IMG/VR virus record: IMGVR_UViG_2617270947_000016
From: a virus
Lineage: Duplodnaviria; Heunggongvirae; Uroviricota; Caudoviricetes
Reading direction: 5' to 3' (one strand)
DNA: 50,545 nt
In this document: one piece after another, positions 1 to 50,545 of the stretch
How the letters are laid out: every line of letters starts with the position of its first letter
Position numbering within the stretch: position 1 is the first letter of the stretch
Notes under the pieces: generated by a model
Told to the model about the DNA's origin: nothing
The model's input: the letters and a program-made list of their open reading frames with translations, nothing else
Databases searched by the model: none
Made by a program: the position numbers and the translations under genes

Positions 1-221
1 ACCCGCAAACCACACTTCCCTTTAAAACGCGTAACATACATTGCCTGCGTTTAACTTTCTTTGAACTCTTGCAGAAAAATGAGAATTCGTGAGTACGATC
101 ACTCAAAATCGCCTGGCAAAAATAAAATCACCCTATAGATGCACAAAAAACGGGCAAAACTACCTGGTTCGCAAAACTGCGTCTAAAGTTAAACCGGGAC
201 CTCGCGAGCAAGGGTGAGACG

Positions 222-399
222 ATGGCGCTTTACACAATTGGTGAAGTGGCGTTGCTTTGTGATATTAACCCTGTCACGTTACGCGCGTGACGCAACATTT
301 TTAAAAATCGACGAAGATCGTCCAGGAGCGCCGTTTTTCAAGGGTTGGATAGATGATTCGTTTACCATGTCGACGAACTTCGACGAATTTCGCCGATAA
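222..399 (+). pseudogene. Interrupted MerR-family regulator, MlrA-like N-terminus (MALYTIGEVALLCDINPVTLRA then stop; downstream similarity continues in another frame)
   Basis: ATG at 222 encodes a canonical MerR-type HTH N-terminus that I recall as matching MlrA, terminated after 23 codons; ORF 214-399 in a different frame retains weak MlrA-like residues (KGWIDD). Confidence 0.4.
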
Positions 400-448
400 A
401 AAGTGTCCCATACATGCCCCATTGATGCCCCATAAACAATATCAGGAA

Positions 449-477
449 TTGACACTGGTTATCCATACAGATAAAAA
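449..477 (+). promoter_or_regulatory. Sigma70-like promoter for dinI-like gene (-35 TTGACA, 17 bp spacer, -10 TAAAAA)
   Basis: Perfect -35 hexamer at 449-454 with A/T-rich -10 at 472-477, upstream of LexA box and RBS. Confidence 0.45.
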
Positions 478-483
478 TAACAC

Positions 484-499
484 CTGTACATAACTACAG
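484..499 (+). promoter_or_regulatory. LexA (SOS) box CTGT-N8-ACAG
   Basis: CTGTACATAACTACAG matches CTGT-N8-ACAG spacing, 15 bp upstream of dinI-like start. Confidence 0.6.
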
Positions 500-514
500 T
501 TACAGGAGGGTGTT

Positions 515-763
515 ATGCGTGTTGAGATCTGTATCGCTAAAGAAAAAATCACTAAAATGCCAAACGGTGCTGTGGATGCGTTAAAGGAAGAATTAACCCG
601 ACGCATCAGTAAACGTTATGACGATGTAGAGGTGATCGTAAAAGCCACCAGCAACGATGGCCTTTCTGTTACGCGCACCGCCGATAAAGATTCAGCTAAA
701 ACTTTTGTTCAGGAAACTCTGAAAGATACCTGGGAGTCTGCTGACGAGTGGTTTGTTCACTAA
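515..763 (+). CDS. DinI-family DNA damage-inducible protein
   Basis: 82 aa; C-terminal [15 protein letters not shown] resembles E. coli DinI; RBS AGGAGGG; LexA box upstream. Confidence 0.85.
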
Positions 764-830
764 TTAGCACGTAAAATCAGTAACGGCTGGAAATCATTCA
801 ATACTCGCACTATCGAAAGTTAACCAGCCA

Positions 831-869
831 GCCGCAGTATCCTATCATGACAAGTTACTGCGGCTTTTT
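831..869 (+). terminator. Rho-independent terminator after dinI-like gene
   Basis: 9 bp stem GCCGCAGTA/TACTGCGGC followed by TTTTT. Confidence 0.55.
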
Positions 870-880
870 ACTTTTTATAT

Positions 881-1168
881 TTAACAGATCAACATCCAGA
901 TCAGCAGACACGCCACCACCGGCACAGCAAAATCCATCAGGCTTGCCACATCCCACGCGCGCGGATCAAAACCGCCCCACCACGGCATGTTAATCCGCTT
1001 GCCATGCCCAAACATTTCAATCCAGCGATATTCTGCCTGGGTGTGTTCACGCGCAATGAAGAACGCACAACCGGCTATCGCCCCGTAAGCCCAGTTTCCG
1101 GTAAAAAGACCAACCAGTGTCTGCGCAGCCACAGCACAAAGTGCATGAAGGAAAGGTGTTATATCCAT
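881..1168 (-). CDS. Hypothetical small membrane protein (2-3 predicted TM segments)
   Basis: 95 aa hydrophobic ORF with strong RBS AAGGAGGA; last gene of tail-fibre operon. Confidence 0.5.
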   Translation of the reverse strand: MDITPFLHALCAVAAQTLVGLFTGNWAYGAIAGCAFFIAREHTQAEYRWIEMFGHGKRINMPWWGGFDPRAWDVASLMDFAVPVVACLLIWMLIC

Positions 1169-1178
1169 TACTCCTCCT

Positions 1179-1883
1179 TTATCCGATATCGCTTCGGGAA
1201 ACGGATAACAACTTTAATTCTGACTCAAGTTCATCAACTCTTTCAGTCAGCTTCTGGATATGGTGAATCAGTGGAACAACCAGACGTTCGTACATTACAC
1301 CTTCGGCAACAAGGCCATTGCTGGAAATAGCTTCCGGTGCATCATCTTCGTTAGCTGGTCGCCAGTGTACAAACTGAGGGGCAATTTCTCCTACTTCCTC
1401 GGCAATCAATCCGTAGAATCCCCAGTCACGCCTGTCATTTTCGCATTGCGACCTGTACCACACAGGGCGCATCCTGAAAATGAGATCGGCGTGCTCTGAA
1501 TCTATCGTCTCTACTGAATGTTTATAGCGGATAGACGATGTTGACCGCAGCACAGACGAAATTGCAGGGTCAGGATTAAGATAAAGATTTGCCGCCGCTG
1601 TAGTTGTGCCCAATCCCCATAAATAAAACGCTTCACGGCCAGTCAGCGGGTAAAAATCTCCGCCATAACGACCACTTTCCAGATCGTTCACTTCCACTTT
1701 GTTTTTCAGCTTATTATCCACTTCTGTTTTTGTGTATCTGGTACTGATATCCTGCTTTGCACTGTCCATATCAGTCTGAAGCGTTGATACTTTTACGTTA
1801 ATTGAGGAAATATCTTCCTTCGCTTTACTGACATCTCCCTTCAGCGTGGTGATGTCTCCCGGAATTACTGTCGATGTAGCCAT
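1179..1883 (-). CDS. Tail fibre-like protein with C-terminal intramolecular chaperone (peptidase S74-like) domain
   Basis: 234 aa; N-terminal coiled-coil; C-terminal S..R.K...FRMRPVWYR...GLIAEEVGEIAPQFV pattern typical of auto-cleaving fibre chaperone domains. Confidence 0.6.
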   Translation of the reverse strand: MATSTVIPGDITTLKGDVSKAKEDISSINVKVSTLQTDMDSAKQDISTRYTKTEVDNKLKNKVEVNDLESGRYGGDFYPLTGREAFYLWGLGTTTAAANLYLNPDPAISSVLRSTSSIRYKHSVETIDSEHADLIFRMRPVWYRSQCENDRRDWGFYGLIAEEVGEIAPQFVHWRPANEDDAPEAISSNGLVAEGVMYERLVVPLIHHIQKLTERVDELESELKLLSVSRSDIG

Positions 1884-1892
1884 TTTTCTGCC

Positions 1893-2174
1893 TCACATCC
1901 AGCCACGAAGTTGATGTTCAACTACAACCGCGTATTCATCGAATATTGACGATTTTTTTGCATCATTAATGATGCGCACGTTTACAAAATATCCGTCTTC
2001 CTTAACACATACCGGTTCGCCATCTTCAGTCAGTTCTCCGGTTTCTTTGTACACATTACCTATCACGTCAATAAGAATATCATCCTGCATCGACTCGTCA
2101 TCATAATAGCCAATGCTCTCCATAAAGGTCGAAAAGTCGGCCCTGTCTGCAAATTTGAGTGTTAAATCTTTCAT
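1893..2174 (-). CDS. Hypothetical acidic protein in tail-fibre-assembly position
   Basis: 93 aa ORF whose start overlaps the stf stop (ATGA); no lambda Tfa similarity recognised. Confidence 0.45.
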   Translation of the reverse strand: MKDLTLKFADRADFSTFMESIGYYDDESMQDDILIDVIGNVYKETGELTEDGEPVCVKEDGYFVNVRIINDAKKSSIFDEYAVVVEHQLRGWM

Positions 2175-4567
2175 TTAATACTCTCCCCCATTTGCGCATC
2201 AGTTAATTCTTTATTCCAGAGACGAAGATTTCTCAAATGGCCGAATAGATGACGAGTTCCCGATGTGGCTTGACCTCCAATTCGAATAAAGGTCCGTGTT
2301 TTTACGCCCGTCCACTCCGTTTTCATAGTTTTAGTAGCCTCACCGTTAGAAACTACTCGCTTAGTACCATCAGAATAAATATTAAAACCACCAATGAATT
2401 TTCGAACATCAGCTCGACCAGCAAACACACTAGAAACGTAAGTACTTGTCGACGCTTTATAAGTTTGCATATAAAGCTGACCGTAATATTTCTCAGTTGT
2501 GTTAAAAGCGTATGTAATTGACTCAATAGGTGGCACACCAGAAAAATCAAAAATACGCGGTGCTACATTAGGAGGAATATCGCCCCAATTTCTATTAACC
2601 TCGACAAGACACGTAAGCGGTCTATTATAGATATTATTTTCAGTTGGGATCGTCACCATATCACTGGAGCGGGTTGCGGGTGCAGTTGTCGTAATAACAA
2701 AAGATGAAGCACATCCGCCGTTTTCAAATTGTGGTGTTGCAAGGTAAATATAATCTCCCGCTTCAGTTATACCACCTTTTTTCGGCGCATACTGAATCAT
2801 TGCGCCAATTAAGGTTTCACCTTCAACAGCTTCTATAGTTGCCTCATAGAAAATCCCCCCTGTAACCGGATCTTTAGTTGCAGTAGCTGCTATTCTATTG
2901 GCTGCCCCGCCAGTTTTTTCTATTATCAGAGTTCCGAAAGTTAAATAAGCATCTCCTAAAAATGTATAAACCGACCCATCGTATTTTTCAAAACGCAAAC
3001 GACAACGAAGACCATCAGGAGCTTTAACCCTGCATGAAACAGTGCAATACTTATTATCGCCACTAACATCAATCCCCCGGGATGCACTGCATGTATGCAG
3101 ACTAAGTGCAGATGATTGTCCTGTCATATTATCTTTTGTTCGCATTTTGGCATATGAAAAACCAAATTCATCAACACCATTATTAGTTTTATCGATATTG
3201 CTGGTACTCGTCCATTCAGCGGGAGTATTGGATTTAACAAAATAGTTAGTGCGCTGTCCTTCAATCAATAAACCTTCTTTTTCAAATCGTGGCTCATCAA
3301 TTTTAGCAACACTAAATACGCCTGATTTATTGATATATGTGGCAGTTGATGCGCGTTTAAACTTAACAACCTTGTCGCCAGGCATCGTTATTTCATCATC
3401 ACCAATAACAATTTTTTTATATGACGGCGAAAAGCCCGTAATCATATCCAGTGAATCGTTAAACGGTATCCACACATCAGGCAGTGGCTGTAAGACATAT
3501 TTATACGGCTCTGCTGCCTGACTTGCATACTCTCTGGCTGCGTCTTCACTTGCTTTAGCTGCTGTCTGGCTTGCTGCCGATGCTTTCGCCGAGTTCGCCG
3601 CTGCAGTCTCGCTTGTCTTTGCATTGGTTTCACTGGTTTTTACTGCTTTTTGACTGTTGGCTGATGCAGTGGCAGAAGCAGCCGCCGCGCTTGCAGAACC
3701 AGCTGCAGCACTCTCGCTTTGGGCTGCTGCATCCTGACTGTTTTTCGCCGCAGTTTCGCTGGCTTTGGCATTCGTTTCGCTGGTCTTCGCTGCCGTCTGG
3801 CTGGACTTTGCGTTAGTTTCACTCGTCTTCGCAGCTTTCTGGCTGTTAGCCGCAGCAGTTGCTGATCCAGCTGCTGAAGTCGCAGAACCGGCTGCCGCGC
3901 TCTCGCTTTGGGCTGCTGCAACCTGGCTGTTTTTTGCCGCAGTTTCACTGGCTTTGGCATTCGTTTCGCTGGTTTTCGCTGCCGTCTGGCTGGACTTTGC
4001 GTTGGTTTCGCTCGTCTTTGCGGCTGTCTCGCTATTTTTCGCGTTGGTTTCTGATTTTTTGGCTGCTGTCGCGGAGTTTGCCGATGCAGTCTTTGAGGTC
4101 GCTGCCGCCTGTGCACTATTAGCTGCATTCGTTTCTGAGGTTTTCGCCGCGTTCTTCGATGATGCCGCTGCAGTTTCGGATTTCTTTGCCGCCGCTGCGC
4201 TCTGAGAGGCGGCTTCAGCGTTGCGTGCCGCTTCTTCCACCATTTCCTCAAAACGACGCAATGCCTCCGGCATGACATCATCTTCCGTCATGGCACCGAG
4301 AAAATCATTCAGCGTACCTGGTCTGGAGCCTTCATAGACGGTAATGGTCCCAACATGTGAAGGCGGAAAACCTTCAACCAGCAGGGTGACGCTGTACTGA
4401 CCATGCTCAACATCCATGCTGTAACGTCCGGCTTCATCCGGATTTTCAGAGGCCACCGTGTTCACCACCACCGTGCTGCTGGTTCGTCTGGCCTTCAGCA
4501 CAATGGTGCAGTTCTGTACTGGTTTTCCTGTGCCATCTTTAAGCACGCCAGAAATTTTTACTGTCAT
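2171..4567 (-). CDS. stf: Side tail fibre protein (lambda Stf-like N-terminus, Ala/Ser/Thr-rich repeat shaft, non-lambda C-terminal domain)
   Basis: 798 aa; N-terminus MTVKISGVLKDGTGKPVQNCTIVLKARR... closely matches lambda Stf; internal tandem repeats. Confidence 0.85.
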   Translation of the reverse strand: MTVKISGVLKDGTGKPVQNCTIVLKARRTSSTVVVNTVASENPDEAGRYSMDVEHGQYSVTLLVEGFPPSHVGTITVYEGSRPGTLNDFLGAMTEDDVMPEALRRFEEMVEEAARNAEAASQSAAAAKKSETAAASSKNAAKTSETNAANSAQAAATSKTASANSATAAKKSETNAKNSETAAKTSETNAKSSQTAAKTSETNAKASETAAKNSQVAAAQSESAAAGSATSAAGSATAAANSQKAAKTSETNAKSSQTAAKTSETNAKASETAAKNSQDAAAQSESAAAGSASAAAASATASANSQKAVKTSETNAKTSETAAANSAKASAASQTAAKASEDAAREYASQAAEPYKYVLQPLPDVWIPFNDSLDMITGFSPSYKKIVIGDDEITMPGDKVVKFKRASTATYINKSGVFSVAKIDEPRFEKEGLLIEGQRTNYFVKSNTPAEWTSTSNIDKTNNGVDEFGFSYAKMRTKDNMTGQSSALSLHTCSASRGIDVSGDNKYCTVSCRVKAPDGLRCRLRFEKYDGSVYTFLGDAYLTFGTLIIEKTGGAANRIAATATKDPVTGGIFYEATIEAVEGETLIGAMIQYAPKKGGITEAGDYIYLATPQFENGGCASSFVITTTAPATRSSDMVTIPTENNIYNRPLTCLVEVNRNWGDIPPNVAPRIFDFSGVPPIESITYAFNTTEKYYGQLYMQTYKASTSTYVSSVFAGRADVRKFIGGFNIYSDGTKRVVSNGEATKTMKTEWTGVKTRTFIRIGGQATSGTRHLFGHLRNLRLWNKELTDAQMGESIK
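3520..4010. repeat. Intragenic tandem repeat (about 189 bp unit, ~2.3 copies) inside stf
   Basis: Near-identical DNA units beginning ctctcgctttgggctgctgca at 3711 and 3899; protein repeat KTSETNAKSSQTAAKTSETNAKASETAAKNSQ. Confidence 0.8.
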
Positions 4568-4581
4568 ACTTTTCCACCAAT

Positions 4582-4613
4582 AAAAAAAGCCCGCAGCAGT
4601 GACGCCACGGGCT
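4582..4613 (-). terminator. Rho-independent terminator between lom and stf
   Basis: Stem AGCCCG/CGGGCT followed by T-run on minus strand. Confidence 0.5.
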
Positions 4614-4718
4614 TCAGGACAGTGTAACTTTACGTTTCCTCAAACGCAGTTCACCCCATAAGGTGGATGAACCTGCGTATCATAACAATATTTACAGAAG
4701 ATAAATCGGCGTCTGTTG

Positions 4719-5318
4719 TCAGAAACGGTATCCGATACCAACAATAAATGCATCCGTTCGCCAGTCGCCACTACCGGAACCTTCATAAGCAAGGTCAATG
4801 GTCACGGATTCGGTCGGGTTAAACTGCACGCCAGCCCCCCACGCCAGAGACGTGTTGCTGTGGCGACCGTCATCACTTCCGGTCAGCACATCGTGCGTTT
4901 TCCCCTTGTTGTCAGTTACGCGGAGATAATCCCCGGAGAAAGTCGACACACGGCTGTAAGCCATACCCGCCATCACATACGCGCTGAACCATTCATTCAC
5001 GCGTACAGACGGCCCCGCCATCACGCTGAACCAGCGGTTACGCACGGAATCTTCATGCCAGCGGGTATCGCTGTAGTGCGTTTTTTGCTCATCCTCAGCA
5101 TTGGCATAACTGAAGGACGTAATCAGCCCCAGCGCGTCCGTAAACTCATAACGGTATTTCACGTTAATCCCGTTCAGATTATCGCTGCCGGGAGCGTTCG
5201 TACGGGCATGAAGATACCCCGCGCTCAGTGTGGACTGATGTTCAGACGCCCATGCAGGCGCACCGGATACGGACAGACAGATGGCTGCGGACAAAATGGC
5301 TGCACAAACTTTACGCAT
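4719..5318 (-). CDS. lom: Lom outer membrane protein (Ail/Lom family)
   Basis: 199 aa; near-identical to lambda Lom throughout (MRKVCAAILSAAICLSVSGAPAWASEHQSTLSAGYLHA...). Confidence 0.92.
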   Translation of the reverse strand: MRKVCAAILSAAICLSVSGAPAWASEHQSTLSAGYLHARTNAPGSDNLNGINVKYRYEFTDALGLITSFSYANAEDEQKTHYSDTRWHEDSVRNRWFSVMAGPSVRVNEWFSAYVMAGMAYSRVSTFSGDYLRVTDNKGKTHDVLTGSDDGRHSNTSLAWGAGVQFNPTESVTIDLAYEGSGSGDWRTDAFIVGIGYRF

Positions 5319-5342
5319 AATTACCTCTCGCTTTTCTGCAAT

Positions 5343-5366
5343 AAAAAAGGCGCCATTTCTGGCGCC
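5343..5366 (-). terminator. Rho-independent terminator downstream of J
   Basis: GGCGCC-AGAAAT-GGCGCC hairpin followed by TTTTTT on minus strand. Confidence 0.55.
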
Positions 5367-5385
5367 CGTATATGGGTTATAAAAT

Positions 5386-8300
5386 TCAGCTGATACTGAT
5401 GCCTGCGGTGGCTTTCTTCATCACCACAACCAGCAAATCGCTGATACTTGCTGTGGGATACCAGTTATTCACCAGCCATGCTGATACCGAAAACTCCAGC
5501 GTCATGTGACCGTGACCGGCAGGCATATCAATAACGCCACTGTAAATCAGCGTATTATCCAGCGCGGTACGGTTATAAATTTCAGCACCGTTTTTCCGCA
5601 CTATCAGACGGCATGAGGAGTAAATATCAGTATGCTCTCTCTCATGCTTAGCGCCACTGAATGCCACCGCCGGAATAACAATTTGCCGGTCAAACGGCTG
5701 ATCGTCATAAACCCTGACGGTAATGGTCCCTGATGGCCACCGCTCCGGTGCACGGGAGTCACGGGGGAAAGCTTTGCCCACTGTTTTAACGAGATCGCCT
5801 TCAATCTGGTTGGCGGACAGTTTTCCCAGAACCCGACAGTTCTCGTTAATCGTGACGTTGTTGAGCGTCCCGGAGTTCGCATTCACGTTACCGCTGATAT
5901 CGGCATTTTTCGCCGTCAGCCGCCCGTCCGGTGTCAGGGAAAATGCCGGAGGATTACCGCCGCTGGTAATGGTGGGAGCCGTCAGGCGTTTCAGGAACAC
6001 GTCGTTCATGAATATCTGATCGCCCTGACCAACAAACATCGGCTTTGTGTTGCCATTCGCAGGATTAATCATCGCAATCCTGTCTGCCGCCAGCAGCACC
6101 TGACTCTGCATGCCGTCAGGGGTGTTTTCAATACCGGCACCAATACCCGCGATATAAAGGCGTCCGTCCTGCATCTGCTGCAGCTTCACAGCCCACATGC
6201 TGTTCAGGTTATTATTTGTATCAACCTGAACCTTCTGTATCTGCTGGATTGCCGCACTCTGGTCTTTCAGTTTCTTATTGACAGTCTGCGTGATTTCATT
6301 GCTGACATCCGTAATGGACGTCCTGATTTCAGCCAGGTCAGGCGCAAGCTGACCGTTATCAATCTGCGTCCACAGCTCCTGAGCCAGATGTGTTTTCCCT
6401 ATCTCTCCTTTGAAAAAATCCAGGTAACCTTCCGCATCATCGCTCGCCCGACCGACAGCCTCCACGAATGCCGATTTGCCAACAGTATTCACACTGCGGA
6501 TATAAAAATAATAATCATGGCCCGGTTTGATATTGATACTGGCAGCTATCCAGTACAGCGCCGAGCCAAGATAGCGGGCTGCGGTTTCAACCTGCCTGAT
6601 ATCCGCAATCCGCTTTTCCGAGAACCAGAACTCAAACTGTACCGTCGGGTCATAAACGGCAAGATGCGGCGTGGCGGTTATCTGAAAATAGCCCGGCGTC
6701 AGCTCAATAGTGACCGGTGCCGCAGGCGCGTTAATCCTGAAGGTGGTGGTCGCAGGTTCGCCCTGCTGGCCATAACTGTTAATCGCCCTGACCGTCAGGG
6801 TGTATTCCCCCAGCGGCAGGCCGCTGAAACGGTGCTCCGTGTCTGCGGTGATGGCGGTGGTCACCAGTCTGGCATCCGTTCCCTTACCACTGGTCAGGCG
6901 CAGACTGAAGCGCACACCCTTCACCACCCGCGGCGTGTCCCATTTCGCCTGCGCCAGATACTGGCCGTCAGCTGCGCTCACCTCCACCGTCAGGTGCTGC
7001 ACTGCCGGTGGGATGACGCTGTTCAGGGAGCCTGACTGCGGCTCAAAGCGGGCACCGTTATCCACGATGGCTTCTTTTTCCGGTACGTGCTGCACCGCCG
7101 TGATGGCAAAGGTGCCGTCCGTGTTTTCCCGGACGGAGACACAGCGGAACAGGCAACGGCGCAGTGACGGCAGGGAGAGTCCCCACACCCCGTATGTCTC
7201 CACACCATCAGGCAGGGTACTGACCTGTATCCGGTCCGGCGCGGGGTGTGCGGTGATGTCCACACTCACCGGCTTACCGCTGCCGTTAATCAGGTTCACC
7301 GCCGATGTACCTGTCTCCGGCAGGGTAACCTCACGGTCCAGCGTCAGGGTGCGGGTGGCAGCATCAATGGACAGGATACGTCCGCCGGTCATAGTCCCGG
7401 CATAGTCGTTATCACAGATTTCAATAATGTCACCCGGTGTGTGACGCAGCCCCTGTGACCCGAGCGTGAAGTCCACCGTCTGCGTTTCCAGCAGTTCGGT
7501 CTTTATCACCCACAGACCTGCACGGTGAGCCTGACCGCGGCTGGTACAGCCAAACGCATCCATCTTCAGCAGATTGCGTCCGTAGCGCAGTATGGCTTCC
7601 GGGTCTTCCACCAGTTCCGTGGAGGTCTGCCAGCCGTTCTGCGGGTCGGTGTAATTCACCTCCACCGCCGTGTGCCGGTCCTTCAGGGCACTGAAGCTGT
7701 AGCGGAATCCCACGCCGTTATCATCCACCACCACATCGCTGTTGGTGTACGGCCACACCACATCCGACGGGCGGTCCTGAACGAACGTCAGCGTCTGACC
7801 GTTCCATACCGGCATACAGCGCATCGCAGAGCAGAAATCACTGAGAACGTCCCACGCCTTACGCTGTTGTGCCAGGTACGCATTAAAGGTCATCCGCGGC
7901 TCGGTCCCCCCGAAACCATCCGGGACCGTCTGGTCGCAGTACTGCCCGATGGCATACAGCGCCCACTTGTCCACATCCGCCGCCCCCAGACGTTTTCCCA
8001 TGCCGTAGCGCGGGTGAGTCAGCATGTCCCACAGGCACCAGGCCGGGTTGTTGCTGTATGCCGGTTTCAGACTGCCGTCCCAGATACCACTGTACGTGCG
8101 TTTTTCCGGGTCATAGTTTGACGGCACCTGGATGATGCGACCGCGGATATGGTAGTTCACCGTCATCTGCTGGCCGCCGAACTGCTCCGCATCCACCTGC
8201 AGCCCCACAATGGCCGTGTTCGGGTAGCACTGTTTCACATCGATGATTTCGGTGTATGACGACCACAGCGTCTTATTCTGCAGTTGGTCCGTGGTGCTGT

Positions 8301-8859
8301 CCGCCGTCTCCCTGACCATCCGGATGTTAAAGGGCCGGGGAGGCAGATTATCCAGAATCACCGAGGCCAGGAACTGTGAGGTGGTCTTGCCGTTAATGGT
8401 GACGTCCTTTTCCGTCACCCAGTTACCGTTACGCTGTAACTGAATCAGCAGACGGACGGATGCCGGGTTACGGTCACCCTTTGAGGTGGTCTCCACCAGT
8501 GACTGCACCCCGAAGGTAACCCGCAGGCGGTCAATGTTCGCGGACGTAATGGTGCGCGTCACCGGTTTTGCCTTCGTCACTTCCACGCCCAGTCCGGTTT
8601 CAGCTCCGGAGGACTCAAAGCCTTCCGGTGGTGTCTGCTCCTGCTCCCCGGCACGCCAGACCGCGGTCACACCGTGTATCACGGGATTACCGTCCGTGTC
8701 CGTCAGCGGGGTTTTGTTCACCAGGATACTCTGCAGTCCCTTCACCGGGCCTTCTATCGGTCCCTCACCAATCGCATCAATCACGCTCATCATCTGCGTG
8801 GATTTGAGATTATCCTTCGCCTCACGAGGCGTGTGTGCCTTACCGCCACCTTTTCCCAT
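5386..8859 (-). CDS. J: Tail tip / host specificity protein J
   Basis: 1157 aa; N-terminus [22 protein letters not shown] and many internal blocks match lambda J. Confidence 0.95.
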
Positions 8860-8965
8860 ACAGCCTTCCCCTGAATAAATTAACCGCCACTTGCCATTCC
8901 GTACAGAAGTCGGATATCCTTCGCCCGAAAAGCATGAAACACATTTCTGCCATGCTAAAGAGAAA

Positions 8966-8989
8966 CCCCGGTATCAGCAGATACCGGGG
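8966..8989. terminator. Strong hairpin (10 bp stem, 4 nt loop) with U-rich flanks on both strands; possible bidirectional terminator
   Basis: CCCCGGTATC-AGCA-GATACCGGGG; T-rich sequence downstream on both strands. Confidence 0.45.
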
Positions 8990-9064
8990 TTTTCTTTCAT
9001 GCCCACCGATAATCCTGTTGGTTAAAACCGGTAATGGCATAAAAATTCTGAATATCTTCACATT

Positions 9065-9092
9065 TTCACAAACTGACTGTGGCGCGTATAAT
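9065..9092 (+). promoter_or_regulatory. Near-consensus sigma70 promoter (TTCACA-16 bp-TATAAT) antisense to tail operon
   Basis: -35 at 9065-9070 and perfect -10 TATAAT at 9087-9092 in the expanded I-J spacer. Confidence 0.45.
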
Positions 9093-9098
9093 TTCTCT

Positions 9099-9196
9099 GC
9101 GTTAATTTTTTTGTCGTGATATAAGAATAATTCCTTACACTTAATCTTCGTAACTCTCCCGCAGTTCCTGTCCGCGATCACTGCGGGATTTTTTTA
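9099..9196 (+). ncRNA. Candidate ~98 nt small RNA (promoter to intrinsic terminator), unassigned
   Basis: Predicted start just downstream of TATAAT; ends at hairpin TCCCGCAG...CTGCGGGA (9157-9188) followed by TTTTTTT; no ORF with RBS. Confidence 0.35.
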
Positions 9197-9202
9197 TTCT
9201 TT

Positions 9203-9883
9203 TTACCCCTGCCGCCCGATAACCACGACCTTTCCGCCCCCGCCTTCATCACGGGTGCTGATGTCCTGGGATATACGGCGGGAGCCAACCAGCATTTCCC
9301 CGTAAGGCACCGGCATCGGGTTCCCCTGGGCAATCATGTTATCCAGCGAGGAAAAGTACGTGTTCTGTCTGCCGTTATCCGTTGCGCGGTAATCCGGTGT
9401 TTTTGCCTTCGGGGCCAGCATCTGGGCCACACCGCCCAGAATCATGCTGGCTCCAAGTGAAAACAGCATCGTGGTGGCAGAAAAACCACCGGCACTCAGG
9501 GCTGTACCCCATAACGCCATCGAGCCTCCGGCCGTGAAGAAAGAGCCCACGATGGCTGCCGCCCCCAGCACAATCTGCAGTCCACCCTTTCCGGCCCCGG
9601 CCAGTCGCGGCACAATGTGGATGACCGTTCCCTCACCCAGCTGTTCGTGAAGACGGGCATACACCGCCTCCGGTGCCGTGTCATCACCGGCAATACGTAT
9701 CTGGTACCAGCCTTCGTTCATCTGACGGCGAAAGCCCGGCATCTGCATCGACAGGGCGCGAATGGCTTCCGCTGCCGTGTTCACATACAGGCTGAGGCGG
9801 CGGCCAAATCGTTGCAAATCCCCGTGAAGGCAGATGCGTGCCAGTGGCGGTGACGCCAGACAGAATGCGTTCGTCGTTGCCAT
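9203..9883 (-). CDS. I: Tail tip assembly protein I
   Basis: 226 aa; ARICLHGDLQRFGRR..., GQFSSLDNM-type blocks match lambda I; overlaps K by ~100 bp as in lambda. Confidence 0.9.
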   Translation of the reverse strand: MATTNAFCLASPPLARICLHGDLQRFGRRLSLYVNTAAEAIRALSMQMPGFRRQMNEGWYQIRIAGDDTAPEAVYARLHEQLGEGTVIHIVPRLAGAGKGGLQIVLGAAAIVGSFFTAGGSMALWGTALSAGGFSATTMLFSLGASMILGGVAQMLAPKAKTPDYRATDNGRQNTYFSSLDNMIAQGNPMPVPYGEMLVGSRRISQDISTRDEGGGGKVVVIGRQG

Positions 9884-10524
9884 TTTTCGGAATACCTCTC
9901 CCGTTTACTCAGTTGTTCAGGCAGATGGTGAAGCAGCTCACCGTTGCCGCAGTAAATGGCGGCATGGTTCGGTACCGAAGCACCAAAGCAGCACAGCAGA
10001 ATATCGCCCGCCTGTGCAGAGGACAGGGGCACCCGGTAAAAGCCGGTGACCGCCATATTGTCCAGGTAAAGGTTCTGACCGTTGCGCCACCAGTCATCCT
10101 CGCGATGAAAATCCGGCATTTCAGTCCCCGCCAGATGATAAGCATCCCGGAACAGCGTGTAACAGTCCGTCACCCCGTGCTCAAAGCGCCGTCCTGTCAG
10201 ATGTGGCACACAGCGGAATTTGTGAATGTCACCCCGGCAGACCAGCCACCAGGGCAGTGCGCTTTTTATCTGCAGCCGCCGGTCAGCCTCGCTCAGCCAG
10301 GGCAGCCCACCGGGATGACTGTGGACCAGTGCCACAATCTCCCCCTGCATCTCTGCCCGCAGCCAGTCTTCCGGTGCGATACGAAAATACGCCTCCGGCT
10401 CTGCGGAAATATTCACACAAGGGATATACCGCTCCCCCTCCGGCGTGCTTATCACGAAGCCGCACGACTCCGCAGGCGCACACCGCCGGGCATGTGCCAG
10501 AATCGCTGATTCAGTCTGTGTCAT
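9781..10524 (-). CDS. K: Tail tip assembly protein K
   Basis: Internal start MTQTESAILAHARRCAPAESCGF immediately after L stop matches lambda K N-terminus; the longer 334 aa ORF extension overlaps L. Confidence 0.85.
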   Translation of the reverse strand: MTQTESAILAHARRCAPAESCGFVISTPEGERYIPCVNISAEPEAYFRIAPEDWLRAEMQGEIVALVHSHPGGLPWLSEADRRLQIKSALPWWLVCRGDIHKFRCVPHLTGRRFEHGVTDCYTLFRDAYHLAGTEMPDFHREDDWWRNGQNLYLDNMAVTGFYRVPLSSAQAGDILLCCFGASVPNHAAIYCGNGELLHHLPEQLSKRERYSEKWQRRTHSVWRHRHWHASAFTGICNDLAAASACM

Positions 10525-10534
10525 AAACCGGGAT

Positions 10535-11233
10535 TTACTGCGAAAGTTTATTAATGGAAAGGAAACCGCCAAAATTGCCGACATTCCTGCGCAGTTCACA
10601 CCCGCGCATGCACTTGCTGCATCTGTCCTTACGGATATCCGTGGTGGGGTTGTCGAACTCATCCGCCACCGCAGGACCGTTATACCCGCATTCATCTCCC
10701 CGGTAATCCCACATACAGGTGTTCGCCAGCATGATGCGACCGGGAAACAGCGCCCCGTCCGTCTCGGTCGGTGTAGCCAGCACAAACGAGGCCGTCATGG
10801 CTGTCAGCTGCGACATCTGCTCCACCACCCAGCGGTCACTCAGCTCCTGCTCCGGGTCCGCCTCCGGATTGCCCGCAACGAAATTCACCGCATCCAGAAA
10901 ACGGGCATACACCCGGCGGCGGACCACCGTGGCCCCCACCAGACTCTGCAGGTCTTCCGCCATCCCGGTGACCAGACCGAACAGATTGGACACCGTCAGC
11001 GACGGTCTGGCACTGCTGCCCCGGCCGTTCATCTCAAAGCCGCTGCCGTCAATCGGGTATGCCTCATACTTACGCCCCTGCCAGGTGACCGGCTCCCCTT
11101 TTTCATTCAGCTCATTACAGAAAAAATACCGCTCACCACCCTGTACCGTCAGGTCGATTTCCCAGAGTACCACCCGCGGTGACTGCTCTGACTTAACCGA
11201 CTCGTTCAGACTTTCTTCGCGAATATCCTGCAT
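10535..11233 (-). CDS. L: Tail tip protein L
   Basis: 232 aa; MQDIREESLNE...GGFLSINKLSQ matches lambda L end to end. Confidence 0.92.
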   Translation of the reverse strand: MQDIREESLNESVKSEQSPRVVLWEIDLTVQGGERYFFCNELNEKGEPVTWQGRKYEAYPIDGSGFEMNGRGSSARPSLTVSNLFGLVTGMAEDLQSLVGATVVRRRVYARFLDAVNFVAGNPEADPEQELSDRWVVEQMSQLTAMTASFVLATPTETDGALFPGRIMLANTCMWDYRGDECGYNGPAVADEFDNPTTDIRKDRCSKCMRGCELRRNVGNFGGFLSINKLSQ

Positions 11234-11562
11234 CAGTTCACCACCTGCTTAAACTCCGCGCTGAACTCAACGCGCAACATCCCGACCCGCGCAGACCACC
11301 CGGCACAGGTCACCTTTATCTGCCGGTATGCATAGGGTGGCTTCCACAAAAATGCCTTCCAGCCACCGTGCTCTGCCAGGAACGCTTCCAGATGCCGGGC
11401 CTCCTCCCGGGTCACGGAAAGCGTCACCCTGTATGTTTTCAGGTCAGCATTCAGCCCTGCCGCCATACGCTGTGAGTACCCGTCACCAAAACGCACTTCA
11501 CGCACCGATGGCTGCGAGTTCACCTCCATATCCGGCTTCACTTTCCAGCGAAAGGTTTTCAT
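11233..11562 (-). CDS. M: Tail tip protein M
   Basis: 109 aa, same length and position as lambda M. Confidence 0.9.
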   Translation of the reverse strand: MKTFRWKVKPDMEVNSQPSVREVRFGDGYSQRMAAGLNADLKTYRVTLSVTREEARHLEAFLAEHGGWKAFLWKPPYAYRQIKVTCAGWSARVGMLRVEFSAEFKQVVN

Positions 11563-14132
11563 CCACCGCTCCCTGATAACATACCGCCATCACGCAACTG
11601 CAGCCGGAGTTCATCCTGTGCCCCCTTGCGGGCCATCTCATACACCGCTTTCATCAGCTGCGGCCCTGCCCGCCCGTTGGGGCCGTCGTTCTGAATCACC
11701 ACGTGATTGTTCTGATTAAAATTAATGCCTTCCGCCCGCCGCATCTGCGCCGGACTTCCGGCACCGCCGACATAACCACCTTCCGCATAGCCCCGCATCA
11801 GGCGGTACAGATTGCCGACACCAATCCGGCTGGTCGCCTCCTTCGTGAAGACAAACTCCCCGCGATGAACAATCCCCGCAGGTTCATATTTACCCCCCGT
11901 CCCCGTAAATCCCCCGGTCGCGAAATGGAAGTTCGCCGCCGCAGCCTGAATGGCTGTACCGCCTGACGCGGATGCGCCGCCACCAACAGCCCCGCCAATG
12001 GCGCTGCCGATACTCCCGACTATCCCCACCATCGCCTGCTTCAGAAAAATCTCTGTCAGCATGGACAGCACAGAACGGGTGAAACCACGCCAGTTCTGTT
12101 CGCTGCCGGTCAGCATCGCTGCCATATTCTGTGCAATACCGTCAAAGGTCTGCGTGGCCGCGTTTTTAACCTGCGAAAAACTGTCCGTCGCACTTTCCGC
12201 CCACTCGCCCCAGCCGGACTTCATCCCGGCCATCCAGCTTCCACGAAGCTGCTCCTCCGCAGACCAGGTGTTCTTCAGTGCAGATGTGGCCTTCGCCAGC
12301 GCAGCCGGATTATCACCGTACACCTCACGAAGGCGCTGCTCTTCCGACTCCCGCTGCGCCTGACGGTCGGTGAGTCCGCGGGCTTTTGCGCTGATTGCCG
12401 CCTGCTTCGCGCTCTGCTGCTGTTCAAACCGCGCCGCCTGCTGTGCCAGCTCATTCAGCCGTTTCTGGTGTTCTATCTTGTCGCCCAGCTCAGCCAGCTG
12501 GCGTTTGTACTCCAGCGTTTCTTTCTCATGGGCCAGCAGGGATTTTTCCTGCTCAGATAACTGCCGTTTCGTGGCGGCCTCTTTCAGGACCACATACTGA
12601 TTTTCCGCTTCCCATAAATCCCGGCGCTGCTGGCTGATTTTCTCATTCACACCGCTGTGTTTTTCCAGCGTCCTGAGCTCGGTTTCAAGCGCCAGCATGG
12701 CTGCATGCGCCCGGTCTTCCTGGCGCTCACCGGCAGACACCTTCACACCGGACGGCTTTTTCTGCGTCGACTCATAATCCTTTTTTGCCGACGCCATCAG
12801 CGTGTTGTAATCCGCCTGCAGGATTTTCCCGTCTTTCAGGGCCTTATTCAGCTCTTCCTGCCGGGCGGTATATTTCTCCAGTGGCGTCAGCAGGCGCTCA
12901 TACGCCTTCTGCGCCTCTCCGGTATACTTCAGCTGTGACGACTCACGCTCAGCCCTGTCCCTTGCCGCCAGTTCACCGGCTTTTTCCATATCCGACTGCA
13001 GCGTTACCGCTGCCAGACCCAGACGGGCATTTTCCCGGTCATCCCATGCGCCCTGAAGGTTGGCACGAAAAGAGGCGGTTTTTCCCCGGCGCTGGCTCCG
13101 GCTCTGGTACCACTGCCATTTTTTATCCGCCTCATCAAATGCCTTCTGTGCACTGGCGAGCATATCCGCTGAGGACTCAGGACGACCGATATCCAGAATG
13201 GCATCCCACATCGATTTGAATGCCTTCCCTGTTTTATCCGCCCAGGTCTCCAGTGTTCCCATGTTTTCTTTCAGGCGACGGGTCTGCTCATCAAAGCCTT
13301 TCGTGGCGATATCGTTCGCCGCCTGCAATGCCCCGGCCTCGTCTCCGGAACGCTGCAGCTGTGCAACATACGCAATCTGCTCTGCCGTCACGTTACGGAA
13401 CTGGCGCGCCATCGCCATCAGTCCCGACGTCGGGTCAGTGGTCAGCTTCCCGAAGGCTTCAGCGACTTTATCCACCTCCACACCGGATGCAGACGCAAAA
13501 CGCGCGACACTCTGGTTGATGGCATCAAACTGTTCACCACCACGCACACCGGCATTCACCAGGGCTGCCAGTGACTCTCTCGCCTGGTTAAACGTCAGCC
13601 CTGCTGCCTGCCCGGCTCTTGAGAGAGTCAGCATACGATCGGCAGTCAGTCCGGACTGATTACCGGAAAGAACCAGGGTTTTATTAAACGCTGAAAGCGT
13701 GGAATCTCCCTGGTACCAGGCGTACACCAGCGCACCTGTCGCCACCGCCAACGAGGTGACCCCGACCATCGGCAGGGTGATCGCACCGGCAAGCCCCCTG
13801 AACATGGGGATCATCCCGCCGAAGGAGTCCTTCACCTGACCGCCCTGTTGCAGCAGGATCAGCCAGGGATTCTGACCACCGGCAAGCTGCGTGGCGATAT
13901 CCGTAAACTGTGCGGGCAGGGTTCGCATGGCCGCTTTATACTGCCCGACGGAAATCCCGGCTTTTTGTGCAGCCAGCGCCTGGCGGCTCAGGCCCTGTTC
14001 AACAGCACTGGCGGTTTTTCTGGCGTCGGTATCCAGACCTGAAAAATGACGCCTTACCCGGCTCATCTGCTCATCGAAACGGACAGCATCCAGACTCAGG
14101 TCAATAACAAGATCACCAACCGGCTGGGACAT
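11559..14132 (-). CDS. H: Tail tape measure protein H
   Basis: 857 aa; MSQPVGDLVIDLSLDAVRFDEQMSRVRRHF... matches lambda H. Confidence 0.95.
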   Translation of the reverse strand: MSQPVGDLVIDLSLDAVRFDEQMSRVRRHFSGLDTDARKTASAVEQGLSRQALAAQKAGISVGQYKAAMRTLPAQFTDIATQLAGGQNPWLILLQQGGQVKDSFGGMIPMFRGLAGAITLPMVGVTSLAVATGALVYAWYQGDSTLSAFNKTLVLSGNQSGLTADRMLTLSRAGQAAGLTFNQARESLAALVNAGVRGGEQFDAINQSVARFASASGVEVDKVAEAFGKLTTDPTSGLMAMARQFRNVTAEQIAYVAQLQRSGDEAGALQAANDIATKGFDEQTRRLKENMGTLETWADKTGKAFKSMWDAILDIGRPESSADMLASAQKAFDEADKKWQWYQSRSQRRGKTASFRANLQGAWDDRENARLGLAAVTLQSDMEKAGELAARDRAERESSQLKYTGEAQKAYERLLTPLEKYTARQEELNKALKDGKILQADYNTLMASAKKDYESTQKKPSGVKVSAGERQEDRAHAAMLALETELRTLEKHSGVNEKISQQRRDLWEAENQYVVLKEAATKRQLSEQEKSLLAHEKETLEYKRQLAELGDKIEHQKRLNELAQQAARFEQQQSAKQAAISAKARGLTDRQAQRESEEQRLREVYGDNPAALAKATSALKNTWSAEEQLRGSWMAGMKSGWGEWAESATDSFSQVKNAATQTFDGIAQNMAAMLTGSEQNWRGFTRSVLSMLTEIFLKQAMVGIVGSIGSAIGGAVGGGASASGGTAIQAAAANFHFATGGFTGTGGKYEPAGIVHRGEFVFTKEATSRIGVGNLYRLMRGYAEGGYVGGAGSPAQMRRAEGINFNQNNHVVIQNDGPNGRAGPQLMKAVYEMARKGAQDELRLQLRDGGMLSGSGG

Positions 14133-14984
14133 ATCTCACACCTCCCGGAATCCCCGCTGAAGCCATCATTAATGCGGCTTCATCCACCATGACATCCGCC
14201 ACATCCGCAGACGATAAAATATCGCGCCCTCCGTCCCCACCGAACCGGACGCCTCCGGCAAGTCCTGCCGCTTTCTGCATCAGCATTTTGTCCTCATCCG
14301 GCCTCTCCACCTGCTCTTCCTCATGCCGGGGGACAAGCAGACTGAAATCAGAGGGATGCATATCCGGATCGCAAAAAAACAGGCTGAGTACAGCGTACGT
14401 CAGCCCGGAAAAATGCATATCCAGCTGGGTATCCTGAAAATAATGCGTGCGGTAAAAACGGTGCCAGTCGGCATATTCGGTGGATGTCATCCCGGCAAGC
14501 ATGGCGCGCCAGTCGGGTCTCCCCATCTCACGCGCCAGTCTGAGGGCAAAGTTCAGCTCGCCGTCGAAGACTTTCCCGCAGAAAAATCATCATCAGTCAG
14601 CGTGTTATTTTTCGCCACTTCAGTAATATCAGTATCCGGACGAACAGCTTCGATCATCCCGGACAGGCACAACACCACGTCTTCCGCCCGGGCAATGGCA
14701 TCGGCAGGCCAGGTGGTGAGCACTTCCTGCTCTATCTTCATCACGGCCTCATTCATTGACGGTGACTGCGTTTTCTGTGGATGGTTATGCCACAGGGACA
14801 TCGCCACCAGAAACGCGCCGGTTCTGACGAGATCTTCCACGCTTACCTGCAGGTTGCCGCTGGATTCTGCCTGTTCTGCACGCCGTTTCAGGAGGGCAAG
14901 ATGCTCGATACGCTGCAGCGCAGACAATTCGGAAAGCGTGACAGACACACCGTTATATTCAAATTGTTCTGTTTTCAGGAACAT
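14113..14984 (-). CDS. T: G-T tail assembly chaperone fusion (made by programmed -1 frameshift from G into T frame)
   Basis: T-frame ORF 14113-14526 continues in -1 frame from slippery heptamer GGGAAAG near 3' end of G, as in lambda. Confidence 0.75.
14553..14984 (-). CDS. G: Tail assembly chaperone G
   Basis: 143 aa; MFLKTEQFEYNGVSVTLSELSALQRIEHLAL... matches lambda G. Confidence 0.9.
   Translation of the reverse strand: MFLKTEQFEYNGVSVTLSELSALQRIEHLALLKRRAEQAESSGNLQVSVEDLVRTGAFLVAMSLWHNHPQKTQSPSMNEAVMKIEQEVLTTWPADAIARAEDVVLCLSGMIEAVRPDTDITEVAKNNTLTDDDFSAGKSSTAS
14571..14577 (-). promoter_or_regulatory. Programmed -1 ribosomal frameshift slippery site G GGA AAG
   Basis: Heptamer GGGAAAG on minus strand, 16-22 nt upstream of G stop; -1 shift reads into T frame. 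Confidence 0.75.
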
Positions 14985-15002
14985 CGCTTATCTCTCAGCT
15001 CT

Positions 15003-15749
15003 TTAGCCACCCGGCACATTATTAACGGTAATTTCAGCCACCGCAGCAAACTGACCATTACCGGAAATCACAGGGATGCTGACTTTTCCATCCTTAACCC
15101 CCGTCACAGTAATCGTCATATCTTTCACGCTAATGGTGGCTTTTGATGGATCGGCGGAAATCGCCCTGAATGTCTTATCCGTTGCATTTTCCGGTTCCAC
15201 AGTAACGGTCAGGGTGGTTGTTTTCCCTTTTTCAACCGTACCTGTCGGCGTTACCTTAATCGCAGTGACCGGCGTAATTTTGCTGCGTTCTTCCGCTACA
15301 GAAGGTTTACCCACGTTAGTGACTTTCACCGTGCGGGTGATCACTTCTTTCGCCGTCACGGCCTTACCGATACTGCTGCCCCAGCCACGAAACACATCCA
15401 CCGTGCCATTCGGAAAACGGATTTTATAGGCCCGGACATCGCCGCTTTCAAACCAGCCTATAAGCCCTTTCTGACCTTCCTCTCCCGGTTTCCAGGCCAG
15501 CGTAAAACTGGTATCACCTGCAGATTTCTGCCCCTGCCCGGTCGCGGTCCAGTCTGCGTCTTCATCATCCAGGTAGTTATCATCGTAGGATTCTGCCGTC
15601 ATCTCGCCCGGCGTCAGATCCTTCACCTTAGCCAGTCGCTGCCAGTCAGCGTCTGACAACGGGTTTGCATAAGCATCACCCTTGCCGTTGTAAACCCACA
15701 GAGTGGTACCGGCACCTTTTACCGGCTCCAGGGGATTTGGTGTTGCCAT
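15003..15749 (-). CDS. V: Major tail protein V
   Basis: 248 aa; N-terminal and C-terminal Ig-like regions match lambda V. Confidence 0.92.
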
Positions 15750-15756
15750 ATCGTCC

Positions 15757-16152
15757 TCACATCTCGTATGTAATGGAATAAGTCAGATCCGCAGAGCTCC
15801 ATAACGCCATATCGTCATCACGACGATACTCATAGCCCTGCGTAACCATCGTGGTAATCAGTTCTGCCAGTGCCGGGATCGCAGTCATCGCCGGATAAAT
15901 CCGGCTTTCCATCCACGAATCCAGCTCTGAATCCGGTACCTGTGCCGGTAAAAACACCTCAATATGCAGTGTGGCCCGCCAGGTATCTGCATCCAGCTCT
16001 TCACCGGTATACTCTGCATCCGTCAGATAAACCGCGATCGCAGGAAAATCCTCTTCGTCAAAAACAACGGGGCGACCATCAAACAGCGTCGCCCCGTGTT
16101 CATGCTGCTCGAGTGCATCCAGCACTGCGGCACGAATGTCAGTGTGTTTCAT
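15757..16152 (-). CDS. U: Tail terminator protein U
   Basis: 131 aa, lambda U length and position. Confidence 0.9.
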
Positions 16153-16724
16153 CGTTTTATCGCAATCCTCAGTTGTTGTTTCAGCGCGTATGCCAGTTCT
16201 TTAGGCAGGCGTTCACGCCGGATACGGTCAACATTCTCATCAAATGCCTGTTTCAGTGGGGCCGCCATCGGGATTTTCACCACCTGAATGGGAAGGCGAT
16301 TACGCTTTTTCCTTCCCTTGTCGTCATTGCCCTCCTCATATCTGGCCTGGGGAAGACGTTGCATAACATGCCAGCGCCCATTATTTAATCGCTGGATAAA
16401 TGCCCGCTGATAACGATGCTGACCGGCTTTAAGTATGCTGTTCGGACGACGCCCCAGCATTCTGATCCCCAGCTTAATCACAGGGAGATCACCGCGGTTA
16501 ACGATAATTCTGGCATTCGGATTTCTGACCGTCGCCCGTTTCAGTCTGGACCGTTCCTTTACCAGTTTCCGTCTCACCCTGGTTTCCCGGGCAACCTGTG
16601 ACGAAGACTGATTAATCGCCATTGTGGCCACGCGGTTAATGGTCATTGCAGAAGCAGCCGGAATGGCGTTTTTACGAACCCGGCTCAGATTGTCAATCGC
16701 CTGATCAAGCCCTTTTATCGCCAT
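16149..16724 (-). CDS. Z: Tail completion protein Z
   Basis: 191 aa, lambda Z position. Confidence 0.9.
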   Translation of the reverse strand: MAIKGLDQAIDNLSRVRKNAIPAASAMTINRVATMAINQSSSQVARETRVRRKLVKERSRLKRATVRNPNARIIVNRGDLPVIKLGIRMLGRRPNSILKAGQHRYQRAFIQRLNNGRWHVMQRLPQARYEEGNDDKGRKKRNRLPIQVVKIPMAAPLKQAFDENVDRIRRERLPKELAYALKQQLRIAIKR

Positions 16725-16739
16725 AATTTCACCCTGCGT

Positions 16740-17093
16740 TTATCGTCGCCGGTTAACTGCGGGTGGTTGACCACGGTTGAGCCAGAGATAACAGCTGCCC
16801 CCGTCATCCGGAGAAACACGATCCACCCAGAATGTCTCACCATTAATGGTCAGCGTGTCACCACGCCGCACGGCACGAACCGTATCCGTCCGCACAAATA
16901 ATGACGGGCTGCTTCCTTCAATACGGACCCCGCCACCGGCAAACCCCAGCGACTCCGGATCGTCAAAAACCCCCTGAACTTCGCTGCCACACTGTGCCCC
17001 CGAGGTGAACTGCGCACAGAGCCCCATCACTTCAACGATCGTACTGTCTACCCCGGCGAGGGCAGCATCAAAGGCATTCTGAAAATCACGCAT
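16740..17093 (-). CDS. FII: Head-tail joining protein FII
   Basis: 117 aa; C-terminal ...FWVDRVSPDDGGSCYLWL...PPAVNRRR matches lambda FII. Confidence 0.9.
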   Translation of the reverse strand: MRDFQNAFDAALAGVDSTIVEVMGLCAQFTSGAQCGSEVQGVFDDPESLGFAGGGVRIEGSSPSLFVRTDTVRAVRRGDTLTINGETFWVDRVSPDDGGSCYLWLNRGQPPAVNRRR

Positions 17094-17469
17094 ATTCAGC
17101 CGTTCCGTGCTGTATCATGGCCGTTGCCAGTGATGATGGCACCAGAACACGCATACCCCGTAACGCCAGCTCAACGGGACGACCTGTCTCCGGGCAATAC
17201 CCCATTACTTGCAGGCACTTCCGTACCCGGACGGCTTTAACATCATCCGGAGCATCCGTGTTGTTCAACTGCTCACCATCGTCTGTGTGATTTTGATCAG
17301 CCCCGCTCTCATCAGAGTGCATAATGCCCTCCGGGGAAACAGCAAGCTCCTCTTCCCACTCAGACACACGTTGCGCAATATCCGCAGCACTCCCCGACAT
17401 ATCCGCCTCGCGCCCCAGCAGGCCAGCCAGTTGACGAAGACGATTCAGATTTTCTTCTTTTGTTGCCAT
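17086..17469 (-). CDS. FI: DNA packaging protein FI
   Basis: Start chosen at MATKEENLNRL with AGGAGG RBS; the longer ORF start at 17517 runs through a hairpin. Confidence 0.75.
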   Translation of the reverse strand: MATKEENLNRLRQLAGLLGREADMSGSAADIAQRVSEWEEELAVSPEGIMHSDESGADQNHTDDGEQLNNTDAPDDVKAVRVRKCLQVMGYCPETGRPVELALRGMRVLVPSSLATAMIQHGTAEYA

Positions 17470-17483
17470 CTCAGCCTCCTGTG

Positions 17484-17512
17484 AAAAAAGACACGGGGGC
17501 ATTTCGCCCCCG
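17484..17512 (-). terminator. Terminator-like hairpin immediately downstream of major capsid gene
   Basis: 7 bp GC stem (CGGGGGC/GCCCCCG) followed within 4 nt by T6 on minus strand. Confidence 0.4.
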
Positions 17513-17520
17513 CTCACGGA

Positions 17521-18549
17521 TTATTTCACCTGCACCACCACAAACTCATCCGGATCCGGCAGCACCATCAGCGGTGCGGACTGCGTCATGGTGAATTCAC
17601 GGGCCGGATCGCCCACAGTCAGCCAGTGTTTCGGATAACGGGAAGAGGCCACCACACCTTCGGACAACGCCTGCGCATCCTGAATGGCACCATAGCAACG
17701 AATGCCCTCTGCTGCCGTATTCCCCAGGACCAGTGTGCCCACCGGCAGATAACGTTTTTCGGTACCGTCGTCTGCCACATAAGACGTTTTCGCCACCACA
17801 ATGGCCAGATCACCGTAATACCCTTTGAAAGACACCACCGCTCCCAGGTCTTTCACTGCCGTTTCGAGTTGTGAATTTGAGCCGCGACGGGTATCCAGTT
17901 TTTCGCGGAACAGCTTAAAGCCATTCAGCAGACGCCAGACCGTACCGTCCATAATGGCAATATTCACAAGACCGCTGGCCTGATCGCAGTAAAGGTCAAT
18001 ATCATGCGTCGGATCAAACGTATCACGGTCCTGCTCAGACCATTTTTTACCGTCGGCCTGCTCAATGTTATTTCCTTCAGAGCGTCCGAAATCCACCTCG
18101 ACCGTGTCAAACTGTTCCCCTTCCATGGTGTATTTGCCATACAGCACGGCATTCACCGCCTGCATTTCTTCCACCTGGACAATAGCGTGCTCTTCCTGTT
18201 TGAGGTTATCGGTAATGATACGCAGACGACGGTAGGCCGGGTCGTTCAGCTGAGCCGGATCTTCACCAGGAAGGCGCTCAACCGCCTGCTGGTAATTAAA
18301 TTCGTGTTTGGGCTTGACGTAGCCCGGACGTAACACGCGGGTTTCACCACCGCGATGGCGAAGCACTTTTCCTTCAACGATCGGGGAGACATAGGCCGCC
18401 ACCGGCGTTTTTCCGGTAATTTTGTCCAGCATCACCTCTTCGGTGTGGAAATTCACCGTACGGCGGAAAAACAGCTCCAGAAACAGCGCACGGAATTTAA
18501 CTTTTTGTTCGGTATAACCGAGTAACTGGCGGGTCGTAAACAATCCCAT
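17521..18549 (-). CDS. E: Major capsid protein E
   Basis: 342 aa; blocks such as TAVKDLG, PAREFTM-QSAPLM match lambda E. Confidence 0.95.
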   Translation of the reverse strand: MGLFTTRQLLGYTEQKVKFRALFLELFFRRTVNFHTEEVMLDKITGKTPVAAYVSPIVEGKVLRHRGGETRVLRPGYVKPKHEFNYQQAVERLPGEDPAQLNDPAYRRLRIITDNLKQEEHAIVQVEEMQAVNAVLYGKYTMEGEQFDTVEVDFGRSEGNNIEQADGKKWSEQDRDTFDPTHDIDLYCDQASGLVNIAIMDGTVWRLLNGFKLFREKLDTRRGSNSQLETAVKDLGAVVSFKGYYGDLAIVVAKTSYVADDGTEKRYLPVGTLVLGNTAAEGIRCYGAIQDAQALSEGVVASSRYPKHWLTVGDPAREFTMTQSAPLMVLPDPDEFVVVQVK

Positions 18550-18606
18550 AAATCAGTTCCTTTCATTAAGAAATCAGTCAGGCCAACGCGGTGGCCTGAT
18601 AACGTG

Positions 18607-18954
18607 TTACGGCAGCGCCGCGTGACTCAGGGCACTGCCGGTAAAGGCGTTGGCCTTTTTGTGTTCATCCACACTTTCAGGCCAGCGGATTGCCTCCGTC
18701 GCAAAGGTCCCCGACTTGTAATACGTCAGCACCGCCTCTGTGCCTTCAAGCGGCAGTACCAGTATGCCAACCGCACTACCGGCTTTCTGTCCGTCCCAGA
18801 CCACCAGTTTCCCGGTGGCCCCATCCAGCATCAGGGGTGTCAGTGCCGGTGTTGCCGAGGAAATCCCGCTGCTGCCTGTGGCGGTGTGAGCCGGATCATT
18901 ACCGGCAAAAATACGTACTTCCGCACGCTGTTCAGTGATGGTTTTCGTCACCAT
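18607..18954 (-). CDS. D: Head decoration protein D
   Basis: 115 aa; DPAHTAT...TPLMLD...KSGTF matches lambda D. Confidence 0.9.
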   Translation of the reverse strand: MVTKTITEQRAEVRIFAGNDPAHTATGSSGISSATPALTPLMLDGATGKLVVWDGQKAGSAVGILVLPLEGTEAVLTYYKSGTFATEAIRWPESVDEHKKANAFTGSALSHAALP

Positions 18955-18990
18955 ATTGTTAAAACCTCGTATTGATGTTCAGCACTGACT

Positions 18991-20496
18991 TCATGGCATG
19001 GCCATGAGCATTTTCACGTCCGCATCACCGTCTTCTGACGCCTGTGACACGCCCCCCTGGACCGCAGCCGGTGAATGGTTCGCCATGAAATGTTCAAACA
19101 GGGCGGTTGTGGATGCAGAGACCGGTTCTGCCTTACCTGATCCCGCAGCCAGCACAGCCCGGGCGCTCTCCACGGTCATTCCCGGGCAGGCAGCCAGCTG
19201 TTCAGCCTGCGCCTCAGCCCCTTTTGCCTCATCCAGTGCCATGATCTGATCACGGAGTGATGGTCCGGCATTCGTCTGCGGTGAAGCAGCCAGGATCGGG
19301 CGGGCTTTTTCCACCGTCATCTCCGGCATCGCCGCCAGCGTTACTGCCAGTTGTTCACGACCGTTCGCTTCTTCACACGCCATAATGCGATCGGCTTCAC
19401 TCTGCGCGGATGCCACCGGCTGCTGCGGTGCCACCGCGGCCAGAATCGCCCGGGCCTGTTCAACGCTCATGCCCTGTTGCCCAGCCAGCATCGTGGCAAG
19501 CTGTTCACGTCCTTTCGCTTCCTGGCATGTCAGGATCCCCATCACTCGCTGGTTCTCCTGCACGGCGGCTTCCGTTGCAGTTAATTGCGGCATAGTGCCT
19601 CCTCTGACATTACTGTTCAGCGCCGTGGCCATCACACTGATGGCATCCGACGCATTGATTAATTCATCCGCCAGCCCGGCCTCAATGCCGGACTGACCTT
19701 CAAAAACGGCGGCCTCTGTTCCCGTGACCGCATCCACAGACAACCCGGTATACATCGCCACTTTTTCGGCAAACATCCGGTGCGCCGCATCAATCCGCTG
19801 CTGCATATCCTGGCGAACCTCTGCCGGCAACGCTTCAAACTGATTGCCATCCACCTTGTGCGCCCCGGCATAAATCAGCGTGATATCCACCCCGGCCTGC
19901 GCCAGATGACCGGCATAGCTGACATGGCTCATCATCACGCCAATGGAGCCGATACGGGATGTCTGGGTAACCAGCCGTCGGGAGCAGGCCGACGCCAGCA
20001 GCATGGCTGCAGAACAGGCCGTGTCATTGCACAGTGCCCAGACCGGCTTCTGCTGACGGAGGCGGTAAATCATGTCAGCGCAGTCAAACGCGCCGGCGGC
20101 CTGCCCGCCCGGACTGTCAATGTCCAGCAGTATGCCCCGCACCTGGCTATCTGCCATTGCCTGCTGAAGACAGGCGACAATGCCGTCATAGCCAGTCATT
20201 CCGGAAAATGGCCGCATCCCCCCCAGCCGGTGCACCAGCGTGCCGCTCACCGGCAGTACCGCAATACCGTTCACCACCCGGTAAACACGGGCCGGTCGTT
20301 TACCTCCGGCCATGTACTCGTCCGTTTCAGCCAGCATTCCGGGAGCATCAAGCTGTACCTGCTGTTGTGGTACCGAAAGACTTGCTGCCCCCATCTCGCG
20401 CCCGAGCGCGCAAAAGAAAACCCGCGCATAGGCGGGCTCCAGAAGCAGCGGTTCATTGAATGCTGCGGCAATAATGTGTGAAAGATTACGTCTCAC
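18991..20496 (-). CDS. C: Capsid assembly protease C with nested scaffold (Nu3-like) C-terminal region
   Basis: 501 aa; AFNEPLLLEPAYARVFFCAL and S49-type protease core match lambda C; C-terminal motif present three times. Confidence 0.85.
   Translation of the reverse strand: MRRNLSHIIAAAFNEPLLLEPAYARVFFCALGREMGAASLSVPQQQVQLDAPGMLAETDEYMAGGKRPARVYRVVNGIAVLPVSGTLVHRLGGMRPFSGMTGYDGIVACLQQAMADSQVRGILLDIDSPGGQAAGAFDCADMIYRLRQQKPVWALCNDTACSAAMLLASACSRRLVTQTSRIGSIGVMMSHVSYAGHLAQAGVDITLIYAGAHKVDGNQFEALPAEVRQDMQQRIDAAHRMFAEKVAMYTGLSVDAVTGTEAAVFEGQSGIEAGLADELINASDAISVMATALNSNVRGGTMPQLTATEAAVQENQRVMGILTCQEAKGREQLATMLAGQQGMSVEQARAILAAVAPQQPVASAQSEADRIMACEEANGREQLAVTLAAMPEMTVEKARPILAASPQTNAGPSLRDQIMALDEAKGAEAQAEQLAACPGMTVESARAVLAAGSGKAEPVSASTTALFEHFMANHSPAAVQGGVSQASEDGDADVKMLMAMP
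19130..19560. repeat. Three degenerate tandem copies (~120 bp) of the C/Nu3 C-terminal motif
   Basis: Protein motif I-M-x-C-x-E-A-K-G-R-E-Q-L-A...M-T-V-E-x-A-R-x-I-L-A-A repeated three times; single copy in lambda C as recalled. Confidence 0.7.
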
Positions 20497-22078
20497 GTGG
20501 TGTTGTCTCCTCTTCCGGCCTGCGACTCTCCGCTATCTGCTGCTGATACGCCTGCGCTATCCACACCGGACGTGAGAGTCCGGCTTTTTCCCGCTCTGCA
20601 GATTCCCTGACCTGCTGGCGGAAAATGTCCTGATAATCCTCGCCCATCAGCGCCAGCTCTTTCTCATACGTGCTCAGTCCGGCCTCAATGCGCATCACTG
20701 ATTCCTGAACCTCCTTGAGCCCGTCAATGGCCATTCTTCCGGCTCCAATCCACTCAGCCCGTGACCAGGCTGATCGCGCCTGATAAAAATCAAAACGTGC
20801 CCGTGGCGGACGAATAATCCCCCGAAGAAGTGCCTCTTCCAGCCAGCAGGAAAACATCTGCGTGGCCAGTCGGGCCGCAATAAATTTTCGCCGCCCCATA
20901 AAATAGCGCCACGACTCATTGGCGGAGGCGCGGGCACTTGAGTAACTGACCTTCGAGTAATCACGGGACAACTGTTCGTAGGAAACGCCAAGACCGGCGG
21001 CGATATACCGCAGCAGCGCCTGTTCAAGCGCCGAAAATCCATTGTCTGAATCCTGCGCTGTCTGCAGTTTCAGATCATCACCAGGGAAAAGGTGCGGAAT
21101 TTTGACACCGCCCAGCGTCACGTGATTCGTGTCATACCAGCTGGAGAACTTCTCCAGAATATTAATAAGCGGATTATCCTTCTGCCCCTGCGGCGCACCG
21201 GCGATATATTCAAAGGCCTTTTCGGTATCCAGTTCACTTTCAATCGTCGCTGCATACATCGCCTTCACTATGGCCGACTGAAGCTGTGTTGCCTGCAGGG
21301 AATCGAGCATCTTCAGCCGTTCCATGACGCTGTAAAACTGATTGGCCCCACGGGTCTGCCCGTCCTCCACCGGCTCGAAAATATGCAGCATGGCCGGACG
21401 CCCGGTGGGTAGTTCACGCGGGATCCGTTCCCATCGTCCACTCCCGGAGCGAGGAAAATCATCCTCACAGATATGGTACGCAACGGCACGGCCATATCGA
21501 TCAACCTCCACACCGGCCCGCAGAAAACGGTTCCCGATACCGCGTCCTGGCGTGTCCACCCGTTTCGGACTCACGGCTTTAAAACGCGTACGGAATAACT
21601 GCGTGGTTTCCGTATCCCAGACCGGCTGCACAAAGATTTCGCCGTTAAACGCATGAACGCCCACACCTTCACGGATAAATTCCGTGAAGGTGCGTTTTCC
21701 TTCCACGTCGATCTCGCCAAACATCCCTTCGGCGTATTCCGACCAGGCCGCCTCCACCTCATCGACAAAGCTTTTTGCTGCGCTCTCCCGCATCCCCAGC
21801 CAGCGCCAGTTCGGACGGTAGCTGATCAGAAACATATGCCCGACAATGTGATCCTTATGCAGAGCCACCGCATTAGCCGCTATTCCGTTATTGCGCACCA
21901 GATCATCTGCCCGGGCATTCCCCAGACGCAACGCGGGTAGCAGGGCCGCATCGGCACTCTGCGCCGGTGGCAACCACTCAGCCATTTGCCCGCCAAATCC
22001 TGCACCGCCCCCGTTGTAGCTGAGACTCTCACGAAGCGGAACGCCGTTCACATCAATCAGGACAGGCGTTCGTTTCAT
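20486..22078 (-). CDS. B: Portal protein B
   Basis: 530 aa; lambda B order and similarity. Confidence 0.93.
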   Translation of the reverse strand: MKRTPVLIDVNGVPLRESLSYNGGGAGFGGQMAEWLPPAQSADAALLPALRLGNARADDLVRNNGIAANAVALHKDHIVGHMFLISYRPNWRWLGMRESAAKSFVDEVEAAWSEYAEGMFGEIDVEGKRTFTEFIREGVGVHAFNGEIFVQPVWDTETTQLFRTRFKAVSPKRVDTPGRGIGNRFLRAGVEVDRYGRAVAYHICEDDFPRSGSGRWERIPRELPTGRPAMLHIFEPVEDGQTRGANQFYSVMERLKMLDSLQATQLQSAIVKAMYAATIESELDTEKAFEYIAGAPQGQKDNPLINILEKFSSWYDTNHVTLGGVKIPHLFPGDDLKLQTAQDSDNGFSALEQALLRYIAAGLGVSYEQLSRDYSKVSYSSARASANESWRYFMGRRKFIAARLATQMFSCWLEEALLRGIIRPPRARFDFYQARSAWSRAEWIGAGRMAIDGLKEVQESVMRIEAGLSTYEKELALMGEDYQDIFRQQVRESAEREKAGLSRPVWIAQAYQQQIAESRRPEEETTPRET

Positions 22079-22281
22079 AACCTCACTCCCAGCGGACGAC
22101 GGCGACGCCGGGTTGTCCCCAGTACCGACTCCGCATCATTGATCGCCCGGTTAAGCTCATCCAGAGAAGCCGCCGTATATTCAATTCTGCGACCATCTTT
22201 CTGGACAGACACCACCCGTTTACCGGTTAATAAATCAAGGCGCGCCTGACGCAGCGCCTGCAGTTCAGCGACTGTAACCAT
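22075..22281 (-). CDS. W: Head-tail connector protein W
   Basis: 68 aa; LTGKRVVSVQKDGRRIEYTAAS matches lambda W. Confidence 0.9.
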   Translation of the reverse strand: MVTVAELQALRQARLDLLTGKRVVSVQKDGRRIEYTAASLDELNRAINDAESVLGTTRRRRRPLGVRL

Positions 22282-24193
22282 TCACTCCTCCGGACAGCTT
22301 CGCTGCCAGTTCTTTAAGGGTTGGCCGGGTCGTCTCTTCTTCCCGGGATTTTGCCAGTACAGCCAGATCAAGCTGCCAGCGTTGCACGGACACACGTAAT
22401 GCCGCGTAGGCATACACCAGGCAGTCCAGCGCTTCGTTACGCCGCTTTTTGTTATCCCACAGCAGACGCATCTTTCCTTTTTCCCACTTCTCCACAAGCT
22501 CTTCCGCGACCAGTTGCTGCGCCTCTGTCTGCGAAAAAATCTCCGGATCATCAGGAAAACGGATGGCATACGACGTGGCTTCATCCACAGGCGTGGGATC
22601 GGCTTTCATACGGGCATAGAGAATTTCTTTTGCGGTGTCCGTCCCCACTTCACACAGATACACGCCCCGCTGATTGCGGGTTTTCGGCATGGTGATCACC
22701 GGCTTGCCATAGACAGATGCGCCTTTTACCGGCAGCACCCGGAAAACACCGTGTTTTTTTGACCTCTGATAAACGATTTCGCCATCGATCCCCCCGGTGT
22801 CCCAGCAGACACGGGAAATAGTCATTTCGGTTCCGTCTGCATGGCGGTATTTTTTGTTGATCGCCGCATCCACACGTAACAGCGTCTCTTCCTCATCGGG
22901 ACGCCCCATAATGATGATTTTATCCACCAGAAAGGCTTCCTCTCCCGGAGCCCATCCCCAGACATACATCTCAAAACGGTTTCGCTGCGAGTCAATGCCC
23001 GCCGTCAGATAAACCACCCGGGCAGGCACCGCCGCCGTGTAACGCACAACCTTATCCATCAGTACCTGGTGATCGAGTTTTTCGCCCACAGCCTCTTCCC
23101 AGGTCTCGCCCAGCGTGGTGTTCACAAAGGTTTTCAGGCCGTTGGGATCTTTCAGTGCATCCAGCCAGTCATAGACAATCTGTACCCAGGTGGTGAACGG
23201 ACTGTACGCCGTCCAGATATGGAAAGTGATGGAGCGCGGCGGCGGAATTTCATCACCCCGGGCGCTGAAAAACATCAGGCCGTCACGGGTCCACATGCCC
23301 GTGTTTTCACAGATCCACCGCCCGTTACTCTGGTCAAGCTCAGACTGATGGATCACACAGCCATGATGCTCACAAAGGTAGAAAACACTTTCTGGCTTAT
23401 TCTTCTCCCACTTAAGACCGAAAGGCGAGGCATCATCGCCAAATTTCAGATACTGCTCCTCCCCACAGTGCGGACAGGGCACATAAAAACGCATGAAGTG
23501 TGCCGACTCGTTAGCGGCTTTTTCGATCTGGCAGGTGCCTTTGATTTTAGGCGTCGAGCCGCGAATGGATTTGGGCCATACAGAGCCCTCAATACGTTTA
23601 TCCCCAAGCAGGGTTGGCGAACCCTCTTTTTCGACATCCGGTTCGAACGAGGAAAGTTCGTCATAGCAGACCACGTCCACGGATTTTTCACGGTAGTTTT
23701 TAGCGGCAGCCCCGCCCAGGCACCAGAAGCCCACGCCCGATGAAAAACGTTTCAGCGTGAGGGTATTATCACGATGTTTACGCCCAAACCACGGTGCAAG
23801 ATCGAGTAAAACCGGCACATCCCTGATCGTGGGTTCCACATGAGATTTCATAAAATCTTCAGCAGCAGAATCCGTGGGCTGGAAAAGAAGGCTGTTGCGT
23901 GATTTATGCTCAATAAAATAAGCCTCCACTCCCAGCAACATCTTTGTATAACCAACACGGGCAGATTTAATCAGATTAACAGTGCGGATCCGGTCATTCC
24001 CCATGCTGTTCATGATGGCAACCTGAAACGGCAGTGTTTCCCACCGCCCCGGGGTGTAAGATGACTCTTTCGGAAGGTAATAATGTCGATCTGCCCACTG
24101 AACTGTCGTCAGAGGGACAGGAATTTTTAGCGCAAGGAGGCCGGTTGCTATCGCTCCTGCAGAATTAGCCGCCCTCAGTTCGTCTGAAATCAT
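22265..24193 (-). CDS. A: Terminase large subunit A
   Basis: Blocks [33 protein letters not shown] match lambda A; start chosen at MISDELR (RBS AGGTGG), overlapping Nu1 by ~29 nt as in lambda. Confidence 0.93.
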
Positions 24194-24713
24194 CAATCCA
24201 CCTGCGCACATTCTCACCGGCTTCAGAAGCCACATCGGATGCTTTCGCGATTTCAGTTTTCACAGCATCAAGATGTACGGGTGATATATCAGGGTATTTA
24301 CGCTGCAGTGTCTGAGGGACACGGACAAGGATCCCTGATATATTCTGTGCCACTCGCTGAAAGATGTAGGTAAATAACTCCGTCTCGAGGACAAGGCCTT
24401 CCTCACGAGCATTTTTCAGCTCCTGTGCATCGGCCTGTGCCTTCGTCAGTCGGTAACGTTCGTAATCAATGGTGCCGGGCTGAAGGTCTGATTCGCTGGC
24501 AGCCCTCAAATCCTCGATCTCTTTACGGAGTTTTTCGTTTTCAATATCAGCTTCCCTCTGCGCATACCACTGAATGGCAGCAGTTGTATCAAAAACTGAT
24601 TCAGTCCCTTTCCCTCCACCAGAAACTAGTGGTAACCCCTGACTCTGCCAGGCGGTGATGGTCCTGACATCAACGCCAAAAATATCGGCCAGTTTTTTCT
24701 TATTGACGTTCAT
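24165..24713 (-). CDS. nu1: Terminase small subunit Nu1
   Basis: 182 aa; [19 protein letters not shown]...IENEKLR matches lambda Nu1. Confidence 0.92.
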
Positions 24714-24882
24714 ACACTCCCCCGGGAACCAGAAAGGATCTGAAAATGGCGTTTTCTAACAAAAACAGCCTTTGTCAGATCCTTTTATATTTTTAAAATT
24801 CTATTGATAATCAATCAGTTAAAAAGAAGAAGAACGGATCTGATTTTTCCCTAAAAATTTTCATAAATAGCGAAAACCCGCG
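24714..24882 (-). promoter_or_regulatory. cosB-equivalent terminase binding region between cosN and Nu1
   Basis: Position relative to cosN and Nu1 and strong similarity to lambda left-end sequence. Confidence 0.5.
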
Positions 24883-24894
24883 AGGTCGCCGCCC
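24883..24894 (-). other. cosN cohesive-end sequence (minus strand GGGCGGCGACCT)
   Basis: Reverse complement of 24871-24894 reads GGGCGGCGACCTCGCGGGTTTTCG, identical to the lambda left end as recalled. Confidence 0.85.
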
Positions 24895-25100
24895 CGTAAC
24901 CGGTCGGATCGCCGGAAAGGACCCAAGAAATGATAATGATTATCATCTATATAAGGTTTATCACAACATGTGTGTACGCCATCAAACCACGAGAAATAAT
25001 CAATTATGACGCAGGTATCGTATTAATTGATCTGCGTCAAATTAACGTAAAAGCAACTTCAGATAATACAAATCAGCAACACTGAATATGGGGAAACATT

Positions 25101-25286
25101 ATGTCATCAAAGAACAGAACCCGCAGAACAACAACCCGCAACATCCGATTTCCAAACCAGATGATTGAACAAATTAACATCGCTCTTGATCTGAAAGGTT
25201 CAGGAAACTTTTCAGCGTGGGTTATTGAAGCCTGCAGAAGAAGGCTGTCAACAGAGAGTTCGGGTATGAATTACATAATTAAGTAA
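25101..25286 (+). CDS. Hypothetical protein, homologue of the ORF at the right end of the lambda genome
   Basis: 61 aa; KNRTRRTTTRNIRFPNQMIEQINIAL...GSGNFSAWVIEACRRRL resembles the cos-proximal lambda ORF. Confidence 0.5.
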   Translation: MSSKNRTRRTTTRNIRFPNQMIEQINIALDLKGSGNFSAWVIEACRRRLSTESSGMNYIIK

Positions 25287-25909
25287 CATGGTGTTCACAG
25301 AACACGCAGTTACCGGACACATCAGTTTTCCATTCGCTCACCGGCAGTACAGGCTTCCCCTCTGACGGGATAGCCTGAAAAAATAACACAGAAAATTATT
25401 TGTTATAATTAATATAACTTACTCAAAAAAAAGCGACGAGAAAATCAGCATCAACGAACAATAAGCGCCAATACGTGATAACAAATGGCAGCCATATTTA
25501 TCTGCAGTATAAGCAATGGACAGGATAACCACACCAGAAACCGTCAGCATAAAATCCATTTGAACTTCCCCGGACAAAATCGACTCATCTAAAGATTTAC
25601 AGCTCTTTTTATTATCAATATGTTAAAAGTAAAATAAACAGATGTTCAATAACACGAATACAAAAACGTGCTGAAATTCAATGAATCCATTTCTGTGTCA
25701 TCAATTAATAGTGATAAACATCCGGCTTCTTCCACCATCGCACCGGACAGGCGACTATGAGGGGACAACGCCGCGCTCCGTTAACGCGGTAAACCCCGGT
25801 GTGTATCGTTTTTGATTATCCCCGCACACTCGCGCAGAGGAGTCTCCCTGCCGGGCTGCGGTCTCTGTTAATGAGGGAATACAGCGACGATACGGCGCAT
25901 CAACAAAAC

Positions 25910-26383
25910 TTATTTCAGGCACTGAGTGCGGATATAGTCCTGTGCCCCTTCCAGTTGCTTGTGCATCGTCATCAGCCGCTCTCTGAGGGTGAAATAATCC
26001 CGTGTAACGGTGTCTGCCAGTTGGGGGCCGGTTGCATTATCCACGCCGGAGGTGGTGGGGGCTTCACGCACGGAGCCTGGACAGGTGGCGTTGATCCGCA
26101 GGCGCTTACGACCAGCGGCAACATCAGCGCGCAGAGTTTCATTTTCAGCTCTCGCATCGGATAATTCCCTCGAGTATTTTGCATCGAGCGCAGCAACATC
26201 GCGCTGGCGCACCTGCATATCAGTAATGGTTGCGTTCGCCAGCTTCAGTTCACTGGCTTTGTTATCGCGCTGCGCTTTGTAGGTAATCGCGTTATCACGG
26301 TAATGGTCTGTTGCCATCCACAGCGCACCACAGGCCACCAGCAGAATAACGATAAACGCGGAAAGCATTCGGTTTATGTTCAC
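25910..26383 (-). CDS. Rz: Spanin inner-membrane subunit Rz
   Basis: 157 aa; [14 protein letters not shown]...DYFTLRERL matches lambda Rz. Confidence 0.88.
25972..26157 (-). CDS. Rz1: Spanin outer-membrane lipoprotein Rz1, embedded in +1 frame of Rz
   Basis: Lipoprotein signal ...[10 protein letters not shown] and proline-rich [14 protein letters not shown] matches lambda Rz1. Confidence 0.7.
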
Positions 26384-26511
26384 CCCAGCAACCCCGACGA
26401 AGACAACATCATCCAGGCCATGGAAAGAAAAAGAGCAACCAGCATTAGTGAAAATGAAATGCCGACAATTACACAGAGGATCTTCGCCAGCGTTATGAGT
26501 TTGTCTGACAT
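26380..26511 (-). CDS. Hypothetical 43 aa single-TM peptide, translationally coupled to Rz
   Basis: Strong RBS GGGAGG 7 nt upstream of ATG; stop overlaps Rz start (ATGA); hydrophobic core. Confidence 0.4.
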
Positions 26512-26525
26512 GCTTAATCCTCCCT

Positions 26526-26708
26526 TCACGATTTCAACGCAATGACCAGTTTTGCCAGCCCATACAGCATCGGGGACACAGCAACACCGACCGCCACCCA
26601 CTTAATGGCAAAAGCCAGTGCTCTGCTGATGTCATCAGTTACAGGCGCTTTCAGTTCAAGGCCATTTTTCATAGTCAACCTCAACAGAATTCGTTTATAC
26701 TTCGCCAT
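26526..26708 (-). CDS. Hypothetical 60 aa protein with basic N-terminus and C-terminal TM segment
   Basis: RBS AAGGGAGA before ATG at 26708; sits between endolysin terminator and Rz. Confidence 0.4.
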
Positions 26709-26740
26709 GTTCTCCCTTGCCTTACTCAAGGTCAGAAACA

Positions 26741-26775
26741 CAAAACCCCGCTTGGTGCCAACAAACGGGGTTTTT
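26741..26775. terminator. Hairpin with U-tracts on both strands downstream of endolysin
   Basis: CCCCG...CGGGG stem flanked by A-run and T-run. Confidence 0.4.
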
Positions 26776-26864
26776 ACTTTTATTCACTTACGTTTCGCCA
26801 GTTCGCAGGATTTCGTGTTATCCGCCCGCGTGGCCATACCTTATTTTTCAGCAAAATATTCTGC

Positions 26865-27398
26865 TTATCTGTCGATTCCCCAGCACGCCAGCGCGCTCTC
26901 CTGGTCACGACGGGATACCTGACCATAACAGTTATTTGAGCGGATACGGCAGTCTCTGCCACCGTCCTTAATCCACCAGCGAATCGCCTCACACGCTCCC
27001 CTGCGATCACCTGCATTAATTCGTTTATAAAACGTCGACGGAAAACACTTACCGGGGCCAATGTTGTACGGACAGAATGACGCGATCCCCGCTTTCTGGG
27101 GTTCACTCAATGGCACTCTGATGTTTTTCTCCACCCATGCCAGCGCCTTATCACGCTCAATGGCGTTAACCCGGTCGCATTTTTCCTTCGACAACTTCAT
27201 GCCCGGAACGACAGGTTTGCCATCCACCAGGATGGCACCGCGGCAGATGGTCCAGATACCCGCGCCATCACGGTATGCCGTGGTGTGGTTACCTTCCTTT
27301 TCATCCAGAAACTGGTCGAGAATGTCAGGCGCAGGCGCACCAGCGGCAATCAGCGCCAGAACGGCAGCCGACAGGCCGTATTTGATTTTGGTGTTCAT
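26865..27398 (-). CDS. R: SAR endolysin (lysozyme, phage 21 R-like)
   Basis: 177 aa; Gly/Ala-rich N-terminal signal-anchor-release segment; catalytic region with E...D...T spacing resembling R21. Confidence 0.85.
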   Translation of the reverse strand: MNTKIKYGLSAAVLALIAAGAPAPDILDQFLDEKEGNHTTAYRDGAGIWTICRGAILVDGKPVVPGMKLSKEKCDRVNAIERDKALAWVEKNIRVPLSEPQKAGIASFCPYNIGPGKCFPSTFYKRINAGDRRGACEAIRWWIKDGGRDCRIRSNNCYGQVSRRDQESALACWGIDR

Positions 27399-27523
27399 GG
27401 ATATTTATCAGGATTTATCGGTTCCGAATCCCTGGATATGTTAAGTCTTCAGCCCGCCAGTGGTGGGCACTGGCGTAAACTCAACAATGCGAGATGGCTG
27501 CCTCGCAAAGATAAGGAACAGAT

Positions 27524-27799
27524 ATGAGTGAAGAAAATAGCAAAGAGAATACAGCACTTTTTGACAGAATTTTTACTCTTGAGTTACAGGTCGGTTTTCT
27601 TCTCCCAAAGATAATCAAAGCAATGGATGCACTAAGTAAAAATAACGCTGTGTCAGATTACCTGATCGCCGAAATGGAACATCTAATTAAAGAAATACCA
27701 AAGACAGTTGCTCGTGATGATAAAAGATTCCTCAAGGCTGCTGAAGATGCTCTTTCAACAGTGAAGCGCAGCTTAGATGCGCCGCGCGATCAAGAATAG
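27524..27799 (+). CDS. Hypothetical protein on the strand opposite the lysis genes
   Basis: 91 aa ORF in visibly AT-rich DNA; RBS AAGGA; fills gap between R and upstream ORF; terminator downstream. Confidence 0.4.
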   Translation: MSEENSKENTALFDRIFTLELQVGFLLPKIIKAMDALSKNNAVSDYLIAEMEHLIKEIPKTVARDDKRFLKAAEDALSTVKRSLDAPRDQE

Positions 27800-28262
27800 T
27801 TTCTTTCATTTCATCTGCTGCAAGCACCTCATTTTTTGTTGGGGTGCTTTTTTTCAATTCAGCGATATAGCACTCCAGTTTTTCAATGCGTGATTCAATA
27901 TCATCGTTTTCTGACCGCAATGCCGTCGGTGGCGTCTTCAGAGAACCAGTAATTATTCCCGGTAGTTTTCCTCTGTAGGTTATCAACACATCCTGCGCCT
28001 CTAAAATTACGGGGCGCTTTTCCGGCAACGGACCATCCCCTTCACATAACCCGGCAGCAACATCCATGAAAAACTGCTTCGCCTGCTTTTTCGCCTCAGC
28101 TTCGTAAAACTCCAGCGTGGCATCTTCAGTACGGTCAAGACTAATCGCCACATCTGGCAACAACAGTGACGGATACCCACCAATTTCCAGTGCCACAGTA
28201 ACAGTAATCTTATCCGGGTAATTATTTATCCCTTTAACAACCAGTTCGTATTTTTTCTTCAT
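27732..28262 (-). CDS. Hypothetical protein inserted between holin and endolysin
   Basis: 176 aa ORF starting 5 nt after holin stop with RBS GGGGAGAG; no family recognised. Confidence 0.5.
   Translation of the reverse strand: MKKKYELVVKGINNYPDKITVTVALEIGGYPSLLLPDVAISLDRTEDATLEFYEAEAKKQAKQFFMDVAAGLCEGDGPLPEKRPVILEAQDVLITYRGKLPGIITGSLKTPPTALRSENDDIESRIEKLECYIAELKKSTPTKNEVLAADEMKETILDRAAHLSCASLLKEHLQQP
27823..27854 (+). terminator. Candidate intrinsic terminator for the plus-strand ORF
   Basis: AGCACC...GGTGCT stem followed by TTTTTT. Confidence 0.35.
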
Positions 28263-28266
28263 CGCT

Positions 28267-28482
28267 TTACTCTCCCCGCGCCGCCTTACGCCGGTCCTCT
28301 CTGATTTTGAAATACAGGTTAGTCAGATATGTCAGCAGCCCAAACAGCAGACTCCCCAGCACGCCTATTGCCGCCCACTGAGACGGGGAAACCCTGTCCA
28401 GCAACTGCAGGAACCAGTAGCCCGTTCCCACCGCTGACGTGGTGTATGACACACCTGTTGTGATTTTTTCCATCTGGTACAT
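28267..28482 (-). CDS. S: Class II holin (pinholin, phage 21 S-like) with dual-start motif
   Basis: C-terminal [46 protein letters not shown] matches S21-type holins; starts MYQMEK (two Met); ORF-track N-terminal extension not used. Confidence 0.85.
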
Positions 28483-28632
28483 ACCCCGTCTCCCGTTATC
28501 CGGAAGCTGACAACAATAAAAAAAGCCACCAGTTAAGTACTGATGGCTCTGATAACTCATGCAGGCATCTCAGACGACCCACTGACACTACCGGTGAGTT
28601 TAACGATACCTTCCATTTGGCTGGCTCACTTT

Positions 28633-30486
28633 TTATGATGATGCCGGTGCATTTATCTCCAGCACCAGACTTTCTATCTCAACGCCATACGTTGCATTTT
28701 TGGTAATATCCGTCAGCGTCAGTGCATTTAGTCCCACTGTCAGACTGTCTTTTATGACCTGGAATGCCGGGCCAGCCACTCCATTCAGTTTCGGAGTAAC
28801 CGTGGCACTGCCGGCGGTGAACACCAGCTCCAGCGTCTGCCAGTCGTTACTGTAATTCCCGAACTCGCCCAACTTTGTGTTTCCGGCTTTCTTGTGATGC
28901 ATCAGATTCAGTTTGCCGTCTGTGGTCTGGGTGAAGAACGACATCAGGAACGGGTTACCAGTCCCGGTCATCGCCACGACGTCAGGTAACGCTACATCGG
29001 TATACAGATAAATTCCCAGACCGAACTGGTTGTTGGTCAGTGCGCCTGACAGTCGAAACTTACAGCTCAGTCTGCCACCCCGTGTCAGCAGGGAGACTGC
29101 GTCATCCACCGGGCGCGTCAGGGACCAGGCTTTATTGCTCTGCTTGGTGATCTTAAATACACCATCTGACAACTGAATTCCGCCATTCTTAATGCTCCAG
29201 CCCTGCGCAGCAGCATCTCCGGCTGTCGGCAACAGGGAGATTGTGCGTACGGATGCATCTTCAGACGGCCCCGATGGCGTGTCGCCGCCGGGCGAGGGTT
29301 TGATTTCCGGTGCCTTACCACTGATGAAGGCTGAGGTGCGCCCGGCTGCGTTCAGAATAGCGGTTGCCATACGATCCGGAATAATGCTCCTGCGCGCCCA
29401 TGAACTGAAATGTGTCGGGCGGTTTGATGATACCTGGTTTCCATTCGTTCTCGATGCCGCACCGTAATATCCTGATGCCGGAATATCCGGATCTTCTGCC
29501 GGTGCGTTAGTGGCGGTATTGACGCCGTTACCGTCTGTCATGAAGGGCACAAAATAAACGCCCTCACTCTCCCTGTTTTTATACCCTCCGTACACGGTGT
29601 CGTACTGGGTAGCGTATGTATTTTTCCAGTAATACGTCGTGTCACCACAAATCCACGGTACAACTGCAGCACTGCCGCCATGGCACTGCGCGTTAAATCC
29701 GGAAAGGTCAGTACGGAACTGCTTCAGCATGGCCGTGAACAGGTCCGGTTGCTGTGCGTAGGTGGCAGCGCTCATGTCAAATTCGCCCTGCATCCAGCAC
29801 ACCGCCAGCAACACATTTTTCGGGTTCTTCTGTAATGCAGCTTTAGTGCGCGCAATCAGGTCCTGATATAGCGGTTTACCCACACCCCAGCGTGCCGAAT
29901 CCTGGCTGGCCCCCGCGTCCGCACTGAATGTCCCCTCCGCGCCCTGGGTGAATGCCGAACCACCACGACAGCATGGTACCAGCAGGATCCCCGCGTTATT
30001 CGGGATATACGGGAGCAGTTTTTTGGCAATATGTAAGCCCTGGCCGACACAGCCGTACTGCCCTTTGCTCAGGTCTGCCTTCGGATGATTCAGCGTACTC
30101 ATATCCTGCACATCATGCAGACAGTGGTCAGCCGGGATGATGTCGTTATACGTACAACTCTCTCCACCCGGAGTTACCGTGCTGCGGCGCGCCAGCTGTT
30201 TAATGCGCGGATCCGGAGCATCGTAAGAATCCGGTAACGGAAGCCCTTCACCGTAGGCCATGCCGTTGGACTGTCCGGCAAGCACAACCACGTAGAACCA
30301 GTCCGGCTCAGATGAAGGGCCGACCTGTGGATCTCCTTCAATAGCCACCGCCTGCATCAGTGTGTACGGCGTAATGGCAACCGGTCCGCCATATGGCTGC
30401 CAGCCCTCTTTCAGTTTGTGTGTCAGCTTTTCCGCAAGGTCTGACGGCGACGCCGCCCTGACAACATCATAGTGTTTAAATGCCAT
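28633..30486 (-). CDS. nanS: Prophage sialate O-acetylesterase (NanS-p-like; DUF1737 N-terminus plus SGNH/SASA esterase domain)
   Basis: 617 aa; MAFKHYDVVRAAS... N-terminus and VVLAGQSNG esterase motif; located between tRNA cluster and holin as in Stx-type prophages. Confidence 0.8.
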   Translation of the reverse strand: MAFKHYDVVRAASPSDLAEKLTHKLKEGWQPYGGPVAITPYTLMQAVAIEGDPQVGPSSEPDWFYVVVLAGQSNGMAYGEGLPLPDSYDAPDPRIKQLARRSTVTPGGESCTYNDIIPADHCLHDVQDMSTLNHPKADLSKGQYGCVGQGLHIAKKLLPYIPNNAGILLVPCCRGGSAFTQGAEGTFSADAGASQDSARWGVGKPLYQDLIARTKAALQKNPKNVLLAVCWMQGEFDMSAATYAQQPDLFTAMLKQFRTDLSGFNAQCHGGSAAVVPWICGDTTYYWKNTYATQYDTVYGGYKNRESEGVYFVPFMTDGNGVNTATNAPAEDPDIPASGYYGAASRTNGNQVSSNRPTHFSSWARRSIIPDRMATAILNAAGRTSAFISGKAPEIKPSPGGDTPSGPSEDASVRTISLLPTAGDAAAQGWSIKNGGIQLSDGVFKITKQSNKAWSLTRPVDDAVSLLTRGGRLSCKFRLSGALTNNQFGLGIYLYTDVALPDVVAMTGTGNPFLMSFFTQTTDGKLNLMHHKKAGNTKLGEFGNYSNDWQTLELVFTAGSATVTPKLNGVAGPAFQVIKDSLTVGLNALTLTDITKNATYGVEIESLVLEINAPASS

Positions 30487-30680
30487 GAATCCTCCCGGCC
30501 GGGATAATATTGTGAGTAAAATGAGGAGCGGGCTGAAGTCCGGAAGTTACAGGACAATGGCAGAAGAGAGACAATAGCCCGCAATACGAAAAAGGCCGCG
30601 CTATTGCGCAGAGTGATTACTGTCGGATATTATTCGCCAGCTGAAATATTACTTCACGTTTTGTTGTTTATTCCTTGCCG

Positions 30681-30708
30681 CCCGCGTCTCCCTGCGCGGG
30701 ATTTTTTT
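30681..30708 (+). terminator. Hairpin plus T7 tract (plus strand) in the tRNA-nanS spacer
   Basis: CCCGCG-N8-CGCGGG followed by ATTTTTTT. Confidence 0.4.
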
Positions 30709-30720
30709 GTCCATAAGAAA

Positions 30721-30738
30721 GCCCCTCCGGAGAGGGGC
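30721..30738. other. Perfect 7 bp hairpin GCCCCTC-CGGA-GAGGGGC
   Basis: Direct sequence inspection; U-rich tract follows on minus strand. Confidence 0.4.
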
Positions 30739-30935
30739 TGGAGAGTGGCGCTATGTGCCATTGCATGGTGCCGGGTGCCTCCCGGTGAATTCAGTACCAG
30801 CACCTGAATCCGCGATTATCCCATATACCTACTCGCTGATTGCCCCTCCGCACAGGGGGATTCACCATGCCAGTTTCTTTTAACAAACTCCCCGCAAAAC
30901 AGACAACTGTCAACCGTCTGAATTGTGAGACATTT

Positions 30936-30961
30936 AAAAAAAAGGCCCGCAAAAGCGAGCC
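30936..30961 (-). terminator. Rho-independent terminator downstream of tRNA cluster
   Basis: GGCTCGC-TTTT-GCGGGCC hairpin followed by T8 on minus strand. Confidence 0.55.
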
Positions 30962-30975
30962 AGGGAAAATAAGTG

Positions 30976-31052
30976 TGGCGCGTTGTACTGGATTCGAACC
31001 AGTGACCGATTGCTTAGAAGGCAATTGCTCTGTCCGGCTGAGCTAACAACGC
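30976..31052 (-). tRNA. tRNA-Arg (anticodon UCU)
   Basis: 77 nt cloverleaf: acceptor GCGTTGT/ACAACGC, anticodon loop CTTCTAA, T-loop TTCGAAT, 3' CCA. Confidence 0.85.
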
Positions 31053-31065
31053 AGGGTACAGATAA

Positions 31066-31142
31066 TGGACCGCCATCGAGGACTCGAACCCCGCGCAACC
31101 AGCTTCGAAGGCTGGCGCTCTATCCTGATGAGCTAATGGCGG
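31066..31142 (-). tRNA. tRNA-Arg (anticodon UCG)
   Basis: 77 nt: acceptor CCGCCAT/ATGGCGG, anticodon stem CCAGC/GCTGG with loop CTTCGAA, T-loop TTCGAGT, 3' CCA. Confidence 0.75.
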
Positions 31143-31149
31143 TATGTGA

Positions 31150-31225
31150 TGGTGGCCCTTGCTGGATTTGAACCAGCGACCTGGCGATTATGAGTCGCTC
31201 GCTCTCACCACTGAGCTAAAGGGCC
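31150..31225 (-). tRNA. tRNA with CAU anticodon, ileX-like (tRNA-Ile2 / Met)
   Basis: 76 nt: GGCCCTTTAGCTCAGTGGT...CTCATAA...GGTTCAAATCC...CCA; resembles E. coli ileX. Confidence 0.8.
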
Positions 31226-31274
31226 GCGCGCAGAATAATAACGTTACGGAATTAATACTGCAATCTCATCCGTT

Positions 31275-32324
31275 TCAAACGATTAAATCCTGAACTTCCC
31301 TGACTGTCTGCTCAAAACGTCCGGTCTCCAGCTCAACACCAATCGCACGACGCCCCAGTGCCATCGCCGCTTTTACCGTTGAACCCGACCCCATGAAAAA
31401 ATCCGCAACCAGATCACCAGGACGACTACTTGCGCTGATTATCTGCTGCAGCATTTCTGCCGGTTTTTCGCACGGATGTTTCCCTGGATAGTACTGCACC
31501 GGTTTATACGTCCACACATCGGTGTACGGCACCTGCACCGTCACACCGAAATACCGCCGCAAATTTTTATATTCACTCAGCAGTTCCATATACTGCCGGT
31601 TCAGCTCACTGTATGTGCTGACCAGCTGGTGGTGTGGCTTTTCCAGTTCCCCGCGCTGATGTTTCTCTTCTGCCACCCGGGCAAACAGCGACTGTAATTT
31701 CAGATAATCGCTTTCGTTCGGTAGCTGCCACTGACTGGCACTGAACCAGTGCGGCACCATGTTTTTCTTTCCTGTGGCATCTGCAATCTGTTTTGCCGTT
31801 ATCCCCAGGGCAGCGCGCGCATCACGAAAGTAAGCAATCAGCGGGGCCATCACATGCTGTTTCAGTGCCCTGCCCTTCGCCTCATACCCGGCATCTTTCG
31901 GACGATACGGCCCCTGATAATGTTCCGCGAACAGAATGCGCTCTGTGGCGGGGAAATACGCCCGCAGGCTTTCCTTGTTGCATCCGTTCCAGCGTCCGGA
32001 CGGCTTCGCCCAGATAATATGGTTCAGCACACTGAAGCGTTCACGCATCATGATTTCGATATCAGATGCCAGGCGATGACCACAGAACAGGTAAAGACTT
32101 CCGGCAGGTTTCAGCCCCCGCCAGAACTGCGCCAGACACTGGTCCAGCCACTTCAGGTAATCATCGTCGCCCTTCCACTGGTTATCCCAGCCCTCAGGCT
32201 TCACTTTAAAGTACGGCGGGTCCGTGACTATCAGGTCAACAGAATTTTCGGGTAACGACCGGATAAATTCCAGGCAGTCGGCGTTGATTAACTCACAACT
32301 GGATATTTTTACAGTATTAGCCAT
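31275..32324 (-). CDS. DNA methyltransferase, beta-class (DPPY then FxGxG), probable N6-adenine specificity
   Basis: 349 aa; VTDPPYF catalytic motif followed by C-terminal FFMGSGST SAM-binding motif. Confidence 0.8.
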   Translation of the reverse strand: MANTVKISSCELINADCLEFIRSLPENSVDLIVTDPPYFKVKPEGWDNQWKGDDDYLKWLDQCLAQFWRGLKPAGSLYLFCGHRLASDIEIMMRERFSVLNHIIWAKPSGRWNGCNKESLRAYFPATERILFAEHYQGPYRPKDAGYEAKGRALKQHVMAPLIAYFRDARAALGITAKQIADATGKKNMVPHWFSASQWQLPNESDYLKLQSLFARVAEEKHQRGELEKPHHQLVSTYSELNRQYMELLSEYKNLRRYFGVTVQVPYTDVWTYKPVQYYPGKHPCEKPAEMLQQIISASSRPGDLVADFFMGSGSTVKAAMALGRRAIGVELETGRFEQTVREVQDLIV

Positions 32325-32464
32325 AGATCAATAAGCACTTCTCTGATAGGCTCATACCGCTTTTGCGCAAAGCAGATGGGCCTGAGGTTTGCTTGTGACC
32401 CCAACGCATGAGCAGATGGCTGGTGGGTGCCCCTAACACCCACCAGCCGCCCATTTACCACAAA

Positions 32465-32489
32465 TAAAAAAGCCTTCACTGCGGAAGGC
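32465..32489 (-). terminator. Rho-independent terminator at end of wHTH gene
   Basis: GCCTTC-N7-GAAGGC hairpin followed by T6 on minus strand. Confidence 0.5.
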
Positions 32490-32673
32490 GTCTGTAACAA
32501 CCGAACTGATAGTCTGCCAGACCCGCCATAACCAGCTGGGTCAGTATTAACTGGCAGCGTTCGCGTGAAAGGTAAGTATTCTGCGCTATCTCCCCGACTG
32601 TCGCCGGTTCGGTAACGCTTAATTCATTAAACACCACTCTGGCGGTTTCTGTCATATCCTGCTGTTTTAGCAT
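32476..32673 (-). CDS. Small winged-helix protein, PapI/FaeA-like
   Basis: 65 aa; pattern ...TVGEIAQNTYLSRERCQLILTQLVMAGL... resembles PapI/FaeA winged-helix regulators. Confidence 0.4.
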   Translation of the reverse strand: MLKQQDMTETARVVFNELSVTEPATVGEIAQNTYLSRERCQLILTQLVMAGLADYQFGCYRRLPQ

Positions 32674-32791
32674 GCCTTTTCCCTTTTCTGGTTAACGTGA
32701 CATACCAATAACTCTTGTCGAAAAAGCCAGCAAGCTGAAAGACCGATATTAATAACTACCAGCGCGTTTAATGTACCGCACTTCGGGCATC

Positions 32792-32814
32792 AAAAAACCC
32801 GCTCAATGGCGGGG
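32792..32814 (-). terminator. Rho-independent terminator after membrane-protein cassette
   Basis: CCCGC-N6-GCGGG hairpin followed by T6 on minus strand. Confidence 0.5.
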
Positions 32815-32835
32815 TTAATTAATGAGGTAACAACC

Positions 32836-33633
32836 TTAACTTGTTTGATTCTGTACTTCAGTGGCCTTCTTCCCTTCAATACCTGCCTTGAAAGTCTCGA
32901 ATGTTTCAACATTAAACAGCGAAAAAGATTCGATCTGATCGAAGGGCAACACATGCCTAAACTGATAAACTGACAATGGCTCAGAAGTTAATGTGATACC
33001 CTGACTAAGGTAGTAGTCCACATAATTATGCTCAACACAAAAAGTCAGAGTATCTTTATCTCTGTACCCGGACATAAAAGGGATTAGCACCAATGTGTTA
33101 GTATCTAACTGATTGAAACGTGCCTCATCAATCATCCCCACATAGACCTTGCGAGACTTCAGTGTAACCAACAATAACAATCCACGCTCAACTGATTCAA
33201 GAAGGATATTTTCCACGGCACTATGAGCCGCAATTTCTTCAAAAATAGCCTTGCGCTTTTGTGGGTCTTTATGGTTTTTGGTTGCCTCTGATGCCTTCCC
33301 GATACTTACAATAATAGTGAAAGCTATCGACATAGCAGGGAACATGCTCAACCCAAACACTCGCATTTTGAGAAAGTCATGGGCGAAAGTAAAGGGAGCG
33401 TACCAACCAAACAAGTACGCTGGAATGTTCCAAAGTGACATTCCAGCGTACAGAACAACAACCAATAAGGCAGCGATAAGAATACCACTTATGAGAAACT
33501 CACCACCTTTCAGTGCAACATCAAAGTATGCATTCCAACCGATCGCTTTGCTTTGACGGTATCGTGACGGCAAATGGCAGTTGGTATAGTGATAACCACA
33601 AACTAAAACAATAACAATCAGCGCAGCCCACAT
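32836..33633 (-). CDS. Hypothetical integral membrane protein (three N-terminal TM helices, ~150 aa soluble C-terminal domain)
   Basis: 265 aa ORF in visibly AT-rich DNA; start 6 nt after stop of upstream small gene. Confidence 0.6.
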   Translation of the reverse strand: MWAALIVIVLVCGYHYTNCHLPSRYRQSKAIGWNAYFDVALKGGEFLISGILIAALLVVVLYAGMSLWNIPAYLFGWYAPFTFAHDFLKMRVFGLSMFPAMSIAFTIIVSIGKASEATKNHKDPQKRKAIFEEIAAHSAVENILLESVERGLLLLVTLKSRKVYVGMIDEARFNQLDTNTLVLIPFMSGYRDKDTLTFCVEHNYVDYYLSQGITLTSEPLSVYQFRHVLPFDQIESFSLFNVETFETFKAGIEGKKATEVQNQTS

Positions 33634-33639
33634 AGAAGA

Positions 33640-33867
33640 CTAACCCTTCTTCTTAGTACTCAATCCCTTAATATTGGCTGCGAAAGCCTTTTGCACATCA
33701 GCGTTGTTGCGATTCAAAACCATCGAACCATTACTATCAATGAAAAACTTGTCACTTTCATGCTTAGCTTCTTTTCCATCACACATGGAAGCTATATCTG
33801 CAATTTTTTTGATGATCTTCTCAGGTGAGAGGATCGCGCGAGCGGCAAGTGTTAGATATTTCGGCAT
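33640..33867 (-). CDS. Hypothetical small basic protein (75 aa), first gene of two-gene cassette
   Basis: Internal start MPKYLTLAARAIL with strong RBS GGAGGGGAG; the ORF-track N-terminal extension is hydrophobic read-through. Confidence 0.55.
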   Translation of the reverse strand: MPKYLTLAARAILSPEKIIKKIADIASMCDGKEAKHESDKFFIDSNGSMVLNRNNADVQKAFAANIKGLSTKKKG

Positions 33868-34044
33868 GCTCCCCTCCGTTAACAGATAAAACACAAAAAG
33901 CACACAAACAAAGTATGCGCACATCCTAACCTATGTGGCTAACAACCACTTTCTTTTATAAGATGAGTGTATTACCTAAAGGGTAACTCGGCAATAGCAG
34001 AATAGTTTTAGCAAGGTAAAATCGATGGTCTTTCGCTCAACTTA

Positions 34045-34075
34045 CGACAAAAGATAGCCCGCTCAGCAGCAGGCT
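34045..34075 (-). terminator. Terminator-like hairpin downstream of Q-like gene (tR'-position candidate)
   Basis: AGCCTG...CGGGCT stem followed by TCTTTTGT on minus strand. Confidence 0.3.
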
Positions 34076-34139
34076 TTGTTTAGTTTGCCATCGTGTACAA
34101 AATCAGCAAAATATCAGATTTACACGAAATGTACGCGAT

Positions 34140-34835
34140 TTAATTGACTTTTGCAATAACCCGCCGCGAAAAGGTCGCTTTTTGTTGCGATCTTGTTTTC
34201 ATGGTATAAATCAAAGATTCGTTGTCGAGGTTCTTAAAAATGTCGCACATATCACGCCAGTAGTGCGCATAATTGTGGCTCCAGTTGTCTGACTTAACTC
34301 CACACAGTCTGGCAAGTTCCTGTCGCTGGTAGACGTCACACCCAGTAATCCTCCCCCTGACATCCTGCGCCGCCAGCCAGATTAATTTCTTCAGACGCTC
34401 AAGCGTTTTCCCTGTAATTTTTCTGGTGCCAAAATGCACCTGAAACTTATCCCACGCCCATTTCGCAATGACCACCTGATAATCCCAACTCGGATTTTCA
34501 CTGTATACCCACAGTACCCACGCCTTCTGATGCTCTTCAAGAGACAGAACGGCGCGTCGCCATGATGATGTCGAAAACTCAACCGGACTGACTAGGGCAA
34601 TTGATGAACCTTTCGCCAGCGATTGCTTTCCCGGGATCGGTGGATTATCCAGCGTTACCATTTTTCCAGTGACCTTATCGCGGTACCGGATTTTTTTACG
34701 TCTGTAACGCCCTGTATCAAACATGGCATTCTCCTGCCAGGCTTCAAGCTGACCTTTTGTTGCCCCACTCAAATCGGCGGTGGCGATAATGAGTTGCTCA
34801 CGAACAAACTGTAAATACTGGTTATTCATGCGCAC
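34140..34835 (-). CDS. Putative late-gene antiterminator, Q-like (assignment by position)
   Basis: 231 aa ORF directly downstream of rusA and upstream of the late region, the Q position; no lambda Q similarity or zinc finger seen. Confidence 0.4.
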   Translation of the reverse strand: MRMNNQYLQFVREQLIIATADLSGATKGQLEAWQENAMFDTGRYRRKKIRYRDKVTGKMVTLDNPPIPGKQSLAKGSSIALVSPVEFSTSSWRRAVLSLEEHQKAWVLWVYSENPSWDYQVVIAKWAWDKFQVHFGTRKITGKTLERLKKLIWLAAQDVRGRITGCDVYQRQELARLCGVKSDNWSHNYAHYWRDMCDIFKNLDNESLIYTMKTRSQQKATFSRRVIAKVN

Positions 34836-35185
34836 TCCAGCTCTGTGATTTTTATCCCCAACCGACCACCAGGAACAGGCAGTCCGCGCACAATATTGAT
34901 TTCATCAAACTGCTCGTCGTCGATAAGCAACCCCGCATGTGTCAGTGCATCCAGTGGTGCTTTCAGAATATTGTCCAGGTCACGACGGCGCTTATCCGGT
35001 GGCTCTGCAATCACCTTTATCGCCAGCCTTCCGGACAGGCTTAATTTCAGCCGCTGCTGGCGAACAATAAGCGCCACTGCCCGGCGATAACGCTCCCCGG
35101 CTTTTGATACAAAATATGTGCTGCCACGGCGTCGCCAGTAAGTGTTCACCGTCGGCGGGTAAGGTAAAACCAAATCTATGAGCAT
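34826..35185 (-). CDS. rusA: Holliday junction resolvase RusA
   Basis: 119 aa; RRRDLDN...DALT..G...DD motif region matches RusA. Confidence 0.85.
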   Translation of the reverse strand: MLIDLVLPYPPTVNTYWRRRGSTYFVSKAGERYRRAVALIVRQQRLKLSLSGRLAIKVIAEPPDKRRRDLDNILKAPLDALTHAGLLIDDEQFDEINIVRGLPVPGGRLGIKITELECA

Positions 35186-35197
35186 CAGTCACCTCTT

Positions 35198-36217
35198 TTA
35201 CCCAAGCACGCCAGTTGCAAAGGCGTGATCAAGAAAACGAAAAATTAAATCAACCTGAGAACCATGCTTTTCTTCGAACGCCAGAGGATCCGCATGAAGC
35301 TCGTTGTGATGCTCCCGACACAGCGGTAGCGTGAAAATATCGTGAGATTTTGTCCCCATTCCGCCCTGACCATGACCAATCAGGTGATGGGGATCGTCGG
35401 CTGGCTTACCACAACATGCACACGGCTGCGTCTTAACCCAGCGCGTGTACTTTTCATTAACCCAGCGACGACGTTTTGGGCGTAACATAAAAGACTCCGG
35501 AGACTCCGGATCCACTTTCAGCGCCAGCACCTTTTTCGCCTTATCCTGGATGATGCTGGTGGCAGTAACCGAAGGCACAAGGTCACTTTCCCGGGTGACA
35601 GACGGCACAACAGGCTTCGGTAATCTCAGTGCCTTACGGGCTGCACTTTCCGGTAAGGCATCCGCCAGGTCATTACGAATCAGCCACCAGCACAGTTCCG
35701 GCATTGTCACAACGTGACTGTCATCAAAACCAAGATCACGGCGCACAACAGACAACACCCAGCGGGCACAGTTATCCGTTGCCATTGCTTCCAGCCGTTC
35801 CGTGAACTGGTCACGGAGAAGATTGTCACAGTGCCAGCACAGACGGATTGCGCCTGGCGCGTGCCGCATTGTGGTCATGTTCTCGCTGTGCCATCCGGAA
35901 TGAGGCCACTGACAGCCTTTTTCACGAAGTAACCAGCTCTCAAGGCATTCCACGCCACCAGCACGACGGATCACCGCCTCATGGCGGAACACGGCCCGAA
36001 CGGCAGGATCATCCGCCAGCGGTTGTGATGCTGCCGGAACGGCACCGCTGGCGAAAGATGAATAACGTTCCGGCTCAGGCTCCAGCAGGACACGCCCCTG
36101 CATAAACAGGGGCATCAGCTCTGAACCGGGCCTGAACAATACAATCCCCATACGCGGGGCAATTTCAGGGGTCAGCAGTGCTCTCACGGTCACCTCAGCA
36201 AACGATATTGAATGCAT
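35198..36217 (-). CDS. DUF968-like nin-region protein with C-terminal Cys/His (HNH-like) motif
   Basis: 339 aa; C-terminal CACCGKPADDPHHL...CREHHNELH. Confidence 0.55.
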   Translation of the reverse strand: MHSISFAEVTVRALLTPEIAPRMGIVLFRPGSELMPLFMQGRVLLEPEPERYSSFASGAVPAASQPLADDPAVRAVFRHEAVIRRAGGVECLESWLLREKGCQWPHSGWHSENMTTMRHAPGAIRLCWHCDNLLRDQFTERLEAMATDNCARWVLSVVRRDLGFDDSHVVTMPELCWWLIRNDLADALPESAARKALRLPKPVVPSVTRESDLVPSVTATSIIQDKAKKVLALKVDPESPESFMLRPKRRRWVNEKYTRWVKTQPCACCGKPADDPHHLIGHGQGGMGTKSHDIFTLPLCREHHNELHADPLAFEEKHGSQVDLIFRFLDHAFATGVLG

Positions 36218-36238
36218 ACAGAGAAAAAAACTCAGTCA

Positions 36239-36496
36239 TCACGCAGTAAACTCCTTCACCAGTATTTCAAACTGGCTTACCTGTCCTTCCAGTTCCGCCA
36301 CGCAATCCACCAGCTCATCCACCGCCTTTTGTGTGCGGTGTTTTGCCTGCAGCAGATCACGAAGCGCCGGAGTAAGCTGCTTGCGGAGCGTATCTTTTTT
36401 CACGCTCGTTTTTTCCATCTGTTCAGCACAACGAAGCATCTCCTGCGCCTGCCGACGAAGTTGTTCCGGTGAAACAGTGATTGTTCTGTTGTTCAA
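36239..36496 (-). CDS. Hypothetical coiled-coil protein
   Basis: 85 aa ORF between replication helicase and DUF968 gene. Confidence 0.4.
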   Translation of the reverse strand: MNNRTITVSPEQLRRQAQEMLRCAEQMEKTSVKKDTLRKQLTPALRDLLQAKHRTQKAVDELVDCVAELEGQVSQFEILVKEFTA

Positions 36497-37893
36497 AATA
36501 AACGCTCCGTTTTACTGCCCGACATGCGGTTATTGCTGTATCTGCGCGGATTGCCCGGCGTCATGGGTGTGGAAAGAACCCGGGCACTCTCCTGGTCCAC
36601 AGGCAGAAAATGTCCGTTATGAAAACGCCGGTAAATGGTCCCGAGCGTGCCATTACGCTGTTTCGTGATGTTGATTTCTGCTATGCCTCTGGCCTGAGTT
36701 TCCGGGTTGTATACCTCATCCCTGTAAAGCATCAGAATGATGTCGGCATCCGCCTCGATTTCCCCGGAGTTTTTCAGGTCCGAGTTCATTGGGCGTTTAT
36801 TGGGTCTGGATTCCACGCCGCGGGAGAGCTGGCTCAGAGCAATCAGCGGAAAACCGCCGGATTTTGCCAGGCTTTTAAGTCCCTTTGAGATTTCCCCCAC
36901 CGCAAGGTCGTGACGCCCCGTGCTGCGGGTTTTAATCAGGCCGAGGTAATCGACCACCACCAGCGCCGTTTCCGGGTGTTTCATCCGGTGGTGCTTCGTG
37001 GTTGCACATATCTCATCAATGGTCAGGTTTGCCTGGTCCACCATCCAGATATTACGCCCCGTCATTCGTCCCACGCCCTGCGAGAAACGCGCCCAGTCTT
37101 CATCTTCAAAACGGGCAACAGACTTAAGACGGGATACCGGCATTCCACCGGCAGCAGACACCATACGTTCACCAATCTGGATGTTCGCCATCTCCATGGT
37201 GAACAGAAGCACGCCATGCCCCTGCTCAGTCACCTTGTCGATGATGTCCAGCGCAAGTTCGGTTTTCCCCATCGAAGGACGGGCGGCAATGAATACCAGG
37301 TCTCCGGGCTCCATACCGCCCGTTTTTGCGTCCAGTTCATCAATACCGGTCATCAGCGCCCTGGATTTCTCCAGTCCCTGATTGCGGCATTCAACACGGT
37401 CGACCACTTCCGGAAGGACATCATCAATGTGAACCGGCTGAATGACGCCCTTTCCGGTCGACAGTGAGGCCATCATGTTCTGCACATCCTTCAGGGCATC
37501 CTCGGCTGCTTCACAGGTATACGCATCACGTAAATTCTGTAATGCTTCAGTCAGTGTTTTTTCTGCATCGCGCAGTGCGGCATTGCGCCGCAACGCTGCG
37601 ACATAGTGCTCCAGTGAAGACTTCACCCAGGTTTTGCGTCCGGTGTCGGTAATCACCGGGGCAAGTTCCGGCATCTCATTGCACAGCAGTACGGGGTCAA
37701 TGACGCCGGATATGCGAGCCTGTCTGCAAATCCCCGCGTAAATATCCCGGTACTGACGCACAAAAAATACATCCGCCGGAAGTGTGGCCAGAATATCCAT
37801 CACTTCCGGATCGGCCCCACGCAGAAAAAACGCACCGATGACAGCGCCTTCCAGGTCATCGTTACGCCATGCCGGGGTGTTCTGGCTGGTCAT
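36493..37893 (-). CDS. Replicative DNA helicase (DnaB family)
   Basis: 466 aa; Walker A GKT, DnaB-type C-terminal RecA-like domain motifs. Confidence 0.9.
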   Translation of the reverse strand: MTSQNTPAWRNDDLEGAVIGAFFLRGADPEVMDILATLPADVFFVRQYRDIYAGICRQARISGVIDPVLLCNEMPELAPVITDTGRKTWVKSSLEHYVAALRRNAALRDAEKTLTEALQNLRDAYTCEAAEDALKDVQNMMASLSTGKGVIQPVHIDDVLPEVVDRVECRNQGLEKSRALMTGIDELDAKTGGMEPGDLVFIAARPSMGKTELALDIIDKVTEQGHGVLLFTMEMANIQIGERMVSAAGGMPVSRLKSVARFEDEDWARFSQGVGRMTGRNIWMVDQANLTIDEICATTKHHRMKHPETALVVVDYLGLIKTRSTGRHDLAVGEISKGLKSLAKSGGFPLIALSQLSRGVESRPNKRPMNSDLKNSGEIEADADIILMLYRDEVYNPETQARGIAEINITKQRNGTLGTIYRRFHNGHFLPVDQESARVLSTPMTPGNPRRYSNNRMSGSKTERLF

Positions 37894-38777
37894 GCGGCAA
37901 CACCTCCGATACGAGAACGGTAGCTGGGCCAGTTAAACGACAACCAGTTGCGCCCGCCATCGGTGATCCTGTCGGCAATCCGGGGACTGATGAACGCCCA
38001 CAATTCTTCCGGTGAAAGGTTGCTGATCAGGATAGTTGGCAAAATACCCTCATACCGGGCATTGATAATTTCCTGCAAAATGGCCATTTCAGCCGCACTG
38101 CCAAACTGAACGCCGACTTCGTCGACAATCAGCAAATCCAGTGACGCATAATGCTCAATGACGTCATCCGCTGTTTTTTCACTGTCATTCCGCCAGCAGT
38201 TTTTCACAGCCCGGGTAAGGCGCATCACGTCGGTGATCTCCACACTGGCCAGATAGTTACGGATGATGTGTTTTGCCATTGATACCGCCAGATGATTTTT
38301 CCCGGTACCGCAACTGCCGGTCATAACAAGACTGGTACCGTTCTCCAGCATATCTGGCCAGTTCTCCGCATAGCGGCGACAGGCCGCAAGATTTCTGGCT
38401 GCGTCAGGATTAACCTCCAGATAATTATCAAACTCGCAGTCCCGAAAACGCAGAGCAATTCCGGCGTTATCAGTCAGTTCTTCCGCCTTGAGGGACGACA
38501 GTTCCATGGTCAAATCACTGGCCTCAGCGATCAAGCAGTCAGGGCAGCATGAAATTTTTTCTCTGTCCTCGCCATTACGATCGATCCACACCAGTATATG
38601 CGTACGATATTTACCGTGTTTTTCGCAATATCCGCGACCTTCACGCATCAGGCAGGAACGATAAGGCCATGGCTTTTCGCCCTTCTGAGCAAATGCAATC
38701 TCTGCCCGTAACTCATCCATTCGCGCCTGTAGTCTTGTTTGTTTCTCACGTTGGTCAATCGTCATCATCGCTGTCAC
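37890..38777 (-). CDS. Helicase loader / DnaC-IstB-like AAA+ ATPase
   Basis: 295 aa; Walker A GSCGTGKNH and Walker B LLIVDEVG. Confidence 0.8.
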   Translation of the reverse strand: MTAMMTIDQREKQTRLQARMDELRAEIAFAQKGEKPWPYRSCLMREGRGYCEKHGKYRTHILVWIDRNGEDREKISCCPDCLIAEASDLTMELSSLKAEELTDNAGIALRFRDCEFDNYLEVNPDAARNLAACRRYAENWPDMLENGTSLVMTGSCGTGKNHLAVSMAKHIIRNYLASVEITDVMRLTRAVKNCWRNDSEKTADDVIEHYASLDLLIVDEVGVQFGSAAEMAILQEIINARYEGILPTILISNLSPEELWAFISPRIADRITDGGRNWLSFNWPSYRSRIGGVAA

Positions 38778-38778
38778 C

Positions 38779-39771
38779 TCAGAATGTCAATTTGTTACTG
38801 GATTTACCGAATTTGTCAGACATGGCTCCCAGGCCAGCCAGGACATCGACCTGTCGCTGTCGCCCACCTCCGTGAGCGGCTGGCTGTTGCCAGTAATCTT
38901 CGAAGTGACGATCGGGTCCAAAGAACGTCGCAGCCTGCTTCACGAACTGTGTGCCGGTATTTCCTGTAGCACGTACCCAGGCGGCATACCGCTTCACGCC
39001 ATCAAGCATGGTCTCCGGTTTTATTCCCTCCCTGATACGGGCTTTCCAGGCTTTGAAGGCTGCTGACTTGGAATTGCCACCAGCACGTTTGGGATATTCC
39101 TGCCAGGCCTGTTCAAATTCCGGTGAATATTCCTGTCGGGCAGAACGCGCTGGCGCAGACGCGTCAGCGGATGCATCAATAGTGTTTTTAGTCTCCGTTG
39201 TAATCTCTGTAGTAATCTCTGTATTTGTATCAACATTCGGCGTATCCCCTGTTCCGTTATGACGTCGGGGGGTGTTCCGTTTTAACGTAATAGCTGTATC
39301 GCTGATTGCATTATTGCTGTTACTTTCTGGCGAAACAGAAGAAGGTGTGGTGATGGCCGCAATTGCCTGTGGGTTGATCCCGACAAACAAAATATTGCTG
39401 CATTTCACCCCATCGAGCATTTCCACCGTGCGTAAATCCAGAGTAATAAACCCTGCATCGCGCAGACGCTTCAGCGCATCTGCGGTTTCCCTTTTCCCGA
39501 AACCAAACTGCTCAGCAAACGCCTGGTAGCTTCTTTGCAGTTTGTCGCCCTGAAAACGCTTGCGATATCCCAGCAACGCTCCGGTGTGCTCATCCCTGAC
39601 CTCTGTCGGGCGGTACCAGTAAACGATCTCTGAAAGCAGAGCGATAGCCGTCGCATCCGGACGCCCACTGGGTAGTCGAATATATTTCCACCAGTTCGCA
39701 GGTGTAACATTGCCGGAAATATTAATTTGACCAATAGCCATAACTTCCGGTGTGGGGGCGTAACGGCTCAT
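38779..39771 (-). CDS. Replication initiator, O-like / replisome organiser
   Basis: 330 aa; position upstream of DnaC/DnaB-like genes; internal TEITTEIT repeats encoded by iteron-like DNA repeats. Confidence 0.65.
   Translation of the reverse strand: MSRYAPTPEVMAIGQINISGNVTPANWWKYIRLPSGRPDATAIALLSEIVYWYRPTEVRDEHTGALLGYRKRFQGDKLQRSYQAFAEQFGFGKRETADALKRLRDAGFITLDLRTVEMLDGVKCSNILFVGINPQAIAAITTPSSVSPESNSNNAISDTAITLKRNTPRRHNGTGDTPNVDTNTEITTEITTETKNTIDASADASAPARSARQEYSPEFEQAWQEYPKRAGGNSKSAAFKAWKARIREGIKPETMLDGVKRYAAWVRATGNTGTQFVKQAATFFGPDRHFEDYWQQPAAHGGGRQRQVDVLAGLGAMSDKFGKSSNKLTF
39190..39285. repeat. Iteron-like direct repeats inside O-like gene (candidate origin of replication)
   Basis: GTAATCTCTGTA at 39200-39211 and 39212-39223; TGTTCCGTT at 39250 and 39273. 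Confidence 0.35.
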
Positions 39772-40067
39772 ACAACCTCCTTCCGCGGCATGAGAATTGT
39801 GTAGCCACGCGCAGGTTGTAGTCTGGCTTTTGCATCAATAGTAAGCGTTGCAATTTTTCGGATATGAAGATAACCAGCTCTTTCCAGTGCCAGGTTTTCC
39901 CTGAATATCGCTTGCTTAGAACAACAGCAGAAATCAGCAAGCACCTGATGATCAATAACTCTCTCGCCTTCACCGTCTGAAGAACCCGACATCAAAACAC
40001 GCAACATAATCAGGCGCTGAATCGGGTTATCGAAAGCACATCCGCACACAAACTGAAAACAGTTCAC
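39768..40067 (-). CDS. Hypothetical protein with putative winged-helix motif
   Basis: 99 aa ORF overlapping O-like start by 4 nt. Confidence 0.4.
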   Translation of the reverse strand: MNCFQFVCGCAFDNPIQRLIMLRVLMSGSSDGEGERVIDHQVLADFCCCSKQAIFRENLALERAGYLHIRKIATLTIDAKARLQPARGYTILMPRKEVV

Positions 40068-40288
40068 GCCACACCTCCCAGACGCTTAAACATTTTTCCA
40101 GACAGAAATACCGCCAGAGGGTAACTGATGGTGTAGCTACGCCCCTGTAGTTCGCACACGACTTTCTGGCTTTCAGCGTTGACTAGGCAAACCCGCAGAA
40201 CGTGACCGTTGCTGGTGGCGAACCACTGCCCCACACGGGGGCAACGGTTGTATCGGTGATACAGGGAATTAACGATGTGGCGGATCAT
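40064..40288 (-). CDS. Hypothetical protein
   Basis: 74 aa ORF, overlapping start/stop with neighbours. Confidence 0.35.
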   Translation of the reverse strand: MIRHIVNSLYHRYNRCPRVGQWFATSNGHVLRVCLVNAESQKVVCELQGRSYTISYPLAVFLSGKMFKRLGGVA

Positions 40289-40479
40289 GGACGCACCTCC
40301 GCCGTAGTTACGTATTTAACCGGGCTACCTTTCATTGAGATGGTTTCACACATCTCTGCCGCTTTCAGTTCCGCTGTTTTTCTGGATTTATAGCGACGGT
40401 GCCAGACAGATACATCCGTGCGAACTGATACATCGTTTCTGTATTCCGTAGTGGAGATGATGATTTCGTAACTAATCAT
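40285..40479 (-). CDS. Hypothetical protein
   Basis: 64 aa ORF, overlapping start/stop with neighbours. Confidence 0.35.
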   Translation of the reverse strand: MISYEIIISTTEYRNDVSVRTDVSVWHRRYKSRKTAELKAAEMCETISMKGSPVKYVTTAEVRP

Positions 40480-41339
40480 GGGCGAACCTCCTTGTCAGAA
40501 CCATTCAGCCTGGAATCAACAAGTGCAGCGCCAAAAACAGCATCACCAACACGGTCGTACAGTTTGCTAGCCAGCGGAGATTCAACGGCCTTAAGCATTG
40601 GATAAAGCTGGCTTGTCCAGATTTGATGGATTTCACGCAAATGCAGGTATACGCCTCTGGCGTTTCGTGCGACAGCTGACATATCAGACGCATCGGCACC
40701 TGATAAACTCTTCTCCATCAGGTTAAAGGCGTTGATGTATGCCTCTTTGAACCGGGCAGCACGTTTACCAGTGAAGCCCATGGCAAGAAACGCAAAACCG
40801 TCGCGGGTGATTTGGTAACAAGGGAGCTTGCGTGTACCACCGTTCGGTTGATTTACCGAAATCGATGTCTCCGCAAAATTGCGGGCACAAAACTCAGGGG
40901 AACAATCCAGAGTGCGGATCTTTTTCAGCACATCGTCATGACGCTTGGAGAAGAAGTTGGCAACAGCCAAAGAAGTGGTAACGGCCTGGCCGTTGTCAAT
41001 GGTGATTTCAGGTTGAGTGAGGGCTGGGATCGTAGCCATGATGGCAGCCTCCGTTGACAGTGAAAAACTTCCACCACCGGAAACGCCAATTTCACTGGTG
41101 GTGAACTGGACGGGGTTGGCGTAACCGGCGTCAACGGAGACCGGCGCACCTTTCGGTGCCCCCGCCCAGCCCACCATAATCTGGATGTGAGCAAATGCGG
41201 ACGATAAAAAAGACGCTGACGCGTCATACATCGCCGTTGACAATTTCAGGACGCCAATCCCGGCACCCGCTTTATAAGGTGCGGAGACAGTGTAACGTCC
41301 CGAAATTGCAGAATCAATATTTGGTCTTGAAATGATCAT
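40476..41339 (-). CDS. Protein with C-terminal Rha-family (phage regulatory protein) domain
   Basis: 287 aa; ...KRHDDVLKKIRTL...ITRDGFAFLAMGFTGKRAARFKEAYINAFNLME pattern. Confidence 0.55.
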   Translation of the reverse strand: MIISRPNIDSAISGRYTVSAPYKAGAGIGVLKLSTAMYDASASFLSSAFAHIQIMVGWAGAPKGAPVSVDAGYANPVQFTTSEIGVSGGGSFSLSTEAAIMATIPALTQPEITIDNGQAVTTSLAVANFFSKRHDDVLKKIRTLDCSPEFCARNFAETSISVNQPNGGTRKLPCYQITRDGFAFLAMGFTGKRAARFKEAYINAFNLMEKSLSGADASDMSAVARNARGVYLHLREIHQIWTSQLYPMLKAVESPLASKLYDRVGDAVFGAALVDSRLNGSDKEVRP

Positions 41340-41423
41340 ATAGCTGCTGATATCTTTAGAACTGTTCTTGGATGTTTCGGAGCCGTTTTATGCGAAACAG
41401 CTCCCCGTTATTGATGTTGAGTG

Positions 41424-41449
41424 AGCCGGGTTACTCCCGGCTTTTTTTC
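41424..41449 (+). terminator. Intrinsic terminator on plus strand inside the early-right operon (OOP-like antisense RNA terminator candidate)
   Basis: AGCCGGG-TTACT-CCCGGCT followed by TTTTTTT on plus strand. Confidence 0.45.
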
Positions 41450-42155
41450 ACCGCTGCCAACCAATAACCTGAAATAACCCCATTTTCGGGTGATACCAGC
41501 GAGTCCCTCGCGGTTCTGCTTCCTCCATAACCCGATAAAAAGCAGCCATAAACGGTTCCACAGCAACAATTGCGCGACGTGACAACAATCCGTCCGGCGT
41601 CATGAACTCATGGGTGTCTGTAGGAATCTGATAGGCGTTCACCAGATTGCGGCATTTATCATCTGACAAACCGGTTTTTGCTTTCAGTTGGCGATATCCG
41701 GCATAGCCCTCACGAATAGTGCCCTTTTTAATTTGCTCGACTGTTTCAGCAACGTGGCTGACTTTTTCTTCCACCTGAGTGATCCGTTTCTGCTGACGAA
41801 CTGCTTCAAGAGCCATCGCGGCAACCATTTCGATTTCGCTCATTGGCTTACGGATCTGTTCTTCCAGTTCGCGCCAGCGATCTACCAGGCGAGCAGTGAA
41901 TTCAGGACAGAGCTGTGCGACGACAATGATGCTGTCGCGCTTACCTTGTTCTCCTTCAAACAGGTAATGCTCATATTGAACTTTAAAACCTAAGTTATTG
42001 ATTCTTTCGGAAACCTCAATTTGAGGAGACCGGACAACGCCACCTTTGGCTAATGTTTCAATAGTGCGTTTCACATTGTCATGACGTTTACCCACCAGCT
42101 CTGCGATCTCAACGCTGGTCATGGATGCTTTGCCGTTAAAAATTGCGGTGTTCAT
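41448..42155 (-). CDS. Rha-family phage regulatory protein
   Basis: 235 aa; MTSVEIAELVGKRHDNVKRTIETL N-terminal motif. Confidence 0.65.
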   Translation of the reverse strand: MNTAIFNGKASMTSVEIAELVGKRHDNVKRTIETLAKGGVVRSPQIEVSERINNLGFKVQYEHYLFEGEQGKRDSIIVVAQLCPEFTARLVDRWRELEEQIRKPMSEIEMVAAMALEAVRQQKRITQVEEKVSHVAETVEQIKKGTIREGYAGYRQLKAKTGLSDDKCRNLVNAYQIPTDTHEFMTPDGLLSRRAIVAVEPFMAAFYRVMEEAEPRGTRWYHPKMGLFQVIGWQR

Positions 42156-42379
42156 TGTTGGTCTCCTGTGGGCTTGTCATCTTCTGTATTCGCTAGACTT
42201 GGGTGTGTATATGGAATGCTCGGATCCAGATGACAAAGAATGGCAACATCCTCCGGAACACCTCGCGTTTTCCACTTTCCAACACCTTGACTGCCACGAG
42301 GCCTTCCTTTCTTTGGGAACCTGCGACCAATAGCGGCATTGGTTTTAAATTGAATTTTTAATATTTCATAAAGGGTCAT
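42152..42379 (-). CDS. Hypothetical basic protein in Cro position
   Basis: 75 aa ORF divergent from cI; weak RBS; Lys/Arg/Pro-rich. Confidence 0.3.
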   Translation of the reverse strand: MTLYEILKIQFKTNAAIGRRFPKKGRPRGSQGVGKWKTRGVPEDVAILCHLDPSIPYTHPSLANTEDDKPTGDQQ

Positions 42380-42490
42380 TCTTTAGTCTCACACCAGATA
42401 CTTTGTTATCCAACGATGTTAACCACGGGAATCCAAAGTATCAAGAAATTCTGTTACTTTAGTATCAACAGCCATGAGAGGAGAAGAAAA
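42380..42490. promoter_or_regulatory. Right operator/promoter region with GTATCA/TGATAC dyad motifs
   Basis: GATACT at 42397, AGTATC at 42437 and 42461, AAAGTA/TACTTT inverted repeat; between divergent cI and early-right genes. Confidence 0.45.
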
Positions 42491-43147
42491 ATGAAGTCTT
42501 TAGGTGAACGTCTCATCAACGCACGGCAAAAAGCTGGGTTAACACAAGATGCGTTGGCTAAAAAAGCTGGGATCACCAGAGTTGCAATCAGTAAAGCCGA
42601 GCAAGGCCTTACAAAAAGTTTCAACGGTGACACCCTTTTTAAAGTTGCAGCTGCACTGCGGTGTTCACCGCAGTGGCTTCAGAACGGAGATGAAAAAGAT
42701 AAGCATTGGGAAAATAATGTTAAGAGCTGCCCACAGAGAGACACAGCACACTCTTACCCTGTAATTAACTGGGTTCAGGCAGGATTATTCGCAACTTCTG
42801 GTGATGACTACAACATGTATGATCAGGATAATTGGAGGCATTCTGTAAAATACGCTGGTGAGAGGGGGTTCTGGCTGGAAGTGCACGGAGACTCAATGAC
42901 TTCGCCCGTAGGAATAACATTTCCTGAAGGAATGTCGATCCTTGTCAACCCAGATAAAGAAGTTTTTTCAGGGTGTTACGTCATCGCCAGAAAAAAATCC
43001 ACCAATGAAGCAACATTCAAAAAATATATTTCTGACATGGGAAAGGCGTTTCTAAAGCCCCTTAATCCACAATATCCAATCATAGAAATGGACAATGATT
43101 GCGAAATAGTAGGTGTTGTGGTTGATGCCAGGTGGGATATTTTCTGA
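42491..43147 (+). CDS. cI: CI-type repressor (HTH_XRE plus LexA-like S24 peptidase domain)
   Basis: Start at MKSLGERLINARQKAGLTQ with RBS GAGAGGAG; C-terminal WLEVHGDSM...FKK...LKPLNPQYP closely resembles lambda CI. Confidence 0.88.
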   Translation: MKSLGERLINARQKAGLTQDALAKKAGITRVAISKAEQGLTKSFNGDTLFKVAAALRCSPQWLQNGDEKDKHWENNVKSCPQRDTAHSYPVINWVQAGLFATSGDDYNMYDQDNWRHSVKYAGERGFWLEVHGDSMTSPVGITFPEGMSILVNPDKEVFSGCYVIARKKSTNEATFKKYISDMGKAFLKPLNPQYPIIEMDNDCEIVGVVVDARWDIF

Positions 43148-43149
43148 CC

Positions 43150-43250
43150 AGACACAAAACACAAAAAGAAACCAAAGTATCAAAAATCACTTGCCACACC
43201 TTGATACCTTAGTTACCATAAAACAAAGTTCGTAACTGAGGTATCATCTC
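43150..43250. promoter_or_regulatory. Left operator/promoter region sharing GTATCAA/TTGATAC dyads
   Basis: AAAGTATCAA at 43174 and inverted TTGATACCTT at 43201; AGGTATCAT at 43239. Confidence 0.4.
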
Positions 43251-43754
43251 ATGATCAATAAAGCTACAACTCTTGACTGTCTCGAAGAACTGAAAAACCT
43301 CGGCAGCCTCATTACACTAATAGCAAAAGCAACACCTGATGCTACGCTCTCTAGCGATATAGAGTCATGCGCAGGACTGGCATGGGATATGACAAATAGC
43401 ATATCCAGAAAGCTATCGTCAGCAATGCTTTTACAGAACAAAAATTCTGCAATCAACAACCGTCTTCGCACCCAACGCGAAGCCTGCGGCTTAACAACCG
43501 CCGAACTCGCCAGGCTGCTCGATCTCGATGAAGAAATTATCATCCAGTGGGAGAGCGGAGAGTATGAACCAACTATCAGTATGCTTATCCCACTGGCAAA
43601 TATTCTTGGCTGCGATCCGATGTGCCTGTTAACTGGTGAGGTTACTCCTCCGGAGCAACCAAAAAGTGAGGAGCAGCAACACCATGACGCATCTCAACAA
43701 GTTTGCCCCTTATCTCGCGAAGCTCTTCTGCGGAAGAACCAATACCAATGGTGA
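43251..43754 (+). CDS. Hypothetical protein with C-terminal HTH_XRE domain, first gene of early-left operon
   Basis: 167 aa; C-terminal LTTAELARLLDLDEEIIIQWESGEYEPTISMLIPLANILG is an XRE-type HTH. Confidence 0.5.
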   Translation: MINKATTLDCLEELKNLGSLITLIAKATPDATLSSDIESCAGLAWDMTNSISRKLSSAMLLQNKNSAINNRLRTQREACGLTTAELARLLDLDEEIIIQWESGEYEPTISMLIPLANILGCDPMCLLTGEVTPPEQPKSEEQQHHDASQQVCPLSREALLRKNQYQW

Positions 43755-43902
43755 CATAATCGCCGCTTCGCCCTTCAAGGTACATGCGAACATTTTTATC
43801 AATCATTGCGGAAACAGTCTCAATATGAAAACACTTCTGAGACTCACTATATAGCAGAACATATAAGTCAGCTGAGGAAGCCATGAAAAAGTTCGAAAAC
43901 AT
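43642..43902 (-). CDS. Possible antisense-encoded protein
   Basis: 86 aa ORF with GGAGA RBS; overlaps 3' end of the 167 aa gene. Confidence 0.2.
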   Translation of the reverse strand: MFSNFFMASSADLYVLLYSESQKCFHIETVSAMIDKNVRMYLEGRSGDYVTIGIGSSAEELREIRGKLVEMRHGVAAPHFLVAPEE

Positions 43903-44248
43903 AACTGTTCTCCATGTTGATGACTTTGATTATACAAACCCGGAACTTCTCCCGGAGGTTGTAAAGGCAATAGATGTTGCCGATATAGTGATTAGAGAAA
44001 AGAGAATTGTCAAAAACAGGCTCGCATGCACTTCAGGAGCAATGACAGAAACAACCTCACAGCAAGATAATTACGAAGGCATTTGTCTGGAGCCTGATTC
44101 ATTTGCGGTAAATGTTTATCATTTATTGCATGCAACACAGGTATTACATATGTCCAGTAATCACGAAACGAAAACACTCGGCAGCGAAATTCTGAGTTTT
44201 GCATGTGAGTATACAAAAGCTGCTGCCGAAAAAGAATTAGCGCAATAA
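43883..44248 (+). CDS. Hypothetical protein
   Basis: 121 aa; strong RBS GAGGAAG. Confidence 0.5.
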   Translation: MKKFENITVLHVDDFDYTNPELLPEVVKAIDVADIVIREKRIVKNRLACTSGAMTETTSQQDNYEGICLEPDSFAVNVYHLLHATQVLHMSSNHETKTLGSEILSFACEYTKAAAEKELAQ

Positions 44249-44326
44249 CAACAAATATGCCCTGAACGTTTATTGCGGTTTTATCGCCGGGGATTGTTAC
44301 AACCTTAATCCACAGGAGGCTTTATT

Positions 44327-44440
44327 GTGACTTTTATAAAGAATATGGCATCACACAAGACCGCCTGCCTTATTGCACAATACGGTGAAAATTACATGCA
44401 TATTGCCTGCTTATTTCTGCGTAAAGCATACGGGAGATAA
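44327..44440 (+). CDS. Possible small protein (37 aa, GTG start)
   Basis: AGGAGG 7 nt upstream of GTG; stop 2 nt before next ATG. Confidence 0.25.
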   Translation: MTFIKNMASHKTACLIAQYGENYMHIACLFLRKAYGR

Positions 44441-44442
44441 TA

Positions 44443-44637
44443 ATGCATCAGAAAACAGCAGAACACGAACAAACCAGAATATTGCTGACCATCAAAAACG
44501 GGAAAGTAATATTCATTCGCCATGTTCATGACGATGAACTTGTAGGAACTCTTTCAACATTCCTGTTTATTGCAGAAAAGGCAGGATATGACGTTATTGC
44601 ACCAGCAGATGAAGATGAAGATGAAGATGAGGAATAA
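44443..44637 (+). CDS. Hypothetical small acidic protein with C-terminal Asp/Glu tail
   Basis: 64 aa; ends ...APADEDEDEDEE. Confidence 0.45.
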   Translation: MHQKTAEHEQTRILLTIKNGKVIFIRHVHDDELVGTLSTFLFIAEKAGYDVIAPADEDEDEDEE

Positions 44638-44642
44638 ATATC

Positions 44643-45224
44643 ATGCAATACGATGAATTCCAGGCTGAAGCAACAGCCAATGGTATACGAACTGGCAGTA
44701 TGACGATTGATTATCACGACGCCATACGTCGTCTGGATGCCGGAGAATTCGATACTCCTAATGTGCGAGGTTTACGTATCCTTCAGTGTCTGGCGCAAGC
44801 CGACGAAGCAGGATTACTGGGTAAACTTCCGGTTGAGATGAAGGTTGCTCAGTGGCGATGGTTGTATGTGACGACATTCATCAACGAAGAAGAAGACAAG
44901 AACGGCACAATTGATATCCTGAATGAACACGGAACAACTGAACACGCCGTGGTATATAACGGGATGTATGGGTTTATGACGATATATCCCGGCCCCATTC
45001 GATTTGCCTTACAACAGTATATTGAATGGAATTTAATTCAAAAATACGGCGAAGCTGAAGGAATGGGAAGAGCGCTGTTTCTTTATCAGAAAATGCTCAC
45101 TACTTCCCCTGATAAAGGTTTCATTCTTTCAGATATGGGTCGAGAAGGGCTTGAAATCCTTCTGAATGAAATTATTAACGAAATGAATGCTCATGGCATG
45201 CAATCCGAAACAGATATTAAGTAA
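44643..45224 (+). CDS. Hypothetical protein
   Basis: 193 aa ORF beginning 5 nt after preceding stop. Confidence 0.5.
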   Translation: MQYDEFQAEATANGIRTGSMTIDYHDAIRRLDAGEFDTPNVRGLRILQCLAQADEAGLLGKLPVEMKVAQWRWLYVTTFINEEEDKNGTIDILNEHGTTEHAVVYNGMYGFMTIYPGPIRFALQQYIEWNLIQKYGEAEGMGRALFLYQKMLTTSPDKGFILSDMGREGLEILLNEIINEMNAHGMQSETDIK

Positions 45225-45234
45225 AAGGGACCAC

Positions 45235-45483
45235 ATGACCGTTATCGAGTATATCCAGGAAAATCCAGATTGCAGTAGAGAAGATATATCCCTCGCACTT
45301 GGAAGAAGCGCAACTTCTATCAGTAATGAATTATCACGGTTATTGTGGAATGGGTTAATAGTACGAACTGGAGAAAAAAACAAAATGATTCTGTACTGCG
45401 TAAACAATCTGCCGTTTGGATACAGCAATCCCCTAAGTGTTATGTTCAACCAGTTACTTAAACAGGTAAGAAATGGCAACTGA
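45235..45483 (+). CDS. Small winged-helix DNA-binding protein (putative)
   Basis: Start MTVIEYIQENPDCSREDISLALGRSATSISNELSRLLWNGLIVR. Confidence 0.4.
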   Translation: MTVIEYIQENPDCSREDISLALGRSATSISNELSRLLWNGLIVRTGEKNKMILYCVNNLPFGYSNPLSVMFNQLLKQVRNGN

Positions 45484-45790
45484 CTCACAACTAACCATAG
45501 AAACGGCCCTGAATGTCGGCCTGGCGCTCCTTGGTTATTTTTACATCGTGTTCTGCAGCGGACGGTGGCTGTCGCTGTTGTTCCTGAAAAAATGGAATAA
45601 ACGCCGTAAGCAGGATGAACGCCAGAAGGCAATGAATGCGTTTTCCGAAGCCTTCGGAATTGACGGCATGGAACCAGGGGATCCAGCTCGCGCAATCAGC
45701 AGAGGGGGTGTAGTAATCCTTGTATATCGGAGTGAAGAGAAAAATGACGATCACAAAACAACGAGTAGAAAAAATCATATATCGCCATGA
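45473..45790 (+). CDS. Hypothetical membrane protein
   Basis: 105 aa; one N-terminal TM segment then basic region. Confidence 0.4.
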   Translation: MATDSQLTIETALNVGLALLGYFYIVFCSGRWLSLLFLKKWNKRRKQDERQKAMNAFSEAFGIDGMEPGDPARAISRGGVVILVYRSEEKNDDHKTTSRKNHISP

Positions 45791-46058
45791 AATGGGACTG
45801 AACAGCGATGTCACTGCCGAAGAGGTTTATGACCTGGCTGTACTGGCGCTGAATTTATCAAATATCGCAAACCTGAAGCGATACGAGCTTGATATGGATG
45901 GTTGCGACTCGTGCGGTCAGGATTGTGGCGCAGATATGACTGAAAATCCTGATGGTGATTATGTCCTGTTTGATGACGTGGTTAAGTTGTTTGAATTTGA
46001 TACAACCACTCAAAAGTTAGAAATCCCGGCAAAGGAGGCTGCCAGTGAGCAAGATTGA
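45744..46058 (+). CDS. Hypothetical protein with Cys-rich acidic motif
   Basis: Start MTITKQ with RBS GGAGTGAAGAG; DMDGCDSCGQDCGADM. Confidence 0.4.
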   Translation: MTITKQRVEKIIYRHEMGLNSDVTAEEVYDLAVLALNLSNIANLKRYELDMDGCDSCGQDCGADMTENPDGDYVLFDDVVKLFEFDTTTQKLEIPAKEAASEQD

Positions 46059-46230
46059 CTATCAGGCACTGCGCGAGGCGGCGGAACAGGCAACGCAAGA
46101 TGAATGGGTAGCATATATTTTGCCGGGTCATAACGGCATTTATCCTGCGCGCACGTCTGAGGGTAGGCATTGTGCGGATACTTTATTGACTGGCCTGGCG
46201 TCTGTCAGGGGCGGGAGAGCATCAACATGA
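46045..46230 (+). CDS. Ea22-like N-terminal fragment (GTG start)
   Basis: 61 aa; MSKIDYQALREAAEQAT shares N-terminus and 5' DNA with gene at 46730. Confidence 0.4.
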   Translation: MSKIDYQALREAAEQATQDEWVAYILPGHNGIYPARTSEGRHCADTLLTGLASVRGGRAST

Positions 46231-46733
46231 GCATCAGAACCTACGCAGTGAATTGCAATGACGCATGGCTAAACACCGAAGGTGATGACATCTCCGGCTC
46301 ATACGTTAAGTACAAAGACCATCAGGAAGTGGTTGCCGCTCTTGAGGCCAAGTGCGCGGCGCTGGCAGCGGAGAATGCGGGAATAAAGTCTGCAATTCCA
46401 GAATCACGGGATATTGAAGATGACAATGACAATATGGATGACGTATCTCTCGCGGAAGACTTCGGGTTCAATCATGCAATAGAACGGATGAGGAGACAGA
46501 TACCTGAAACGCCAACCACTGATGCTTTCCTGGCTGAAGTCCGGGCGCAGGGGGTGGATGCTGCTATAGAAGCTGCAAAAAATCTGGTGGCCCAAGAATA
46601 TGAGTATAAGGATTTCAAAGCGGCGCAGAGTGATTGCTGTATGTACCCTGGTTCAGACCTGGTAGGGAAGGTTGAAATGACTGAGTGGTTAGTTGACTTT
46701 GCTGCCCAGCTTCGCAAAGGAGGCAACCAGTGA
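46227..46733 (+). CDS. Hypothetical protein
   Basis: Start MSIRTYAVNC with RBS GGGAGAG. Confidence 0.45.
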   Translation: MSIRTYAVNCNDAWLNTEGDDISGSYVKYKDHQEVVAALEAKCAALAAENAGIKSAIPESRDIEDDNDNMDDVSLAEDFGFNHAIERMRRQIPETPTTDAFLAEVRAQGVDAAIEAAKNLVAQEYEYKDFKAAQSDCCMYPGSDLVGKVEMTEWLVDFAAQLRKGGNQ

Positions 46734-47215
46734 GCGAAATTAATTACCAGGCACTGCGTGAGGTGGCGGAACGTGCAATTCCAGCAATGGAACGCCTGTT
46801 AATGTTGCCAGCTGATGATGACTTGTTAAGTGAACAGGAACTTAAAGATTACGGTGTGGATATTGATGCGCTCAACGCCTTCAAATTTCTGACCGGACCA
46901 GAAACCGTGCTGGCACTGCTGGATGAACGGGAAAGAAACCTGCAATACATCAAAAGCCGCGATCAGGAGAACGAGGATATTGCGCTAACGGTAGGGAAGC
47001 TGCGCGTTGAGCTTGAAGCAGAAAAACAGCGGGCAAAAGTTCTATTTATGGAAAATGCTCGGCTTAAGTCAGGCATAGCCGGTCTGATACACCTCGGTAT
47101 TCGATATGCAGATGTTGAGGTCATGAAAATTGCTGGAGATGCCCAGCTTTCTACCCCATGCACTGACAGCATCATAAACAGCATTGCAACAGGCATTCGC
47201 ATCAAAGGAGAGTGA
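46730..47215 (+). CDS. Ead/Ea22-like family protein
   Basis: 161 aa; N-terminus MSEINYQALREVAERA; coiled-coil. Confidence 0.5.
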   Translation: MSEINYQALREVAERAIPAMERLLMLPADDDLLSEQELKDYGVDIDALNAFKFLTGPETVLALLDERERNLQYIKSRDQENEDIALTVGKLRVELEAEKQRAKVLFMENARLKSGIAGLIHLGIRYADVEVMKIAGDAQLSTPCTDSIINSIATGIRIKGE

Positions 47216-47216
47216 T

Positions 47217-47732
47217 ATGGCGTTAACACACCACGAACTCTGTCAGATTGCGTACAAGTTCCTTAAGCGCAACGGGTTCAAGGTTTGCTTTCATGACCGC
47301 TTTGTTGCTGTAACCAGTACCGGAGAACAGCCAGATGCTATGGGATTCAGAAATTCAGCATCATGCCTGATAGAGGCGAAGTGTTCTCGTGCTGACTTGT
47401 TGGCAGATAGAAAAAAGCGTTTCCGTAAAAATCCCTCACTTGGCATGGGCGACTGGCGATTCTTTATTAGTGAGCCGGAAATTATTTCAGTTGAGGATTT
47501 ACCTCCCGGCTGGGGATTACTTCACGTTGTTAACGGAAGAGTACGGAAAGTACATGGATGGCCCAGGGGTAATTGCTGTTGGGGTAATCCTGACGATAAG
47601 CCATTTACTGGGAATAAGCAGGTTGAATGCGATTACATGTTATCTGCATTAAGGCGCATGGAGTTGAGAGGGCACCTTAATGAAATATATGACGGTGTGA
47701 TTGTTAATAAGAAAGAAGGAAACGCGGCATGA
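47217..47732 (+). CDS. Putative PD-(D/E)xK-fold nuclease-like protein
   Basis: Start MALTHHEL with RBS AAAGGAGAG; motif PDAMGF...CLIEAKCS. Confidence 0.35.
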   Translation: MALTHHELCQIAYKFLKRNGFKVCFHDRFVAVTSTGEQPDAMGFRNSASCLIEAKCSRADLLADRKKRFRKNPSLGMGDWRFFISEPEIISVEDLPPGWGLLHVVNGRVRKVHGWPRGNCCWGNPDDKPFTGNKQVECDYMLSALRRMELRGHLNEIYDGVIVNKKEGNAA

Positions 47733-48487
47733 TCACTATTACCAAAGGGCGACTGCTGACAATCAAGCAGTGGCGCGAAACATACGGACCGGGTAGCAAC
47801 GTTGTACTGCCAGCAGAAGAAGCGGAAGAACTGGCACGAATTGCACTGGTATCGCTGGAAGCAGAGCCAGTGGCAAAGATTATAGCTCATTACCCATTAG
47901 GAGTTGACGTAGGCAAACAAAAGTTCGTACAGGCCATTGGAGAGCTTCCTGACTTTGGCGGATATCTATTTGCCGCCCCGCCAGCGCCGGTAGTGCCGGA
48001 AGAAGCAACTCCGGAAAACGTAGAAATGCTCTCTGGCTATGTTTCCACGTACAAATTAACCGATAGCGAGCGCGATATTGCTGCCGAAATATGGAACGCC
48101 TGCCGCACCGCCATGCTTCAGTCCGGAAACTTTCGGGAAAGCAAGAATTCGTCAACCAATAATTTTCGGGAAATCCCGGAAGCGTCAACCAGCTCTCCGG
48201 TAACTCCGGCTCTTCTGCCAGGTGGTTTCACCATTGAGGAGGCGAAGGAATTACATGAAGACCTGGTACGCAGCCACATAAGCAAGGCCTTAAGTGGCGA
48301 AAAGATGAAAAAGAAAGATCGCGATGCTGATTTGCGCTGGATTCATGGCGTTATAGTTCAGGCAGCGTGGCTTGTAAAAGCATCACTGGAGCAGAATGCA
48401 CTATCGGGCAACTCTCCGGTAACTCCGGATGGTTGGATAAGCTGTAGTGAGCGAATGCCGGACGACAGGCAGGAGGTGAATCAATGA
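47729..48487 (+). CDS. Hypothetical protein, possibly DUF551-type C-terminus
   Basis: 252 aa; C-terminal ...DGWISCSERMPDD. Confidence 0.4.
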   Translation: MITITKGRLLTIKQWRETYGPGSNVVLPAEEAEELARIALVSLEAEPVAKIIAHYPLGVDVGKQKFVQAIGELPDFGGYLFAAPPAPVVPEEATPENVEMLSGYVSTYKLTDSERDIAAEIWNACRTAMLQSGNFRESKNSSTNNFREIPEASTSSPVTPALLPGGFTIEEAKELHEDLVRSHISKALSGEKMKKKDRDADLRWIHGVIVQAAWLVKASLEQNALSGNSPVTPDGWISCSERMPDDRQEVNQ

Positions 48488-48571
48488 GCTGGCCTGATGC
48501 AATCGTAACTCTGGGGGTGGTATTCGCAGCAGCGTTTGTTGTGTTCTCGATTTGTCGATGGGGATAACCAC

Positions 48572-48814
48572 ATGTTCGCTTTGATTCAACGCGGTCAGAT
48601 ATACACGGACAGAGCTGGATACCCCGTGGTGATTACTCGCATCACTGAGCACTCAGTGTTCTTTCGACGGATGGACGGACGATCCGGGCGGGTACGCATT
48701 GGTGAGTTAAACTGCCTGTTCGAACATATTGACCACCAGGAGTACCGCAAAATTCTCGCGGACACTGAGCAGGAAAAGCACCTGAAAAAATTACGAGCCA
48801 TAAAAAGGAAGTAA
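48572..48814 (+). CDS. Hypothetical protein
   Basis: 80 aa from internal start MFALIQRGQIY. Confidence 0.4.
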   Translation: MFALIQRGQIYTDRAGYPVVITRITEHSVFFRRMDGRSGRVRIGELNCLFEHIDHQEYRKILADTEQEKHLKKLRAIKRK

Positions 48815-48970
48815 AGAATGAATAAAGCATTTGAACGATGGGTCCACCAGCGTTACGGCAATCGCTATGACCTGACGCGAGATGTTGACGGCTTCTACTG
48901 TCGTGAAGTTGTGAAGCGAATGTTTGAAGTGTGGTGCCACTGCCGTGGATGAAAATTTTATGAGGTTGGC

Positions 48971-49225
48971 ATGCAGACAATCATCTATCAGATAACCCCC
49001 AGCAAATGGTGTACGGAGAGAGTCCTCATTGCATCAACAGGGCTAAAGCCTGGCACCATTGAGCGGGCAAGAAGAAAGTCATGGATGCAGGGAAAAGAAT
49101 ACCGCCATTACGCTGTAGAAGGTGATCCGGGGCACTACAGTGAATGCCTGTACAACATCGAAGAAATTATGCGATGGATCGAAAACCAGAAACAACCAGG
49201 TGCCAAAAATGCAAGTTCCGGTTAA
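48971..49225 (+). CDS. xis: Putative excisionase / small DNA-binding protein
   Basis: 84 aa basic protein immediately upstream of integrase; RBS GAGGTTGG. Confidence 0.5.
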   Translation: MQTIIYQITPSKWCTERVLIASTGLKPGTIERARRKSWMQGKEYRHYAVEGDPGHYSECLYNIEEIMRWIENQKQPGAKNASSG

Positions 49226-49258
49226 CCTGTTAATGCTCCTGGACGTCTGGGAGGTTTA

Positions 49259-50545
49259 ATGAGTAACGCATCATACCCGACAGGCGTTGAAAACCATGGA
49301 GGATCACTCCGTATATGGTTTCACTATAATGGCAAACGTGTCAGAGAAAACCTCGGTGTTCCTGACACAGCCAAAAACCGGAAGATCGCTGGTGAACTTC
49401 GCACTTCCGTTTGTTTTGCAATCAGAATGGGGAGTTTCGACTACGCCGCGCAGTTCCCTAATTCCCCTAACCTGAAACACTTTGGTCTGGGAAAAAGAGA
49501 GATAACCGTTAAGGCACTTTCGGAAAAATGGTTGGACCTTAAGAAAATTGAGATTTGTGCGAATGCACTTAATCGTTACCAGTCAGTAATTAAAAACATG
49601 TTGCCTATGTTGGGTGAGAAAAAACTGGTTTCATCCATAACAAAAGAGGATTTACTTTTCGCAAGGAGAGATTTGTTGACCGGTTACCAAAAGCTTTCTA
49701 ATGGAAAGATTTCTTCCATAAAAGGGCGCTCAGTGGTCACAGTAAACTACTATATGACAACCATAGCTGGAATGTTTCAATTTGCAACAGATAATGGTTA
49801 TACCTCAGGAAACCCATTTAACGGTCTGGCACCCTTAAAAAAGTCCAAGGTAAAACCAGATCCTCTCACCCGTGACGAATTTATTCGTTTTATTGAAGCT
49901 TGCCGTCATCAACAAACAAAAAACCTGTGGATTCTCGCTGTATACACGGGTATTCGTCACGGGGAGCTGGTATCGCTGGCATGGGAAGATATAGATCTTA
50001 AAGCAAGGACTATAACCATCCGTAGGAATTATACAAAACTTGGCGAATTCACTCCACCAAAAACCGATGCTGGCACCGGAAGGACAATTCATCTGGTTCA
50101 ACCAGCTATTGATGCTCTTAAAAGTCAGGCGGAAATGACCATGCTTGGAAAGCAACATTCTGTAGAGGTAAAGCAGAGGGAATATGGGAGAAGTACTGTG
50201 CATAAATGCACTTTTGTTTTTAGTCCTCAGGTAATAAAACAGCGGCAGTTTTCCGGACCGCACTATAAGGTTGACTCCATCAGGGAGTCATGGACAAGTA
50301 TCTTAAAACGCGCAGGTCTGAGACACAGAAAATCGTACCAATCCAGGCATACTTATGCATGCTGGTCACTTGCCGCTGGAGCTAATCCTAGTTTTATCGC
50401 AAGCCAGATGGGCCACACAAACGCACAAATGGTATTCAATGTTTACGGAGCATGGATGAAAGACAACAATCACGAACAGATAGAACTCCTTAACAAAAGA
50501 CTATCTGAAAGTGTCCCATGTATGCCCCATAAGAAAGCTGGGTAA
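49259..50545 (+). CDS. int: Tyrosine-type site-specific integrase
   Basis: 428 aa; catalytic-region residues (R in GIRHGEL, H-x-x-R in SRHTYACW, terminal Y in VYGAW); RBS GGGAGG; stop at window end. Confidence 0.9.
   Translation: MSNASYPTGVENHGGSLRIWFHYNGKRVRENLGVPDTAKNRKIAGELRTSVCFAIRMGSFDYAAQFPNSPNLKHFGLGKREITVKALSEKWLDLKKIEICANALNRYQSVIKNMLPMLGEKKLVSSITKEDLLFARRDLLTGYQKLSNGKISSIKGRSVVTVNYYMTTIAGMFQFATDNGYTSGNPFNGLAPLKKSKVKPDPLTRDEFIRFIEACRHQQTKNLWILAVYTGIRHGELVSLAWEDIDLKARTITIRRNYTKLGEFTPPKTDAGTGRTIHLVQPAIDALKSQAEMTMLGKQHSVEVKQREYGRSTVHKCTFVFSPQVIKQRQFSGPHYKVDSIRESWTSILKRAGLRHRKSYQSRHTYACWSLAAGANPSFIASQMGHTNAQMVFNVYGAWMKDNNHEQIELLNKRLSESVPCMPHKKAG

Follow-up and report, generated by a model that had tools for sequence, protein, structure and literature searches.

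It has already been documented that the mlrA (yehV) gene of E. coli is a target of lambdoid prophages, and both the site and the consequences of its occupation are credited to Shaikh & Tarr 2003 and to Uhlich et al. 2013 and 2016 (cited in PMC5931665). The closest described system is VT1-Sakai (Sp15, the Stx1 prophage of O157:H7 Sakai, with CP-933V as its EDL933 counterpart); the left end of its record, AP000400.1, carries annotations for yehV' and an 'attachment site' of 20 bp, together with a promoter, a LexA SOS box and a gene for DinI. Insertion in mlrA has been linked in other strains to the loss of curli and biofilm: the DNA-binding motif of MlrA is lost, so that MlrA-dependent activation of csgD does not take place and curli and biofilm are reduced, and the phenotype is restored by mlrA in trans or by excision of the prophage (PMC3874044, PMC5931665). 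Curli are also governed by rpoS and other loci (PMC3874044). Distal mlrA transcripts go up on prophage induction and truncated proteins fail to restore biofilm; recombinant distal mlrA fragments give back some Congo-red affinity without an increase in csgD, and their binding to DNA is unlikely; cured derivatives are seldom recovered, and the related Sp15 does excise (PMC5931665). An initial annotation of the DNA analysed here had described mlrA as an established site of lambdoid prophages, with impaired curli and biofilm as the reported outcome, in agreement with these records.

The DNA is a stretch of 50,545 nucleotides (hereafter, the window). Its positions 222-400 almost certainly hold the tail/dinI-side junction (attR) of a lambdoid prophage of ~50.3 kb, integrated by its own Int into the attB of mlrA (yehV). 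The site, the 20-bp core and the curli/biofilm defect are all on record, and the junction as such is already known and ordinary.

On the host side, the coding sequence of btsS (yehU) terminates a single base ahead of window position 1 (L001, L002), in native synteny, and the mlrA promoter and 5' leader are still joined to a stub of 22 codons. The ORF at 222-290 (ATG GCG CTT TAC … CGC GCG TGA) translates to MALYTIGEVALLCDINPVTLRA followed by a stop, and its residues are identical, 22 out of 22, to the N-terminus of K-12 MlrA (243 aa; L002 1722-2453), with a tblastn E value of 1e-11 for MlrA against the first 1 kb. The stop TGA (288-290) takes its TG from the att core and its A from phage DNA. 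Lysogen 266917_2 has the stub tagged as a partial CDS, 'missing C-terminus', and the VT1-Sakai record names it yehV'.

A megablast search with window 1-400 found a match in every one of 5,426 complete E. coli genomes. In the listed genomes with an uninterrupted mlrA, window 1-289 aligned at 99.3-100% identity and the match ended at 289 every time; compared base by base with K-12, there was one synonymous change before 289 (AAC vs AAT, Asn16), and from base 290 on the identity in an ungapped alignment was at random level. The break between host and phage is thus exactly at 289/290. Places spanning at least 80% of window 1-400, and thus reaching well into the phage arm, were present in 475 of the 5,426 genomes (about 9%). 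The initial annotation, which had read the ORF from 222 as the N-terminus of MlrA followed by a stop and had put the end of host DNA near 270-300, was therefore right on both points. It had also described MlrA-like similarity continuing out of frame past the stop, and this does not hold: in a tblastn search of window 1-1000 (word size 2, E up to 1000), the best alignment to MlrA beyond codon 22 reached E = 1.2, that is, chance level (frame +1, 265-372, 25% identity), amid equally poor chance matches.

In intact MlrA, Pfam recognises MerR_1 (residues 4-72), MlrA_helical (81-155) and MlrA_C (162-238). The ORF in the window, of 22 residues only, is devoid of the full MerR helix-turn-helix and of the helical and C-terminal domains; the insertion cuts the MerR_1 helix-turn-helix, of which the displaced ORF keeps only profile positions 16-68. 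The features of the junction and of the prophage are collected in Table 1.

Table 1. Features of the mlrA junction, the integration module and the prophage body (positions in the window).
Feature	Position	Strand	Basis
btsS(yehU)-mlrA intergenic host DNA, with mlrA promoter and 5' leader	1..221	+	identity to uninterrupted E. coli genomes
mlrA' stub, codons 1-22, then TGA	222..290	+	ORF listing, sequence, 22/22 identity to K-12 MlrA
att core, 20 bp, CCTGTCACGTTACGCGCGTG	270..289	+	aligned to misc_recomb 8051..8070 'attachment site of VT1-Sakai', AP000400.1
Inverted repeat GTCACG-N7-CGTGAC across the junction	273..291	.	read from sequence; 8-pair hairpin in scan
Phage arm (tail/dinI-proximal arm of attP)	290..514	+	matches VT1-Sakai over window 200-530 bar 1 base
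Lambdoid prophage body, 50,294 bp between cores, last 38 nt past the window	290..50545	.	module annotation
Candidate arm-type Int repeats: AAAGTGTCCCAT, then ATGCCCCAT twice (414-422, 425-433)	400..435	+	repeat count
Promoter-like site	449-478	+	promoter scan 10/12; VT1-Sakai 'putative promoter', identical there, mapped to 449-477
LexA SOS box with CTGT-N8-ACAG	482-501	+	VT1-Sakai 'putative SOS box', identical there
dinI-like gene, 82 aa, first prophage gene inside the junction	515..763	+	Pfam DinI E = 1.2e-19
nanS-p-like esterase	28633-30486		module annotation
tRNAs (three)	30976-31225	-	tRNA search
Q	34140-34835		module annotation
Excisionase (xis)	48971..49225	+	Pfam DUF1233 'putative excisionase' E = 2e-29; xisR/xis in lysogens and VT1-Sakai
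Tyrosine integrase, 428 aa	49259..50545	+	Pfam Arm-DNA-bind_2 E = 2.1e-24, Phage_integrase E = 5.4e-18
int-proximal candidate arm-type repeat (AAAGTGTCCCAT..ATGCCCCATAA), in int 3' end	50508..50532	+	repeat search

The attB takes up codons 17-23 of E. coli mlrA, and the core is the identity common to attB and attP, with strand exchange within it; it extends to 21 bp (269-289) with the AAC allele of the host. In lambda, the identity between attP and attB is 15 bp, against 20 bp here. Lambda resembles the window in having an Int of two domains, the N-terminal one arm-binding, in the position of xis just upstream of int, in an int 3' end that abuts attP, and in arm motifs on both sides of a core with inverted sites around a 7-bp spacer; it differs in core and target, the site in the window being inside a coding region and not between gal and bio. 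By analogy with lambda, GTCACG and CGTGAC are candidate core-type Int sites flanking a putative 7-bp overlap, TTACGCG (279-285). The nonamer ATGCCCCAT occurs three times in the 50.5-kb window, always beside att (414, 425 and 50522), where 0.65 copies are expected by chance and none of 100 shuffled sequences reached three; the 12-mer AAAGTGTCCCAT stands at 400 and 50508, ahead of this repeat on both sides. These repeats are plausible arm-type sites for the N-terminal domain of Int.

The junction hairpin with its T-run (272-292) was also considered as a terminator insulating the prophage from mlrA transcription, and could not be distinguished from chance: its fold (-9.8 kcal/mol, z = -1.56) was equalled in 13 of 200 shuffles, and the scan returned 3 terminator-like sites against 1.0 ± 1.1 expected. 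As an analogy with the lambda att site suggests, the inverted repeat would be better explained by core-type Int sites than by a terminator. Further into the phage arm, the promoter-like site and the SOS box lie upstream of the dinI-like gene, whose counterpart bears a DinI-like label in the lysogens and in VT1-Sakai.

At the other end of the window the stop codon of int is the last codon, so that the integrase does lie, as the initial annotation had it, opposite to the junction with its 3' end pointing outward. Its domain search showed the lambda-type heterobivalent make-up, an N-terminal arm-binding domain (PF12167, residues 7-70) and a C-terminal tyrosine recombinase catalytic domain (PF00589, residues 203-396), with RHT, GH and VY motifs in the C-terminal part. 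It is identical to the Int of VT1-Sakai at 422 of 428 residues (98.6%); its best sequence match in the PDB is the Tn1549 Int 6EN0 (E = 1.5e-7), and its divergence from lambda Int is too great for the latter to figure among the matches.

The core is present once in the window, with no second copy even at 3 mismatches, because the window closes with the stop codon of int, 38 nt ahead of the point at which the second core begins in related genomes. Assemblies with near-identical ends, found by look-up of two window proteins, supply what lies beyond. In related genomes (L003, L004, L006, L010-L017) a spacer of 38 nt follows int and the second core starts from the 39th base, so that in these genomes the matching core looked for past the integrase is indeed there, as a direct repeat, with the remainder of mlrA behind it; every related lysogen that was compared has it. 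The order int, 38 nt, core, rest of mlrA, yohO, yehW is found in 266917_2, O111:H2 strain 12A, VT1-Sakai and eight more assemblies, and the displaced mlrA is in native synteny with yohO, yehW and yehX. In 266917_2 and O111:H2 strain 12A the last 300 bases before the int stop are the same as in the window; three further assemblies (L012, L013 and L017) are 100% identical to the last 8,817 bases of the window and continue with the second core and the remaining 221 mlrA codons, and another (L022) has the first 4,383 bases of the window unchanged. The best complete-genome match to window 1-1200 is at 99.1%. In JHDN01000050.1 and OZ039230.1, which were compared with the two window ends and showed 0-3 mismatches there, both ends are on one contig and 50,314 bp separate the two cores, the distance expected from the window (50,256 for window 290-50545, plus 38, plus 20). 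Beyond 50545 we would therefore expect AATAAAAACTTGCAAAATCAATTAGTTTACCCTTAATC, the core CCTGTCACGTTACGCGCGTG, and then GCAGAGGCGTTACGG (mlrA codon 23 onward); for this exact molecule, the second core and the displaced mlrA are predicted from assemblies identical or nearly identical at the window ends.

The 'complete genome' record of phage vB_EcoS_phi330 (PV189401.1; L009 1685-1725) has two tandem copies of the 20-bp core between int and dinI. It was probably made by joining the ends of a prophage, each with its att copy, and not from virion DNA; because of the tandem core, it is only weak as an independent proof of a contiguous attP.

The RefSeq/PGAP annotation of lysogens (L003 4267-4968 and L004 4267-4968) lists the displaced 3' part of mlrA as a non-pseudo 'HTH-type transcriptional regulator MlrA' of 233 aa. 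Since the displaced gene is annotated as an ordinary MlrA, screens for gene presence or absence would miss the disruption.

As for the naming of the junctions, the initial annotation had labelled the one described here attL. Both the lambda convention and the names of published primers make the tail/dinI-side junction the right junction (attR), and attL is the int-proximal one, just outside the window. In Table 2 of PMC3874044, where the yehVRJ and yehVLJ primers are credited to its reference 20, primer A ('yehVRJfor', right junction) matches the window exactly at 244-263, and primer F ('yehVLJfor', left junction) is exact within int, at 50074-50093. The predicted products, 824 bp for F/B (L017) and 340 bp for A/B in K-12 with intact mlrA, have the sizes reported in PMC3874044. 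Primer E, as printed there, is one base off VT1-Sakai, in which it lies at the 702-bp position. In the window no site for primer E was found within 3 mismatches, because similarity to VT1-Sakai does not go beyond window 835 and the primer sits in the missing YkgJ-like gene (window 836-1170 compared with VT1-Sakai L007 617-910). The right-junction PCR (A/E, 702 bp) would thus fail and the left-junction PCR (F/B, 824 bp) would succeed, a pattern that could be misread as a truncated prophage.

The prophage appears complete. From the junction inward, the DinI-like gene is followed by tail-fibre and fibre-assembly genes, Lom, J and the tape measure; then come the major head protein, protease/scaffold, portal, large terminase, lysis genes and a nanS-p-like sialate esterase; then three tRNAs, a DNA methylase, Q, and DnaC-like and DnaB-like replication genes; and finally Rha/Ash genes, an S24/HTH (cI-like) repressor, Ea22-like genes, excisionase and tyrosine integrase. 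Full-length ORFs were found for the terminase (656 aa), portal (530 aa), protease (501 aa), major head protein (342 aa), tape measure (857 aa) and J (1157 aa), as well as for Q, the repressor, xis and int, and no IS elements were seen in the module annotation of the window.

Other observations concern single modules of the prophage. On the minus strand, window 2171-4567 encodes a side tail fibre of 798 aa with a long Ala/Ser/Thr-rich region and repeats of the type SETNAK-S/N-SQTAAKTSETNAKASETAAKNSQ; adjoining it is a 234-aa ORF (1179-1883) with an endosialidase-chaperone (Peptidase_S74) domain. Window 41094-41282 (minus strand), within ORF 40476-41339, has Rfam matches to the C4 antisense RNA (81 bits) and to isrK (62 bits), located at the 5' end of an ORF with Ash and Rha domains; a second Rha-domain ORF adjoins (41448-42155). 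This arrangement looks like a P1/P7-style, antisense-controlled antirepressor module placed in a lambdoid immunity region. Window 30709-31225 (minus strand) contains tRNA-Met(cat), tRNA-Arg(tcg) and tRNA-Arg(tct) together with a match to the STnc100 sRNA (139 bits), and this stretch, between methylase/Q and the nanS-p-like esterase, is in the position of stx in Stx phages.

In comparison with VT1-Sakai, the window has the same attB, the same 20-bp core, only one mismatch in the 331 bases of window 200-530, and in common an SOS-box-controlled dinI-like gene beside att, the order xis-int-att and the 38-nt spacer from int stop to core. By contrast, the alignment is limited to 16.2 kb of the 50.5 kb (about 32% of the window): the end with att and dinI, J-lom together with the proximal tail genes, parts of the lysis region, and the end with Ea22, xis and int. 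The homology halts just short of stx1B, and the window is without stx1A/B: between Q/tRNAs and the nanS-p-like gene neither these genes nor any stx-sized ORFs were present, the gap from the tRNA-Arg (30976) to the start of the esterase gene (30486) being of 490 nt only and filled by STnc100. At the stx1 position of VT1-Sakai, the window carries the three tRNAs, STnc100 and the methylase. It also differs in its head genes, in its replication genes, which are of DnaB/DnaC type and not O/P, and in its repressor region, which has Rha/Ash genes along with C4 and isrK RNAs; it is free of IS629 and has an intact J. Judged from its sequence, the prophage is a stx-free mosaic relative of the Stx1 phages, with att/int/xis and dinI/tail-tip modules of VT1-Sakai type and different head, replication and immunity modules.

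The attachment region is common to other phages. BP-4795, YYZ-2008, JLK-2012 (O55:H7 DEC5E), Stx2a_1447 and Stx2a_WGPS2 have one or both att arms 98-100% identical to the reconstructed attP; for all five, the likeness is read from the att arms. Stx2a_1447 and Stx2a_WGPS2, whose records are named Stx-converting, have stx, unlike the window. In lambdoid, often Stx2, prophages integrated in yecE, the dinI-proximal arm is 95-97% identical from the first base past the core and the core is related (CCCGTCACTTTAACTGCGTG vs CCTGTCACGTTACGCGCGTG), whereas the host target is yecE and the int-proximal arm has no match. Such a case is E. coli NJS001 at its yecD/yecE locus (L008 2990-3140), and LC5678xx phage records are others. 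These similarities suggest that the mlrA and yecE types may be two sister integration modules with one common arm. NJS001 has no match to window 1-268, and its btsS-mlrA region may be deleted.

How the element and the split gene should be interpreted depends on several alternatives. With an identical att junction, an Int of 98.6% identity and dinI, J, lom and xis modules in common, it could be taken for a Stx1-converting prophage (Sp15/VT1-Sakai or CP-933V), the usual occupant of mlrA in O157:H7; we give this practically no probability, in view of the absence of stx, of the methylase, tRNAs and STnc100 that make up the region from Q to the esterase, of the replication type, and of a homology confined to 16.2 kb that ends short of stx1B. 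Just as little credit can be given to the idea that the 22-codon ORF is a stray duplicate, with an intact mlrA elsewhere and no gene disrupted. Window 1-400 has a median of one place per complete E. coli genome and exactly one in the complete lysogen 266917_2, so that the same search located no intact mlrA elsewhere in this lysogen; moreover, the stub stands beside btsS in native synteny, and the missing part of mlrA is right behind int, with yohO, yehW and yehX following as in the native locus. A fixed, defective remnant, which could not excise and would make the disruption of mlrA permanent instead of reversible, is unlikely, with a small but appreciable probability: many lambdoid prophages of E. 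coli are defective and cured derivatives are rarely recovered (PMC5931665), and, on the other side, all modules look full-length, with no IS element, both cores are intact in the assemblies identical or nearly identical at the window ends, and the related Sp15 excises (PMC5931665).

A different possibility is that the displaced mlrA is functional, with an in-frame N-terminus supplied by the phage (…ISLPLIPVTLRAW…), and that regulation is rewired and not lost. The reading frame is open beginning 3 nt after the stop of int, RefSeq lists the 233-aa product as a non-pseudo MlrA in lysogens, and the rise of distal transcripts on induction, with some Congo-red affinity restored by distal fragments, points in the same direction (PMC5931665). 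Nevertheless, the 233-aa ORF begins with an ATT in phage DNA, with no in-frame ATG, GTG or TTG in the phage part; it is without the first 15 positions of the MerR_1 helix-turn-helix profile; the native promoter is 50 kb away; and the fragments rescued neither biofilm nor csgD and are unlikely to bind DNA (PMC5931665). We consider this alternative very improbable.

The explanation that we prefer remains site-specific integration at the mlrA attB. The recombination joined attP to attB within the 20-bp identity and left codons 1-22 of mlrA behind the native promoter; codons 23-243 would have been moved by 50.3 kb, directly behind int. In analogy with lambda Int, the integrase would bind the inverted core sites GTCACG/CGTGAC around the 7-bp overlap, as well as the ATGCCCCAT repeats in the two flanking arms, and excision would be directed by Xis.

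Further to this, the stx-free prophage could act as a reversible mlrA switch ('active lysogeny'), in which SOS-triggered or spontaneous excision would bring curli and biofilm back in a subpopulation, or read-through from int could give a regulatory MlrA fragment with a replaced N-terminus. Each of the two has already been proposed, and in part tested, with the Stx1 prophage of strain PA20 (PMC5931665, its references 35 and 38). We regard them as decidedly unlikely here; if true, they would extend that work to a non-Stx phage.

The junction marks the strain as a mlrA-disrupted lysogen, probably with a weak csgD-dependent biofilm, and exposes an annotation trap, in that a displaced gene truncated in its helix-turn-helix is listed by RefSeq as an ordinary MlrA. 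A stx-negative mosaic phage occupying the site of the Stx1 phages matters, in addition, for insertion-site typing.

Follow-up and report, generated by a model that had tools for sequence, protein, structure and literature searches.

The window analysed here, a stretch of 50,545 nucleotides, carries two neighboring tail genes on its minus strand. Gene J (5386-8859, ATG at 8857-8859) was recognized by its GpJ domains and gene I (9203-9883, TAA stop codon at 9203-9205) by the domain Lambda_tail_I, both from Pfam and the list of open reading frames (ORFs). The I-J intergenic spacer is therefore located at 8860-9202 and comprises 343 bp, as delimited with the ORF list, Pfam, the lambda annotation, and the RefSeq annotation of identical DNA in strain ATCC 25922. 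The corresponding gap in phage lambda measures 60 bp (end of I at 15444, start of J at 15505), which bears out the value of about 60 bp that the initial annotation of the window had set against the 343 bp found here.

The part of the spacer next to I harbors a transcription unit on the plus strand, i.e., antisense to the tail genes. Its promoter block (9039-9098) consists of an A/T-rich upstream stretch, a tandem TTCACA, and TATAAT. With TTCACA at 9065-9070, a distance of 16 bp, and TATAAT at 9087-9092, the promoter agrees with 11 of the 12 consensus positions in the promoter scan, and the near-consensus promoter proposed earlier for 9065-9092 was thus recovered. It is the best of three promoter-like sites in 2 kb, compared with 1.0 +/- 0.9 sites in shuffled sequences. 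The predicted primary transcript (9099-9195, plus strand) would start near G9099, 7 nt past the -10 element, and have a length of about 97 nt, close to the approximately 98 nt of the initial annotation. It ends in an intrinsic terminator (9157-9195), identified by folding and by a terminator scan, in which a 9-bp stem (UCCCGCAGU at 9157-9165 paired with ACUGCGGGA at 9180-9188) is followed by seven T residues at 9189-9195, 7 nt short of the I stop codon. The hairpin and the T run had both been noticed before, but the T run ends at 9195 rather than 9196; all other features were likewise found in place or at most one base away. The unit accordingly combines a sigma-70-type promoter with a Rho-independent terminator bearing U7, at least six U residues being the criterion for the family described below.

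A protein-coding reading of the spacer was rejected. Direct reading of 9099-9195 revealed no ATG, and the sole GTG opens a frame of two codons, in line with the earlier view that the spacer is devoid of a plausible ORF. A minus-strand ORF of 66 amino acids annotated in phage ASU11 is without a counterpart in the short-type spacers, e.g., those of the E. coli strains E2348/69 and Sakai. With respect to the promoter, the two TTCACA direct repeats (9057-9062 and 9065-9070, 8 bp apart), the second of which is the -35 element, overlap the -35 region and are kept in the alleles of the window, E2348/69, and JLK-2012; they could represent the binding site of a regulator.

The hairpin next to J

A second structure, a bidirectional terminator-like hairpin (8963-8998, both strands), lies between the promoter of the small RNA (sRNA) and J. 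Its arms (8966-8975 and 8980-8989) form 10 perfect pairs around the loop AGCA, or 13 pairs if the AAA/TTT extension is included, and are flanked by T-rich runs on the plus strand (TTTTCTTTC) and on the minus strand (TTTCTCTTT). The 72-nt stretch that contains it folds with -31.9 kcal/mol (z = -6.9); a simple terminator scan did not list the hairpin at 8966-8989. The 10-bp perfect hairpin with U-tracts on both strands was therefore correctly described in the initial annotation, but it lies outside the sRNA unit.

Comparable hairpins are found at the same junction in other phages. The 60-bp lambda spacer (15445-15504) contains AAACCGCC-TGCG-GGCGGTTT and next to it, on the tail-sense strand, TGTCATTT. 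Short-type spacers (E2348/69 and Sakai) carry the unrelated hairpin ACAGGCACC..GGTGCCTGT, behind which the tail-sense strand continues with TGTTTT, and one variant of this hairpin exhibits a compensatory change from C:G to T:A. The occurrence of three unrelated hairpins in lambda, the short-type spacers, and the window indicates that a hairpin upstream of J is a general property of this junction. The hairpin of the window is the positional equivalent of the lambda I-J hairpin and not a part of the sRNA, whose unit is placed between the hairpin and I. To our knowledge, this conserved intercistronic hairpin upstream of J has no name. Its probable role is to stop, or insulate against, transcription on both strands that lacks modification by the phage Q antiterminator; in the window, it could also protect the sRNA promoter against read-through on the plus strand.

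The left half of the spacer might alternatively encode a second plus-strand small RNA of its own (approximately 8927-8997) that terminates at the 8966-8989 hairpin and its U-rich tail. The sequence TTGCCA-18-TATCCT at 8891-8920, which agrees with 9 of 12 promoter positions, points in this direction, as does the predicted fold of the 72-nt stretch into a 5' hairpin and a strong terminator with the energy and z-score given above. However, this promoter-like site is at chance level, given three sites in all against 1.0 +/- 0.9 in shuffled sequences, the two best of which belong to the PasB promoter. The lambda and short-type spacers have only a hairpin at the position of the left half, and one long-type variant has lost the hairpin by deletion. 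Since the segment is nearly invariant, it offers no evolutionary test of a second RNA, for which we see only a slim chance.

Relationship to PasB of EPEC and EcOnc22-24 of EHEC

The counterpart of the unit in enteropathogenic E. coli (EPEC) is PasB (E2348CN_0006), an 83-nt sRNA from prophage PP6 of strain O127:H6 E2348/69, which is encoded on the minus strand of NC_011601.1 at 1466343..1466261 (Pearl Mizrahi et al. 2021, PMC8550237, Table S6). PasB has been verified by Northern blotting and is Hfq dependent in its stability (Fig. 3A and Table S6 of PMC8550237). It showed 37 interactions in RIL-seq, corresponding to rank 15 by interaction number (Table S5 of PMC8550237), and its level is condition dependent, being higher in the "non-activating" growth condition (PMC8550237). 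According to the RefSeq record, the PasB coordinates fall in the 240-bp gap between I and gpJ of E2348/69, antisense to both genes.

A blastn comparison of positions 9039-9202 with the E2348/69 spacer yielded 80.7% identity over 166 nt (E = 2e-37), and that of the RNA alone with PasB yielded 74% (E = 1e-10). The stretch aligning with the 83-nt PasB of Table S6 in PMC8550237 (9112-9195, plus strand) is identical at 65 of the 83 PasB positions, and the target of the published Northern probe matches 9168-9190 at 20 of 23 positions. The longest exact word in common comprises 25 nt, i.e., the 3' half of the terminator together with U7. The promoter block is identical to that of E2348/69 at 56 of 60 positions and to that of phage ASU11 at 57 of 60. 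Both units share the locus, the antisense orientation, a terminator abutting the I stop codon, the core, and the A-rich tract described below, whereas the terminator loop is 5 nt longer in the window and the J-proximal halves of the spacers (343 bp versus 240 bp) differ. The I-J gap of lambda is without a PasB-family unit. The predicted length of 97 nt is at odds with the 83-85 nt of the homologues, which would correspond to 9112-9195; either processing takes place past the U run, or the 5' ends given in the literature are approximate.

A covariance model was built from 20 alleles of the family, with the window-type alleles left out, and it nevertheless produced a full-length match at 9097-9195 with 72.3 bits (E = 1.1e-11). 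A search of the whole window with Rfam at gathering thresholds returned no family for the spacer, and at E <= 10 the region 8700-9400 gave only noise, with a top score of 27 bits against a threshold of 48.

In enterohemorrhagic E. coli (EHEC), the homologous Hfq-crosslinked sRNAs EcOnc22, EcOnc23, and EcOnc24 originate from the Sakai prophages Sp15, Sp14, and Sp11, respectively; they yielded a Northern band of about 85 nt and are destabilized in a delta-hfq mutant (Tree et al. 2014, PMC4104026, Table S2). All three sets of coordinates are located within I-J spacers of Sakai. The coordinates of Tree et al. refer to NC_002695.1, and AgvB calibrates the offset to NC_002695.2 as about +136 to +143; the identification of EcOnc22-24 rests on the probe sequence and not on the coordinates. 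A 23-nt portion of the probe (GGGAGAGAACGATGAAGATTAAC...) is perfectly complementary to the plus-strand unit in the spacers of Sp15, Sp14, and Sp11, e.g., at 2902862-2902896 of NC_002695.2. The Sakai unit can be aligned with that of the window from end to end and has in common with it the UUAAUCUUC core, the CCCGCAG/CUGCGGG-U7 terminator, the locus, and the orientation. It represents a third allele with 71% identity to the window over 163 nt including the promoter, and its -35 region differs.

Judged by its sequence, the unit at 9065-9195 is an allele of the PasB/EcOnc22-23-24 family of prophage sRNAs. The initial annotation had called it an independent prophage sRNA antisense to the tail operon; with homologues already demonstrated in EPEC and EHEC, this call was right and the element is not new. 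The family is known from two experimental sightings and one bioinformatic survey, and the discovery value is correspondingly small. EcOnc22-24 and PasB are also alleles of one gene family with respect to each other, an equation that is absent from PMC4104026, PMC8550237, and the 2026 preprint of Zhu, Shabalina and Storz; Table S6 of PMC8550237 leaves the note field of PasB blank, EcOnc is nowhere mentioned in the preprint, and a 2021 review lists the targets of EcOnc22 as unknown. Treating the EHEC and EPEC sRNAs as one family joins two literatures.

Other prophage sRNAs were considered as relatives. AgvB and AsxR (Rfam RF02702 and RF02703) are likewise Hfq-binding sRNAs of lambdoid prophages with a conserved 3' terminator, a variable 5' part, and ARN motifs, but they have a length of 51-60 nt and are located 3' of PR' in convergent pairs, whereas the unit of the window resides in the tail operon. 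Membership was rejected because position and size are wrong and the spacer had no match to RF02702 or RF02703 at E <= 10; sequence similarity between these sRNAs and the spacer was not found either. The spacer also had no match to PasA, PasC, or PasD2 of E2348/69.

Conserved parts and proposed mode of action

The alleles of the family have in common the promoter, CUGCGUUA as the initial bases of the transcript, a run of U residues, an A-rich tract, UCC(U/A)U, and UUAAUCUU. The window allele retains the promoter, the ARN tract, the UUCCUU..UUAAUCUUC core, and the terminator, the last being the only part with a predicted structure in the consensus fold. The CCCGCAG/CUGCGGG terminator stem is invariant in the 20 alleles, the 3' half having been fixed by the pattern with which the alleles were collected, and U7 is kept as well. 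Because the stem never varies, covariation was not found and lends the terminator no support. The A-R-N tract (9123-9131, plus strand) comprises three consecutive triplets, AAGAAUAAU. The sequence of the A-rich tract varies, but 41 of the 45 distinct alleles possess at least three consecutive ARN triplets at a similar position. The distal face of Hfq might be contacted by the AAGAAUAAU tract, in which case the family, by virtue of its conserved (ARN)3 tract, would belong to the class-II-like sRNAs that use this face. The conserved core (9131-9149, plus strand; UUCCUUACACUUAAUCUUC) emerged from conserved columns across the alleles and is unpaired in the consensus fold. It is the likely pairing (seed) region; its UUCCUU is complementary to the Shine-Dalgarno-like AAGGAA. 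The seed predicted for PasB is located immediately upstream of the terminator (Zhu, Shabalina and Storz 2026 preprint).

Taken as a whole, the plus strand at 9065-9195 very probably constitutes a self-contained sRNA gene, an RNA "moron" inserted between I and J of a lambdoid prophage as an allele of the PasB family. Morons (Juhala et al. 2000), e.g., lom, bor, and the prophage sodC, are promoter-gene-terminator units that have been added between direct neighbors in the lambda gene order and are expressed from the prophage. The unit of the window has this organization, but its cargo is a non-coding RNA, unlike that of the other morons. Its most likely function is that of a trans-acting, Hfq-binding sRNA made in lysogens, a reading suggested by the Northern, delta-hfq, and RIL-seq results for two other alleles and by the retention of all recognizable parts in the present one. 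The host sigma-70 RNA polymerase would start near 9099 in the lysogen, independent of the late operon running in the opposite direction, and transcription would halt at the hairpin-U7 terminator 7 nt short of the I stop codon. The resulting RNA of about 97 nt, possibly trimmed to a PasB-like form of about 84 nt, would be bound by Hfq via the terminator hairpin and the U tail, which together form the presumed Hfq-binding module at 9157-9195, and probably also via the AAGAAUAAU tract. The unstructured UUCCUU..UUAAUCUUC core would then pair in trans with mRNAs of the host and the prophage. For the window allele, expression, the 5' end, the Hfq contacts, the seed, and all targets are predictions carried over from its relatives and its sequence. 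Within the window, the best RNAduplex pairing of 9112-9157 with 226 translation start regions reached -24.4 kcal/mol, while the mean minimum of shuffled sRNAs was -26.2 kcal/mol, so that no target in the window rose above the shuffled controls.

The antisense location suggests another mode of action, in which the RNA, being perfectly complementary to the I-J intercistronic part of the late tail mRNA, would act in cis after induction and thereby provoke RNase III cleavage or alter the expression of J. The argument for it is one of geometry, since the transcribed I-J spacer encloses the whole unit on its other strand, and 118 of 124 units retain both position and orientation although in principle the gene could sit anywhere. 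However, neither a coding sequence nor a ribosome-binding site is overlapped, as the start of J is 240 nt beyond the 5' end of the sRNA, and PasB of EPEC has 37 partners in trans. The RNA body varies without apparent restraint, in contrast to I and J with their identity of 96-98%; this tells little either way because any allele complements its own late mRNA. A cis-acting antisense RNA is thus unlikely as the principal explanation. In a variant of this idea, the abundant late transcript would mop up the sRNA in the lytic phase. Both versions are compatible with action in trans, and a cis role or such a sponge may explain the kept position and orientation of what is otherwise best read as a trans-acting sRNA.

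Distribution, allele divergence, and cargo of the I-J junction

The full spacer is present in 1,662 of 5,426 complete E. coli genomes, and in 633 of them, including human extraintestinal isolates, it is at least 99% identical to that of the window. The promoter-to-terminator unit occurs in 1,847 of the 5,426 genomes at 4,746 places, with up to nine per genome. Together with the covariance model match, this distribution speaks against an unconserved indel, the outcome that the initial annotation had named as contradicting its proposal. An allele identical to that of the window is carried by CFT073 and ATCC 25922 (both over 9039-9202), CE10, and other strains. A pattern scan of viral contigs delivered 122 usable units, 52 of which are of the window type as a group; the window allele itself is the commonest with 24. 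A homologue of I is located on the opposite strand at 118 of 124 viral-contig matches, with its stop codon 9-52 nt (nearly always 9-16 nt) from the U run, and in 98 of those 118 the start of J is also within 600 nt. An exact-pattern scan of 185,579 species representatives, strict enough that divergent relatives would escape it, found 38 stretches; two are real, both in E. albertii, and the remainder is spread over unrelated phyla in roughly the number estimated for chance. The restriction of the matches to E. albertii fits the statement of the 2026 preprint that Pas sRNAs occur for the most part within Escherichia and Shigella.

These data also bear on the reading that the unit is not a working gene but a remnant in decay or simple spacer DNA, with promoter- and terminator-like motifs from which a stable RNA is no longer made. 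The spacing of 16 bp between -35 and -10, the lack of covariation in the terminator stem, and the existence of spacers of the sodC type that keep the RNA body without the TTCACA..TATAAT promoter are in its favor. Against it stand the intact promoter with 11 of 12 consensus positions and the intact terminator with U7, the abundance of the allele in the 633 genomes and among the viral-contig units (24 of 122), and the expression of homologues from the same promoter (PMC8550237). Decay is accordingly highly improbable, and a functional sRNA gene is the preferred interpretation.

About one third of the complete E. coli genomes carry the gene, and both a RefSeq feature and an Rfam model are absent there; 59 of 60 sampled records list no RefSeq feature under the match. 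A covariance model would close this systematic gap in annotation. The remaining interest of the element lies in this missing annotation, in the divergent allele, and in the cassette-like pattern of divergence.

The divergence between the window and E2348/69 is local. Identity amounts to 288 of 300 nt at the beginning of J, 56 of 60 in the promoter, and 295 of 300 at the end of I, but only to 44 of 66 in the sRNA body, i.e., 67% compared with 93-98% in the promoter and the adjacent DNA of I and J. The allele that is common in extraintestinal E. coli hence differs in one third of the RNA body, and its function may therefore differ from that of PasB. In the long-type spacers, the left half and the promoter are nearly invariant, and the body is either of the window type or of the PasB/PasB-2 type. 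The left half of the window spacer matches phage ASU11 and the PPompW phages, whereas the RNA body has its counterpart in phage JLK-2012 and in the Stx1a and Stx2c phages, which identifies the spacer as a mosaic. It is conceivable, as a tentative suggestion, that the I-J slot is an exchangeable sRNA cassette with a fixed promoter and terminator and that the target set of the window allele is unlike those of EPEC PasB and EHEC EcOnc22.

The 2026 census of Zhu, Shabalina and Storz used BLAST with a word size of 28 and more than 75% coverage for the 83-nt E2348/69 query, and the preprint states that PasB variants differ by a few nucleotides only. The longest exact word shared by the window allele and PasB has 25 nt, so the window allele was probably not counted. 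A literature search revealed no paper on this allele in CFT073 or other uropathogenic strains. The CFT073 prophage with the identical unit is located at 3015473-3044232 of NZ_CP058222.1, next to potB, and its J protein is longer than that of the window (1157 amino acids), so that a related prophage of a different strain is the probable origin of the window.

Cargo is repeatedly encountered at the I-J junction of lambdoid prophages, in the form of one sRNA, of tandem sRNAs, or of sodC together with an sRNA. Spacers of 851 bp in at least 10 viral contigs contain a gene for Cu/Zn superoxide dismutase, sodC (Pfam Sod_Cu, E = 4e-32). This gene has its own terminator and precedes a window-type sRNA body on the same strand, and TTCACA..TATAAT is absent; in one example contig, sodC is located at 1050-1577 and the sRNA body at 1712-1762, both on the plus strand in the numbering of that contig. 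Other prophages possess two tandem sRNA units in the I-J spacer, e.g., at 419-468 and 645-694 on the reverse strand of one contig and at 1-40 and 401-553 of another, each in its own numbering. In 421-bp spacers, the unit nearer to J is a more divergent paralogue with a CUCCCG..CGGGAG terminator and a U run.

Elsewhere in the prophage, Rfam matches at gathering level were obtained on the minus strand at 30709-30899, 30979-31225, 41094-41181, and 41206-41282; the families found are STnc100 (139 bits), three tRNA genes, C4 antisense RNA (81 bits), and isrK (62 bits). PasD2 showed its known distant similarity to STnc100 at 30831-30870. The PasB-family model had a weak second match on the plus strand at 30620-30708 (23 bits, E = 0.02), and BLAST revealed no resemblance of this stretch to PasA, PasC, or PasD2 of E2348/69. 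It may represent an sRNA, or else just the terminator belonging to the plus-strand gene that precedes it. The stretch ends in CGCGGGAUUUUUUU, directly abutting the 3' end of STnc100 on the opposite strand, and this convergence resembles the arrangement 3' of PR' in Tree et al. (PMC4104026).

Follow-up and report, generated by a model that had tools for sequence, protein, structure and literature searches.

Described systems closest to the locus

In phage lambda, R is directly followed by Rz. In P2, the gene for a membrane protein, LysA, stands between the endolysin gene K and the spanin genes lysB/lysC; LysA, of ~140 aa with four TMDs, is non-essential and affects lysis timing. The Mu gp25 "releasin" (DUF2730) reportedly combines an N-terminal TMD with a cytoplasmic domain. 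Classical morons of lambdoid phages, where bor, lom and HK97 gp15 are examples of the kind, carry their own promoter upstream and a terminator downstream, and HK97 gp15 and P22 Sie are examples of superinfection exclusion. In the Stx2 prophage Sp5, the small inner-membrane peptide of hokW-sokW, under antisense RNA control, aids lysis and phage release (PMC8621323). In O157:H7 Sakai, XECs191 was called translated by RIBOseq, and its product is predicted to lie in the inner membrane with a single TM (Hücker et al. 2017, PLoS One, PMC5597208).

The locus described here lies in a window of 50,545 nucleotides, by which we mean the whole stretch of Caudoviricetes DNA that was analysed (IMG/VR record IMGVR_UViG_2617270947_000016). 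Its lysis cassette carries two genuine, conserved, uncharacterised small membrane-protein genes, ORF1 and ORF2. Like P2 LysA, they occupy the position between endolysin and spanin and are dispensable for lysis in related phages; unlike LysA, to which they have no sequence similarity, they encode single-helix peptides. They resemble Mu gp25 as small membrane-tethered proteins whose lysis cluster includes a SAR endolysin, but they also accompany GH108 and M15 endolysins, which are not of the lysozyme type. Neither ORF had a Pfam match to the releasin DUF2730 at E <= 0.1, and the layout differed as well, as ORF1 carries its hydrophobic segment at the C-terminus and ORF2 lacks a soluble domain. 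Unlike hokW-sokW, the locus lacks Hok/Gef Pfam and Sok-like Rfam matches, and an antisense RNA is here only predicted. Direct homologues of ORF2, at ~72-79% identity and directly 5' of Rz, are XECs191 (Sakai, PMC5597208), BP-4795 ORF50 and phi191 gp04, which differ from ORF2 in following ant rather than ORF1 and in starting a few codons earlier (M(M)GWLMISDK...).

Layout of the lysis cassette

The gene order on the minus strand was endolysin, hairpin, ORF1, ORF2 and Rz, which confirmed the two small ORFs (60 and 43 aa) that a sequence-only reading had placed between endolysin and Rz. The features of the cassette are as follows.

28267-28482, minus strand: S21-type (class II) holin with MYQM dual-start motif (Pfam PF04971, E 2.3e-32; PGAP "class II holin family protein", 216 nt)
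26865-27398, minus strand: endolysin (lysozyme, 177 aa; Pfam PF00959, E 1.3e-23; PGAP "lysozyme", WP_001092910.1)
26742-26774, both strands: hairpin with a 9-13 bp stem and a 7-nt loop (terminator scan; folds on both strands)
26526-26708, minus strand: ORF1, 60 aa (ORF list; PGAP WP_001151823.1; phrog_1115/4493/3246)
26526-26672, minus strand: 48-aa form of ORF1 that may start at Met13, with its own GAGG Shine-Dalgarno (SD)
26380-26511, minus strand: ORF2, 43 aa (ORF list; PGAP WP_001280932.1; phrog_4906)
25910-26383, minus strand: Rz (i-spanin; Pfam PF03245, E 7e-47), likely GTG start at 26383
25972-26142, minus strand: Rz1 (o-spanin lipoprotein) in the +1 frame inside Rz (lipobox and Pro-rich mature part read from the translation of ORF 25972-26199)

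The endolysin ends with TAA at 26865-26867, and its N-terminal segment is Ala/Gly-rich, weakly hydrophobic and of the SAR-endolysin type (Hessa sum +3.2). The S21-type holin at 28267-28482 forms the upstream context of the cassette. Rz1 would start at MKLCAL. That lambda R is directly followed by Rz, a point made in the earlier reading, is well established; rrrQ and rzpQ of K-12 Qin are likewise adjacent, with neither ORF1 nor ORF2 between them.

The hairpin terminator expected after the endolysin stop was found, and it resembles a terminator on both strands. On the sense strand, an A-tract lies 5' of the hairpin and a T-tract 3' of it, the stem being followed by TTTTGTGTTTCTG. The hairpin always accompanied ORF1, with the upper stem and loop changed in Salmonella, GH108, M15, SASA and tail-fibre contexts. 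When variants were compared by G·U wobble versus C·A mismatch, the common variant and the L006 type pointed to the sense strand, and the L013/L026 and L034 variants to the antisense strand. Two protein readings of this region were rejected: a mini-ORF of 17 codons within the 90 conserved nt behind the endolysin, the frame of which is broken in L084, and the N-terminal part of an annotated 71-aa "TPR_REGION" ORF in vB_EcoS-569R3, which is the hairpin translated.

ORF1 and ORF2 as genes

Short ORFs are frequent by chance, with 51 of at least 25 aa within 4 kb, and it is therefore conservation, codon-position bias and published Ribo-seq, not mere presence, that mark ORF1 and ORF2 as genes. RefSeq/PGAP annotates both as hypothetical proteins. 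Homologues at 50-65% identity retain length and hydrophobic pattern, and conservation across relatives, on which the sequence-only reading had staked its claim, is clear.

ORF1 is preceded by the SD AAGGGAGA and matched phrog_1115/4493/3246, families of "unknown function", over its full length (residues 1-60, E 2.6e-42). Its pN/pS was 0.32 in its own frame versus 0.48 and 2.23 in the other two, and its variable sites fell 12/3/22 by codon position. ORF1 opens with a basic amphipathic helix, which a loop joins to a long second helix at the C-terminus (helices 2-14 and 23-59 in an AF2 model, pLDDT 76). The basic N-terminus proposed earlier was thus borne out, but the proposed C-terminal TM proved only marginally hydrophobic: the best 17-mer in the last ~25 residues had a Hessa sum of +3.7 kcal/mol, near the +3.2 of the endolysin SAR domain. 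ORF1 is probably a membrane protein of the tail-anchored type with its basic N-terminus in the cytoplasm.

Met13 may serve as a second start of ORF1. It is nearly invariant, many gene callers start there (many 48-aa calls), and in locus L097 the GGAGG before it is retained although the upstream residues differ. In dual-start antiholins (lambda S107/S105 and S21 71/68), the extension is 2-3 residues. ORF1 resembles these in having two in-frame starts, each with an SD, and in that the long form adds four N-terminal positive charges; it is unlike them in its 12-residue extension, in having neither holin homology nor a charged C-terminus, and in the unrelated holins found alongside. A profile search of 1.84 billion representatives returned only 21 relatives, and the 12 that were retrieved were all small ORF1-like peptides. 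No ORF1 relative was confirmed among GTDB species-representative genomes, and ORF1 peptides were not found in the Sakai Ribo-seq supplements.

ORF2 also has the SD that had been read from its sequence (AGGGAGGA, 7 nt ahead of the ATG), and it matched phrog_4906, again of "unknown function", over residues 1-43, its full length (E 2.1e-23). Its pN/pS was 0.35 in its own frame versus 0.90 and 1.64 in the others, TM substitutions were conservative, and 166 of the 177 copies were full length, with frameshifts in a few prophages. In Stx phages the ATG has become ATA and a new ATG has arisen one codon upstream, a compensating change that keeps the start. As had been proposed, ORF2 contains a single TM, a strong helix at ~residues 11-29 (Hessa sum -3.8), followed by a short Ser/Gly-rich C-terminal tail; the topology is probably N-in. 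For the homologue XECs191 (72% identity) in O157:H7 Sakai grown in LB, Ribo-seq gave an RPKM of 12.6 and a ribosomal coverage value of 0.43 (PMC5597208), a weak signal from uninduced cultures in which multi-mapping among prophages is a possible confounder.

Searches of Pfam (E <= 0.1), NCBIfam and PADLOC assigned no family to ORF1 or ORF2. Neither belonged to a Pfam, NCBIfam or named PHROG holin family (the cassette's own holin matches PF04971), and the charged C-terminal tail of holins is absent, as ORF1 ends in ...VIALKS and ORF2 in ...SSSGLLG. ORF2 is not an i-spanin, having only ~14 residues after its TMD versus a periplasmic, largely coiled-coil domain of roughly 90 aa or more. It was also rejected as a remnant of the Rz N-terminus, its own frame being under selection and showing no likeness by eye to lambda Rz, and as half of a minimal two-component spanin with lipo60 (a 60-aa lipoprotein gene), the two together having too few periplasmic residues. 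Type I toxin families (Hok/Gef, Ldr, TisB, Ibs, ShoB and others) gave no Pfam or NCBIfam match, and PDB sequence profiles gave nothing meaningful. Neither ORF was found in literature main texts by accession or peptide string, and the "Cryptic Bacterial Microproteome" paper made no mention of prophage or lysis.

Distribution and genomic context

The ORF1 module was present at >=80% coverage in 1044 of 5426 complete E. coli genomes, about 1 in 5. ORF2 occurred in 276 phage records, including 933W, Min27 and BP-4795, and Rz in 706; in 933W-type Stx phages, ORF2 is present and mostly unannotated. In a context census of 187 loci, ORF1 mostly followed an endolysin (lysozyme, GH108 or M15), and ORF2 always stood directly 5' of Rz or of lipo60. 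The hairpin and ORF1 form a mobile module that occurs behind four unrelated endolysin types. The partners of the two ORFs are a lysozyme with either an S21-type or an HP1-type holin, GH108 with holin_8/3_7, and M15, at some loci with Rz and at others without any Rz. ORF1-like genes also adjoin tail-fibre-type (DUF4376) and SASA/DUF6645 genes, away from lysis genes. ORF2 remains joined to Rz whether ORF1, ant or another small ORF lies upstream, and at the same site in relatives ORF1 and ORF2 are swapped for ant or other small TM ORFs. ORF1 and ORF2 are best explained as separately mobile genes that lambdoid prophages carry in their late (lysis) operon.

Lambda-type records with Rz were not among the ORF1/ORF2 matches, and K-12 Qin lacks both. 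As lambda, Qin and many phages with a related Rz do without them, neither ORF is needed for lysis. A specific antiholin or spanin-accessory role, which the sequence-only reading had suggested, is unlikely, because the two ORFs occur alongside holins and endolysins of unrelated kinds, with Rz or with none.

The ORF2-Rz junction

The second stop overlaps the Rz start, as had been claimed, but the overlap is GTGA rather than ATGA (GGG GTG AAC ATA AAC CGA ATG), with an in-frame Rz GTG at 26383. PGAP starts Rz at the ATG at 26368, leaving 11 nt after the ORF2 stop. Translation from the GTG begins MNINR..., in line with MNR... in other Rz alleles, and the GTG is probably the start used in this allele. 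The junction sequences are tightly packed, with either GTGA or a TGA that an ATG follows after 7-8 nt; over Rz and lipo60 together, ORF2 shows stop/start overlap or a gap of 4-8 nt. In the window-type allele, neither Rz start is preceded by a good SD, and stop/start coupling from ORF2 to Rz is plausible; at Stx-type junctions Rz carries its own SD, so that the coupling is not universal.

Role of the two peptides

Our tentative reading, to which we give somewhat less than an even chance, is that ORF1 and ORF2 encode late-expressed accessory, non-essential inner-membrane peptides that would have a generic modulating effect on lysis, and that ORF2 would in addition supply Rz with ribosomes. Anti-terminated late transcripts that read through the hairpin would carry both ORFs along with the lysis genes, and such co-transcription is most likely, as no sense-strand promoter was found. 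Ribosomes ending ORF2 would probably re-initiate on Rz, because the ORF2 stop overlaps the Rz GTG in the window. The peptides may then shift the timing or efficiency of lysis through membrane integrity or the proton-motive force, without binding any particular holin, endolysin or spanin. A prophage-borne small membrane toxin that assists lysis has a precedent in hokW-sokW of Sp5 (PMC8621323). Weighing against this lysis-accessory model are the weak, uninduced Ribo-seq signal, the non-universal coupling, the frameshifted copies of ORF2 and the absence of a charged C-terminus.

It is possible, though we consider it unlikely, that ORF1 and ORF2 are instead morons at a recombination hot spot, benefiting the lysogen or the phage apart from lysis, for example by superinfection exclusion at the inner membrane. 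Like lambdoid morons, they are small envelope proteins at module junctions and vary in presence among close relatives, in a mosaic, patchy pattern in which they are swapped with ant or other small TM ORFs. They are confined to temperate lambdoid phages and prophages, and an uninduced lysogen gave a low, non-zero signal in RNA and Ribo-seq data. The hairpin and ORF1 behave as an autonomous module, and ORF1-like genes with tail-fibre-type or SASA/DUF6645 neighbours are easier to reconcile with a moron than with a lysis factor. However, classical morons are flanked by their own promoter and terminator, whereas here the scan gave no promoter on the sense strand, the one hairpin precedes ORF1 rather than following it, and ORF2 runs into Rz. 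That ORF2 always adjoins Rz or lipo60 on the 5' side, by stop/start overlap or with a gap of 4-8 nt, and the lack of a PADLOC match also argue against a moron.

Improbable in our judgement is a type I-like toxin-antitoxin module with ORF1 as its toxin. An antisense RNA would keep leaky ORF1 translation silent until it is swamped by late transcription, in a layout similar to that of symE/SymR or P22 sar/ant. Such a module would involve two further elements.

26672-26701, plus strand: candidate sigma-70 promoter antisense to ORF1 codons 3-13 (TAGTCA, 18-nt spacer, TATACT; promoter scan, 9/12 matches)
26708-26786, plus strand: hypothetical antisense RNA, predicted at ~80 nt, that would run over the start codon and SD of ORF1 as far as the hairpin

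In favour of this reading, ORF1 has a small, membrane-directed product and travels with the hairpin as one unit. The A-tract 5' of the hairpin, present on the sense strand in every context, would provide a good T-tract for an antisense terminator, and in L097 and L105 the antisense T-tract is better than the sense one; the wobble-pair analysis of hairpin variants, however, showed no preference for the antisense strand. The promoter-like site was the only one found in a scan of 25800-27600, versus 1.4 expected by chance, and the same scan found no minus-strand (sense) site that could serve the toxin. Its TATACT -10 persists in modules as divergent as 50% aa identity, while the -35 varies (TTGTCA, TGGACA, TTGGCC), but this conservation is confounded by the overlapping conserved K-Y-K codons, and by those for L-T-M. 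Between the window and Salmonella L094, 1 of 48 nt differed over codons 3-18 versus 29 of 126 over codons 19-60. The fold of 26706-26790 on the plus strand had an energy of -21.5 kcal/mol (z -2.8), and an Rfam match at 26710-26784 on the same strand was sub-threshold (E 0.58). Rfam at E <= 1 over 24000-29500 yielded two chance-level matches and no toxin-antitoxin or phage RNA family, no Pfam toxin matched, and the sequence of the antisense promoter was absent from the EDL933 TSS supplement. The antisense RNA across the ORF1 start is only a lead.

A more far-reaching version, which we regard as a long shot, would make the hairpin and ORF1, perhaps with ORF2, a self-contained membrane-toxin cassette, guarded by an antisense RNA, that inserted into the late operon of many unrelated lysis cassettes. 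It would act as a holin-independent trigger or booster of lysis that collapses the membrane potential and influences the release of Shiga-toxin phages, and ORF1-ORF2-lipo60 might replace spanins in GH108/M15 cassettes without recognisable Rz/Rz1.

It is also quite doubtful that ORF2 is mainly a translated spacer, bringing ribosomes to Rz after insertions parted Rz from R, with its peptide incidental. Lambda Rz overlaps the R stop, and the GTGA overlap, the lack of a good SD at both window-type Rz starts and the attachment of ORF2 to Rz regardless of the upstream gene would suit such a spacer. Against it, the peptide itself is under purifying selection, with conservative TM substitutions, ORF2 precedes lipo60 as well as Rz, and the Stx-type Rz has its own SD.

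That the two ORFs are chance frames in a non-coding spacer, over-called by pipelines, might be argued from the abundance of short ORFs and the lack of a Pfam or NCBIfam family, but has next to no probability and is effectively refuted already by purifying selection specific to the annotated frames, besides the strong SDs on both, the compensated start of ORF2, the homologues that keep length and hydrophobic pattern, and the Ribo-seq signal of the Sakai homologue.

Significance

ORF1 and ORF2 are among the commonest uncharacterised genes in the lysis cassettes of E. coli prophages. For annotation, ORF2 is missing from many phage records, and Rz in this allele probably starts at the GTG over the ORF2 stop. 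Because they are widespread in E. coli and in Shiga-toxin phages, the two genes are candidates for modulating host burst. If they act as we tentatively propose, generic, partner-independent lysis modulators would be added to the holin-endolysin-spanin scheme, and if they alter the timing or efficiency of lysis, phage burst and the release of Shiga toxin would be affected.

Organization of the lysis cassette

The genes of the lysis cassette were all encoded on the minus strand, except for one 91-aa ORF on the opposite strand, and two small ORFs (ORF1, preceded by AAGGGAGA, and ORF2, preceded by AGGGAGGA) lay between the endolysin and Rz genes.

Features of the lysis cassette
28267-28482, minus strand: S21-type holin (PF04971)
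27732-28262, minus strand: DUF1327/YdfR-like gene
27524-27799, plus strand: 91-aa ORF (phrog_18136, a family labelled "unknown function")
26865-27398, minus strand: lysozyme-type endolysin (PF00959), N-terminal segment weakly hydrophobic
26742-26774: terminator-like hairpin between endolysin and ORF1
26526-26708, minus strand: ORF1, 60 aa
26380-26511, minus strand: ORF2, 43 aa
25910-26383, minus strand: Rz (PF03245)
25972-26142, minus strand: Rz1, embedded in Rz

The 91-aa ORF, situated between the DUF1327/YdfR-like gene and the endolysin, overlapped the 3' end of the former. In a 100% identical E. coli genome record (L001), the YdfR-family gene was annotated as a truncated pseudogene, followed by an opposite-strand 104-aa gene.

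Coding status of ORF1 and ORF2

ORFs this short were frequent by chance (51 of at least 25 aa within 4 kb), and gene status must therefore rest on other evidence. Of 5426 complete E. coli genomes, 982 contained the 601-bp region at a coverage of at least 80%, and 1044 contained the hairpin with ORF1. ORF2 occurred in 276 phage records, mostly unannotated, and Rz relatives in 706; both ORFs were absent from lambda and K-12 Qin. PGAP annotated ORF1 (WP_001151823.1) and ORF2 (WP_001280932.1) as hypothetical proteins, and each had identical copies on approximately 1000 contigs or more, where the only names given were hypothetical protein and membrane protein. PHROG matches (phrog_1115/4493/3246 for ORF1, phrog_4906 for ORF2) were to families labelled unknown function, and neither protein had a match in Pfam, NCBIfam, PADLOC or PDB.

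Selection was analyzed in the 187 fetched loci. The 31 distinct DNA variants of ORF1 had 12, 3 and 22 variable sites at codon positions 1, 2 and 3, with a pN/pS of 0.32 in frame versus 0.48 and 2.23 in the other two frames; for the 38 variants of ORF2, the sites numbered 25, 19 and 34, and pN/pS was 0.35 versus 0.90 and 1.64. ORF2 was full length in 166 of 177 copies, and in Stx phages, where its ATG has become ATA, a new ATG was found one codon upstream. Length and hydrophobic pattern were kept in a distant ORF2 (63% identity) and in ORF1 relatives down to ca. 50% identity. A 72%-identical ORF2 homologue in O157:H7 Sakai, XECs191, was reported as a translated ORF whose predicted product is a single-TM protein of the inner membrane; its signal in uninduced LB cultures was weak (transcriptome RPKM 30, translatome RPKM 12.6, ribosomal coverage value 0.43) (PMC5597208). 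From distribution, annotation, in-frame selection, the start-codon change, distant relatives and the XECs191 Ribo-seq, we conclude that both ORFs are real protein-coding genes, conserved among relatives. What the sequence-only reading described is confirmed apart from the ATGA overlap, and its interpretation is supported in part. The feature itself is not new, since databases list the ORFs as hypothetical proteins and Ribo-seq support has been published for one homologue.

Protein features

ORF2 contained a single strongly hydrophobic helix (approximately residues 11-29; Hessa sum -3.8 kcal/mol). Its topology is probably N-in, as D3, K4 and K10 lie ahead of the helix and the Ser/Gly tail behind it is uncharged. 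ORF1 was modelled (mean pLDDT 76) as a basic amphipathic helix (2-14), a loop and a long helix (23-59), with a marginal hydrophobic end (Hessa sum +3.7 versus +3.2 for the endolysin N-terminal segment). Its first 12 residues were variable and its final 35 nearly invariant. Two ORF1 products, of 60 and 48 aa, may be possible, since the nearly invariant Met13 carries its own GAGG, and a GGAGG was retained at this place in one relative (L097) although the preceding residues differed. Among 1.84 billion representative proteins, a profile search yielded only 21 ORF1 relatives; the 12 retrieved were all small ORF1-like peptides. The family is narrow, without a characterized member.

The ORF2-Rz junction

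Where an ATGA overlap between the ORF2 stop and the Rz start had been described, the junction reads GTGA: a GTG in the Rz frame overlaps the ORF2 stop (GGG GTG AAC ATA AAC CGA ATG). PGAP placed the Rz start at the downstream ATG at 26368 (152 aa). Other Rz alleles began MNRVLCVV... from an ATG 7-8 nt past the ORF2 stop, and translation from the GTG at 26383 gives a parallel MNINR.... Because this form retains the N-terminal Asn and Arg ahead of the membrane segment, we infer that the GTG is the true start, with Rz translation coupled to ORF2 termination; RefSeq has probably placed the start five codons too far downstream.

The GTGA overlap recurred in Salmonella ORF1 copies (L094:2975-3003, and likewise L096), where a 26-nt insert creates an 8-codon upstream ORF (MCREVCSL) that ends in a TGA overlapping ORF1's GTG start codon.

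Gene contexts

Gene contexts in the census of 187 loci, a sample biased by the way loci were fetched
About 90 loci: lysozyme-hairpin-ORF1-ORF2-Rz
38 loci, plus 5 partial: GH108 endolysin-hairpin-ORF1-ORF2-60-aa lipoprotein, no Rz
About 27 loci: lysozyme-ant-ORF2-Rz (933W, Min27, BP-4795, phi191 and others)
7 loci: ORF1 alone, after SASA/DUF6645 or DUF4376 genes
4 loci: Salmonella lysozyme-hairpin-ORF1-Rz, no ORF2
4 loci: M15 endolysin variants

Throughout this census, the hairpin always accompanied ORF1, being kept across lineages though its upper stem and loop differed, and ORF2 was always directly 5' of Rz or the lipoprotein gene; the two ORFs were usually, not always, together. In the ant-ORF2-Rz arrangement, the ORF2 homologue was unannotated in RefSeq 933W (NC_000924.1, about 27438-27570), Min27 (NC_010237.1, 29117-29248), Ss-VASD and most deposited Stx phage genomes (many LC6xxxxx and LC7xxxxx records).

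In loci L101-L103, L107-L147 (e.g., L102:1100-3000) and L086:1019-2840, a GH108 or M15 endolysin was followed by hairpin-ORF1-ORF2 (ORF2 being absent in L086) and a 60-aa lipoprotein with an LVGC lipobox (phrog_7528, unknown function). No Rz/Rz1-like gene was found downstream in L086 or L102, both inspected in detail, and the Rz query had no match near ORF2 in any GH108/M15 lipoprotein locus; a canonical spanin may be missing from these phages. The same lipoprotein came after Rz in L052 and L162.

Rearranged copies were also observed. In vB_EcoS-569R3 (L084:612-1180), the order was lysozyme, a different small TM ORF (phrog_6632), ORF2, a GTGA-coupled C-terminal half of ORF1, a second ORF1-like fragment and Rz, and some contigs encoded ORF2::ORF1-C fusions (proteins P0093, P0112). 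In Salmonella remnant prophages (L105:3236-3373, L106:3236-3373), an ORF1-like gene lay ca. 600 bp from a Hok/Gef-family gene, in L106 near an integrase gene. Directly after the endolysin stop, approximately 90 nt (26776-26864, minus strand; also L085:1647-1740 and L094:2810-2890; AGCAGAATATTTTGCTGAAAAAT...GGCGGATAACACGAAATCC...) were conserved between the window and 933W-type phages, and partly in Salmonella prophages; the first ca. 25 nt recurred after the lipoprotein gene in L102 (2990-3020). This stretch resembles a recurrently used recombination joint; the 17-codon ORF inside it was not conserved.

Possible roles of ORF1 and ORF2

The best-supported model, which we put forward tentatively, is that ORF1 and ORF2 encode non-essential, membrane-active accessory peptides with a generic modulating effect on lysis, and that ORF2 additionally couples Rz translation. 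Within 25800-27600 a single promoter-like site was found, on the plus strand and antisense to both ORFs, and expression is therefore probably by anti-terminated late transcription through the hairpin. With such read-through, both peptides would be present when the cell lyses.

The main alternative, that the ORFs are morons serving some function other than lysis, agrees with their mosaic distribution and with the ORF1 copies adjoining tail-fibre-type genes; we consider it rather unlikely. Less probable still is regulation of ORF1 by an antisense RNA of ca. 80 nt, running from about the ORF1 start codon over the SD to the hairpin, a predicted layout resembling type I toxin-antitoxin or P22 sar-ant arrangements. 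The promoter-like site (26672-26701, plus strand; TAGTCA, 18-nt spacer, TATACT) lies inside ORF1 codons 3-13, a T-tract followed the hairpin on the plus strand in every context examined, and the predicted RNA folds at z -2.8. The -10 hexamer was kept in modules to 50% aa identity while the -35 varied (TTGTCA, TGGACA, TTGGCC), and when the window was compared with Salmonella L094, 1 of 48 nt differed in codons 3-18 and 29 of 126 in the rest of ORF1. However, the lead is weak, because the promoter score was at chance level, its conservation is confounded by that of the codons it spans, no Rfam family matched, hairpin wobble pairs pointed to neither strand in particular, and the promoter sequence was not found in the EDL933 TSS supplements. 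The specific antiholin or spanin-accessory function suggested from sequence, or a releasin-like one, is unlikely because the ORFs occur with differing partners (three holin families, three endolysin families, Rz present or absent), and neither ORF1 nor ORF2 matched holin/antiholin, releasin or spanin families by profile or architecture.

For generic lysis modulation by accessory peptides, the hokW-sokW locus of Sp5 provides a precedent, encoding a small prophage membrane toxin able to assist lysis and phage release (PMC8621323). As a class, ORF1 and ORF2 belong to an already known kind of small phage membrane protein, accessory to the lysis cassette, and their distribution is wide.

What the first reader, a model, noticed from the sequence alone, without database searches (positions are those of the whole stretch)
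27524..28262. Foreign insertion splitting the pinholin and SAR-endolysin genes, with a convergent gene pair
In phage 21-type and lambda lysis cassettes the holin and endolysin genes are adjacent. Here a 176 aa ORF starts 5 nt after the holin stop, and a 91 aa ORF on the opposite strand lies in AT-rich DNA with its own candidate promoter and terminator (27823-27854). The two ORFs converge and overlap at their 3' ends by ~68 nt. Neither resembles a lysis protein I know. A counter-oriented gene inside the lysis operon could give antisense control of lysis timing or be a lysogen-expressed accessory gene.
Basis: partly seen in the sequence, partly recalled or inferred. Interest (0 to 1): 0.55.

Follow-up and report, generated by a model that had tools for sequence, protein, structure and literature searches.

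The report
Swappable accessory gene inside prophage lysis operon
Of the two genes between the holin and endolysin of this E. coli prophage, one is an ordinary resident of such lysis cassettes (YdfR) and the other is a rare, backward-facing accessory gene of unknown function that recurs at several unrelated places in the late regions of related prophages.

Summary
On the minus strand the order is pinholin, 176-aa ORF, SAR endolysin. A 91-aa plus-strand ORF ("A") converges on the 176-aa ORF with exactly 68 nt of 3' overlap, lies in AT-rich DNA and has its own intrinsic terminator.

Residues 1-112 of the 176-aa ORF are a YdfR/DUF1327 domain. Holin-YdfR-lysozyme is the annotated order in every record examined, including the Qin prophage, and DNA of this region matches 4335 of 5426 complete E. 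coli genomes. What is extra, relative to short-YdfR phages such as BP-4795, is a 469-bp segment (27453-27921). It carries gene A and a coiled-coil tail ("B") fused to YdfR.

A is a real gene: substitutions fall mainly at third codon positions. It is rare (45 of 5426 genomes). Homologues of 58-72% identity sit among tail, terminase or lysis genes of Salmonella, Enterobacter and Citrobacter prophages. There A always faces against the late genes and converges on a B-like ORF.

The same promoter and 5' hairpin drive at least three unrelated genes elsewhere, so this is a cargo-swapping site.

A is most likely a lysogen-expressed accessory gene that late transcription silences, not a lysis-timing device. 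No protein, structure or defence library gave A or B a function.

The parts
28267..28482 (-). Phage 21-type class II holin (pinholin), 71 codons, with the MYQM dual-start motif. The open frame extends upstream to 28560.
   Evidence: Pfam Phage_holin_2_1, E 2.3e-32. PHROG holin families. The identical gene is annotated "class II holin family protein" in relatives.
27732..28262 (-). ydfR-long gene, 176 aa: a DUF1327 domain fused to a coiled-coil tail (B).
   Evidence: Pfam PF07041 at 151.9 bits against a cutoff of 25, over residues 1-112. phrog_2091 over the full length, E 1.8e-80. 282 homologues in length classes 114 to 305 aa.
27927..28262 (-). DUF1327/YdfR N-terminal domain, residues 1-112. 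This is the resident part, shared with short YdfR proteins.
   Evidence: Alignment A1 shows 97% identity to the 114-aa YdfR of BP-4795. The AlphaFold2 model gives three strands and a helix for residues 1-73. The first 72 residues of K-12 YdfR bind the RNase E N-terminal domain (PMC13232886).
27732..27911 (-). Module B, residues 118-176: a helical hairpin or coiled coil. It is homologous to free-standing 51-63-aa ORFs that have their own ribosome-binding site and ATG in other prophages.
   Evidence: Alignments A6 and A9. No stop codons in the B frame against 0-6 (1-6 in all but one case) in each of the other two minus-strand frames, in the eight lineages with a short non-overlapping stretch. 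All five free-standing versions in the table have a GGAG-type site before an ATG. Helices at 113-138 and 143-173. No codon-position signature of purifying selection.
27524..27799 (+). Gene A, 91 aa: a counter-oriented accessory gene of family phrog_18136, predicted to be a three-helix protein.
   Evidence: phrog_18136, E 5.4e-53. Substitutions at codon positions 1/2/3 are 19/14/36 and 6/3/25, with 23 synonymous against 6 non-synonymous codon changes. 35 clusters at 90% identity, all named members in Enterobacteriaceae. AlphaFold2 pLDDT 73.
27414..27442 (+). Candidate sigma-70 promoter of A: -35 TTTATC (27414-27419), 17-bp spacer, -10 TATGTT (27437-27442).
   Evidence: The -10 keeps the form TAnnnT at the same distance from TCAGCCCG in nine lineages. 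It falls below the consensus-scan threshold. The same element precedes unrelated genes in PhiR5_1, phage 86 and C. freundii.
27449..27523 (+). Predicted structured 5' leader of A. It has a hairpin near the transcript start (27455-27475), a second hairpin (27488-27507) whose loop holds the invariant GATGGCTG, a 6-codon mini-ORF (27494-27514) and the ribosome-binding site AAGGAA.
   Evidence: Per-sequence minimum-free-energy folds. Compensatory changes: GCCAGTG/CACTGGC against GTCCATG/CATGGAC. G-U pairs favour the plus-strand RNA. No Rfam family matches.
27822..27854 (+). Intrinsic terminator of A, lying inside the coding sequence of module B. It is unidirectional.
   Evidence: Terminator scan, plus strand only. 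Stem covariation in E. kobei and Citrobacter.
27453..27921 (.). 469-bp segment absent from short-YdfR prophages (BP-4795 type). It comprises the leader, A, the terminator and B.
   Evidence: DNA alignment A3. Exact boundaries, the flanking GTCTTCAG repeat and the imperfect repeats GCCAGTGGTGG and GCCGTCGGTGG.
26865..27398 (-). SAR endolysin, 177 aa. It is the next late gene after 333 untranslated nucleotides that are antisense to A.
   Evidence: Pfam Phage_lysozyme, E 1.3e-23. The N-terminal YGLSAAVLALIAAGAPAP stretch is visible in the sequence. No minus-strand terminator lies between 27398 and 27732.

Best explanation
The holin-endolysin gap holds two things.

1. ydfR. This DUF1327 late gene is a normal resident of phage 21-type lysis cassettes in E. 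coli prophages. Here it is in a "long" form whose last 59 residues are a coiled-coil module, B.

2. A cargo slot that faces against the late operon. The slot has a weak sigma-70 promoter, a structured 5' leader, a variable ORF and an intrinsic terminator buried in the B coding sequence. In this window the ORF is gene A, a 91-aa three-helix cytoplasmic protein.

Shown by the data:
- A is protein-coding.
- A, its leader, its terminator and B travel together, with the same 68-nt convergent overlap in most lineages examined (47-86 nt in the more divergent ones).
- They occur at several different positions in the late regions of enterobacterial prophages. A is always antisense and B always sense to the late genes.
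- The same promoter and leader, together with B's N-terminal half, frame unrelated ORFs in other phages.

Inferred:
- A is transcribed from the prophage during lysogeny as a transcript of about 400 nt (roughly 27449-27854).
- When antiterminated late transcription reads through S, ydfR-B, antisense-A, R and Rz, A is shut off by transcriptional collision and by duplex RNA.
- B is made only at that late time, as the tail of YdfR here and as a micro-ORF elsewhere. It acts on or with A, for example by neutralising A so the phage is not harmed by its own accessory function.

This is the logic shown experimentally for the phi80 taiEcA/atiEcA noncontiguous operon. The biochemical activity of A is unknown.
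For: - YdfR identity and usual position. K-12 YdfR binds RNase E.
- A is coding: third-position excess and a synonymous excess in the part that does not overlap B.
- A's position varies but its orientation does not. In Salmonella it lies between gpM and gpL, or between the tape-measure gene and the next tail gene. In Enterobacter and phage CharmingMan it lies upstream of the terminase genes. In Citrobacter it lies upstream of the holin. In L036 it lies between lysis and terminase genes.
- A convergent B-like ORF overlapping A's 3' end was found in the lineages examined: 68 nt in five, 71, 86 and 47 nt in three more, and not measured in CharmingMan. It has its own ribosome-binding site and ATG when free-standing.
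- A very divergent YdfR-long protein pairs with an A homologue (hhalign probability 88%, E 3e-6).
- The leader and terminator are conserved with compensatory changes.
- The same promoter and leader sit in front of unrelated ORFs in PhiR5_1, Stx2 phage 86 and C. freundii.
- Presence/absence polymorphism and AT-richness: A in 45, B in 127, the leader in 95 and the short junction in 773 of 5426 genomes (composition).
- No minus-strand terminator lies between ydfR-B and R.
- An experimentally characterised analogue of this architecture exists (PMC11364771).
Against: - No expression data were available. The promoter matches consensus poorly (7 of 12, missed by the scan).
- B shows no codon-position signature of purifying selection: 23/14/20, with 3 synonymous against 27 non-synonymous codon changes. 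Much of its conservation could be imposed by A's terminator and A's 3' coding end.
- No A-B interaction was tested.
- A and B have no similarity to the two phi80 ORFs taken, by size and position, to be TaiEcA and AtiEcA, or to any PADLOC, Pfam or NCBIfam model. Structure searches found nothing.
- About a third of the E. coli copies of A carry an inactivating internal deletion, so A is dispensable.
- The phi80 pair is divergent with 5' overlap; this pair is convergent with 3' overlap.
Confidence: 0.55

Rival explanations
1. Antisense control of lysis. The A transcript, or transcription from its promoter, pairs with or collides with the late S-ydfR-R-Rz transcript. This changes the ratio or timing of endolysin and spanin relative to holin, and the protein A is secondary.
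For: - A's predicted transcript (about 27449-27854) is fully complementary to the late mRNA between ydfR-B and R.
- A's promoter lies within 50 nt of the start codon of R.
- No minus-strand terminator separates them.
- In phi80, Q expression reduced TaiEcA, showing cross-talk between such transcripts.
Against: - The same cassette occurs between tail genes and next to terminase genes, where it cannot be tuning lysis.
- A's protein sequence is under purifying selection, so the protein matters.
- 773 of 5426 E. coli genomes carry the short YdfR-lysozyme junction with nothing between the two genes, and only 45 carry A.
Confidence: 0.12
2. Only A matters. B is not a functional protein module. The 64-residue tail on YdfR is incidental read-through into cassette DNA, and the free-standing B ORFs are by-products of A's terminator and 3' coding end.
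For: - Substitutions are flat across B's codon positions and few changes are synonymous.
- B's KKSxPxKxExL motif is the antisense of the terminator stem and T run, and its SAS motif is the antisense of A's conserved VKRS (derived).
- PGAP marks ydfR as a pseudogene missing its C-terminus in two relatives.
- Short 114-aa YdfR proteins are common.
Against: - The B frame is free of stops in all nine lineages, while the other two frames carry 0-6 stops each in the eight lineages with a short non-overlapping stretch.
- A GGAG-type site plus an ATG is kept in all five free-standing versions in the table, despite about 50% sequence divergence.
- The in-frame fusion to DUF1327 is kept in three E. coli lineages and in the very divergent L035.
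- The ILDWA motif of B is better conserved than the A residues opposite it.
Confidence: 0.2
3. A and B form a selfish toxin-antidote or addiction module. Its convergent, 3'-overlapping transcripts regulate each other, as in type I toxin-antitoxin systems with a shared terminator region. The module persists by being hard to lose rather than by benefiting phage or host.
For: - Convergent transcription with 3' overlap around a terminator is the geometry of some type I systems (my own knowledge: par of pAD1, txpA/RatA).
- The pair moves as a unit between genomic contexts.
- The leader is long and structured.
Against: - Neither protein has the short hydrophobic, membrane-spanning character of type I toxins, as their sequences show.
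- A is deleted internally in about 16 genomes with B left intact.
- B's C-terminal half is replaced in C. freundii.
- Neither loss is what an addiction module should tolerate.
- PADLOC gives no significant hit.
Confidence: 0.08
4. The plus-strand ORF is a chance antisense frame, and the region is simply the 3' end and untranslated region of a long ydfR.
For: - Antisense frames of coding DNA can stay open by chance.
- CB9615 has a 329-aa YdfR that fills the whole gap with no plus-strand ORF of the A type.
Against: - A shows a third-position and synonymous excess.
- 75% of A lies outside any minus-strand ORF.
- A is conserved at 58-72% identity in contexts that lack ydfR.
- A has its own ribosome-binding site, leader and terminator.
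Confidence: 0.03

Closest known systems
YdfR (E. coli K-12 Qin prophage; Pfam DUF1327/PF07041; NCBI "YdfR family protein")
   Same: Residues 1-112 of the 176-aa ORF belong to this family (151.9 bits). The gene occupies the family's usual position between the class II holin and the lysozyme.
   Different: K-12 YdfR is 103 aa and BP-4795 YdfR is 114 aa. The protein here carries a 64-residue extension whose last 59 residues are module B, and it overlaps a convergent gene. The family's function is still unknown; the only data are RNase E N-terminal-domain binding and RNA co-purification (PMC13232886).
phi80 taiEcA/atiEcA defence and counter-defence pair in a noncontiguous operon (He et al. 2024, PMC11364771)
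   Same: A gene on the opposite strand is embedded in the Q-dependent late operon of a lambdoid phage. In phi80 that gene is expressed in the lysogen. A small sense-strand partner lies next to it and is made only during lytic growth.
   Different: No sequence similarity was found to the two phi80 ORFs taken, by size and position, to be TaiEcA and AtiEcA (hhalign). That ORF is about 204 aa against 91 aa for A. By that assignment the phi80 genes are divergent with overlapping 5' ends, whereas these are convergent with overlapping 3' ends and a terminator inside the partner's coding sequence. No defence phenotype is known for A.
Classical lambdoid morons such as lambda bor and lom and HK97 gp15 (my own knowledge)
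   Same: An AT-rich, presence/absence-polymorphic gene with its own terminator sits between late genes. Like bor, it is oriented against late transcription.
   Different: Here the promoter, leader and terminator form a conserved frame that accepts different ORFs. The terminator and the gene's 3' end are shared with a late-strand ORF.
Type I toxin-antitoxin loci with convergent, 3'-overlapping transcripts, such as par of pAD1 and txpA/RatA (my own knowledge)
   Same: Convergent transcription units overlap at their 3' ends around a terminator, and the leader is structured.
   Different: Both partners here are hydrophilic helical proteins. Neither is a small hydrophobic toxin and there is no evidence of a non-coding antitoxin RNA. 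Either partner can be lost independently.

Membership tests
YdfR / DUF1327 (PF07041) | Match to the Pfam model above its gathering score | tested here: met
   151.9 bits against a cutoff of 25, E 5.7e-45, residues 1-112.
YdfR / DUF1327 (PF07041) | Position between a phage 21-type holin and the endolysin of a lambdoid prophage | tested here: met
   Window ORF map. The same order is annotated in BP-4795, phage 86, PhiR5_1, 99RCEF and Qin.
YdfR / DUF1327 (PF07041) | Binding to the RNase E catalytic domain through the first 72 residues, the only experimental property reported | not testable with these tools
   Reported for K-12 YdfR only (PMC13232886).
Moron (autonomous accessory transcription unit in a phage late region) | Own transcription terminator | tested here: met
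   Plus-strand stem-loop at 27822-27849 with a T run. Stem covariation in relatives.
Moron (autonomous accessory transcription unit in a phage late region) | Own promoter | tested here: inconclusive
   A -10 of the form TAnnnT is conserved in position in nine lineages. The match to consensus is only 7 of 12, so the scan missed it. No transcription-start data were available.
Moron (autonomous accessory transcription unit in a phage late region) | Present in some and absent from other closely related phages, with deviant base composition | tested here: met
   A is in 45 of 5426 genomes and the short junction in 773 of 5426. G+C is 39.5% against 51.2%.
Moron (autonomous accessory transcription unit in a phage late region) | Expressed from the repressed prophage | not testable with these tools
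   Needs RNA-seq or a reporter assay in a lysogen.
Noncontiguous operon | A gene on the opposite strand lies inside an operon whose transcript reads across it | tested here: met
   The order is S, ydfR-B, A (antisense), R, Rz, with no minus-strand terminator between 27398 and 27732. This is shown by sequence only.
Noncontiguous operon | Reciprocal regulation of the antisense gene and the operon through the overlapping transcripts | not testable with these tools
   Requires transcript and protein measurements with and without late transcription or RNase III.
Tai/Ati tail-assembly-inhibition system | Sequence homology to TaiEcA or AtiEcA | tested here: not met
   hhalign probability at or below 0.3% for A against the two phi80 ORFs, and 0.08% for the YdfR/B alignment (A6) against the 76-aa ORF. 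The ORFs (204 aa, 6366-6980 minus; 76 aa, 6961-7191 plus) were assigned to TaiEcA and AtiEcA by size and position only.
Type I toxin-antitoxin | Small hydrophobic membrane-active toxin peptide | tested here: not met
   A and B are hydrophilic helical sequences with no membrane-spanning stretch.
Known anti-phage defence systems (PADLOC-DB v2) | Significant match to any model | tested here: not met
   The best hits for A have E 0.0068 and 0.047 at 12-14 bits. B and YdfR have none.
Lysis regulators (antiholin or endolysin regulators) | Obligatory association with a lysis cassette | tested here: not met
   A/B cassettes lie between tail genes and next to terminase genes in Salmonella and Enterobacter prophages.

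The most novel reading that the evidence does not exclude
The promoter-leader and the B/terminator form a conserved docking frame for a family of swappable, lysogen-expressed genes in the late regions of enterobacterial prophages. A and B would then be a previously undescribed effector/neutraliser pair, a defence and a self-protection function. Their 3'-overlapping convergent layout would force them to be inherited together and expressed in opposite phases of the phage life cycle. In E. coli the neutraliser has been welded onto YdfR, an RNase E-binding late protein.
Probability: 0.2. Interest if true: 0.7.

Novelty: new variant of a known kind. Interest (0 to 1): 0.45.

Why it matters
- It corrects a tempting misreading. 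A gene between holin and endolysin is normal for this cassette type.
- It pins the real oddity to a rare 469-bp unit.
- That unit is one occupant of a cargo slot with a shared promoter, 5' hairpin and terminator. At least four unrelated small genes use this slot across E. coli, Salmonella, Enterobacter and Citrobacter prophages.
- Slots of this kind are where prophage-encoded defence and counter-defence genes have recently been found.
- The fixed antisense orientation, together with a sense-strand partner ORF, gives a simple and testable expression switch: on in the lysogen, off in lytic growth.
- It also gives a concrete handle on the uncharacterised YdfR family, through its natural long and short forms.

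Tried and rejected
- **Family searches for A and B.** Pfam, NCBIfam, PADLOC and PHROGs returned only unknown-function PHROGs.
- **Rfam search of 27200-28700.** Nothing approached a gathering score.
- **Profile search of 1.84 billion representative proteins with the A alignment.** Only 9 representatives were found, so there are no distant annotated relatives.
- **AlphaFold2 of A** (pLDDT 73) and of YdfR-B (pLDDT 60), followed by Foldseek against the PDB. The best E-values were 1.9 and 0.055, which are not informative. A few weak dsRBD-like hits for the YdfR model were not trusted.
- **Sequence search of PDB chains with the YdfR profile.** Only coiled-coil (GCN4) noise was returned.
- **Scan of genome contigs with the A alignment.** No confirmed locus was found.
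- **Homology of A and B to the phi80 ORFs assigned to Tai and Ati.** None was found.
- **"A is a chance antisense ORF."** Rejected on codon-position statistics.
- **"The whole gap is a foreign insertion."** Rejected because YdfR is the annotated resident of this gap in every record examined and its region matches most E. coli genomes.
- **Literature.** Searches for DUF1327 and ydfR found no study of this locus beyond the RNase E interaction screen.
Full report
**What is at the coordinates**

The lysis cassette runs on the minus strand. In order it contains:

- a NanS-p-like SASA esterase (28633-30486);
- a phage 21-type class II holin (28267-28482, with the MYQM dual-start motif);
- a 176-aa ORF (27732-28262);
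- a SAR endolysin (26865-27398);
- Rz and Rz1 (25910-26383 and 25972-26199).

A 91-aa ORF lies on the plus strand at 27524-27799. The two ORFs converge and overlap by exactly 68 nt. A plus-strand-only intrinsic terminator (27822-27849 plus a T run) follows the 91-aa ORF. It lies inside the 176-aa ORF. The segment is AT-rich: 39.5-41.4% G+C against 51.2% for the window.

**The 176-aa ORF is mostly a resident gene**

- Residues 1-112 match Pfam DUF1327 (YdfR) at 151.9 bits against a cutoff of 25.
- DNA from this region matches 4335 of 5426 complete E. coli genomes. Every annotated row shows the order holin, YdfR, lysozyme, including Qin ydfR-rrrQ.
- The same order is annotated in phage BP-4795, Stx2 phage 86, PhiR5_1 and strain 99RCEF.

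Holin and endolysin are therefore not normally adjacent in this cassette type. The only functional data on the family come from a 2026 interaction screen: K-12 YdfR binds the RNase E catalytic domain through its first 72 residues and co-purifies with RNA (PMC13232886). The AlphaFold2 model has low overall confidence (pLDDT 60). It gives a small N-terminal domain of three strands and a helix, a poorly predicted stretch at 72-117, and a helical hairpin at 113-173. Structure and sequence searches of the PDB were uninformative.

**What is extra here**

A DNA alignment with BP-4795, whose YdfR is 114 aa and lies 50 nt from R, shows that 27453-27921 (469 bp) is absent from the short form. Four features mark the boundaries:

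- the segment follows one copy of GTCTTCAG (27445-27452), and a second copy lies 12 nt beyond its right end (27934-27941);
- imperfect repeats lie near its two ends: GCCAGTGGTGG just inside the left end and GCCGTCGGTGG just outside the right end;
- the BP-4795 junction reads GCCAGCGGTGG, which looks like a crossover between those two repeats;
- a 3-nt discrepancy (CCC) remains unexplained.

The segment contains the 91-aa gene (A) with its upstream region and terminator. It also contains residues 113-176 of the 176-aa ORF.

**A is a real gene**

- It matches phrog_18136 (E 5.4e-53) and 35 database clusters whose named members are all Enterobacteriaceae.
- A profile search of 1.84 billion representative proteins adds only a handful of distant members.
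- In the part of A that does not overlap the minus-strand ORF, substitutions at codon positions 1/2/3 are 19/14/36 between the window and Salmonella.
- Between Enterobacter and Citrobacter they are 6/3/25, with 23 synonymous against 6 non-synonymous codon changes.
- The model is a three-helix protein (pLDDT 73) with no structural relative.
- No Pfam, NCBIfam or PADLOC family matches significantly.

**A is not tied to lysis**

Homologues of 58-72% identity were found in five other kinds of context:

- between gpM and gpL, or between the tape-measure gene and the next tail gene, in Salmonella prophages;
- between a glycosyltransferase-like gene and the HNH/terminase genes in Enterobacter prophages and in phage CharmingMan;
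- immediately upstream of the holin in a Citrobacter prophage;
- between lysis and terminase genes in another lineage;
- converging on a very divergent YdfR-long protein on a 1-kb contig.

Wherever flanking genes are visible, they lie on the opposite strand to A.

In E. coli A is rare. It occurs in 45 of 5426 complete genomes. About 16 of those carry an internal deletion that removes the ribosome-binding site and the first 27 codons. Only one of 50,697 phage records has an intact homologue.

**A travels with a partner ORF, B**

The DNA conserved across contexts runs from about 90-125 nt upstream of A's ATG to about 110 nt beyond its stop. On the minus strand the downstream part is an ORF of 51-63 codons.

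Evidence that B is translated:

- All five free-standing versions tabulated have a GGAG-type ribosome-binding site and an ATG.
- The overlap with A's 3' end is 68 nt in five lineages, and 71, 86 and 47 nt in three more divergent ones; it was not measured in CharmingMan.
- The B frame has no stop codons in any of nine lineages. In the eight with a short non-overlapping stretch, each of the other two minus-strand frames has 0-6 stops, and 1-6 in all but one case.

In this window and in all E. coli copies B has no start of its own. It is fused in frame to the DUF1327 domain, as residues 118-176. The same fusion occurs with a DUF1327 domain of about 55% identity (L015) and in the very divergent L035 protein (hhalign probability 88%, E 3e-6).

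Evidence against B being a constrained protein:

- B shows no codon-position signature of purifying selection: 23/14/20, with 3 synonymous against 27 non-synonymous codon changes.
- Part of its conserved sequence is the mirror image of features of A. KKSxPxKxExL is the antisense of A's terminator, and SAS is the antisense of A's VKRS.

B is thus probably translated, but it is weakly constrained as a protein.

**The YdfR family is a mosaic**

Length classes are 114/116, 161, 176, 183, 197, 211, 246, 268, 296, 305 and 329 aa. They share the N-terminal domain and, in nearly all long forms, the coiled-coil segment LRSEKDDxESRIEKLE.

Forms such as PhiR5_1 (211 aa) and CB9615 (329 aa) keep the antisense of A's last 17-20 codons although they lack A. 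The recombination breakpoint falls at A's KAA codons. This pattern, the L035 pairing and the BP-4795 junction together suggest that a long YdfR with a convergent gene is old, and that short forms arose by deletion. That conclusion is an inference.

**Expression signals, and a cargo slot**

Upstream of A, in order, are:

1. a -10 hexamer conserved in position (TATGTT, 27437-27442; TAnnnT in all nine lineages);
2. six nucleotides;
3. an invariant TCAGCCCG;
4. a hairpin (27455-27475) with compensatory changes in Citrobacter and L036;
5. a second hairpin or closing helix involving the invariant GGATGGCTGA;
6. the ribosome-binding site.

G-U pairs favour the plus-strand RNA. Rfam has no match. The -35 is poor, and the promoter scan missed the site.

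The same -10 and first hairpin precede three ORFs unrelated to A:

- an 86-aa ORF in PhiR5_1 (phrog_2572);
- a 104-aa ORF in Stx2 phage 86 (phrog_1853);
- an 83-aa ORF in C. freundii, which converges on a B-like ORF that keeps only B's N-terminal half.

The leader occurs in 95 of 5426 E. coli genomes and module B in 127. The locus is therefore a slot with fixed expression signals and exchangeable cargo, and A is one of the cargoes.

**How it most likely works**

Shown:

- an autonomous, counter-oriented gene with its own terminator lies inside a late operon that has no minus-strand terminator across it;
- its orientation is fixed relative to late genes in every context;
- it has a sense-strand partner.

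Inferred:

- A is made from the prophage during lysogeny;
- late transcription, if antiterminated by a Q-type protein, reads antisense through A and silences it;
- B is made only at that late time.

This is the logic demonstrated for phi80 taiEcA/atiEcA. There a counter-oriented defence gene is expressed in the lysogen. A small late-operon gene protects the phage's own assembly, and Q expression lowers Tai levels (PMC11364771).

A and B share no sequence similarity with the phi80 ORFs I assigned, by size and position, to TaiEcA and AtiEcA. The geometry also differs: convergent with 3' overlap here, divergent with 5' overlap in phi80. This is an analogy of design, not family membership. The activity of A remains unknown.

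**Verdict**

- "Foreign insertion splitting the lysis genes" is only partly right.
- "Antisense control of lysis timing" is unlikely as the main role.
- "Lysogen-expressed accessory gene" is the best-supported reading.
- New here: the gene belongs to a conserved convergent pair and to a cargo-swapping slot shared across enterobacterial prophages.

Interest is moderate. The architecture is a variant of known moron and noncontiguous-operon designs. Its proteins are wholly uncharacterised and the hypothesis is directly testable.

Noticed in passing
window 28522-28550 (minus strand): A terminator-like hairpin (12 pairs) with a T run lies between the NanS-p-like esterase gene and the true holin start at 28482. 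It sits inside the spurious N-terminal extension of the 97-codon holin ORF. It may be a terminator that late-gene antitermination reads through.
   Followed up: no
window 26380-26741 (minus strand): Two small ORFs (71 aa at 26526-26741 and 73 aa at 26380-26601) fill the gap between the endolysin and Rz. Equivalent small ORFs are annotated as hypothetical proteins in strain 99RCEF. This is a second filled gap in the same lysis cassette.
   Followed up: no
window 27409-27434: A hairpin or inverted repeat (CAGGATT...AATCCCTG) overlaps A's -35 and spacer, and also the 5' untranslated region of R. In Salmonella the outer CAGG/CCTG is kept while the inner stem differs but still pairs (ATGTAA/TTACAT). 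It is also present in BP-4795, which lacks A. Whether it is an operator or an RNA structure is unexplained.
   Followed up: partly
window 27494-27514: The invariant GGATGGCTGA in A's leader contains an ATG. In the window it opens a 6-codon mini-ORF (MAASQR, then a stop). In Citrobacter and Enterobacter the same ATG is in frame with A and would add about 10 residues to its N-terminus.
   Followed up: partly
L022-L026 (IMG/VR contigs) and about 16 complete E. coli genomes: A variant of gene A carries an internal deletion that removes the ribosome-binding site and the first 27 codons. The promoter, leader hairpins, 3' end and the YdfR-B fusion are left intact. PGAP annotates nothing there.
   Followed up: partly
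L036 3221-3388 (B-like ORF): This ORF gives a weak Pfam hit to SlyX (E 0.11). SlyX and YdfR were the two small proteins recovered together as RNase E N-terminal-domain binders in PMC13232886. The hit is probably only coiled-coil resemblance.
   Followed up: no
L005 about 3845-3870 and L008 about 3850-3875 (minus strand): In the Salmonella and Enterobacter copies, the left end of the cassette carries a minus-strand intrinsic terminator (CCACCTCCGGGTGG then T7; GCCGCCATCGTGCGGC then T6). It lies just before the next late gene. The E. coli lysis-cassette copy has no such terminator.
   Followed up: no
L038 2012-3001 (E. coli O55:H7 CB9615): An intact 329-aa YdfR-long ORF fills the entire holin-lysozyme gap. 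RefSeq nevertheless annotates only a 112-codon pseudogene fragment marked "missing C-terminus". The intact 176-aa ORF of 99RCEF is treated the same way.
   Followed up: partly
window 30500-36200: No stx genes lie upstream of the esterase. The region holds a DNA methyltransferase-like ORF (31275-32324), a Q-like antiterminator ORF (34140-34835) and a RusA-like ORF (34826-35185). These identifications rest on reading the translations only. The window is the whole IMG/VR contig UViG_2619619132_000015.
   Followed up: no

Follow-up and report, generated by a model that had tools for sequence, protein, structure and literature searches.

The late region of the prophage studied here raises the question whether the stretch between its tRNA genes and its nanS-p gene is a toxin slot that has been emptied or a site with a content of its own. 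The preliminary description had favoured an empty toxin slot containing only hairpins and terminator-like structures, and had considered the element to be a stx-negative relative of Stx phages or a former toxin phage. We investigated the whole stretch of 50,545 nucleotides (the window in the following), which holds a whole lambdoid prophage, with a DinI-like gene (515-763) on the one side and, on the other, an integrase gene (49259-50545) that ends at the window edge. Apart from the head/terminase block, the window is collinear (97-99%) with the prophage located beside yecD in strain AR_0372. We are fairly confident that it is best understood as a stx-negative lambdoid prophage whose moron site is toxin-free and holds two sRNA genes, with terminators that are read through after induction.

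Late gene order and the position of the toxin site

On the minus strand, the late region is ordered Q, methylase, tRNA-Ile/Met(CAU), tRNA-Arg(UCG), tRNA-Arg(UCU), spacer, nanS-p, holin, DUF1327, lysozyme and Rz. The upstream late-regulatory block (31275-34835; annotated based on Pfam, a terminator scan, PHROGs and PADLOC) comprises a Q antiterminator of PF06323 type (34140-34835; 231 aa), a DNA methyltransferase (31275-32324) and three ORFs of unknown function. Two terminator-like sites of this block (34075-34056 and 33920-33900) could represent tR'. The consensus scan for pR' downstream of Q returned just one weak site, which is located within the Q coding region. The tRNA cluster (30976-31225, minus strand) was identified by ARAGORN and by Rfam tRNA matches, with tRNA(CAU) at 31150-31225, tRNA-Arg(UCG) at 31066-31142 and tRNA-Arg(UCU) at 30976-31052. 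It is of the ileZ/argN/argO type, which is the annotation carried by its homologues in the Sakai prophages Sp4 and Sp5.

The spacer between tRNA-Arg(UCU) and nanS-p covers positions 30487-30975, i.e., exactly 489 bp. It is followed by an ORF of 617 aa (28633-30486, minus strand) that shows the Pfam domains DUF1737 at its N-terminus (E-value 1.2e-15), SASA (2.4e-12) and DUF6645 at its C-terminal end (2.2e-19). Given this domain architecture, we classify it as a nanS-p type sialate O-acetylesterase with predicted enzyme activity; its homologues carry the annotation "SASA family carbohydrate esterase". The lysis cassette (25910-28482, minus strand), assigned by Pfam and by comparison with the annotated, near-identical AR_0372 prophage, is composed of a P21-type holin (28267-28482), a DUF1327/YdfR protein (27732-28262), a lysozyme (26865-27398) and Rz (25910-26383; PF03245, E-value 7e-47). 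ARAGORN and Pfam thus bear out the order of tRNA cluster, about 490 bp of spacer, nanS-p and S-R-Rz that had been described beforehand. As a separate candidate, PasA/PasC were considered for the gap between nanS-p and holin and rejected: the respective gap of EPEC PP2 shows no similarity to 28483-28632 or to the rest of the window.

Neither a coding nor a non-coding remnant of stx was found in the whole 50.5-kb window by tblastn and sensitive blastn (word size 7). For Stx1A/B and Stx2A/B, the best tblastn hit within the whole window has an E-value of 0.11, such that none is significant. The blastn comparison with the stx2 cassette and the stx1 region gave nothing in or near the slot; its best hit (E-value 0.002) is located at 20414-20450, i.e., about 10 kb off. 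No part of the cassette was found in the window, be it the promoter region of stx, the coding sequence or the trailer of 41 bp behind stx2B. The reported absence of a stx ORF is therefore correct. That is, the element shows the late backbone of Stx-converting phages (tRNAs, (stx), STnc100, nanS-p, S/R/Rz) but neither stxA nor stxB.

To what extent the backbone is that of Stx phages becomes visible from the Stx2a phages of Sp5/933W and Oslovirus type, where tRNAs, terminator, STnc100, nanS-p and lysis genes are found as in the window. In both Sp5 and the Oslovirus Stx2a phage LC645409, sensitive blastn aligns window 31240-30935 with the left flank of the toxin genes (94% identity). Window sequence from 30932 onward corresponds to the sequence behind the toxin cassette (72% in Sp5, 86% in LC645409), and the nanS-p side shows 86-91% identity, with 91% for the nanS-p leader in Sp5. 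The Stx-phage backbone postulated in the preliminary description is thereby confirmed, and the spacer itself is related to it, since both flanks and STnc100 (72-86%) can be aligned.

These alignments also define the cargo junction. Because the stx2 cassette is located between window positions 30935 and 30932 in both phages, the toxin site is only a few bases wide. The blastn junctions equivalent to window 30935 and 30932 are positions 5057 and 6390 in locus L004 as well as 2517 and 3850 in locus L002 (LC645409). The cassette inserted at 30932-30935 measures 1332 bp in both Stx2a phages and consists of the stx2 promoter region, stx2A, stx2B and the 41-bp trailer. Written as sequence, window ...GCGGGCCTTTTTTTTAAA|TGTCTCACAATTCAG... 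faces Sp5 ...GCGGGCCTTTTTTAT[cassette]TGTGTCACAATTCAG.... Judged by alignment, the toxin position thus comprises a few bases that separate the tRNA terminator from the sequence ahead of STnc100, with STnc100 being the constant resident downstream. The preliminary description had taken the whole spacer as the place where cargo is gained or lost; cargo exchange is supported (see below), while the place of the toxin is 30932-30935 and not the entire 489 bp.

The closest named relative of the locus is Sakai Sp4, a stx-negative lambdoid prophage of O157:H7 (ileZ1/argN1/argO1, ECs_1088), whose spacer also measures 489 bp. Both are 98.5% identical without gaps over 845 nt (window 31224-30380, i.e., tRNAs, slot and nanS-p start) and differ by few point changes, one of them at the base of the antisense terminator. 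The surrounding modules of Sp4 are different, showing another Q type, an AraC-family gene and copies of IS629.

Given the homology of the flanks to Stx2a as well as Stx1 phages on both sides of the stx position, one could argue that the slot is a vacated toxin site, i.e., that a former Stx phage lost stxAB by deletion and kept nothing but terminators. The motif ATCTG, which the stx2 cassette of Sp5 carries at either end, would in principle even permit a precise loss, but a repeat of 5 bp is expected by chance. Neither promoter region, coding sequence nor 41-bp stx2B trailer of the cassette has remained, and the alignment to Stx late regions, which had been suggested in order to find deletion scars, revealed none. 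Instead, the junction is that of the stx-negative Sp4 and is found uninterrupted in 1020/5426 complete E. coli genomes, i.e., in about a fifth of them. This count was obtained with a query of 151 nt (30860-31010) that has the junction in its middle, at a coverage of at least 80%. A query with the whole spacer (973 genomes with at least 80% coverage) cannot discriminate empty from stx-occupied sites, because coverage still amounts to 91% if the junction is 42 nt away from the end of the query.

Furthermore, the Q gene of the window (231 aa, PF06323 type) is not that of Sp5 (435 bp), and therefore the toxin phage used for comparison has a different wider backbone. In addition, sRNA genes rather than leftover terminators make up most of the spacer. 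Altogether, we consider a vacated site to be very improbable. Since empty sites are abundant and diverse, a former toxin phage is the less economical reading; earlier toxin carriage is without support, and a lineage that never carried stx is likewise not proven. From the two possibilities of the preliminary description, we thus retain the first and drop the former carrier: the element is related to Stx phages but lacks stx, and its late region is a Stx-phage module.

Among phages, 387 records match the region, about 220 of which are Stx-converting according to their organism name (Stx2a 124, Stx1a 47, Stx2 25, Stx2c 17, plus smaller groups). Many rows among the matches listed are about 1.33 kb longer than the query. 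Stx-free phages with an uninterrupted slot are observed as well, e.g., vB_EcoP_phi296, phi315, phi367 and TL-2011a. A toxin-free slot with two described sRNA genes, as found in about a fifth of the complete E. coli genomes, is an ordinary arrangement.

Two convergent sRNA genes and their terminators

The notion of an empty slot does not hold, since about 380 of the 489 bp are taken by two convergent sRNA genes. Their ends are directly adjacent, with the antisense sRNA ending at 30708 and the sense sRNA at 30709. Stx phages also keep sRNA genes of the slot, namely downstream of stxB.

The sense gene (30709-30899, minus strand) is assigned to the STnc100 family (Rfam RF02076) and represents its EcOnc05 allele. 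The Rfam match scores 139.2 bits (gathering threshold 47, E-value 2e-31), covers the full model (positions 1-206) and shows few broken pairs with respect to the model. The EcOnc05 northern probe (AATCCGCGATTATCCCATATACCTACTCGCTGATT) matches window 30807-30841 at 35/35 bases, and the folding energy of the sense sRNA results in a z-score of -2.53. Synteny supports the assignment in addition to score and coverage: in Sp5, L002, Sp4, Sp15 and locus L012, the gene likewise precedes nanS-p and, if the locus carries stx, follows stxB.

A promoter-like element precedes the sense sRNA at 30877-30906 (minus strand). It consists of a -35 box TTGTCT (30906-30901), an 18-nt spacer and an extended -10 element TGTTAAAAG (30885-30877), and it is kept in the alignment of the window with Sp4, Sp5, LC645409, Sp15 and EPEC PasD2. 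The RNA-seq 5' end of PasD2 (741157) is the homologous G of GCATGGTGAATCC, which corresponds to window 30870. Based on this 5' end and the promoter alignment, a primary transcript of about 160 nt is expected, which probably starts near 30870 and extends to about 30709. A longer form of about 222 nt may start near 30930 and would then be a second form that matches the Sakai species.

For Sakai, Hfq cross-linking peaks of EcOnc05 in Sp4 and a size of about 222 nt on northern blots were reported (Tree et al., PMC4104026). Placing these peaks on Sp4 assumes a zero offset between the two NC_002695 versions at this locus, for which the probe position is the only support. The two estimates of the 5' end of the sense sRNA are accordingly at variance: alignment and PasD2 predict about 30870 (about 160 nt), while the Sakai northern blot gives about 222 nt. 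A discrete Hfq-bound RNA is seen for near-identical loci, such that one is to be expected from the STnc100 locus of the window, too. The same loci provide our expectation of transcription, RNA ends and Hfq dependence for both sRNAs of the slot.

STnc100 corresponds to EcOnc27, which is located directly 3' of stx2B, was reportedly detected in outer-membrane vesicles of two STEC strains and, when overexpressed in EDL933, is reported to affect fimZ and espA transcripts (PMC12711010, PMC12370729).

PasD was considered as another identity of the sense RNA and ruled out. Compared to the score given above, PasD2 reaches just 41.4 bits for the STnc100 model, which is below the threshold, and the alignment of PasD to the window is restricted to 62 nt with 76% identity, without the similarity beyond the 5' block that PasD membership would require. 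More precisely, PasD2 of EPEC PP2 and the STnc100 gene of the window have the promoter-like block and the first ~40 nt (GCAUGGUGAAUCC...) in common, whereas the 3' halves differ. This limited likeness agrees with a preprint by Zhu, Shabalina and Storz, where a common ancestor of PasD and STnc100 is proposed.

On the opposite strand, the region ~30527-30708 (plus strand) is homologous to the EPEC sRNA 'E2348C_1409.E2348C_1408.IGR', which is a hub in RIL-seq, i.e., the window encodes a convergent antisense sRNA of EcOnc08/EcOnc21 type. The EPEC sRNA was mapped at NC_011601 1444797-1444978 within prophage PP6 of strain E2348/69 and described as a new sRNA of the accessory genome with the EHEC homologues EcOnc08/21/42 (Pearl Mizrahi et al., PMC8550237). 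According to RIL-seq, its partners include the 5'UTRs of cfa (767 chimeras) and dppA (197) as well as tir, and its targets have a GGCAAGG motif in common (PMC8550237). Identity of the antisense region amounts to 97.9% with EPEC PP6 and to 98.5% with Sp4. The seed CCUUGCC, to which the EPEC target motif is complementary, is intact at 30673-30679 (plus strand), i.e., just ahead of the terminator at 30681-30700. On the basis of this identity, including seed and terminator, we assign the gene to the EcOnc08/21/42-EPEC IGR group.

For EcOnc08/EcOnc21, located on the strand opposite to EcOnc05, Hfq cross-linking peaks in Sp4 and a length of about 271 nt on northern blots are known (PMC4104026). The length estimates of the antisense RNA therefore range between 182 nt (EPEC) and about 271 nt (Sakai). 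A promoter-like site found by the consensus scan at 30480-30508 (plus strand; ATGCCA, 17 nt, GATAAT) overlaps the nanS-p start codon and is invariant across six aligned loci; it could drive the antisense sRNA. The antisense RNA does not fold more stably than shuffled sequences (z-score -0.44), and its structure therefore lends no independent support. The antisense sRNA is not part of Rfam.

In place and orientation, i.e., convergent to the sense sRNA and directly next to its 3' end, the antisense sRNA equals AsxR of Sp5. The AsxR/AgvB/EcOnc03 families (RF02703, RF02702) were nevertheless rejected as candidates, since 30480-30980 is without match even at an E-value of at most 10, compared to 88.1 bits for the AsxR of Sp5. 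The conserved ~42-nt 3' domain of AsxR/AgvB (GUAUCUCAUGC...GCCCGAACCCAYUCGGGC) is not found in the window, whose 3' domain differs in the alignment.

Terminator-like sites are enriched around the slot: the consensus scan of 30300-31400 found 5 sites (hairpin 30739-30720 being scored twice) compared to 1.0 +/- 1.0 in shuffled sequences. The intrinsic terminator after the tRNA cluster is located at 30936-30961 (minus strand; stem 30961-30944 followed by T8) and reads GGCTCGC-TTTT-GCGGGCC before the T8 tract. Both Sp5 and the Oslovirus Stx2a phage retain it immediately ahead of the stx2 cassette. The STnc100 terminator covers 30710-30739 (minus strand; AGCCCCTC-TCCG-GAGGGGCT followed by TTCTTATGGA), and its hairpin (30739-30720) takes the place of the 3' hairpin of the Rfam STnc100 structure. 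For the antisense sRNA, the hairpin at 30681-30700 (plus strand) is followed by T7 at 30702-30708. Position 30701 is an A in the window compared to a C in relatives, by which one closing pair of this terminator is lost. A third terminator-like hairpin on the sense strand is found in the nanS-p leader (30596-30611, minus strand; CTGCGCAATAGCGCGG followed by CCTTTTTCG) and is kept in Sp5 and L002. The hairpins reported in the preliminary description (30681-30738 and 30936-30961) are thus present and belong to the tRNA cluster and both sRNAs as their terminators, but the spacer does not contain only hairpins, since STnc100 and the antisense sRNA are encoded there, too.

With three terminator-like hairpins on the sense strand ahead of nanS-p, the spacer might also be taken as a purely cis-regulatory terminator stack that insulates the lysis genes, such that the STnc100 and EcOnc08-like matches are unexpressed relics. 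The folding of the antisense RNA, which lacks excess stability, would fit such a stack. For relics, however, one has to account for promoter-like elements, seed and both terminators that are all intact and conserved, and for a full Rfam model that is matched with few broken pairs. Beyond that, 98%-identical loci yield abundant Hfq-bound RNAs in Sakai and EPEC. We thus regard a mere terminator stack as very improbable and keep to two sRNA genes as content of the slot.

That the spacer encodes a small protein can be practically dismissed: RefSeq carries a partial 'hypothetical protein' on the plus strand (window 30755-30880), a PGAP pseudo-CDS found there in many genomes, and ORFs of 49-77 aa exist on both strands, but the annotation is flagged as incomplete and as pseudogene, 0/5 slot ORFs match Pfam at an E-value of at most 0.1, a structured RNA with a high score is encoded opposite to this stretch, and no CDS is annotated there in Sakai.

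Slot variants and cargo exchange in relatives

The sRNA pair of Sp4 is identical in kind to that of the window, i.e., EcOnc05 in sense and EcOnc08/21 in antisense. Convergent pairs of Hfq-bound sRNAs were described to fill the moron site 3' of pR' in Sp3, 4, 5, 9, 10, 11, 15 and 17 (PMC4104026), and by its sequence the pair of the window is such a convergent moron-site pair as described by Tree et al.

Other relatives differ in what surrounds STnc100. In Sp5, the order is tRNAs, terminator, stx2A, stx2B, STnc100, AsxR (opposite strand) and nanS-p, where STnc100 (207.7 bits) starts 75 bp after stx2B. AsxR is found where the window shows the EcOnc08-type RNA and replaces the last ~60 nt of the antisense region. 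The Oslovirus Stx2a phage LC645409 shares this order without an AsxR match; its STnc100 (185.7 bits) also starts 75 bp after stx2B. For the Stx1 prophage Sakai Sp15, identity amounts to 87% from window 30870 to 30382, which covers the STnc100 body, the antisense sRNA and the nanS-p leader. There, stx1AB directly follows Q, no tRNAs are annotated at this place, and the right junction at window 30870 is located ~60 nt further in than that of stx2. EPEC E2348/69 PP6 is 97.9% identical over window 30855-30380, which includes the entire antisense sRNA, while its STnc100 is broken by ISEc13 at window 30848-30855, with an 8-bp overlap between the two alignments.

A slot variant with IraM and DUF3927 is common in E. 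coli (e.g., NZ_OW968277.1, NZ_CP124322.1 and phage vB_EcoS-640R1). It shares the STnc100 core and promoter (window 30940-30720) with 97% identity. Instead of the tRNA-terminator side, it shows a 642-bp block with a DUF3927 ORF, and the place of the antisense sRNA is taken by a block of 630 bp, in which iraM is encoded on the opposite strand. Phage vB_EcoS-640R1 holds two STnc100-like copies plus iraM. The alignment of locus L012 breaks at 30940, and in other prophages the DUF3927 block joins at 30940/30941.

Cargo observed around the STnc100 core in other prophages thus comprises stx1, the DUF3927 block, IraM, AsxR and an IS. On the one side, the joints are located at 30932-30935 (stx2AB), 30940/30941 (DUF3927), 30870 (stx1AB) and 30848-30855 (ISEc13). 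On the other side, AsxR-type RNAs, an EcOnc08-type RNA or iraM join at 30719/30720. The alignments therefore support an exchange of cargo at two sub-sites that flank STnc100.

Proposed function of the slot and implications

Following our preferred reading of a toxin-free moron site with two sRNA genes, the slot would be ordered as tRNA terminator, promoter-like element with STnc100, convergent antisense sRNA and nanS-p leader with its hairpin. In the lysogen, the three terminators of the sense strand would shield nanS-p and the lysis genes from transcription of tRNAs and sRNAs. Both sRNAs would be made from their own promoters and act in trans, together with Hfq, on host mRNAs, where the EPEC analogy suggests cfa, dppA and tir transcripts as partners of the antisense sRNA. 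After induction, Q-modified RNA polymerase would pass all terminators, resulting in the expression of nanS-p and the lysis genes; readthrough of Q-modified polymerase into late genes is established lambdoid logic. Toxin genes, when present in relatives, are located at 30932-30935, behind the tRNA terminator and ahead of the STnc100 promoter.

All findings match published descriptions, and nothing of it is new. The Sakai genome already made lambdoid prophages known that have such a late region but no stx, and descriptions of the convergent sRNA pair at the moron site date from 2014 and 2021, such that the import beyond annotation is little. In terms of annotation, seemingly "empty" intergenic stretches of this module deserve to be annotated with sRNA genes, where RefSeq currently lists a spurious partial CDS. 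Furthermore, knowing the stx site to within a few bases aids PCR and read-mapping assays of toxin gain and loss in surveillance.

A further, rather doubtful reading of the cargo joints is that the STnc100 module (30940-30720) is a fixed landmark with a recombination-prone edge on either side, where the joints of different cargo are only a few bases away from the limits of its promoter and terminator. Possible mechanisms of such a hot spot are terminator hairpins that serve as recombination substrates or the conserved sRNA sequence providing homology arms. If this were a true hot spot, and not the outcome of modular shuffling and selection, the entry point of toxin genes into phages would be set by the sRNA gene as their landing pad.

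Terminators and annotation around the sRNA pair

We compared the terminator of the antisense sRNA (plus strand) with its relatives. Position 30701 (+) is A in the window and C in Sp4 and Sp15 of O157:H7 Sakai, in EPEC PP6 and in the Stx2a phage LC645409. With the A, the stem of the terminator lacks the G-C pair that closes its base in these relatives, and is thus shorter by one pair.

Within the sense sRNA gene STnc100 itself, RefSeq/PGAP calls a partial pseudogene ('hypothetical protein') at window 30755-30880 (+) in many genomes. This call lies antisense to STnc100, and a Pfam search of its ORF gave no match. The pseudogene is probably an annotation artefact over the sRNA gene.

A further strong terminator-like hairpin (AGCCATCAG...CTGGTGGCT, then T7) is found on the minus strand at 28518-28549, coordinates that were counted by hand. 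It lies downstream of nanS-p, whose stop codon is at 28633-28635, in the 150 bp that separate this gene from the holin gene (start 28482), i.e., at the position equivalent to that occupied by PasA/PasC in other prophages. No sequence similarity was found between the hairpin and the respective gap of EPEC PP2. The hairpin could terminate nanS-p transcription, or it could form the 3' end of an RNA derived from the 3'UTR.

Variants of the slot in other prophages

In EPEC E2348/69 PP6, the STnc100 homologue is interrupted by the IS4-like element ISEc13 (2612-3985 of the PP6 locus, corresponding to window 30848-30855), and the alignments on either side of the element overlap by 8 bp. The antisense sRNA convergent with this interrupted homologue remains an abundant RIL-seq hub in EPEC.

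A common variant of the slot (NZ_OW968277.1 and NZ_CP124322.1; L012 2859-4351 and L011 in our locus set) retains STnc100 with a small DUF3927 ORF upstream and iraM downstream on the opposite strand, the latter in exactly the position of the anti-sRNAs of other prophages. The iraM product is an anti-adaptor that stabilises RpoS. Phage vB_EcoS-640R1, a further example of this variant, carries two STnc100-like copies.

Moron region and mosaicism

The interval between Q and the methylase, with its three minus-strand ORFs (32836-33633, 33640-33867 and 32476-32673), also belongs to the moron region. These ORFs match only PHROG families of unknown function (for the 265-aa protein phrog_3630, E 2e-59) and have no match in Pfam or PADLOC. 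The DNA methyltransferase gene directly upstream of the tRNAs (31275-32324, -) hits the PADLOC Type II methyltransferase model with 548.8 bits. Since no restriction partner is encoded close by, the enzyme appears to be an orphan methylase of the phage.

Finally, we compared the window with the closely related prophage next to yecD in strain AR_0372. Similarity is broken at window 27927, i.e., within the DUF1327/YdfR ORF (27732-28262, -), which encodes 176 aa compared to 114 aa in annotated relatives. This break marks a mosaic joint inside the gene. Furthermore, the head/terminase block (16921-25721) is not collinear with the AR_0372 prophage while the rest is 97-99% identical, so the head/terminase module has been exchanged.
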